From positions 1 through 25,623 of IMG/VR virus record IMGVR_UViG_3300020042_002353: 25,623 bases of DNA. The stretch is one strand, 5' to 3'. A program made the position numbers and the translations under genes. Positions 1 to 25,623 of the stretch are shown piece after piece. The notes below the pieces were generated by a model. The model was not told the origin of the DNA and did no database searches. It saw only the letters and a list, made by a program, of their open reading frames with translations. How positions within the stretch are numbered: the first letter of the stretch is position 1; every line of letters starts with the position of its first letter. Source of the DNA: a virus (lineage: Duplodnaviria > Caudoviricetes).

Positions 1-1
1 T

Positions 2-688
2 TCAACTTTTGGTGGCTCAAATACATCTTTTATTTTAAGTTCAGTAAATTCAGTGTCTGCAAAAATCAATTTTGCTGGTATTGGCTATTCAGTAGACCAA
101 GGTTCGGCTGGCATTGAAGCTGGCTCAATGTATTTTTCTACATACGGAAGTGGCGCTTTAACAGAACGTATGCGTATCGACTCCAGCGGTAACGTGCTTA
201 TAGGTAAGACAACTTCCATTGCGGGCGGTAGAGTAACTATTAAATCTGCTACTACACAACATTTGGGCGAATGGCAAGTAGGTACAGATGGTTATGGAAA
301 CCTCATGTATAACGCCGCAGGAACAAATGTTGGCGCAATTAATATTGCTTCTGCTTCTACGTCTTATGTCACTACTTCAGACTATCGCCTAAAAGAAGAT
401 GTAATACCTATGATAGGGGCGCTTGCAAAAGTAGCACAACTAAAACCAGTTACATACAAATGGAAAGCAGATGGCTCTAATAGCCAAGGGTTTATTGCTC
501 ACGAACTTCAAGAAATTGTTTCTGAGTGTGTCGTAGGTGAAAAAGATGCTGTTAATGAAGATGGCAGTATTAAACCTCAAGGCATCGACACCAGCTTCTT
601 GGTTGCCACATTGACTGCCGCTATCCAAGAACAACAAGCCTTAATCACAGCCCTGACAGCACGAATCACAGCGTTGGAGAACACATAA
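2..688 (+). CDS. Tail fibre/tailspike C-terminal part with intramolecular chaperone auto-processing (Peptidase S74) domain; 5'-truncated
   Basis: Frame is open from position 2, so the real start lies upstream of the window. Contains ERMRIDSSGNVLIG (fibre repeat), TSDYRLKEDV, LKPVTYKWK, GFIAHELQE and a C-terminal coiled coil (AIQEQQALITALTARITALE). Confidence 0.9.
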   Translation, partial: STFGGSNTSFILSSVNSVSAKINFAGIGYSVDQGSAGIEAGSMYFSTYGSGALTERMRIDSSGNVLIGKTTSIAGGRVTIKSATTQHLGEWQVGTDGYGNLMYNAAGTNVGAINIASASTSYVTTSDYRLKEDVIPMIGALAKVAQLKPVTYKWKADGSNSQGFIAHELQEIVSECVVGEKDAVNEDGSIKPQGIDTSFLVATLTAAIQEQQALITALTARITALENT

Positions 689-1188
689 TGCCAATCAGTA
701 CCATTGGATCAGACGGCTTGGCAAGTAGCGCGGTTGCTCAGGCTAAGTTAGGTACAGGCGTGGCGGGTAATGGGCCAGCGTTTAGTGCCTATTTGGGGTC
801 AAACCAAACACCATCAAATGCAACATACACAAAGGTGCAAATAAATACTGAGTCATTTGACACAGCATCTTGTTTTGACACATCAACTTATCGTTTCACC
901 CCTAATGTTGCTGGCTATTATCAAATACAAGCCGCTTCTAGAATTTCAGGTACAACCCCCTCAACTTATGTCTGGGCAATTTATAAAAACGGAGGCAATG
1001 TTGCTGAATTAAATGTGGCAACAAGCCCTGCTTCATTTGATAACCGAGTTGTTTCATCACTAATTAGCATGAATGGAACGACAGACTATCTTGAATTTTA
1101 TTGCTACATAAATGCGGCTTCTGGACAAACCTTTAATGCTGGAAGTAATGTGACTTGGTTTCAAGGATTTTTAGCGAGAGCCGCATGA
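688..1188 (+). CDS. Tail-associated protein with C1q/TNF-like jelly-roll domain
   Basis: PAFSAYL...FDTASCFDTSTYRFTPNVAGYYQI...IYKNG...DYLEFY...TWFQGFL matches the C1q-like pattern; start overlaps the previous stop (TAATG). Confidence 0.7.
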   Translation: MPISTIGSDGLASSAVAQAKLGTGVAGNGPAFSAYLGSNQTPSNATYTKVQINTESFDTASCFDTSTYRFTPNVAGYYQIQAASRISGTTPSTYVWAIYKNGGNVAELNVATSPASFDNRVVSSLISMNGTTDYLEFYCYINAASGQTFNAGSNVTWFQGFLARAA

Positions 1189-1349
1189 TGACACTATACG
1201 AAAAAATCAAAGCAATCTATCCCGAACTGCAAGACGCAGACTTCTTGGACACCATTCTTTTGCAGAACGACAGCGATGGCAAAGGTGACTACATAGCCAA
1301 GTGGGAACACCCAACACTGGCACGACCAACTGAGGAGCAGTTAGCATGA
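1185..1349 (+). CDS. Small XkdW/YorD-like protein (tail-fibre partner)
   Basis: Start better placed at ATG 1185 or 1188 (ATGATG overlapping the upstream stop) than at 1155. Sequence LQNDSDGKGDYIAKWEHPTLARPTEEQL resembles the XkdW/YorD family. Confidence 0.65.
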   Translation: MMTLYEKIKAIYPELQDADFLDTILLQNDSDGKGDYIAKWEHPTLARPTEEQLA

Positions 1350-2371
1350 CCCTCGCAGTCAACATTGCCCAGATAGGCTCAAACAATACAACCTTCCGCA
1401 ATAGGATCATAAATGGGGCTATGGTGATTGACCAAAGGAATGCGGGGGCTAGTGTTACGCCTGCTTCTTTTACATACACCCTAGATAGATGGGGCGCTGT
1501 TCAAACTACTGCATCAAAATTCTCTGTCCAACAAAATGCGGCGGCTGTAACTCCACCAGCAGGGTTTACTAATTATCTTGGGGTCACTTCTTTGTCAGCC
1601 TATTCAGTTGGGGCTGGTGATACCTTTAATATCTATCAAAGTGTTGAAGGGTTTAATTGCGCTGATTTTGCATGGGGAACAGCAAGCGCCCAATCAGTCA
1701 CACTATCATTTTGGGTTCGTAGTTCACTAACAGGCACATTTGGTGGTGCTATTAAAGATGGAAGTAGTAGTAAGTCATATCCTTTTACCTACACAATCTC
1801 AACTGCAAATACTTGGGAATACAAAACAATAACTATTGTTGGGCCAACTTCTGGACAATTTTCATATACATCAACAACAAACGGAATTGGGTTGCAAGTA
1901 ATGTTTGGTCTTGGTGCTGGTGCTACCTATTCTGGAACTGCTGGTGCATGGAATAGCACAAACTCTTATACAGCCACAGGCGCAACCAGCGTAGTCGGCA
2001 CAAACGGCGCTACTTTCTACATCACAGGTGTCCAGCTTGAAGCAGGGTCTACTGCGTCACCTTTTGAATACCGTTCATACGGGACTGAGTTGGCGCTTTG
2101 TCAGCGGTATTGTTTTAGAGCTACTTCATATGATTTAGGTAGGGCGCAAGATGCTACTTATACATTTGGTGGAATTAGATTTCCAGTTACTATGAGAGCC
2201 TCTGCGTCTTATACGGCAAGTTCAGGAACATATACAGTTAATGCAGGTAATGCTGGTACTACTGCTGTTGTTTTTGCTTCTACTGATACGATGGTTTTGT
2301 ACAACCTTGTATCAAACTGGACAGCTACTGCATTTGTTCAAGTTTCAGCAACATTTACAGCGGAGTTATAA
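1346..2371 (+). CDS. Putative tail fibre/receptor-binding protein with carbohydrate-binding-like beta-sandwich
   Basis: FRNRIINGAMVIDQRN...TLDRW...VTLSFWVRSS...ITGVQLEAGSTASPFEYRSYGTELALCQRY; Ser/Thr/Gly-rich; ATGA overlap with the previous gene. Confidence 0.7.
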   Translation: MTLAVNIAQIGSNNTTFRNRIINGAMVIDQRNAGASVTPASFTYTLDRWGAVQTTASKFSVQQNAAAVTPPAGFTNYLGVTSLSAYSVGAGDTFNIYQSVEGFNCADFAWGTASAQSVTLSFWVRSSLTGTFGGAIKDGSSSKSYPFTYTISTANTWEYKTITIVGPTSGQFSYTSTTNGIGLQVMFGLGAGATYSGTAGAWNSTNSYTATGATSVVGTNGATFYITGVQLEAGSTASPFEYRSYGTELALCQRYCFRATSYDLGRAQDATYTFGGIRFPVTMRASASYTASSGTYTVNAGNAGTTAVVFASTDTMVLYNLVSNWTATAFVQVSATFTAEL

Positions 2372-2539
2372 ATGTATAAATTAAATACACCACCAGGATT
2401 TAATAATCCAACTTGCGTAGTTCGCTTGTCAGACGTTACTTACATCCCATTTGACCCCGATAACACCGACTACCAGCAATACTTAAAATGGTTGGAAGAG
2501 GGCAACACACCATTGCCAGCAGATGAGACACCATCATGA
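2372..2539 (+). CDS. Small tail-fibre-associated protein, 55 aa (missing from the ORF track)
   Basis: Manually translated: [55 protein letters not shown]. It fills the gap exactly: ATG directly after the upstream TAA, and its TGA overlaps the next ATG. Confidence 0.85.
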
Positions 2540-2745
2540 CTGAAGATACAATATCATTAACAGAAGCTAAACTAATGTCTCATGAACAAGTATGTGCAGA
2601 ACGTTATGCAGCTATCTCAACTAGTCTCCAAGCAGCAGGAACAAGGATGACTAAGATAGAATATCTCTTATATGGAGTTATGCTATGTGTATTACTTGGT
2701 CCAGGTACTGCAGCAGAGTTTGTTAAACGTTTAATAGGAGCATGA
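2536..2745 (+). CDS. Small membrane protein (coiled coil plus C-terminal TM), holin/antiholin candidate
   Basis: HEQVCAERY...[17 protein letters not shown]; one hydrophobic segment; first gene of the lysis region. Confidence 0.6.
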
Positions 2746-2746
2746 A

Positions 2747-3433
2747 ATTGATCCTATTAGCATCTGCCTTCTTGCAGCTGGCTTGGTCAAAAACATCCAA
2801 GCTGGTTGCGAGCTTTACAAACAAGCTAAAGAATCTTTTGTTGAGATCAAAAGAACTGCTGATGAAGTTGTTGCTATTGGCAAAGAGGTGCATGGTTTTT
2901 GGAATCAGTTACTTGGGTTCTTTAATAGCAAACCTAAAATTCAAGTTGCAAAACCTACTGCTAAAACTAAAAAATCTGATTATGTTGCTGTTGACGAAAC
3001 TCAAGTTAAAATTGACATTGTTAAAAACCTCACAGAATTCTTTAAGCTCCAAGAACAACTAGCAGCACATATCAGGGAAGAAGAAGAAAAGTCAAAGAAC
3101 GTATATGACCCTGACCAGAACTTAATGGAGTCAGCACTTAACCGAGTGATGGCACAACAAGAAATGGATAGTTTAGTTATTCAAATCAGAGAATGCATGG
3201 TATACCAAAGCCCACCAGAAATGGGGGCGCTGTATTCTGAAGTGTTCAGCATGAAAGATAAGATTGAAGAAGAGCAAACCCAAGCAAGGCTAAAAGAAGA
3301 AGCCAAAAAGAGGCAAGAGCTATGGCAACAAAGGCAGTTAGAAAAACAAACAAAAATAACAATAGCATGGGTACTAGCAGTGATATCCCTAGCTGGATAC
3401 CTCCACCTGTGGTTCCTGTATCTAACCCTTTAG
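2747..3433 (+). CDS. Coiled-coil protein with C-terminal TM; probable ATT start
   Basis: The ORF-track start is TTG 2783, but the frame extends to ATT 2747 giving (M)DPISICLLAAGLVKNIQ, with AGGAG at 2736-2740. C-terminal TM: ITIAWVLAVISLAGYLHLWFLYL. Confidence 0.7.
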   Translation: MDPISICLLAAGLVKNIQAGCELYKQAKESFVEIKRTADEVVAIGKEVHGFWNQLLGFFNSKPKIQVAKPTAKTKKSDYVAVDETQVKIDIVKNLTEFFKLQEQLAAHIREEEEKSKNVYDPDQNLMESALNRVMAQQEMDSLVIQIRECMVYQSPPEMGALYSEVFSMKDKIEEEQTQARLKEEAKKRQELWQQRQLEKQTKITIAWVLAVISLAGYLHLWFLYLTL

Positions 3434-3444
3434 AGGAGTCTCCA

Positions 3445-3621
3445 ATGTGGTATCTAGGATGGGTTGCTGCTACTGTATTAGTTGCTATATTATTGCCTAT
3501 AAATGCTATATTATTTTCTAGAGCATACGAAACAGAACTTAGAGCTAAAGCAATATTGCAAAAGACAGAACAGATACAAAAACAAATAGAACGTAAACAA
3601 TCAAAATCAAAGGATGACTAA
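3445..3621 (+). CDS. Small membrane protein, 58 aa (N-terminal TM, basic coiled-coil tail)
   Basis: Start reassigned to ATG 3445, preceded by GAGGAG at 3433-3438; MWYLGWVAATVLVAILLPINAILFS is hydrophobic. Confidence 0.7.
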   Translation: MWYLGWVAATVLVAILLPINAILFSRAYETELRAKAILQKTEQIQKQIERKQSKSKDD

Positions 3622-3944
3622 TGAAACAATTAGAAAAAGACTCAGTATATAACCAATTTGATAATAACAAAGATGGTATTGTAAGTGACGATGAATTAGC
3701 TCGTTCTGAACGAATGATGATGATTGAAAACATGGATAAGATGGCTGATCAACAGCGTATTATGGCATGGTTTGCTTTAGGTTTACCTGTATTACTTACT
3801 CTTCTTTTTGGTTCTAGTTTATTTATGTTAGATAAAGTATCTGCATTAACAGGTTTATTAACTACTTATTGTGCTGGTATGACTACTATTGTTATTGCTT
3901 TTATGGCGGCTCAAGCATATACCAGAGGAAAGATGCACGAATAA
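3621..3944 (+). CDS. Holin candidate with N-terminal EF-hand loop and two TM helices
   Basis: DNNKDGIVSDDE is a 12-residue EF-hand loop (D1,N3,D5,G6,S9,E12). TMs: IMAWFALGLPVLLTLLFGSSLF and ALTGLLTTYCAGMTTIVIAFMAAQAY. Lies immediately upstream of the spanins. Confidence 0.6.
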   Translation: MKQLEKDSVYNQFDNNKDGIVSDDELARSERMMMIENMDKMADQQRIMAWFALGLPVLLTLLFGSSLFMLDKVSALTGLLTTYCAGMTTIVIAFMAAQAYTRGKMHE

Positions 3945-4420
3945 TGAAAACAATATTAGCATGTATTATAGCTATTTTAGTAGCCCTTGGAGTAGGGTAC
4001 TGGAAAGGTAGCTATGATGCAGGAGTAAAAACAGCATTGCAAGTATCTGCTGCAAATGATGTTGCCAGAGAAAAAGAAAAACAGATAGGTGAAGTAGCAG
4101 CAACATATGCTACTGTATTAAGAAAGAAAAATAAAGATGCTGAAAAGAAAATTACTGATCTTCGTATTGCCGTTGCTAATGGTGAACGCAAGTTGTTCAT
4201 TCCTGCCAAAGCCTCCGACTGTAGTGTATCAACCACCTCAGATGCCTCCACTTCCAGTGGAAGTAACTCAGGAGAAACACGAGCCGAACTTGACGGACAG
4301 GTTGCTCAAGATCTTATCTCAATAGTTGCTGAAGGTGACAATGCTATTCGTAAATTAAATGTTTGTATTAGTCAATATAATGAAATTAAGGATAAATTAA
4401 ATGACCCAATTAAGCGCTAA
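3944..4420 (+). CDS. Rz: Inner-membrane spanin (Rz-like)
   Basis: Start reassigned to ATG 3944 (TAATG overlap). N-terminal TM MKTILACIIAILVALGVGYWKG, coiled coil, LRIAVANGERKLFIP...C...RAELD...LNVCISQY; contains an embedded +1-frame lipoprotein ORF. Confidence 0.85.
   Translation: MKTILACIIAILVALGVGYWKGSYDAGVKTALQVSAANDVAREKEKQIGEVAATYATVLRKKNKDAEKKITDLRIAVANGERKLFIPAKASDCSVSTTSDASTSSGSNSGETRAELDGQVAQDLISIVAEGDNAIRKLNVCISQYNEIKDKLNDPIKR
4137..4325 (+). CDS. Rz1: Outer-membrane spanin lipoprotein (Rz1-like), fully embedded in Rz
   Basis: +1 frame within Rz; basic N-terminus, hydrophobic core, lipobox-like NAS-C, Pro-rich mature part (PKPPTVVYQPPQMPPLP). Confidence 0.8.
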   Translation: MLKRKLLIFVLPLLMVNASCSFLPKPPTVVYQPPQMPPLPVEVTQEKHEPNLTDRLLKILSQ

Positions 4421-4865
4421 CTTTTCTTTAAAAGAATTATCTAGATCAGATACAGCTACCAGATTAGGATTAGATAACACACCTGACTCTACAGCTACTG
4501 CTAACTTAAAAACATTATGCGAAAAAGTATTACAACCTGTAAGAGATCATTATGGTAAAGTAACTGTTAATAGTGCTTATCGTTCACCTGAATCTAATGC
4601 TGCTGTTGGCGGGTCAAAGACATCAGATCATTGTAAAGGTATGGCAGCTGATATTGAAGTATCAGGTGTGGCTAATGGTGACTTAGCTCAGTATGTTAAA
4701 GATAATTTTAAATTTACACAATTAATTCTTGAATTCTATACCCAAGGAATTCCTGACTCAGGATGGGTACACGTATCGTATGACCCTAATAACCTTAAAT
4801 GTGAATGTTTAACTGCTACAAAACAAAATGGTAAGACAGTCTACCTTAAGGGTTTACAGCCGTAG
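4401..4865 (+). CDS. Endolysin, peptidase M15A family zinc peptidase
   Basis: LSANFSLKEL...SAYRSPESNAAVGGSKTSDHCKGMAADI...WVHVSY, with H, D and H zinc ligands. Confidence 0.9.
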   Translation: MTQLSANFSLKELSRSDTATRLGLDNTPDSTATANLKTLCEKVLQPVRDHYGKVTVNSAYRSPESNAAVGGSKTSDHCKGMAADIEVSGVANGDLAQYVKDNFKFTQLILEFYTQGIPDSGWVHVSYDPNNLKCECLTATKQNGKTVYLKGLQP

Positions 4866-4882
4866 ACGACCCCTAATAGGAA
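4864..4882 (+). promoter_or_regulatory. Putative phage-RNAP promoter, copy 1 (AGACGACCCCTAATAGGAA)
   Basis: Lies at the endolysin/tail gene boundary, oriented toward the tail/ejection operon; matches two other copies at 22042-22060 and 24213-24231. Confidence 0.65.
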
Positions 4883-4906
4883 GTACTCCATAATAAAGGA
4901 CAATAC

Positions 4907-6445
4907 ATGGCAACTACGATAGAACAATTTGGCAGAGGCGGTTGGAACTCTGATATGCCACCATTGATCTTACCACAGAATACATTTACAGATGTGTTAA
5001 ATGTAAGGTTTGATGATGAGGCAATACAAGCAACTACGGGAGAAGCATTATACAAGACAGTATCTATTGCCCCTGATTATGGAATACATTGGAGAAGACC
5101 AGACCAAGGATATAATATCTTTGCTAAGAATGGTAATATTGTAAGAGTAGATGCTAGCGGTGCTCAATCATCTATGCTATTAAGTAGCGATCCAGTATAT
5201 GATAATAGTGATTGGCAAGGCACTTTGTTTAATGGTGGATTTGCTATTATTATTAACAATGGTACATCTACCCCATTATATTGTTTATATGGGAGTGCTA
5301 CTGCAGGTTCTTCATTTCAACCTTTACCTAACTGGAATTATGTTGCTGGATTAACAGTAACAGCTAAAGTTGTAAGATCATTTAATTATTCTCTTGTAGC
5401 TGCTAATTTAACATTAGATCAAAGTGGAACAGTTACTTATGCACCTAGCACTATTAGAGTATCTGTTCAAGCAGCTACTGGTTCTATACCTTCTGTATGG
5501 CAACCAGGCTTAACAACTGATACTGCTGATGAATTTGATTTAAGTTCTACCTCACCTATCTTAGATATGCAAGAGCTTAGAGGTAGTATGTTTATATATT
5601 CTTCAGATAGTATTAATATCTTAACCATAGGAGCTACAACAAGAGTAGTACCCTATAGTAAGTCTTATGGTATTCTTAATACAGACTGTGTTATTGAAGT
5701 TGATGGTAAACACTTTGTTGTTGATCGTAATGATATATACACACATAATGGTTCAGGAGCTATTGAGTCTATTGCTGACTTTAGAATTAAAAAATATTTC
5801 TTTAGAAATCTTAATAAGAATGCTACTAATAAAGTACACATAATTAAAAATCCATTTTATAAAGAGATATGGATTAATTTTCCTAAAGGAACATCTACTG
5901 TTTGTGATGAAGCTATTATTTATAATTATAAAAACAATACATGGACTAAAAGAAAATTACCTTCAGCTACTTATTTATTTAATGGTCCACCAAATATAGA
6001 TAATACATTTCAATATGGTAAAGAAGTATTATACATATGTACTAATTCTACACAGACACTTGTAACAGATGATAATTATTTAATGTGGACAGGATCTGCA
6101 TTAGCTCACTTTGAATCTTATATTGAAAAGAAAAAGTTAAATACAGGTGATGTATCAGGCAGTAGTATAGTAACTTCTATATACCCTATCTTTGATAAAG
6201 TACCTATTGATGCTGATATTACTATTAGGGTATCAGGTCAAAACAATTATAATGAAGATATTGATTTATCTACAAATGAACCTAACATAACTACTTTAAT
6301 GTTTCTTCCTAATGAACTAAGATCACAAGGTTATAAAGTTGATCCAAGAGTTTATGGTCGTGTTTTAAATTATAGAATAACTTCTTCAGATTACTGGAGA
6401 CTAGCTACCATAGCTGTAGATGCTAAACCTCTAGACAGGAGATAA
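4907..6445 (+). CDS. Putative tail nozzle/stabilisation protein (tail tubular protein B or P22 gp10-like beta-propeller)
   Basis: 512 aa, beta-rich with propeller-like repeats; GGWNSDMPPLILP...NVRF N-terminus; YKEIWINFP...IIYNYKNNTWT; located upstream of ejection genes; RBS AAGGA. Confidence 0.55.
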   Translation: MATTIEQFGRGGWNSDMPPLILPQNTFTDVLNVRFDDEAIQATTGEALYKTVSIAPDYGIHWRRPDQGYNIFAKNGNIVRVDASGAQSSMLLSSDPVYDNSDWQGTLFNGGFAIIINNGTSTPLYCLYGSATAGSSFQPLPNWNYVAGLTVTAKVVRSFNYSLVAANLTLDQSGTVTYAPSTIRVSVQAATGSIPSVWQPGLTTDTADEFDLSSTSPILDMQELRGSMFIYSSDSINILTIGATTRVVPYSKSYGILNTDCVIEVDGKHFVVDRNDIYTHNGSGAIESIADFRIKKYFFRNLNKNATNKVHIIKNPFYKEIWINFPKGTSTVCDEAIIYNYKNNTWTKRKLPSATYLFNGPPNIDNTFQYGKEVLYICTNSTQTLVTDDNYLMWTGSALAHFESYIEKKKLNTGDVSGSSIVTSIYPIFDKVPIDADITIRVSGQNNYNEDIDLSTNEPNITTLMFLPNELRSQGYKVDPRVYGRVLNYRITSSDYWRLATIAVDAKPLDRR

Positions 6446-6448
6446 CAT

Positions 6449-7708
6449 ATGATGTTTCCACCACCTATTACTGGTATATCTGAATTAGATGCTTATTTGT
6501 CTCAGATGTATATGGAAGGAACAGTATCTAACACCGATAACGTTGTTATTAATCCAGCTAATGGGCAAGTATATAATCCAACTACAGGTATTGTTGTATC
6601 TTATTTATATGAGTATATACATATTAAATATGCTGATAATAACGTAGGTGCTGGTTTATCTAATTCACCAACAAACAAAGATTATGTTGGTTTATTTAAT
6701 AGTGACTCTGCTACTGAATCAACTAATCCAGCAGACTATACTTGGTATATTGTAAGTGGTGGATTTGGTACAACTAAATTCTTATGGTATATTGTTAATG
6801 GTGGTAGACAATTTAACTACATTGTTAGCACAACATTACCTAATGCTCTTTACATACAAGATACAGGAGCAGTAGTTGATTTAGATTTAGTGTCTAGTTC
6901 TAATGGTTCTTCTGCTAGAGTTTCTTATGCTACTGCTACTATTGGTTCTTTAAGCACTTCACCATCATTTGTTAATGTAACAGGTTCTTCTAGTTATCCT
7001 CCTACAAATACGTGGGGTGGTGGTGAAGTATGGGGAGGTACTCCCTCAGTATTATCTATTGGTCAGGCGCTGTATAGATCTGATGGTATATATAGCCCAA
7101 CAACAGATATTACTACATGGTATGTACCTTATCAAGCTGCATTAAGTGTTGGTTCATTAGACGTTGTAAGCCCTGTTATGGGAGATATATATAATGGTAA
7201 TGTAGTTAGATCTACAACAACTATTGCATCAGGTTCAGGAGTATCATTTGAAGATACTGGTTCATTTGCTTTAGGTGACTCAACAAAAAGTATAGTGTTT
7301 GATGGATCTGTTTTAACATTAAACGGGAATTTAGTTAATACAAATAATTTAGTAGCTAACTCGGTAACAACTGCTGCAACTAACACTAATGCTTCTAATA
7401 GTGCTACTGTTACTTTATCTTTAACTGCAGGTGATACTATTTATGTTAATGCAAACTGTGATACAGAATATCCAACAAGCACAGCTAGCACTACAAGAAC
7501 ATTTAGTATCTTTATTACTGGTGCAGCTACAGCTACTTTAAGTACAACTACTTCAGTAGTGTCACAAATAGTAACAACAAACTATTTTACTTCTTCATCT
7601 ACAAGTGGTATATATGTAGCACCATCTACAGGCTCCTATACTTTTACAGCTACATACAGTGCTGGTGGTGGTGGAACCTCAATACAGGCTATTGTTTTAA
7701 AGAGATAA
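6449..7708 (+). CDS. Putative tail/tail-spike structural protein
   Basis: Ser/Thr/Gly-rich beta protein containing YIHIKYADN...YVGLFNSDSATESTNPADYTW; RBS AGGAG. Confidence 0.5.
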   Translation: MMFPPPITGISELDAYLSQMYMEGTVSNTDNVVINPANGQVYNPTTGIVVSYLYEYIHIKYADNNVGAGLSNSPTNKDYVGLFNSDSATESTNPADYTWYIVSGGFGTTKFLWYIVNGGRQFNYIVSTTLPNALYIQDTGAVVDLDLVSSSNGSSARVSYATATIGSLSTSPSFVNVTGSSSYPPTNTWGGGEVWGGTPSVLSIGQALYRSDGIYSPTTDITTWYVPYQAALSVGSLDVVSPVMGDIYNGNVVRSTTTIASGSGVSFEDTGSFALGDSTKSIVFDGSVLTLNGNLVNTNNLVANSVTTAATNTNASNSATVTLSLTAGDTIYVNANCDTEYPTSTASTTRTFSIFITGAATATLSTTTSVVSQIVTTNYFTSSSTSGIYVAPSTGSYTFTATYSAGGGGTSIQAIVLKR

Positions 7709-7709
7709 C

Positions 7710-8144
7710 ATGAATATTAATATACTTCCACCAGAACAAGTTTTAACATACTGGCCTACTATTTGCCCATTCTTAGAGGAAGCATTAAGCTATGGACAAA
7801 ATGAATCATCTCTAGTAGACTATATAAAAAAAATTATTAATGAAACAGCGCAATGCTGGGTAGTTACTGATGAAAATAAATTTATTATTGGTGCTGGATT
7901 AACACAATTAATTCATTATGCACAATATAAAACACTTCATATTGTAGCTTTTTCAGGTAGTAATTTTGAAGAACAATCTAAAGTGTTTCCTACTGTGGAA
8001 AACTTTGCACGACAAATGGGATGTAAAGCTATTGAACAATGGGGAAGACCAGGATGGGCAAAACAATTACCCAAATATGTTCCTGGCTTTAAACAAGCAT
8101 ACGTAGTTATGAAAAAAGATTTAGAAGGAACATATAATGAGTAA
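7710..8144 (+). CDS. GNAT-like protein preceding the ejection genes (T7 gp13-like position)
   Basis: QCWVV...IIGAGLTQ...LHIVAFSG...VENFARQMGCKAIEQWGRPGWAK follows a GNAT-like beta/alpha pattern; context supports it. Confidence 0.5.
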   Translation: MNINILPPEQVLTYWPTICPFLEEALSYGQNESSLVDYIKKIINETAQCWVVTDENKFIIGAGLTQLIHYAQYKTLHIVAFSGSNFEEQSKVFPTVENFARQMGCKAIEQWGRPGWAKQLPKYVPGFKQAYVVMKKDLEGTYNE

Positions 8145-8823
8145 ATGGAAATTAGGAAAGATTGTAAAACGTTATGGCGGTGGTGGTGGAGGTGGTACAA
8201 CAACTACTGTCACACAAAATATTCCAGAAGAATTTAGACCAGCATTACGTAGAGCACAAGAGAGAGCAGAAGAAGCATATCTTGGGGGTAAACTTGATAA
8301 CGTAGCAGGTGTATCTAATTTACAAGAAAAAGCTTTTGGTATGGGTGATACCATACAACAAGTTGGACAATCAGGTTTAACTACATTACAACAACAAAAT
8401 GCTAGACTAACTGATATGGCTAATACAGGTGGAGCTAACGAGCTTCAAGCTGCTTTAGATTTAGATGTAGGTATGGGTGCTGCTAAGATAGGTCAAGACT
8501 ATGGTGCATCAGGTACATTAGGTTCTTACAGACAAAATTTAGCATCTGCCTCTGCTGAAGACGCTACTAAAGCTAAGTTTGCTCAACAAGTTATAAGTAA
8601 TAAAGGCGCTGCTGAAGCTGCAATTGGTGCTAATGTTGGCGCTCAAGGGTCAGTAACTTCAGGTACTGCATCTAAGCTATCTGACTTAGGCGGTCAACAA
8701 AGAAACATTCAACAACAAATTGAAGATAAAGATTATCAAGCATTACAACGATACGCTTCCACTGTGTATGGTAATCCTGCACGACAATCAGCAACAACAT
8801 CACAAAGTGGAGGTGGTAAATAA
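8137..8823 (+). CDS. Putative ejection/pilot protein (P22 gp7-like architecture)
   Basis: Basic leader MSKWKLGKIVKRY followed by G7 and TTTTVTQ; Ala/Gly/Gln-rich helical body; ends in QSGGGK. Confidence 0.55.
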   Translation: MSKWKLGKIVKRYGGGGGGGTTTTVTQNIPEEFRPALRRAQERAEEAYLGGKLDNVAGVSNLQEKAFGMGDTIQQVGQSGLTTLQQQNARLTDMANTGGANELQAALDLDVGMGAAKIGQDYGASGTLGSYRQNLASASAEDATKAKFAQQVISNKGAAEAAIGANVGAQGSVTSGTASKLSDLGGQQRNIQQQIEDKDYQALQRYASTVYGNPARQSATTSQSGGGK

Positions 8824-9347
8824 TGGCATATGATCCTTGGGATTGGGCTAATAGTAGCTCAGAAAAAAAGGAAACAGTTATAGGTGCTCCTTTATCTAAT
8901 GTTATTGTTCCTTTACAAGCTAGTAATGAACAAATGCAGCCAGGACAGGTTATACAAGAACAACCTAATAGGGATGTAGAGCAGTTAAGAAGTATGGCTA
9001 TTAACAAAGGTGTTGATAAAGGGGCTAGTTACGTTTCAGATAAATATGCAGCTATGAAAGCTGGTCCTATTGGTACTGGTGGCGCTCCTGTAGTAGAACA
9101 AAGCATTATGGCTTCTTCACCAACAATTGCTGCACCAGCAGGAACTATGGCGGGAATGGGTACAGGTACTGCTGCTGCCGCCGCTACTGAAGCTGCTGTA
9201 ACTGCTCCTCTTGCTACTACTGCTTTAACTCCTGTTGCTGCTGGAGCCGCAGGCGGAGCTGCTGAAGCAAGTATGCTTGCTGGTATGGGACCAGTAGGTT
9301 GGGGTGTAGGCGCATTATTGTTAGCTAAATCAATGAATTGGATTTAA
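8823..9347 (+). CDS. Putative ejection protein with Ala/Gly-rich hydrophobic C-terminus
   Basis: AAGAAGGAAEASMLAGMGPVGWGVGALLLA tail; translationally coupled (TAATG). Confidence 0.5.
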   Translation: MAYDPWDWANSSSEKKETVIGAPLSNVIVPLQASNEQMQPGQVIQEQPNRDVEQLRSMAINKGVDKGASYVSDKYAAMKAGPIGTGGAPVVEQSIMASSPTIAAPAGTMAGMGTGTAAAAATEAAVTAPLATTALTPVAAGAAGGAAEASMLAGMGPVGWGVGALLLAKSMNWI

Positions 9348-9349
9348 AA

Positions 9350-12300
9350 ATGGGACCACTATCTGCTAAACAACACAGAGAGTACTTAAAGTTTTCTGCA
9401 CAAGAAGCTAGAGCATCAGACAAAATGGAACGGGAAGAAGCTCGTAAACAACAACTACATGAAATTAAACTTGTAGAAGCTGCTGGTAAAGCTGGACAAA
9501 CTTTAGGTCATAAAGAAGACATTCACAAATATAAGATGGGTACTTTAGGTGCTCCATTAAAAATTAAAACACCTAACCCACTAGCTGGAGCAGAAATATT
9601 TAAACGTGGTCAACACATGTTACCATACCAAGTAGAAGATGCTGCTAAAGCTAGAAAAGCTGCTAAAGAAAATACAGATACCGTACCCGCTATGTTAACC
9701 CCTGGTGAAGCTGTTATTCCTCAACCTGCTGCACAAAATCCTAAGAATAAACCTATTATTAAACGTATGGTTCAAGAAGGTAGAAAAGCTAACAGACGAG
9801 GATATGCTGATGGTACCCTTGATGTTAACATAGATACTGATGGTATTGAAAATGTTGCAAGAGAACTTGCTCAACAATACCTACGTGATGGTTCTGTTAA
9901 CATTGTTAACTCAGATGTTATTCCTAGTAGAGTACAACAAGCTGCTGGATACATGGATGGTAGCTCTAAAGTTTCTGTAAATGCTTCTGGTAGTAAACAA
10001 AAAAGTAAAGATAGAGATTCATCTAATGAAAGTTCTAATTACTTTGGTAGAATTGGTTATAATAGTTCTCCTCTTTCAGTAGGCATAAGTGGAGGGGGTT
10101 ACAAATATTCAGGTAGTAATTCTGAAAATTCTTTTAAAGGTGGTAAGTCGGGTATAACTGGTTTAGATGCTACTTATAATGTTGATAAAAATACATCTTA
10201 TGCTATTGAATTAAAAAGAGCATTAGATCAAAATGATGCTCAAAAAGAACAAGCTAATAAGCAAGTTGAATTTAAATACAGAAAAGAATTTAATGATGGT
10301 ACTTCTGCAGTGCCTCAACTAATGAACTATAACGAAGGTACTATTCAAGTACCAGTACCATCATTAGCATATGAGCATTCAGATGTTCCTGGATCTTCTT
10401 TTAAAGATGGTACAGAAGAAGTACCTAACTTTAGTAGAGGTAGTTCAGCTAGTTATCATTATCAAGGTGGTACTGAAGACGTACCTAAGTTATCAAATGA
10501 AGAATATAGACAACAATTCTTAGAGCAAGAAGAATTAAGTAGACGATTAGCTAACGAAAATAAATCACCTGAAGCTATTTCTGCAGCAATTCCTAAAAAT
10601 GTTGTAGTAGAAAGTACTAAACTATCTGATAGCATAGAATCTGCAGTTCCTCGTTCTGCTTATCCAACAGATGTAACTGAAAGCATGAAGCTTAAAGATG
10701 TACAAGCAAAGATTAATGGTAGTGTTAGTTCAGAATTTGACATTCCAGAAAGACCTTTTAAAAATTTAGGTATGCCTGAAGATTTACCAATGTTTGTTAA
10801 ACCCCAAGTAGTTGTTCCAGTTAATAATAATTTTCCTGCACTTCATTCTACTGGAGAACAAACTACTGATAGTACATATTTTGTTAATAAGCGTATTCCT
10901 AAACCTCAATTAAAAGGTGAAGGACCTTCTACATATTTTCCTGAAGACATTTCTGTAGTTCCTGAAGTTAAAGAACCAGCTCAAGCTAGTGATGCAGAAA
11001 TGGAAGCAATATTAGTTGCTAATGAAAAAGTTGTTCCTCCATTAAAACCAGAAGATGATGAAACAAGACCTGAGTACTGGATTAAACATTTAAGAGGTTC
11101 TCAAAAAGATGTTGACAAAGCTATGGCTAATAAAGATGATGAGTCTGCTATTAAGTCTTTAAGCGATTTGTTTACATACAAAGGTATTAAAAGTATTTTA
11201 GGTTTAAATGATCAAGAGGTTGCTCGATTAGCAGTAGCTACTGTAGCAGGTCGTGCTATGGGTTATGACACTGCTCGTGCATTATCTTATGGTGGTAGAC
11301 AAGCATTTGAAACATCTTTACGTAGACAGGCTCAAGAGGAAGCTAATAAACGTCAAGATAAACAATTAGCTGCTCAAGCTGAACGTGAAGATATGCGTAC
11401 TGCTATTACATTAGCTGGTCAGGCTAAAACTGAAAAGAGAGCTGCTGCTAAAGAAAAATTAGATGAAAAGAAATTAGAATTACAAAATAGAATACAAAAT
11501 GCTAAAGAGGAAAGAGATCGTCAATATCGTATATTCCAAGATTTAAAAGAAGATAATAAATGGACTCATCAACAATCTAAAGATGCTAGAGCAGAGCAAC
11601 AACATCTTCAAGATAAATTACAAACTTATTTAGCCATGGATGTTAATCCTGCAGTAAGATCAAAAGCTTTAGATTTAATAGCTAAGTCTAAAACTCCTGA
11701 AGATTGGTTAAGTAATATGCGTAATGCTACTACATATCTAGCAGCTAACGTTCAACATTATCCTCCTGGATATGGTCGTAAAGGTGGTAGTGGTAGTGGT
11801 GATGACGATGGTGAAGGTGGTGGTAAAACTAAGTATGCTAAAGAACCAAAGATGATGTTTGTAAATGGTCAACTCATGCCAGTTCAATATCATAAAGGTA
11901 ATTACCAAACTATGGATGGTAGACCAATTCCACCTAATGCTGTTAAAACTATTGAAGCCCATCGATATGAAGAAGATACTGTTGCTAATAAAGTTGAAGC
12001 ATTAGTGCCTCAAGGTGCTAAAGATAAAGATGGAAAACCTTTTAATGTTAAAGGACTAGCTAATAATTCTAATAGAATATTATCAGGTATTCCTGGAGGA
12101 TTAACTATTGATAACAAAGCTGATGTTATGAATTTAGTTATTCCTCAACTTGTAGAAAGCGGTGTTCAAGATCCTAGTACTGTTAGGCAAGTTATTCGTG
12201 GTAACCTTGCTAAAACTACAAGTCAATCTGATAAAGATTTGTGGAAGCCTAAAGGTAAAAGTTTATCTGCAAAATCTATGACTGAATTTACTGGTGCTTT

Positions 12301-12526
12301 AGATACAGTTATTAATAATGCTGCTTCAAAAAGTCAAGTAATAGATGACCAAACTGCGTATGAAGCTTTGAAAAGAAACTATAATGCTATACCAGCAGAT
12401 GTTAGAACTAAGATGGAAAAATCTAATCTTACACAAGAGGGTTATAGTACGTTCCAAGATTGGGCTATAGCAACAACAACAGGAAATCCTAAATGGAAAT
12501 CTTACACTGAACCTAAACCAAAATAA
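9350..12526 (+). CDS. Large internal virion/ejection protein with repeated [YF]xxG[TS] motifs
   Basis: ATG 9350 preferred over TTG 9338. Contains TDTVPAMLTPGEAVIP, several aromatic-x-x-G-T/S motifs, an acidic Pro-rich linker and a long coiled coil. Confidence 0.6.
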   Translation: MGPLSAKQHREYLKFSAQEARASDKMEREEARKQQLHEIKLVEAAGKAGQTLGHKEDIHKYKMGTLGAPLKIKTPNPLAGAEIFKRGQHMLPYQVEDAAKARKAAKENTDTVPAMLTPGEAVIPQPAAQNPKNKPIIKRMVQEGRKANRRGYADGTLDVNIDTDGIENVARELAQQYLRDGSVNIVNSDVIPSRVQQAAGYMDGSSKVSVNASGSKQKSKDRDSSNESSNYFGRIGYNSSPLSVGISGGGYKYSGSNSENSFKGGKSGITGLDATYNVDKNTSYAIELKRALDQNDAQKEQANKQVEFKYRKEFNDGTSAVPQLMNYNEGTIQVPVPSLAYEHSDVPGSSFKDGTEEVPNFSRGSSASYHYQGGTEDVPKLSNEEYRQQFLEQEELSRRLANENKSPEAISAAIPKNVVVESTKLSDSIESAVPRSAYPTDVTESMKLKDVQAKINGSVSSEFDIPERPFKNLGMPEDLPMFVKPQVVVPVNNNFPALHSTGEQTTDSTYFVNKRIPKPQLKGEGPSTYFPEDISVVPEVKEPAQASDAEMEAILVANEKVVPPLKPEDDETRPEYWIKHLRGSQKDVDKAMANKDDESAIKSLSDLFTYKGIKSILGLNDQEVARLAVATVAGRAMGYDTARALSYGGRQAFETSLRRQAQEEANKRQDKQLAAQAEREDMRTAITLAGQAKTEKRAAAKEKLDEKKLELQNRIQNAKEERDRQYRIFQDLKEDNKWTHQQSKDARAEQQHLQDKLQTYLAMDVNPAVRSKALDLIAKSKTPEDWLSNMRNATTYLAANVQHYPPGYGRKGGSGSGDDDGEGGGKTKYAKEPKMMFVNGQLMPVQYHKGNYQTMDGRPIPPNAVKTIEAHRYEEDTVANKVEALVPQGAKDKDGKPFNVKGLANNSNRILSGIPGGLTIDNKADVMNLVIPQLVESGVQDPSTVRQVIRGNLAKTTSQSDKDLWKPKGKSLSAKSMTEFTGALDTVINNAASKSQVIDDQTAYEALKRNYNAIPADVRTKMEKSNLTQEGYSTFQDWAIATTTGNPKWKSYTEPKPK

Positions 12527-12543
12527 ACTGAAAAGGGGTTATT

Positions 12544-15500
12544 ATGAAATCGTTAGATGATTATGTTAATGATGTACTTGCTGATAATGCAGCTATAGCC
12601 CCTCCTTCAGGCTCTGCTTTAACTATTAATAACAAACCAACAAAGAATTCTCCAAAATGGATTGACTCTGATACTGTTAAAGTAAACAATAAAGATTATC
12701 GTATTGAAGGTTATAATGCACCTGAAGTTGCGCATAGATATGATGGTATATTCCTTCCTCCACAAGAGCAAGGGGTATCACCTCAAATACCTAAGATACT
12801 TAATCAAGCAGGGTTTACTGACTTACAAACTACAGGTAAAACAAGTTATGATCGTGGAGTAGCTAAGCTTGTTAATCCTAACACTGGTGAAAATGCAGCT
12901 AATTTTTTATCAAGAACAGGTATAATAGAACCTAATAGATTTACTGATAAAGATTCTGCTGATCAATATTATAACACACAAGCTATTATAAGAGCTTTTC
13001 CTGAAAGAGCTAAACGAGATCCTATATTAGCAGAAGTAGTTAAAGAAAATGAACGTAGAGACAAAGAGTTTGCTGAAGCTGGAAGACGCCAGTATGTCCC
13101 TAAGATAAATGCTTTTAACGAAGAACAATATGCTGCATATAAAAACAGTACAGGTATTAAAGGTATTAATAATGCCAGAGATACTATTAAAAAGATTGAT
13201 GCTATATTAGCTAGTGAAGGTAGACCTGAATTAACACCTGACTTTAATGCAGTAGGTTTTGAGGGTGCTATGTCTTATACAACAGGTGGTGGACAACAAA
13301 TACCTCCTGAAATTAAGGCTAAGTTACTTAAACAAAGAGAAGCAGCACAACAACAGATGTTTACTTCTTCTTATTTACCTGATGTAGTAGGTGGTGTACA
13401 GTTTCGTAGTAATGATAGAACTATAATGAACCAAGCCAATGATCAAATGAGTACTAGTTTTTATAGTGCTCTTAAAGATATGTCTAAGGGTTTTTGGGGT
13501 AACGTAGAAATGGTTGGTGAGAAGACTGGTTGGGATGAACTTAAAGACAATGCTAAAGCACATGTCAATAGTATTAAGATGACTCAAGCAAATTTACCAG
13601 CAACATTATCTTCATTTAGAGATATTAATACTGATGCAGGATGGTGGAATACAGCTAAAGATTCATTAACTTATACAGGTAATTTATTTGCAGGTACATT
13701 ACCTCAAATGACTACTTTAATAGCTTCTGCTTATCTTACTGGTGGTTCTTCTTTAGGTATAGCTTTATCTACAGTACCTGGTTCTTTCTTTTATGCAGGT
13801 CAATTTTATGCTGATCAACCTGATGATAAAAAGAATGCTGCATTAGCTGTTACTGCTGGTGTAGGTTCAGGTGTATTAGATAGGTTAGGTCTTGAATTTT
13901 TATCTGGTAAGTTAGGTTCTGGATTGTTTACTGTTACAGGTAAAGAAGAAGTTATTAATGCTATGATTCAAAACGGTAAAGCAGCAACTAGATTAGAAGC
14001 TGAAAACCTTCTTCAAAATGCTACTAAACAAGAGATATTAGCATTAACAGGTTTTGGAAAAGAATTTGCTACAAAACAATTATTATCTATAGAAGGCGCT
14101 GCTAAAGCAAGTGGTAAAGCATCTATAGCTGGTTTTGGTGAAGGTGGTACTGAGTTATTACAACAAGAACTGCAAATGCTAGGTCAATCAGGTCAATTTA
14201 ATCGTAATTATAAATATGATTTAAGTTATAAAGATCAATTAGAAGATGCCTTTGTTGGTGGTTCTATTATGGGTTTTGGTTTTCATGGAGCAAGAGGCGT
14301 AACTGATATGGCTGGATGGCATTCAGCAGTAGACGCTCAAAGACTTTATGATAAAACTGTTAGTGATTCTCAAGCTTTTCAAGCGGATAACCAAGAAAGA
14401 TTAGCAAATAATAATGGGGGATATGTTGACGTTACTCAATTAGCTAGACAAACTGCTGTTCAACCATCAAATTATGCTGATACTTCTTTAACTAATTTAC
14501 CTACAAATAAGGGATGGTTTGAAGGTGTTAAACAAACAATAGCTAATCCATTATCTTTGTGGAAACAATTAAGTCATACTGCTATACCAAGTATTACCGA
14601 TGATAATGGTAATTTTAAATACAACTTAGCTTATCTTAAATCTATAATGGGTGGTTTTGGTATATTACCAGGAGACTCTGCTTCTGTATTTCAACAAAAG
14701 TTAATGGGTAAATGGTCTGATGGTGGAGCATATGATTTAGCTTCTAGATTAGCTGGAACAATGGGTTTTGGTGTTAACAAACAATCTGTTAACCAAATGG
14801 TTAAAGAAGCATATGATAACTATTGGTCTCAAGGTCTTCAATTACCTGTAAGTACTTATCAAGAACAAGTATTACAAGATTGGAAAAACAATTTGGATAA
14901 AACTAGATTGTCTATGATGCAATCTGCTATTGATGCTGGATTACCATTTAGCCATTTAGCAGATGAAAATGCTTTGTTTCAATCATCTCGTATTGATATC
15001 CCTAAGCTTAATAGTAATAAACCTCTTATTGTAAATGAAATGGTTAATAGTGGAGCAACAAGATCTGAAGCTACTACTGCTGTTAATAATCTTAACAGCC
15101 CTAATAAAGCAAAAGCAAGTGCTGCCGTAGATTATTTATCTCAATATGGTTTCTTTACTAACCCTAATTTACAAAATATATTTCAAAGTAATATTCTTGA
15201 TAGTATTGAGCATATGAAAGAAAGAACTGCACAACAAGTTATGCACGCAACTTATCTTGGAAAAGATGGTAATATCCTTGGTAAGCTTTTATTAGCAGCT
15301 AAAGATGCAGGTGAGTTTAATGATTCTAATGGTGTGTTTGATGAGAAAGCTTTTAAAGCTGCAACAACAGAAGTAAAAGCATGGTATGATATTACTAATA
15401 ATGACTACAACAATATTGAAAGTCCTTTCTTAGCTTCTACCCAAAACTATTTAGTTACTGCAACATTGTTAGCTTCATTATCTAAAGCAGCTATTTCTTC

Positions 15501-16845
15501 TCAAGCTGAAGCTACATTAGCAACATTAGGTACACCTGCTAAACTATTAGGAAAACAATTATCTACATACGCCAGTGAGTATGCTACTGAATATGCTACT
15601 GATATGGCTAAGGGAGCCTCATTTGCAGCATCATTGTTTGGTATTAAACATTTGAGAGAAGTTCCTGATGTAAATTTACAATCAAGATTAGATAAATTAA
15701 ATGACAAATTAAATGCACCTAATGCTTCTCAAGAGTCTCTTGATGAAACACAAAAAGAAATTGATGAGTTACATGAGCGTTATTTTAATAGAAAAACATT
15801 TAGCAGATTAGGTTTTGCTGAAGTTGGTTTTGATGCATCTAATAAATATGATTTTGGTGGTACAGACACTAACAAACTACGTAAGATTATGGGTGTGTTT
15901 GTCTCTGCTATTTCTTTAAGAGCACAGACAGATGCTAACCGCATGGCAGTACTTAGTATTGCTGGTGATATTATGATGACTCAGCTTAATACTCTTAGCA
16001 ATGTTGATCCTGCTATTCGTGATGTTGCATTTGCTACTGGTCAAGGTTTAACTGTAGAACAACAACAAGCTTTAATTCAATTACAACAATATGGTTTAAA
16101 TGTACCTCATATGCTTAATGCAATAGATGTTATGGGAAGCCAATTTAATATGTCTCCTTTTGAAGGTAACTTTTTAAATACAGAACAAAACGCCCCTATG
16201 TACGAAGCTATACAAGATAATATTTACACTGCATTAATTAACTTTGTTGATTCTCGTGTTGTTAATCCACAACCATTTAACACACCAAAGATTTATAATG
16301 ATCCACGGTTTAAAATGATTACTACTATGCAAAAGTTTATGGGTACAGCTACAGCAGTTCTATTACCTAGATTATATAAGCAACACATACTTAATGGTAG
16401 TGTTGGTATGCGTTATGATGCTTTTGCTACTATGGGTATGACCTTAATTATGAGTGCTTTTGTTAATATATTTAAAGATCAAATCTCTTATGGAGAAGAT
16501 AGTCCTTATGTAAAAAGTAGAGCAAAGAAAGCTCAACGCATTTTAAATTCATCAGGCTTACTTGGTCAAGCAGAAAAGATAACAGAAGCTATATCACCTA
16601 CTATTGAATTTAGTAGTGCTAAATTTACAGAAAATCCTGCGGGATGGGCTGTAGATAAAGCTAAAGGTATATCACCTGTTGTATCATGGGTAGCTAAACC
16701 CATTGAAGGGGCATATGATATATCAGAAGGTAAAGATCTAAAGGGCGCTAAAAAGATAATGAGGGCTATGCCTGTTATCGGTAGCTTTCCTGCAGCAAGT
16801 AATTATACAGCAGAAGAATTTGTAAATGCTTTTAAGGGAAAATAA
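12544..16845 (+). CDS. Large internal virion/ejection protein with N-terminal SNase (thermonuclease)-like domain
   Basis: 1433 aa. WIDSDTVKV...YRIEGYNAPE...SYDRGVAKL resembles SNase motifs; central Gly/Ala-rich hydrophobic segments; helical C-terminus; RBS AAGGGG. Confidence 0.6.
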   Translation: MKSLDDYVNDVLADNAAIAPPSGSALTINNKPTKNSPKWIDSDTVKVNNKDYRIEGYNAPEVAHRYDGIFLPPQEQGVSPQIPKILNQAGFTDLQTTGKTSYDRGVAKLVNPNTGENAANFLSRTGIIEPNRFTDKDSADQYYNTQAIIRAFPERAKRDPILAEVVKENERRDKEFAEAGRRQYVPKINAFNEEQYAAYKNSTGIKGINNARDTIKKIDAILASEGRPELTPDFNAVGFEGAMSYTTGGGQQIPPEIKAKLLKQREAAQQQMFTSSYLPDVVGGVQFRSNDRTIMNQANDQMSTSFYSALKDMSKGFWGNVEMVGEKTGWDELKDNAKAHVNSIKMTQANLPATLSSFRDINTDAGWWNTAKDSLTYTGNLFAGTLPQMTTLIASAYLTGGSSLGIALSTVPGSFFYAGQFYADQPDDKKNAALAVTAGVGSGVLDRLGLEFLSGKLGSGLFTVTGKEEVINAMIQNGKAATRLEAENLLQNATKQEILALTGFGKEFATKQLLSIEGAAKASGKASIAGFGEGGTELLQQELQMLGQSGQFNRNYKYDLSYKDQLEDAFVGGSIMGFGFHGARGVTDMAGWHSAVDAQRLYDKTVSDSQAFQADNQERLANNNGGYVDVTQLARQTAVQPSNYADTSLTNLPTNKGWFEGVKQTIANPLSLWKQLSHTAIPSITDDNGNFKYNLAYLKSIMGGFGILPGDSASVFQQKLMGKWSDGGAYDLASRLAGTMGFGVNKQSVNQMVKEAYDNYWSQGLQLPVSTYQEQVLQDWKNNLDKTRLSMMQSAIDAGLPFSHLADENALFQSSRIDIPKLNSNKPLIVNEMVNSGATRSEATTAVNNLNSPNKAKASAAVDYLSQYGFFTNPNLQNIFQSNILDSIEHMKERTAQQVMHATYLGKDGNILGKLLLAAKDAGEFNDSNGVFDEKAFKAATTEVKAWYDITNNDYNNIESPFLASTQNYLVTATLLASLSKAAISSQAEATLATLGTPAKLLGKQLSTYASEYATEYATDMAKGASFAASLFGIKHLREVPDVNLQSRLDKLNDKLNAPNASQESLDETQKEIDELHERYFNRKTFSRLGFAEVGFDASNKYDFGGTDTNKLRKIMGVFVSAISLRAQTDANRMAVLSIAGDIMMTQLNTLSNVDPAIRDVAFATGQGLTVEQQQALIQLQQYGLNVPHMLNAIDVMGSQFNMSPFEGNFLNTEQNAPMYEAIQDNIYTALINFVDSRVVNPQPFNTPKIYNDPRFKMITTMQKFMGTATAVLLPRLYKQHILNGSVGMRYDAFATMGMTLIMSAFVNIFKDQISYGEDSPYVKSRAKKAQRILNSSGLLGQAEKITEAISPTIEFSSAKFTENPAGWAVDKAKGISPVVSWVAKPIEGAYDISEGKDLKGAKKIMRAMPVIGSFPAASNYTAEEFVNAFKGK

Positions 16846-19800
16846 ATGGCAATTAATGTAAATGTAAATACGCAAGGCAGAGCACCATTAAGTGCAGAGC
16901 AATTGCAAGCATTCTCTAACCAAGCTTTTGGTACTGGTGCTGCTCCTCAGGTAGAAATACCTGGGACAGAAGCAGTTAAACAAGCTATGGATGTATATAA
17001 TCCTCAACCTATTCCCGTAGTACCTCTACCAGTTGGAAGTATTGCTGGACCAGTAAATGTAAACAGGTTATCTGCTCAATCTACTCCTGAAGATTTAGCT
17101 CAGGCTACTCAATCATCTTTTGCTGGTCGAGAAAGATTAGGCTTAGTAGAAGATGAACAAGGTATGCCTCAGTTTGATCCTCAGACTGGTGAGTATATAA
17201 CTCAACCTATTACTATGGTTGATTATGGTCAACAACAAGAAGCTGACTTATCTACTAGACCTAATATGGCTCCTGCTTTAATGACTGAAGATCCAGTAGA
17301 AGCAGGTCAAGCTATTCTTAGAGCAAGAGCAGAAGTATCTTCAGCAGAGTCTATGCCAGCTGGTACATCTCAATTCATGGGTATGGATGATAGTACTATT
17401 AAACAATGGGCTGATAGTGCAGCACCTGCATTAAGCATGGTGTCAGATGCTACTGCTGCTGATTTGTTTAGTCCTGAAGCTGTTATTAGAAGTACTGCTG
17501 AAGGGTACTATGGTGTTCCTGCTGGTCTAGAGATTATGAATACTAACAATATTCCTTTAGAATATGCTAGACCAATATCTACAGTGTTAGGTATTGCACA
17601 TGCACGAGCTACTGAGCAAACACGATTGTTTAGAAATGGTATTAAAACAGATCCATTTGAAGATGTTGCTGAAGTAAGAGATAAGAACGGTAATCTTATG
17701 GATGCCCAACCAAAAACTAATTTAGTTAATTCTACTATTGCTTCAATGCACAATGCTCTATCTAACTTAGGTATGGATATACCTGCCCAAGCAGTAAGAC
17801 AATTAGCAGAAGCTAAAGTTGAAGCAGAAATTGCTCAACATCGTCACCTGCCTATGTTAGATAAAGATGATAACATTGTGTATGGTTCTTCTAAAGAAAT
17901 GAAAGATTTAGCAGCTGAATTAAGCTATATGTCTGCTGCATTAGCTGGTGATGAACGTAGACCTTTGCCTTCTAAAGTACCACAGATATCTGGATCTAAT
18001 TTTATTAAGCCTGGTTCACAAGGTACAAAGAATTCTTTAACTATAGAAGGTGCTAAACAACCTGTAGCAGAAACAGTTAAAGATATATTTGGTTCTATTG
18101 GTGAAATCTTTTTACCTAAAGCTATGTTGTCTACAAGTATGCAGATAGAAGATATTAAAAGAAATATGGTAGATGGTCCAGAAGGATTTTATTCTTCAAG
18201 CCCATTTGCTAAACGTCATAAAGTATCTTTATCAGACTACAATAAACTTAAACAAAGAGTTAAACCACCTAGTGATTATGATAATAATAATCCAGTATCT
18301 AGAGCTAAGTTTGTTGAGCTACAAAATCAACATGCAAAAACTACTATAGGTAATGCTATTCAGTTTATGGAATATGATTTAGCTAATGCTCAAAAGATTA
18401 AAGGTGTTGTGTATACTGGTTACTCTCATTCAATGGCTAACCAACGATTCTTTAGAACTAATGCTGGAACTGATATACTAGCGTCTAAAAATGCTACTCG
18501 TGAGATGCTTAACTTTGGTATCCAAGGTTTAACTTACGCTAATCATTTCTTTGATCCTGTAAAAATTAAAAACTTACAAGACAAAGCAATGGGTATATTT
18601 AGCAAGTCAGGTAAAGCTCGTAACAAAGCGTTAATGGCATTAGCTCCTGATGAAAGAACTGCTCTTGGTCTTATGGAGTGTGCAGTAGTTAATTACTATA
18701 GCTATAGTGGTGATCCATCTGTACACAACAAAGATATTGTTAAACAACCTGAAATACAATTAATTAGAATGTATACACCTGAGATTGGTAAACATTTAGG
18801 TATGTTAGGTAAAGAATATAATGATTGGTTATCAGGTAATGTAGCTGAAGGTTCAAACATTATTAATATACTTGCTAATATGCCTAGAGGTGAAGCTCAA
18901 TCACATCAAAATCTTTATGATGACTTTGCTCAATTAGGTATGGCAGCAATGGATCCAGCAATGGCTAATCGTTTTGTTAAACTTAGTGCTTTAAATTATG
19001 ATGATGGAAATCAGAATGGTATCTTTATTCAATCTTTGTATGCAGGTAAACCAACAGTTGCAATTAGATTAGGTTCTTATAACCCTAACTTATCTGATAT
19101 GCGTGGATATGCGTTAAGTATTATTGGTGATAACTTATCTAATATAATTGTTGATAACAAAGATAAGCTTGATGGCTGGAAAAATTTCTTTAGTAATGCA
19201 GTCAATGAGAAGTTAGCAACTGATTTGTTTAAAGCACCTTTAATGCAGAACTCTTATGGTAAAGATTCTGGAATGTTCTTTGATCATGTATTATCTTTCT
19301 TAGAAGGTTCTCAAGATTATAATAGCGTATTTGCTGAATATGTATTACCTAACTATAATAGTTCAACAGAAGCAGCTCAAGATTTAGCTAACGCATTAGA
19401 TGCAACTTTAAGAAAAGTAATTGACCCAAGCTTTACTCGTATGCTTAAAAAGGTTGGTCGTATGTTTGCTGTTATTAACTCAATACCTATTTTAAAAGGT
19501 ATTACTGGTGATGACACTGTGTATTCTTCTGTTGATTTAGGTTTTATTCCTGATCAATTCAGAGATGTAGAAGGCACGGGTATGACTCCTGAAGGACAAC
19601 CATATACTACTGTAGATAGAGGTATTGAAACAAATACTTACCTAGCTCCTGAAGGTATTGTTGAAGTACAAGCTGCAAGAAGGATGTACAATGCTGCTGC
19701 TGGTAAACCTAATCAATCATTCTATAACAAAGCTAAAAATAAATTTGATTTGTTTGAAAATGCTCTTGGCTCTGCATTGTCTAGATTGTTAGGTGTTATG

Positions 19801-20460
19801 CCTATTCAATCTACTGATGCTGACTTGCTTAAGCTAATGATGTTAGATTTAAATGCGGATAGAAAAATACCTTTACCAGTAGCTACTGTTCATGATTCAT
19901 TAATAACAACAATGGATACAATGCATCTCTATCGTAATACTTATAATAACGTAGCAATTCCTCAGGCAATACCTGAGATTAAAAAGTTTGCTAAACAATT
20001 ACAAGATGCTTATATCAAAGCTAAAGATGAGGTGTTTAAAAGAACAGCTGGTGCATCAGACGTAGGTATTGGTACTAAAGGAGACTTTCCTGCATTAGGC
20101 GCTTTCTTTGAAGACTTAAATAAAAAGACTAATAATAGTCCAGAGTATGAAGCATATATTAAAAACAGATCAAAAGACCCAATCAAAAGTTGGGAAGAGC
20201 TTAAAGCAAAGAACAATCAATTATTAGATAAAGCTAAGAAAGCAGGTTGGATTGATGGTATACCTAATCTAACAGTATCTGGTTCACAATTCAGAGACTT
20301 ATTTAATATGATTGAATCTTACCAACAATTAGGCGGTGCAGAAAATATGTTTAAGATTTTTGCAAATGAATTTGAAGGAAAAGTAGATCAAGGTTTTAAA
20401 GCATTACGTACAAATGGTAATGTAATAAAACATGGTATTGCTCAGATGACTCACGCATAG
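16846..20460 (+). CDS. Divergent single-subunit (T7/N4-type) RNA polymerase, putative virion-packaged RNAP
   Basis: Motif A YDDGNQNG (D720), motif B KAPLMQNSYG (K796-x7-Y804G805), MPIQSTDA, motif C VATVHDSL (D1017), all in the correct order; last gene of the ejection operon. Confidence 0.8.
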   Translation: MAINVNVNTQGRAPLSAEQLQAFSNQAFGTGAAPQVEIPGTEAVKQAMDVYNPQPIPVVPLPVGSIAGPVNVNRLSAQSTPEDLAQATQSSFAGRERLGLVEDEQGMPQFDPQTGEYITQPITMVDYGQQQEADLSTRPNMAPALMTEDPVEAGQAILRARAEVSSAESMPAGTSQFMGMDDSTIKQWADSAAPALSMVSDATAADLFSPEAVIRSTAEGYYGVPAGLEIMNTNNIPLEYARPISTVLGIAHARATEQTRLFRNGIKTDPFEDVAEVRDKNGNLMDAQPKTNLVNSTIASMHNALSNLGMDIPAQAVRQLAEAKVEAEIAQHRHLPMLDKDDNIVYGSSKEMKDLAAELSYMSAALAGDERRPLPSKVPQISGSNFIKPGSQGTKNSLTIEGAKQPVAETVKDIFGSIGEIFLPKAMLSTSMQIEDIKRNMVDGPEGFYSSSPFAKRHKVSLSDYNKLKQRVKPPSDYDNNNPVSRAKFVELQNQHAKTTIGNAIQFMEYDLANAQKIKGVVYTGYSHSMANQRFFRTNAGTDILASKNATREMLNFGIQGLTYANHFFDPVKIKNLQDKAMGIFSKSGKARNKALMALAPDERTALGLMECAVVNYYSYSGDPSVHNKDIVKQPEIQLIRMYTPEIGKHLGMLGKEYNDWLSGNVAEGSNIINILANMPRGEAQSHQNLYDDFAQLGMAAMDPAMANRFVKLSALNYDDGNQNGIFIQSLYAGKPTVAIRLGSYNPNLSDMRGYALSIIGDNLSNIIVDNKDKLDGWKNFFSNAVNEKLATDLFKAPLMQNSYGKDSGMFFDHVLSFLEGSQDYNSVFAEYVLPNYNSSTEAAQDLANALDATLRKVIDPSFTRMLKKVGRMFAVINSIPILKGITGDDTVYSSVDLGFIPDQFRDVEGTGMTPEGQPYTTVDRGIETNTYLAPEGIVEVQAARRMYNAAAGKPNQSFYNKAKNKFDLFENALGSALSRLLGVMPIQSTDADLLKLMMLDLNADRKIPLPVATVHDSLITTMDTMHLYRNTYNNVAIPQAIPEIKKFAKQLQDAYIKAKDEVFKRTAGASDVGIGTKGDFPALGAFFEDLNKKTNNSPEYEAYIKNRSKDPIKSWEELKAKNNQLLDKAKKAGWIDGIPNLTVSGSQFRDLFNMIESYQQLGGAENMFKIFANEFEGKVDQGFKALRTNGNVIKHGIAQMTHA

Positions 20461-20461
20461 C

Positions 20462-20509
20462 AAAATAAAAAGCCCCTCAAGGATAATTCCTTGAAGGGCT
20501 ATTTTTTTT
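20462..20509. terminator. Bidirectional intrinsic terminator
   Basis: Hairpin 20471-20500 AGCCC-C-TCAAGGA-TAAT-TCCTTGA-A-GGGCT, flanked by an A-tract on the left and T8 on the right, between convergent genes. Confidence 0.9.
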
Positions 20510-20762
20510 AAATCAGTCTTTTAATTTCTTGACGAACACTATCTGCATTTGTATCAGCCAAAGATAAAGCTTCATCTGGAGAGTAACCTTTTGTAAGGTA
20601 TCCTTCATAATTATCTTTGTGCATCTTTCGGATAGCAGCTTCATTAATATCTGGAGTGCCAGCTAGTTTAGGGTCTAACCCTAGATTTGTACATACATCC
20701 ATGTCAGATGTTTCTCTATCACCTCTTAAAGCAAAGATGTTATAGTTTTGATATTGTTTCAT
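20508..20762 (-). CDS. Hypothetical protein, 84 aa
   Basis: ATGA overlap with the Dps-like gene; stop abuts the terminator. Confidence 0.75.
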   Translation of the reverse strand: MKQYQNYNIFALRGDRETSDMDVCTNLGLDPKLAGTPDINEAAIRKMHKDNYEGYLTKGYSPDEALSLADTNADSVRQEIKRLI

Positions 20763-21223
20763 TTAAAACTCTTTCCAATAGTTGCTTTTACTTTCCAATG
20801 TAATTTACCTAAGTCTCTAAGGTAGTCACCAATATAAGTATTCAAACCACCATAACATGTTTTATCAGCTACTTCAAATAATGATTGAGCATTTTGAATT
20901 AGTATTTCAAAGTCATTACATAATTCAGTAAACATAGTCTTACTAGACTCACCTAGTTTGTTACACTCAAGAATCTCTGTTGTATCTAAAATAGCTTTAA
21001 GAGAAGGTAATGCTGGCTTATCTAACTGACGTAATTGTTCACCTAAGCTATCATGTTGCGCCCAAAGGAAATCATAAATCTCATTTAATAATTCATGGTC
21101 TTGCGCAAAGGTTGGACCTTCAACATTGAAGTGGTATCCATGTGACTTATAGTATACAACAAAATTATCTGCAAAAAGGTTACGAAGAGGTAGTACTACA
21201 ATAGAACTATTACCCTTGTGCAT
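20759..21223 (-). CDS. dps: Dps/ferritin-like protein
   Basis: KSHGYHFNVEGPTFAQDHELLNEIY...HDSLGEQLRQL...KLHWKV matches the Dps signature; start reassigned to ATG 21223 with GGAGG RBS. Confidence 0.8.
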   Translation of the reverse strand: MHKGNSSIVVLPLRNLFADNFVVYYKSHGYHFNVEGPTFAQDHELLNEIYDFLWAQHDSLGEQLRQLDKPALPSLKAILDTTEILECNKLGESSKTMFTELCNDFEILIQNAQSLFEVADKTCYGGLNTYIGDYLRDLGKLHWKVKATIGKSFK

Positions 21224-21455
21224 TAGCTTCCTCCCAATCATATGTATGTGTATAATCATCTACAAAGTCTAGATGGCATCCTGATGGGGGAAAGTAACCC
21301 ATGCCTCGTAGGAATCTTTCAAACTGTTCTATCACCTCAGTAATGTGAGAATGAGCAGACATTTCCATACGAGTAATTAGCTTAGGATTACTGTGATTGC
21401 ATTCAAAGATAATGCTATCTTCACACATATCTTGAATATCGTATTCGTTAATCAT
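21210..21455 (-). CDS. Hypothetical protein, 81 aa
   Basis: RBS AGGGGA; overlaps both neighbours; contains EVIEQFERFLRGMGY. Confidence 0.75.
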   Translation of the reverse strand: MINEYDIQDMCEDSIIFECNHSNPKLITRMEMSAHSHITEVIEQFERFLRGMGYFPPSGCHLDFVDDYTHTYDWEEANAQG

Positions 21456-21789
21456 TTAATTCCCCTAATAATTCTGAAAGTGGTTTTGACTTTCGTGTAC
21501 TGTTTTTTAAATCTAATTGTTTTCTTGCTTCAATATAAGCATCAACATTAGTATCCATGAATTCTTGTAATGCTACTAATTCACTAATAATTAAAGATAA
21601 CTTTTTAGCTTTCTCAACATAATCTTTTTCTTTATAAATACTAAAGTCTAATGTAACATTCCTATTACAATCAGAGATAGTAACATTAGTATCCATAGAC
21701 CAATCACAGATATCACAACTAACTTCAATAGCTGCTAATCCATGTTTACTGTTAAGGAATTTTCTTGAGTTATATTTTTTAGATTTCAT
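21448..21789 (-). CDS. Hypothetical protein, 113 aa
   Basis: Start reassigned to ATG 21789 (AGGA RBS), because the longer start at 21825 lies inside tRNA-Arg. Confidence 0.75.
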   Translation of the reverse strand: MKSKKYNSRKFLNSKHGLAAIEVSCDICDWSMDTNVTISDCNRNVTLDFSIYKEKDYVEKAKKLSLIISELVALQEFMDTNVDAYIEARKQLDLKNSTRKSKPLSELLGELND

Positions 21790-21799
21790 ATGTGTCCTA

Positions 21800-21874
21800 T
21801 GGTGGGTCATGCATGAATCGAACATGCACTCGTGACTTAGAAGATCACTGTTCTGTCCATTGAACTAATGACCC
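21800..21874 (-). tRNA. tRNA-Arg(UCU)
   Basis: GGGTCAT acceptor stem, anticodon arm GTGAT-CTTCTAA-GTCAC, T arm GCATG-TTCGATT-CATGC, encoded CCA. Confidence 0.92.
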
Positions 21875-21882
21875 TTGTTGTT

Positions 21883-21957
21883 TGGTTGCGGAAAGTGGAT
21901 TCGCACCACCGACCTCTGGATTATGAGTCCAGCGCTCTCCTACTGAGCTATTCCGCT
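21883..21957 (-). tRNA. tRNA-Met(CAU), possibly initiator-type
   Basis: Anticodon arm CTGGA-CTCATAA-TCCAG, A1:A72 mismatch, T loop TGCGAAT, encoded CCA. Confidence 0.88.
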
Positions 21958-21964
21958 ATATTAG

Positions 21965-22038
21965 ATGCGACAATTGGATTCGAACCAATGACCTAGCGAT
22001 TATCAACCCGCTTGCTCTTCCACCTGAGCTATGTCGCA
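21965..22038 (-). tRNA. Atypical tRNA-Ile(GAU) with one extra base in the anticodon arm and no encoded CCA
   Basis: TGCGACA/TGTCGCA acceptor, GCTC/GAGC D stem, 18-nt anticodon arm AGCGG-GTTGATAA-TCGCT, T arm ATTGG-TTCGAAT-CCAAT; followed by CTA. Confidence 0.75.
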
Positions 22039-22041
22039 TTG

Positions 22042-22060
22042 TTCCTATTAGGGGACAGCT
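22042..22060 (-). promoter_or_regulatory. Putative phage-RNAP promoter, copy 2 (AGCTGTCCCCTAATAGGAA)
   Basis: Overlaps the thioredoxin stop codon and lies immediately upstream of the tRNA cluster. Confidence 0.7.
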
Positions 22061-22317
22061 GTTCCTGTAATAAAAGTATCTAGTTCAGGTAGAGTAATAG
22101 ACCCGCTAATCTTTCGAATCATATTATCTTTTTCATCAGCTAAAACAAATGTAGGTACAGTCTTAACACCATATCTATCTCTAAGCTCTGGGTTATCCAT
22201 AGCGTTAACATTAGTTAGCACTACACCATAATCATAATGAAAGTCTATATCTTTAATACGACTATTCATTTGTCTGCATGGTACACATGTATCTGTATAA
22301 AATTTATATAAGTTCAA
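22048..22317 (-). CDS. Thioredoxin
   Basis: KFYTDTCVPCRQM (CxxC) and YGVKTVPTFVL (cis-Pro motif); ATGA-coupled to nrdJ. Confidence 0.9.
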   Translation of the reverse strand: MNLYKFYTDTCVPCRQMNSRIKDIDFHYDYGVVLTNVNAMDNPELRDRYGVKTVPTFVLADEKDNMIRKISGSITLPELDTFITGTAVP

Positions 22318-24191
22318 ATCTCACATCCTCCAGCTGCACATGCTAATGTTTGAGCACCCTCAACATTATCACGGTCTTCAATAAAGTTTTCCCAATCAAT
22401 AGATGGGAGCGTATCTTTTAAGCGATGATAAACTGACAAGTCAATATCCTCATATGGAGCCTGACGATAAGTACCACCATCATCAGGTAAGAAACTAATA
22501 CCAGTACACTCATCAAAGTGTTCATATACCCATGCACCTACATCCATCCATTCATGTTCTTTAACAGAGATAGTGACAGATGGTTTGTGTTCGCACCAAT
22601 AACGCTGATACATTAACCAGATATTTAAGTGATCAATAGCGGTTAAGTCTTTGCGGGTAAACCCTGGTGAACGTTGTGGGAAACTGAACACAGATGTTTG
22701 ATCAGGTTTCATTACGCAATCTTCATGAGGTACACCTTGCTCAATTAAGAACTGAGTTAAAGGATCCTTCTTATCCTGACGAATACGTCTAATGTAATAT
22801 GGAGCATGTCCTGCATGAATACCACTACTTGTTTGTGTTAATTGAGATACAGTGCCTTCAGGCTTAACACAAGTAATAGCTGCTGATTCAGAAATGCCTA
22901 AGATTTCAGCCCATTCTTGGTTAGTATCACGAGCTACGTCACGTAGGGTAGATAACACTTCTTCTAGATTCATATTACCTTGACCACGTAATAGTTGATT
23001 ATCTAAAATACCAGTCATAGACACACCTAACAAACGTTCTGACTCAGTATTAGTACGCCAGATATCACGTAGGTAAGGGAAGTAAGTTAGAGTTGACTGC
23101 ATGGTACCCATGATAGTAGCAATTCTTACTTTGTGTTTGAGTGATTCCAAAGTATCTTCGGGAGATACAACAACGGTAGATAGATTACAGAATTGGTAGG
23201 GCTTAAGGATAATTTCTGAACAAGGGTTTGTTCCATAGTCTGTGGTACTATCACGACGACCCCATTTAGCTGCTTGTTTTTGTGATGCTTCACGATTAAA
23301 GATTCCTCGTTCACCTGAGTGACTGTTATAAATGTCTAACCATTCCTTCATAAACTCGCCTACAGAAGGTTTCCTGTTGTATACTGCTGAGTTGTTAGCT
23401 AAAGCACGTTCACCATGTTGTTCCCACCATGTACCTGTCTTAGCAGTAGCATGGTCATAGTCTCCTAAGTCACCTAAGCTAATCATAGCACTACGGCGAA
23501 CACCACCTACGACAACTACCTCACCAATCTTACACATAATATCATGGCATTCAATAGGCTTAAGCTGACGTCCTTGAGACGCCATAAACTTATTAACTGT
23601 ATAACTAAACAAATCAATCAATGGACCAGGACCAGAGGCACGACCACCAAAGGTCTTTAATGGAGCACCTGCTGGACGTACTAATGATATATCCCATTGA
23701 GGAATAATACCTTTGTATAACATATCAACAAGGATACGATAAGCATCACACCAACCTTCTTTACTGTCTTGTACTTTAATAGTAAAATCAGCAGCATTTA
23801 CAAGGGTAGGTACTAAGGGTAACTGACCCGTATATTGTTGTTCAGACGAGAAGCCTACTCCAGTACCACATAATAGGATGTACATGGCTTCATCAAAACA
23901 ACGAGGATTATCGATAGGTAAATAAGAACAATTATATGCGGCTACGTTAGTTCGGCGAAGAGCTTCACCAGCTGTCATAATAGAACGCATTGAAGGTAGT
24001 GTAGACAAACTATTAATTTCATTACGTAAGATTTCCCAGATACTGTCATCTGGTTTTATTTTATTCTTTAATTCTCTCTGAAAGAAGGTTACCCAACGAT
24101 CAGAAGTTTCATTCCAATTTTCCCTACGTTTCTTTTCAGGTAAGTAACGAGCATAACGGGATTTAGCGATAAGTTGTTGATAAGAGTTCAT
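22314..24191 (-). CDS. nrdJ: Class II adenosylcobalamin-dependent ribonucleotide reductase (monomeric RTPR type)
   Basis: YNCSY, GVRRSAMISL, GTNPCSEI, FCNL, TCVKPEGTVSQL and C-terminal ACAAGGCEI; no small-subunit gene adjacent. Confidence 0.93.
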   Translation of the reverse strand: MNSYQQLIAKSRYARYLPEKKRRENWNETSDRWVTFFQRELKNKIKPDDSIWEILRNEINSLSTLPSMRSIMTAGEALRRTNVAAYNCSYLPIDNPRCFDEAMYILLCGTGVGFSSEQQYTGQLPLVPTLVNAADFTIKVQDSKEGWCDAYRILVDMLYKGIIPQWDISLVRPAGAPLKTFGGRASGPGPLIDLFSYTVNKFMASQGRQLKPIECHDIMCKIGEVVVVGGVRRSAMISLGDLGDYDHATAKTGTWWEQHGERALANNSAVYNRKPSVGEFMKEWLDIYNSHSGERGIFNREASQKQAAKWGRRDSTTDYGTNPCSEIILKPYQFCNLSTVVVSPEDTLESLKHKVRIATIMGTMQSTLTYFPYLRDIWRTNTESERLLGVSMTGILDNQLLRGQGNMNLEEVLSTLRDVARDTNQEWAEILGISESAAITCVKPEGTVSQLTQTSSGIHAGHAPYYIRRIRQDKKDPLTQFLIEQGVPHEDCVMKPDQTSVFSFPQRSPGFTRKDLTAIDHLNIWLMYQRYWCEHKPSVTISVKEHEWMDVGAWVYEHFDECTGISFLPDDGGTYRQAPYEDIDLSVYHRLKDTLPSIDWENFIEDRDNVEGAQTLACAAGGCEI

Positions 24192-24212
24192 GAATTCCTT
24201 TTGTTTTATTCT

Positions 24213-24231
24213 TCGGTATTAGGGGACAACT
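24213..24231 (-). promoter_or_regulatory. Putative phage-RNAP promoter, copy 3 (AGTTGTCCCCTAATACCGA)
   Basis: In the short gap between the RNAP stop and the nrdJ RBS (AAGGA). Confidence 0.65.
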
Positions 24232-25621
24232 AGCAGAAAAAGTATTTAGATTCATAGACTTGTTTTAAATCTAATGTACCTTCTTCTGGAGATGGAAACG
24301 TAAAAGTATCTTTATTAAGCATCAATGTATCCATAAGATTATTAAAGAAGTCTGGCATATCATATTGAGCTACAAAGGTCATCTTAGTTACTTCTTGTAA
24401 GAAATCCACTTCACTGGCATGAGTACTAAAGCTGTCATGCACAGCACCAAAGTTACCATTAAAGATAGAAATAACGTTAGCCATATGAGCAGCATCGTAA
24501 CTATGAACGAGGTTAGGACTGATACCAGAAGCAAAAGAACGTCTACAAGGAACCTTTTCACCAGTCTCTTTATTGAGTACATCAACTTTAATAACATGTC
24601 TAATCCTTCCTTTAGGGTTTCCAGCAATACCTCTAATAGTACCTCTATGTTTTCGTTCATGCTGAAGAAATGCTTTATACACTACAGGGAATCCTGAAGG
24701 TGTATGCCATGATAACTGATTACGATTACAGTTAAGCTCATGTTCAGCAATCTTTTGTAAAAACTTAGTTGTTTTTAATGGACCAGAACATACAGCATTA
24801 ATAGCCTTAATAAGGTTACCTGCTAAATCTCCACATTCTTTTTCTGTAATACCATACTTAACAGTAAAGCCTTCTACATGACAGTCATCATACATATTTT
24901 TAGCAATACGTTGTTTACCTGCTGAATATGCACGAGTCATAGAGCCTCGTTTAGCAATACCCTTACGGATATCCTTCATAGGCATATTTTTTTCTTTAAA
25001 GTAGTCAGGCATAATATTAATAAGTTCTTTAGCCACAGCTACATAAAAGTCTTTTTGTATAGGTGTAGGTACTAATGATACTAATGTAGCTGCTTGTGTA
25101 TCTCTAGACATAGCTGCCAGATGCTGCCATCCATTATTACTACCATCAATAGGTATAGGAAAGCCAGACATGTGTTTCTTACCTTTACTTTTTGCTTGAA
25201 TGAAGTCTTTAATTTCAAGACAACAAGCTAATAAGCTATAAGGTTTTTCAGCTGATGTATCTATAGTATAAAACTTAGCAATGCTAGCTATTTTAGTTAG
25301 GTTATTATCTACCCATATAGCTCTGTCTTCAAGAGTCATTTTGTCAAGAGAGATAGTGTCTAACCCTTCTCCTTTTAAATAACTTTTATAGTCAGTAGTA
25401 AAGTAATGTGGTAATTTGTTAATATTAAATGATTCATTGAAACATCCAGCGGTATGTACCTTAAGCCAGAAGTAACCACGATCGTCCATCTCTTTTTTAT
25501 TCTGAAATAAAAAGAGACTACGGGCTAAGTCACTACCCTGAAACTCTAAGAAGGATTCAGCATAGTATACTCGACCACGATAGTCACAGGATACTTCTTG
25601 ATAGAAAGATCTATCACCAAT
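24230..25621 (-). CDS. T7-family single-subunit DNA-directed RNA polymerase, 5'-truncated by the window edge
   Basis: Frame is open to the window end. Manual extension gives ...SCDYRGRVYYAESFLEFQGSDLARSL (DxxGR motif), then PIDGSNNGWQH (A), KRGSMTRAYS (B), SPNLVHSYDA and AVHDSFST (C). Confidence 0.95.
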   Translation of the reverse strand: MGDRSFYQEVSCDYRGRVYYAESFLEFQGSDLARSLFLFQNKKEMDDRGYFWLKVHTAGCFNESFNINKLPHYFTTDYKSYLKGEGLDTISLDKMTLEDRAIWVDNNLTKIASIAKFYTIDTSAEKPYSLLACCLEIKDFIQAKSKGKKHMSGFPIPIDGSNNGWQHLAAMSRDTQAATLVSLVPTPIQKDFYVAVAKELINIMPDYFKEKNMPMKDIRKGIAKRGSMTRAYSAGKQRIAKNMYDDCHVEGFTVKYGITEKECGDLAGNLIKAINAVCSGPLKTTKFLQKIAEHELNCNRNQLSWHTPSGFPVVYKAFLQHERKHRGTIRGIAGNPKGRIRHVIKVDVLNKETGEKVPCRRSFASGISPNLVHSYDAAHMANVISIFNGNFGAVHDSFSTHASEVDFLQEVTKMTFVAQYDMPDFFNNLMDTLMLNKDTFTFPSPEEGTLDLKQVYESKYFFC

Positions 25622-25623
25622 TA

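Follow-up and report, generated by a model that had tools for sequence, protein, structure and literature searches.

Injected single-subunit RNA polymerases (RNAPs) are described for N4-like phages, in the form of fusion proteins of 3500 residues. In N4 gp50 (Schitoviridae), of about 3500 aa, the polymerase (mini-vRNAP, residues 998–2103, PDB 3c3l) sits between large N- and C-terminal domains, whereas the members of the family reported here measure 1093–1464 aa. A gp50/51/52 operon has been described for N4-type phages (PMC13434306). The hairpin-promoter mechanism of N4 virion RNAP (vRNAP) has been described as well, and N4 late genes require the host σ70 RNAP (PMC4496689). Two genes for T7-like RNAPs occur in Lactococcus phage KSY1; section 2.7 of the source gives them no virion role (PMC11476376). 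StenR_269's 'putative vRNAP' was called, as far as the available text of its description goes, on size and absence of cysteine alone (PMC10747016).

We analysed a viral DNA of 25,623 nucleotides (Caudoviricetes; IMG/VR record IMGVR_UViG_3300020042_002353), referred to below as the window. An ORF of 1204 aa with one cysteine, at 16846..20460 on its plus strand, shows motifs, profile matches and a predicted fold that point to a divergent single-subunit RNAP, and it is a candidate virion RNAP. A literature search, mainly outside subscription journals, found no description of this family as an RNAP in the texts it covered.

Conserved motifs and homology

The ORF and its six motifs lie where the preliminary description had placed them, and the conservation of the motifs in a 60-sequence alignment exceeds chance. 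The DxxGR-equivalent region (18421..18510, plus strand) contains YSHSMANQRFF at residue 526 (nucleotide 18421) and holds the invariant R534 and R552. Motif A (18997..19020, plus strand) is YDDGNQNG at residue 718, with the catalytic D720 at nucleotide 19003. Motif B (19219..19260, plus strand), identified by alignment, is TDLFKAPLMQNSYG at residue 792 and is spaced T792-x3-K796-x7-Y804-G805, K796 being at nucleotide 19231. MPIQSTDA follows at residue 985, and motif C (19879..19902, plus strand) is VATVHDSL at residue 1012, with the catalytic D1017 at nucleotide 19894; motifs A and C are supported by both the alignment and the model. Motifs A, B and C and the DX2GR region, the defining set of T7-like RNAPs (PMC4496689), occur in order and in register with those enzymes. 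Profile alignment equates R534, D720, T792, K796, Y804 and D1017 with R425, D537, R627, K631, Y639 and D812 of T7 RNAP and with R424, D559, R666, K670, Y678 and D951 of N4 mini-vRNAP; the position of T7 Y571 is taken by an arginine in the family.

Relatives of the protein number 30 by word search and 92 by a full HMMER scan that set no length limit; the longest has 1464 aa. The alignment unites residues 201–1204 of the query with 59 of these 92, namely those of at least 1093 aa minus P0043; shorter matches were treated as fragments and excluded. Identity in it goes down to 15–20%, and R534, R552, D720, D1017 and N1034 are invariant in all 60 sequences. Y804 is conserved in 59, and position 796 holds lysine in 50 and arginine in 10. 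The replacement of the motif-B arginine by threonine, which had been pointed out earlier, is true of this protein but local to it, since the family mostly has lysine there (38/60) and only 2/60 have threonine.

The protein has no direct match in Pfam, PF00940 included, or in PHROGs. PDB sequences gave no direct match with the single protein or with two family profiles, and neither did 50,697 phage records in tblastn searches with it or with the relative P0107. PF00940 is weakly matched by three of 30 distant members (best E 1.4e-4), and ESM Atlas feature neighbours of the family include PF00940 clusters at 0.92, which we treat as a lead only.

Compared profile to profile, the family matches the polymerase domains of 14 Schitoviridae vRNAPs (probability 98.4, E 7.4e-15, 727 columns) and 13 T7-like RNAPs (E 8.7e-7, 600 columns); for comparison, the N4 and T7 profiles match each other at E 1.9e-14. 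Only this kind of comparison reaches significance: set against individual sequences of N4 or T7, the family profile does not. All controls (two reversed, five block-shuffled and three neighbour-gene) gave E ≥ 0.013. The alignment with the N4-type profile spans residues 227–1067, against 134–999 of mini-vRNAP. The low-complexity N-terminus noted earlier is confined to about residues 1–200 (16846..17445, plus strand); the sequence from residue 227 on finds its counterpart in the N-terminal part of mini-vRNAP. This segment, which lies outside the modelled part, contains 9, 10 and 13.5% of Pro, Gln and Ala, versus 4.6, 4.1 and 9.8% in the remainder, and is possibly a packaging or tether segment.

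One orthologue belongs to a cultured phage. Roseobacter phage CRP-7 gp33 (MK613349, 'hypothetical protein', 1235 aa; E 4.9e-103) occupies the same gene position, has zero cysteines and carries motif B as KxxxR-x7-YG; no other match was found for it among the 50,697 phage records. CRP-7 has a T7-like RNAP, gp30, on the opposite arm, and four relatives of the window share 50–59% identity with it in capsid, portal and terminase. In the available text of the CRP-7 description, ORF30 alone is named as an RNAP and gp33 is not recognised as a polymerase (PMC6918029). As CRP-7 is cultured, the claim on gp33 is directly testable.

Predicted structure and relation to known enzymes

An AlphaFold model of residues 201–1204 (pLDDT 88.1, pTM 0.85) has the predicted right-hand polymerase fold, in which a β-strand terminates at D720 and D1017 occupies a β-hairpin turn. 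Every one of the 39 matches listed by Foldseek against the PDB is a single-subunit RNAP (best E 1.9e-13), and mitochondrial, T7 and N4 enzymes are all returned. In the viral search, RNAPs make up most of the named matches among those listed. TM-scores in both searches are only about 0.4, with rmsd of 11–19 Å. The protein has no predicted membrane-spanning helix (maximum hydropathy 1.08).

That the ORF might instead encode a family-A DNA polymerase or a primase-like enzyme is very improbable. A weak Pfam DNA_pol_A match (E 0.032, far below the cut-off) speaks for it, as does a single DNA polymerase that the viral fold search lists in 46th place, but the profile and fold matches are to RNAPs over 600–730 columns that include the RNAP-specific DxxGR region and the N-terminal domain, and the relatives already carry a DNA polymerase and a primase. 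We rejected the DNA_pol_A match. The earlier call of an RNAP is borne out by two approaches that agree, the controlled profile alignment and the predicted fold, which support assigning the ORF to a divergent single-subunit RNAP, whose enzymatic activity we infer.

A special closeness to N4 had also been proposed, and here the picture is mixed. The two proteins are homologous over the 727 profile columns, N-terminal part included, and share the DGxxNG form of motif A and KxPL in motif B. The profile score favours N4, and the match to it extends over a larger part of the N-terminal domain, but the N4-type profile is also deeper than the T7-type one (Neff 5.2 vs 4.1). Over 558 shared core columns the identity is equal, at 12.5% with N4-type enzymes and 12.4% with those of T7 type, a level of about 12% at which branching order is not reliable; and among solved structures, mitochondrial and T7 enzymes come out ahead of N4 mini-vRNAP, which is 48th. 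Read cautiously, these sequence and model comparisons suggest that the family forms a third deep single-subunit RNAP lineage, leaning to N4 vRNAP.

The protein is not a member of the Schitoviridae gp50 family, because the N- and C-terminal domains are absent and N4 is given no preference to T7 in the fold ranking. PF21769, PF21894, PF21624 and PF21867, present in all of the at least 120 N4 relatives listed, have no match at E ≤ 0.1 in the 1204-aa protein or in 30 relatives. Neither this protein nor its 1433-aa neighbour showed homology to profiles of the N4 terminal domains, which are shallow (11 close sequences). The neighbour was considered as the missing N4 N- or C-terminal domain and set aside for want of a profile match, in a test made weak by those 11 close sequences.

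T7 and mitochondrial RNAPs (PF00940) have the same predicted fold and catalytic motifs and are the best-ranked solved structures. T7-like enzymes contain 5–15 cysteines; the 1204-aa protein is instead cysteine-depleted, is encoded among virion genes and has the extra N-terminal 200 aa or so. KSY1 gp033 is likewise a compact (820 aa), cysteine-free and divergent second RNAP alongside an ordinary one, but it is encoded among unannotated genes, in a phage of a Gram-positive host, and matches the family marginally (E 0.006 over 46 columns). A close tie to KSY1 gp033 or gp014 is not supported by profile comparison. The size of gp033 and its lack of cysteine make it unsafe to call the present family the smallest virion RNAP.

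Genome context

On the plus strand of the window, tail fibre, spanin and endolysin genes are followed by large genes of unknown function, the last of which is the 1204-aa ORF. The minus strand encodes Dps, thioredoxin, a class II RNR and, as a PF00940 match (E 3e-56), an ordinary T7-like RNAP, all in genes that run towards this ORF. The ordinary RNAP (24230..25621, minus strand) is represented by its cysteine-rich C-terminal 463 aa; in the closest relative the protein measures 733 aa. A Gram-negative host is suggested by the Rz-like spanin.

The polymerase gene begins immediately past the stop codon of a cysteine-depleted 1433-aa gene (12544..16845, plus strand), the orthologue of CRP-7 gp34 and likely a large ejection protein, as the preliminary description had it. 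This order is kept in 43 of 49 viral loci, the other six being cut at the contig end, and in 38 of the 39 distinct pairs the two genes are separated by between −4 and +12 nt. Three cysteine-poor genes precede them on the same strand. The cysteine-depleted 1062-aa gene (9338..12526) has a peptidoglycan-hydrolase-like (lytic-enzyme-like) domain in two of three orthologues scanned, and its product is likely an ejection protein; the cysteine-free 174-aa gene (8823..9347) likely encodes a small one. For the cysteine-depleted 228-aa gene (8137..8823), one of five orthologues scanned weakly matches PHROG 4287 'DNA ejection protein' (E 0.005).

The ordinary RNAP lies on the opposite strand within 10 kb in 38 of the 49 loci, and the other 11 have short flanks. 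In most loci it is one chain of 729–759 aa, and it is split in three (L016, L027 and L031). In the four relatives mapped in full, two arms converge, and the ordinary RNAP gene follows those for DNA polymerase and primase. Each of ten long relative genomes has one copy of the polymerase gene under study. Between the converging arms of the window lies a hairpin with a flanking A run and T run (20462..20509, no strand assigned), matched by similar hairpins at this location in three relatives (G001, G002 and G003), which from its sequence is likely a bidirectional terminator.

Cysteine depletion and the virion role

The polymerase family contains 12 cysteines in 53,958 aa (0.22 per 1000 residues), with zero in 51 of 60 members and at most one in 57. 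The four upstream genes (228, 174, 1062 and 1433 aa), whose ejection role is assigned from weak matches and composition, contain nine in 88,006 aa (0–0.15 per 1000). Ordinary RNAP, RNR, Dps and thioredoxin of these genomes have 15–26 per 1000, among them the ordinary RNAP with 363 in 23,633 aa (15.4) and RNR with 22.9; the 144-aa gene just ahead of the ejection block has 16.3. N4 gp50, gp51 and gp52 have zero cysteines. In Schitoviridae, cysteine suppression is described as conserved among the ejection proteins, and their transit across the periplasm is the suggested reason (PMC11445570).

The position of the gene at the end of the ejection block, the shared cysteine depletion and a candidate early hairpin (below) together suggest, circumstantially, that the RNAP is packaged in the virion and injected to transcribe early genes.

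Gene position and cysteine depletion would fit any ejected protein, and motif B is irregular (T792; K and R swapped in 10 of 60). The protein could then be packaged and ejected mainly to pull DNA or for a structural role, with the host RNAP transcribing early genes; a transcription-driven ejection motor has been proposed for DEV gp71 (PMC11445570). We regard this as unlikely: the invariance of both catalytic aspartates and R534 at 15–20% overall identity argues for retained catalysis, and a motor role by transcription would complement, not displace, the explanation by an injected RNAP.

Somewhat less probable again is an active second RNAP that is made late and never packaged, serving some late genes. 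It would suit a gene in the late arm, and KSY1 offers two T7-like RNAP genes without a stated virion role in the section cited (PMC11476376). With its gene at the very end of the late arm, though, such an enzyme would be available too late for driving it, and a cytoplasmic enzyme would have no reason to lose cysteine, when the ordinary RNAP, RNR, Dps and thioredoxin of the same genomes keep 15–26 per 1000.

Promoter-like signals

A box search found two boxes ending in CCTAATAG in the window, versus 0.03 expected. The first, CCTAATAG at 4864..4879 (plus strand), lies upstream of the 512-aa virion gene and is, by sequence, a candidate promoter for a phage RNAP, at the head of the unit whose last gene is that of the polymerase; the second is in the replication arm (22045..22060, minus strand). 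Nine of ten relatives have 6–10 copies, on both arms, and the tenth has one; across the ten, the boxes often precede terminase and the 512-aa virion gene. We assign them to the ordinary RNAP by position only. Their placement before structural genes suggests that the second phage RNAP does here the job that host σ70 RNAP does in N4.

Outside the window, nine of ten relatives have a hairpin of the pattern xxGC-G(N2-3)TT-GCxx within the initial 2 kb of their early strand, in 12 copies versus 0.00–0.02 expected per genome, a pattern derived in part from the same relatives. It lies 170–1000 nt into the early arm. The outer pairs are GA/TC in seven copies, GG/CC in three and CA/TG in two; being complementary in 12 of 13 core matches and of three kinds, they show covariation. 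The pattern has no match in CRP-7, nor in the first 2 kb of G010. An independent scan of the collection with one hairpin variant returned at least 118 loci; among the matches listed, 12 lie no more than 3 kb from a terminase of this group, in divergent arrangement in 11 cases, 22 have an unrelated, distant terminase, and the remainder have none.

On the top strand, N4 promoters read GC-TTC-GC or GC-TCC-GC, with a loop of 3 nt; the loops of the candidate hairpins are 5–6 nt. Judged by sequence, the chances are about even that the early hairpin is the promoter of the virion RNAP. It could act in RNA instead. A σ70 reading of it was dropped by eye; a ribosome-binding-like word comes 7–19 nt after 11 of the 12 copies.

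Discussion

We now propose that the 1204-aa gene quite probably encodes a stand-alone RNAP with the T7/N4-type fold, likely made late, packaged with the ejection proteins and injected into the host, where it would start early transcription. Expression of its gene, the final one in the structural arm, would run from CCTAATAG promoters to the convergent terminator. It would be encapsidated with the 228-, 174-, 1062- and 1433-aa ejection proteins and cross the periplasm, a passage that may account for its lack of cysteine. Refolded in the cytoplasm, it would initiate at short GC-closed hairpins ahead of the first early genes. The ordinary 733-aa RNAP, late in the replication arm, would then read the CCTAATAG boxes of the two arms. 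What the N- and C-terminal domains of N4 gp50 do at the membrane and channel would fall to the separate upstream proteins.

Several of these elements recall N4. Its gp50 is likewise cysteine-depleted and is the final gene of a cysteine-poor ejection block (the role of the neighbours being putative here); both genomes have a second phage RNAP; and the GC-closed hairpins ahead of the early genes in N4 have candidate counterparts in most relatives of the window, but not in CRP-7. The two systems differ in that N4 has two cysteine-poor genes upstream of the vRNAP gene and these phages have four. The partner RNAP of N4 is an early heterodimer (RNAPII); here it is mostly one chain of 729–759 aa, encoded after DNA polymerase and primase.

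A further-reaching scheme is one we put forward tentatively. Widespread CRP-7-like podophages may carry a third deep lineage of single-subunit RNAP as a minimal, free-standing virion enzyme with its own hairpin promoters of 5–6-nt loop, handing over to the T7-like RNAP for middle and late genes and making host RNAP dispensable; N4 gp50 would then be the fused version.

Altogether, the 1204-aa protein is a real, unannotated, compact single-subunit RNAP, whose function is most likely similar to that of the N4 virion enzyme. If so, a free-standing virion RNAP of 1200 residues in a separate and widespread phage group would mean that the strategy is modular, and would bear on the origin of N4 gp50. 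A new orthogonal polymerase, with candidate promoters, would be gained as well.

Residue variation within the candidate virion RNAP family

Position R753 of the candidate virion RNAP (window 19102-19104) is an arginine in 58 of the 60 aligned family members. Its counterparts are tyrosines in T7 RNAP (Y571) and in N4 mini-vRNAP (Y612). One may speculate that R753 compensates for the absent arginine of motif B. The lysine position of motif B is itself occupied by arginine in 10 of the 60 sequences, a subgroup resembling the orthologue of the cultured roseophage CRP-7; it includes the polymerase of viral locus L052 (17859-21566) and family proteins P0096, P0106, P0109, P0115 and P0116. In motif A of the same subgroup, DG is replaced by DS or DA.

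Of the two T7-like RNAPs of Lactococcus phage KSY1, the second, gp033 (820 aa; L227 15987-18449), has no cysteine, and gp014 has 10. KSY1 gp033 is possibly a further compact virion RNAP.

Neighbouring genes and the ordinary RNAP

Lytic-enzyme-like domains of two different kinds lie around residues 150-330 in orthologues of the window's 1062-aa gene (L042 3077-5683; L024 3077-5764); a domain search matched no such domain in the window's own copy. Between the two polymerases, the minus strand of the window (20759-24191) encodes a Dps/ferritin-like protein, thioredoxin and a class II ribonucleotide reductase.

The ordinary, T7-like RNAP is encoded by two ORFs in L016 (17971-19272 and an ORF upstream), L027 (14550-17000) and L031, with lengths of 283 and 433 aa, or 445 and 322 aa separated by 144 nt. 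The split could reflect an intron or a frameshift, or the two ORFs could encode a heterodimer like N4 RNAPII.

Candidate promoters and early elements

A CCTAATAG box is present on both arms of the window (4864-4879, plus strand; 22045-22060, minus strand), and its variant CCCTATTAA occurs twice in CRP-7, near 2033 (+) and 38273 (-). The box is a candidate promoter for the ordinary RNAP. On the minus strand, the sequence immediately downstream of 22045 resembles the beginning of a tRNA.

Another early element occurs in three of the long relative genomes. It consists of a hairpin with a bulge, GAGAC at its end, and GGGGTA(A/G/T)GTACC after it: G001 8585-8640 and 8985-9030, G002 about 10590-10540, and G003 44980-44935 and 44600-44560. 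Its stem differs between copies, and it may be a site of RNA processing or regulation.

A GC-closed, covarying hairpin lies 5' of the first early genes in G001 (7943 and 8229, +) and, on the minus strand, in G002 (11114), G003 (45335), G009 (28308), G004 (57952) and G007 (673). One 15-mer variant of this hairpin also appears about 1.5 kb from the terminase in an unrelated phage group (L090, L091, L095, L097 and 18 similar loci), whose terminase is distant (22-26% identity); this is probably a single, redundant chance match. The early hairpin of the relatives is proposed as a candidate promoter of the virion RNAP.

What the first reader, a model, noticed from the sequence alone, without database searches (positions are those of the whole stretch)
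16846..25621. Two dissimilar single-subunit RNAPs on convergent genome arms
Seen: a conventional T7-family RNAP on the - strand among nucleotide-metabolism genes, and a divergent one on the + strand among virion genes, separated by a bidirectional terminator. In the - strand enzyme the DxxGR motif is in frame with motifs A-C, with no split in the visible part. Established: Autographiviridae typically have one ssRNAP and co-oriented genes; N4-like phages have a giant vRNAP plus a two-subunit RNAPII and use host RNAP for late genes. Inference: this phage fits neither scheme and may run a fully phage-encoded cascade (injected RNAP for early genes, second RNAP for middle and late genes). It could be a poorly described lineage; novelty cannot be confirmed without a search.
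Basis: partly seen in the sequence, partly recalled or inferred. Interest (0 to 1): 0.8.

Follow-up and report, generated by a model that had tools for sequence, protein, structure and literature searches.

The report
Phage with two solo RNA polymerases
This lake phage encodes two very different single-chain RNA polymerases on facing genome arms: a compact, nearly cysteine-free one likely injected with the DNA to start infection, and a T7-like one that likely reads the phage's own promoters on both arms, so it may barely need the host's polymerase.

Summary
Confirmed. ORF 16846-20460 (+, 1204 aa) has no Pfam, PHROG or PDB sequence hit, but its AlphaFold model (pLDDT 88) is a T7/N4-type RNA polymerase; the catalytic Arg and two Asp are invariant in 117 of 117 long homologs. 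It ends a cysteine-free ejection-type cluster, where N4 keeps its 3500-aa virion polymerase. The minus-strand enzyme is T7-like and one 733-aa ORF in relatives. The two co-occur, convergent, in 49 of 49 and 39 of 39 loci long enough to tell (not independent). A 16-bp T7-type promoter precedes middle and late genes on both arms. It stays with the 733-aa enzyme when relatives exchange the divergent polymerase (98% versus background identity), so it likely belongs to that enzyme. Strong sigma-70 sites are scarce at the entering end. Best reading: a compact injected polymerase for entry and early genes, a T7-like one for middle and late genes. Packaging, activity and the early promoter are untested. 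The cultured relative Roseobacter phage CRP-7 has the same layout, its homolog unannotated. Neither Schitoviridae nor Autographiviridae; the convergent layout itself is N4-like. This scan reported the same polymerase pair earlier on other DNA. My paper searches found no description.

The parts
16846..20460 (+). Divergent single-subunit RNA polymerase, 1204 aa, 1 Cys; candidate compact virion (ejected) RNAP. R534, motif A D720, motif B K796/Y804, motif C D1017; Pro/Gln/Ala-rich N-terminal ~190 aa
24230..25621 (-). C-terminal 463 aa of the T7-like RNA polymerase (733 aa, one ORF, in relatives); likely middle and late enzyme
20471..20500 (.). Predicted bidirectional intrinsic terminator between the arms (hairpin with T-runs on both strands)
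   Evidence: similar hairpin in 4 of 4 module-swapped loci inspected; one metatranscriptome contig of a relative ends here (weak)
4864..4879 (+). T7-type phage promoter-like site ahead of the tail/ejection operon that ends with the divergent polymerase
24216..24231 (-). Same promoter-like motif, overlapping the T7-like RNAP stop codon, ahead of the ribonucleotide reductase
22045..22060 (-). Same promoter-like motif, ahead of three tRNA genes and the last four ORFs of the replication arm
8137..16845 (+). Four cysteine-free ORFs (228, 174, 1062, 1433 aa) directly upstream of the divergent RNAP; likely ejection proteins
   Evidence: 0 Cys each; no Pfam or PHROG hits; function inferred from position and composition
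4907..8144 (+). 512-aa virion structural protein (likely tail nozzle), 419-aa tail-related protein and a 144-aa ORF: start of the operon
   Evidence: phrog_3287, phrog_2189, phrog_7642; 'nozzle' is my inference
22048..24191 (-). Ribonucleotide reductase (625 aa, B12-type insertion domain) and thioredoxin
21800..22038 (-). Three tRNA genes (Arg-TCT, Met-CAT, one with an irregular anticodon loop)
20508..21825 (-). Four small ORFs ending the replication arm, including a ferritin/Dps-like protein (20759-21259)

Best explanation
The phage carries two single-subunit RNA polymerases: the 1204-aa plus-strand enzyme is likely a compact virion polymerase, ejected with the cysteine-free proteins beside it to pull in and transcribe the early end of the genome, and the 733-aa T7-like enzyme likely then transcribes middle and late genes on both arms from one 16-bp promoter class. 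Shown: both folds or families, the conserved active site, cysteine depletion, position, obligate-looking co-occurrence, and the promoter motif and its tracking of the T7-like enzyme. Inferred: packaging, ejection, catalytic activity, early transcription without host polymerase, and the order of events. The T7-like gene lies about 19 kb from the presumed entering end in G001, behind two of its own promoters, so a first read-through by the injected enzyme (or by the host enzyme) followed by self-amplification is inferred.
For: Fold: AF2 pLDDT 87.8, pTM 0.85. All listed PDB Foldseek rows are single-subunit RNAPs. VIA Z 25.2 to T7 (534 aligned, rmsd 4.9) and Z 19.3 to N4 mini-vRNAP (698 aligned, rmsd 7.5). 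Active site: R534, D720, D1017 in 117 of 117 homologs of 1000 aa or more, Y804 in 116, K/R796 in 115. Ejection signature: 24 Cys in 151,627 aa, 100 of 117 with none, against 9-16 per full-length T7-like partner. N4 gp50-52 have 0, and cysteine suppression is a described trait of Schitoviridae ejection operons (PMC11445570). Position equals that of N4 gp50. 4 of 38 distant members scanned hit PHROG 'virion RNA polymerase' (E to 2e-16), 1 of 38 hit only the T7-like family. Co-occurrence: 49 of 49 and 39 of 39. Promoter: 3 in the window and 7 in G001 against 0.02 and 0.08 by chance. It is present in 10 of 13 long relatives, with 38 of 38 plus-strand sites on the early/middle arm and 21 of 25 minus-strand sites before TerS, TerL or in the late arm. 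Bases -10 to -8 vary with the T7-like enzyme's specificity loop. L168 and L167 have 98% identical T7-like enzymes and two identical promoter sites, but divergent polymerases only 24% identical, the shuffled baseline being 25%. Sigma-70 sites of 10/12 or better in the first 1.8 kb: 4 of 4 host-dependent control phages, 0 in N4, 3 of 13 here.
Against: No virion proteomics or activity data. No promoter for the divergent enzyme was identified, and no conserved N4-type hairpin at the presumed left end. The first basic residue of motif B is Thr in this protein (K or R in 91 of 117 homologs). Structure scores do not favour N4 over T7, and profile comparisons to either single sequence were not significant. 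The promoter pattern was absent from G011-G013 and CRP-7. 3 of 13 left ends do have a sigma-70-like site, the host is unknown, and its promoters may not fit the E. coli consensus. Loci are redundant and related, so the counts are not independent trials. In the first tree test both polymerase trees grouped the CCCC-promoter phages (support 1.0 versus 0.38), so that test alone did not discriminate. No clear transmembrane segment was found in the five cluster proteins.
Confidence: 0.68

Rival explanations
1. The divergent enzyme is ejected and active, but serves mainly as a motor that pulls in the first few kilobases; host RNA polymerase makes most early mRNA from non-consensus promoters, and the T7-like enzyme does middle and late genes.
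For: No dedicated early promoter found; 3 of 13 left ends have a sigma-70-like site; a motor role is proposed for the DEV vRNAP (PMC11445570).
Against: Host-dependent controls all show strong consensus sites and 10 of 13 left ends here show none.
Confidence: 0.2
2. The protein is a polymerase-derived but catalytically dead ejection or DNA-binding protein.
For: Extreme divergence; Thr at the first motif-B basic position in this protein; last gene of an ejection-type cluster.
Against: Both metal-binding Asp and the DxxGR Arg are invariant in 117 of 117 homologs, some of which are no more alike overall than shuffled sequence.
Confidence: 0.06
3. The divergent enzyme is a non-virion late polymerase that reads the 16-bp promoter.
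For: It is encoded on the late arm, and the promoter precedes late operons.
Against: The promoter is unchanged when this gene is replaced by a background-identity homolog, and both promoter variants occur with the swapped clade. It is encoded at the far end of the operon it would have to switch on, and is cysteine-depleted.
Confidence: 0.04
4. Chimeric assembly of two phages.
For: The window is a metagenomic fragment; no single listed contig of the best run spans the stretch.
Against: Same convergent pair in independent contigs, complete genomes and the cultured CRP-7.
Confidence: 0.01

Closest known systems
Coliphage N4 and Schitoviridae (vRNAP gp50 plus RNAPII gp15/gp16)
   Same: Convergent arms; virion-type polymerase as last gene of the late arm in a cysteine-free cluster; long C-terminal extension after motif C, with the whole model aligning to mini-vRNAP; no strong sigma-70 site at the left end.
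   Different: 1204 aa stand-alone versus 3500 aa with large N- and C-terminal domains; second polymerase unsplit and closer to T7 than to gp15/gp16; phage promoters before late genes, whereas N4 late genes use host polymerase (PMC4496689); genome about 60 kb versus 70 kb; no N4-type hairpin promoter found.
T7 and Autographiviridae
   Same: T7-like RNAP with a T7-type promoter whose variable bases follow the specificity loop; T7-like primase/helicase, DNA polymerase and gp2.5-type SSB; A-poor left end as in phiKMV, PhiM1 and PP16.
   Different: A second polymerase; two opposed arms; RNAP 733 aa and about 25% identical; few host-type early promoters; unrelated-looking terminase (best cultured hit CRP-7).
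Roseobacter phage CRP-7 (MK613349; CRP-7-type group, PMC6918029)
   Same: Only cultured relative found: TerL 57%, portal 53%, primase 47%, RNAP 33%; same convergent layout; gp33 (1235 aa, annotated hypothetical) is a homolog by a weak pairwise match around motif C (E 8e-7), position and motifs; A-poor tract.
   Different: Marine; RNAP 819 aa; the 16-bp promoter of the freshwater clade is absent; the passages read describe only one polymerase.

Membership tests
Single-subunit (T7/N4/mitochondrial) RNA polymerases, for ORF 16846-20460 | Right-hand polymerase fold | tested here: met
   (Z 25.2, 534 aligned, rmsd 4.9 to T7)
Single-subunit (T7/N4/mitochondrial) RNA polymerases, for ORF 16846-20460 | Catalytic Asp of motifs A and C, motif B Lys/Tyr, DxxGR Arg | tested here: met
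   the first motif-B basic residue is Thr here; motif names are recalled, residues were read from T7 and N4 records
Single-subunit (T7/N4/mitochondrial) RNA polymerases, for ORF 16846-20460 | DNA-templated RNA synthesis | not testable with these tools
   needs an assay
Schitoviridae (N4-like) | Giant vRNAP (2,842-3,820 aa in references, PMC10654107) | tested here: not met
   1204 aa; family 1034-1660 aa, median 1286; longer fused forms were not searched for separately, but none is among the best 150 hits
Schitoviridae (N4-like) | Two-subunit RNAPII (gp15/gp16) | tested here: not met
   One 733-aa ORF; profile E 2.7e-43 to T7 versus 4e-8 and 2e-4 to gp16 and gp15
Schitoviridae (N4-like) | vRNAP last in a cysteine-free ejection operon on the opposed late arm | tested here: met
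   homology of the upstream proteins to gp51/gp52 not shown
Schitoviridae (N4-like) | Hairpin early promoters read by vRNAP | tested here: inconclusive
   no conserved hairpin seen in 14 aligned left ends
Schitoviridae (N4-like) | Polymerase packaged in the virion | not testable with these tools
   inferred from position and cysteine loss only
Schitoviridae (N4-like) | N4-like hallmark capsid, portal, terminase and DNA polymerase clades | tested here: inconclusive
   no N4-like phage among the 25 best TerL rows; no hallmark trees were built
Autographiviridae (T7-like) | One single-subunit RNAP and co-oriented genes | tested here: not met
   two RNAPs, opposed arms
Autographiviridae (T7-like) | Phage-specific promoters read by the RNAP specificity loop | tested here: met
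   motif and covariation; function not assayed
Autographiviridae (T7-like) | Strong host sigma-70 promoters at the left end | tested here: inconclusive
   3 of 13 left ends versus 4 of 4 controls; host unknown
CRP-7-type phage group | Shared core genes and two-arm layout with CRP-7 | tested here: met
CRP-7-type phage group | Gene-sharing cluster or formal rank | not testable with these tools
   vConTACT and ViPTree not available

The most novel reading that the evidence does not exclude
A family-level lineage of ~60-kb aquatic podoviruses runs all its transcription on two of its own one-chain enzymes: a stand-alone injected RNA polymerase a third the size of N4's, carried on an exchangeable ejection module, and a shortened T7-like polymerase for both arms. 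Host RNA polymerase would be dispensable throughout infection, and the lineage would bridge the T7 and N4 schemes.
Probability: 0.4. Interest if true: 0.87.

Novelty: new variant of a known kind. Interest (0 to 1): 0.72.

Why it matters
Among tailed phages with single-subunit polymerases, an injected polymerase is a hallmark of N4-like phages and their giant protein. A widespread family (224 representatives at 50% clustering) of one-third-size versions, invisible to Pfam and PHROGs, would show that the catalytic core can be ejected without N4's large flanking domains. It bears on how the N4 and T7 schemes are related. An N4-mining study removed hits under 2,500 aa (PMC10654107), a filter that would discard this family. 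It is directly testable in a cultured phage (CRP-7). The predicted 733-aa enzyme and 16-bp promoter pair is also a ready candidate for an orthogonal expression system.

Tried and rejected
Sequence searches of the plus-strand protein or its profiles against Pfam, PHROGs, PDB sequences and cultured phages gave nothing significant; two distant homologs found no cultured phage. hhalign and hmmsearch against single T7 or N4 sequences were not significant, so N4 versus T7 ancestry is not settled. The A-poor tract at the start of the early arm first looked linked to the injected polymerase; I dropped that because phiKMV, PhiM1 and PP16, which have none, show the same tract. The tree test of promoter ownership did not discriminate; the module-swap comparison did. 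Four loci first seemed to lack the divergent gene; they carry a more distant clade of it. Left ends of those swapped phages could not be compared because their contigs lack them. A single-sequence fold of the 1433-aa neighbour was uninformative (pLDDT 35.7). Rfam found nothing in the early region of G001. Host: the only hit in cellular genomes was a 2.7-kb contig (L245), not evidence of a host. Most sequencing runs held only small shares; RNA contigs cannot give strand or level. No complex prediction was run.
Full report
Observation. The window is a 25.6-kb fragment of a virus record. Plus-strand tail, lysis and virion genes run to 20460; minus-strand genes run from the right end to 20508. The minus-strand ORF 24230-25621 matches PF00940 at 3e-56 and is cut by the contig end. 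In relatives about 90% identical in DNA it is a single 733-aa ORF behind the primase/helicase. A hairpin at 20471-20500 carries T-runs on both strands (z -4.8). The best-matching sequencing run is a freshwater metagenome with near-identical pieces.

The plus-strand protein is a single-subunit RNA polymerase by fold. It has no Pfam, PHROG, PDB-sequence or cultured-phage hit. Thirty homologs and 43 more read from loci conserve motif A, B and C residues. An AlphaFold model of residues 200-1204 has pLDDT 87.8. All listed PDB Foldseek rows are T7 or mitochondrial RNAPs. VIA gives Z 25.2 to T7 (534 aligned) and Z 19.3 to N4 mini-vRNAP (698 aligned, the whole model). A profile search found 224 representatives and listed 150. 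Of the 117 of 1000 aa or more, R534, D720 and D1017 are invariant, Y804 is kept in 116 and K/R796 in 115; position 792, basic in 91, is Thr here. Ancestry is unsettled: structure scores favour T7, coverage favours N4, 4 of 38 distant members scanned hit the PHROG virion-RNAP family and 1 only the T7-like family, and direct profile comparisons failed.

It looks ejected (inferred). It ends a run of four ORFs with no cysteine and has one itself; the partner polymerase fragment has 10 in 463 aa. The family has 24 Cys in 151,627 aa. N4 gp50-52 have none, and PMC11445570 (passages, 12 of 15 shown) reports cysteine suppression across Schitoviridae ejection operons. N4's gp50 is likewise the last gene of the opposed late arm (PMC4496689 passages, 12 of 23). 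I counted cysteines after earlier scan notes mentioned the trait.

The pair is conserved. Of 111 loci fetched with the divergent protein, 99 had a locatable ORF; 49 had 7 kb or more downstream, and all 49 carry the T7-like gene on the opposite strand (52 of 53 at 5 kb). Of 80 loci fetched with the T7-like protein, 39 had 7 kb downstream; 35 matched the first profile and all 39 the broader one. These loci overlap between collections and are related, so they are not independent. Nine relatives are 94-100% complete at 58-64 kb. The only cultured relative found is Roseobacter phage CRP-7, with the same layout; its gp33 is annotated hypothetical and matches weakly around motif C. PMC6918029 (passages, 10 of 10) mentions only ORF30 as a polymerase.

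Who reads which promoter. A 16-bp motif ending in a T7-like core occurs 3 times in the window and 7 in G001, against 0.02 and 0.08 in 100 Markov controls. It occurs in 10 of 13 long relatives and not in G011-G013 or CRP-7. All 38 plus-strand sites lie in the early/middle arm; of 25 minus-strand sites, 8 precede the presumed small terminase gene (my label, no PHROG hit), 6 precede TerL, 7 lie in the late arm and 4 point back towards the genome end. Numbering by analogy with T7, bases -9 and -8 are C in 22 of 22 sites where the T7-like enzyme's loop has His and Arg/Asn; -10 is G in 52 of 52 sites where it has Gln and Met/Thr. A partly overlapping locus set agrees. The second residue aligns by eye with T7 Q758, a described specificity position (PMC11880802 passages, 5 of 5; T7 loop read). 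This is one change on the tree, and the tree of the divergent enzyme does not exclude it. A natural swap discriminates: L168 and L167 have 98% identical T7-like enzymes and two identical sites, while their divergent polymerases are 24% identical against a shuffled baseline of 25%; L189/L177 and L191/L204 (94% each) behave alike. The motif therefore most likely belongs to the 733-aa enzyme, which would serve middle and late genes, unlike N4, where host polymerase makes late RNA.

Early genes. Right after TerL, 12 of 13 relatives have their strongest A-poor tract, and CRP-7 has one ahead of gp01 (one of the 12, G012, is marginal and at a contig end). phiKMV, PhiM1 and PP16 have the same at their left terminal repeats, while T7 and N4 do not. 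I therefore read it only as a marker of the left end, after earlier notes pointed this way. In the first 1.8 kb, sigma-70 sites of 10/12 or better occur in 4 of 4 host-dependent controls, 0 in N4 and 3 of 13 here. I found no promoter for the divergent enzyme. One metatranscriptome contig of a relative covers 12093-20483 and ends in the terminator hairpin; this is a single study and a weak hint.

Mechanism, most likely (0.68). The particle ejects the cysteine-free proteins and the compact polymerase; the polymerase transcribes and draws in the left end; the T7-like enzyme, about 19 kb in, is made and amplifies itself from two upstream promoters; it then transcribes replication genes rightwards and virion genes leftwards until both meet at the shared terminator. 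Every step of that sequence is inferred; the parts are shown.

Relation to known systems. It works like N4 at entry and like T7 afterwards, but fails defining features of both families. The N4 vRNAP has large flanking domains (PMC13434306 passages, 12 of 54) that are absent here. Eight paper searches (listings and abstract starts only, apart from the six papers read in passages) showed no description of this polymerase or scheme. The library lacks most subscription journals and I read no supplements, where CRP-7 or N4-mining tables could bear on this. PMC10654107 (passages, 12 of 33) removed vRNAP hits under 2,500 aa. This scan has reported the same compact polymerase in other genomes; those notes are not independent support.

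Verdict: real, a new variant of a known kind, interest 0.72.

Noticed in passing
L029 15508-15725 and L096 13338-13575 (minus strand); same split in L033, L074: Group I introns interrupt the T7-like RNA polymerase gene just after motif A (Rfam RF00028).
   Followed up: partly
L018 about 19324-19326 (minus strand): In-frame TAG inside the DxxGR motif of the T7-like RNAP; sequencing error or defective copy not resolved.
   Followed up: no
G001 7591-7822, G004 12192-12852, CRP-7 57384-58083: Strand-specific, almost adenine-free tract of 77-700 nt at the presumed left end, preceded by a conserved short motif; also present in phiKMV-like phages.
   Followed up: partly
L168, L189, L191, L215: Close relatives exchange the divergent polymerase together with its upstream neighbour as a module, between clades at background identity.
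   Followed up: partly
G001 11845-12225 (minus strand): A 126-aa gene, homologous to the CRP-7 gene next to TerL, sits reversed inside the early arm with its own leftward phage promoter in 8 of 10 genomes.
   Followed up: partly
L114 7900-7965 and 8190-8255: Long imperfect hairpins with a shared 3' motif before early genes (z -4.7 each); they resemble RNase III sites by recall only; no Rfam match.
   Followed up: partly
L114 8580-8645 and 8980-9040: A second repeated two-part motif between early genes in 5-6 genomes, without significant folding; a candidate early promoter or RNA element.
   Followed up: no
window 21800-22038 (-): Three tRNA genes directly behind a phage promoter; one has an irregular anticodon loop.
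   Followed up: no
window 20759-21259 (-): Ferritin/Dps-like protein near the end of the replication arm.
   Followed up: no
window 12544-16845 (+): 1433-aa cysteine-free protein; ESM Atlas neighbours unnamed, one lead at 0.89 to a cluster with 48% SNase domains; single-sequence fold failed.
   Followed up: partly
G011 about 50960-52020; G013 about 26190-26320: Short 12-bp tandem repeat arrays in the early/middle arm, possibly origins.
   Followed up: no
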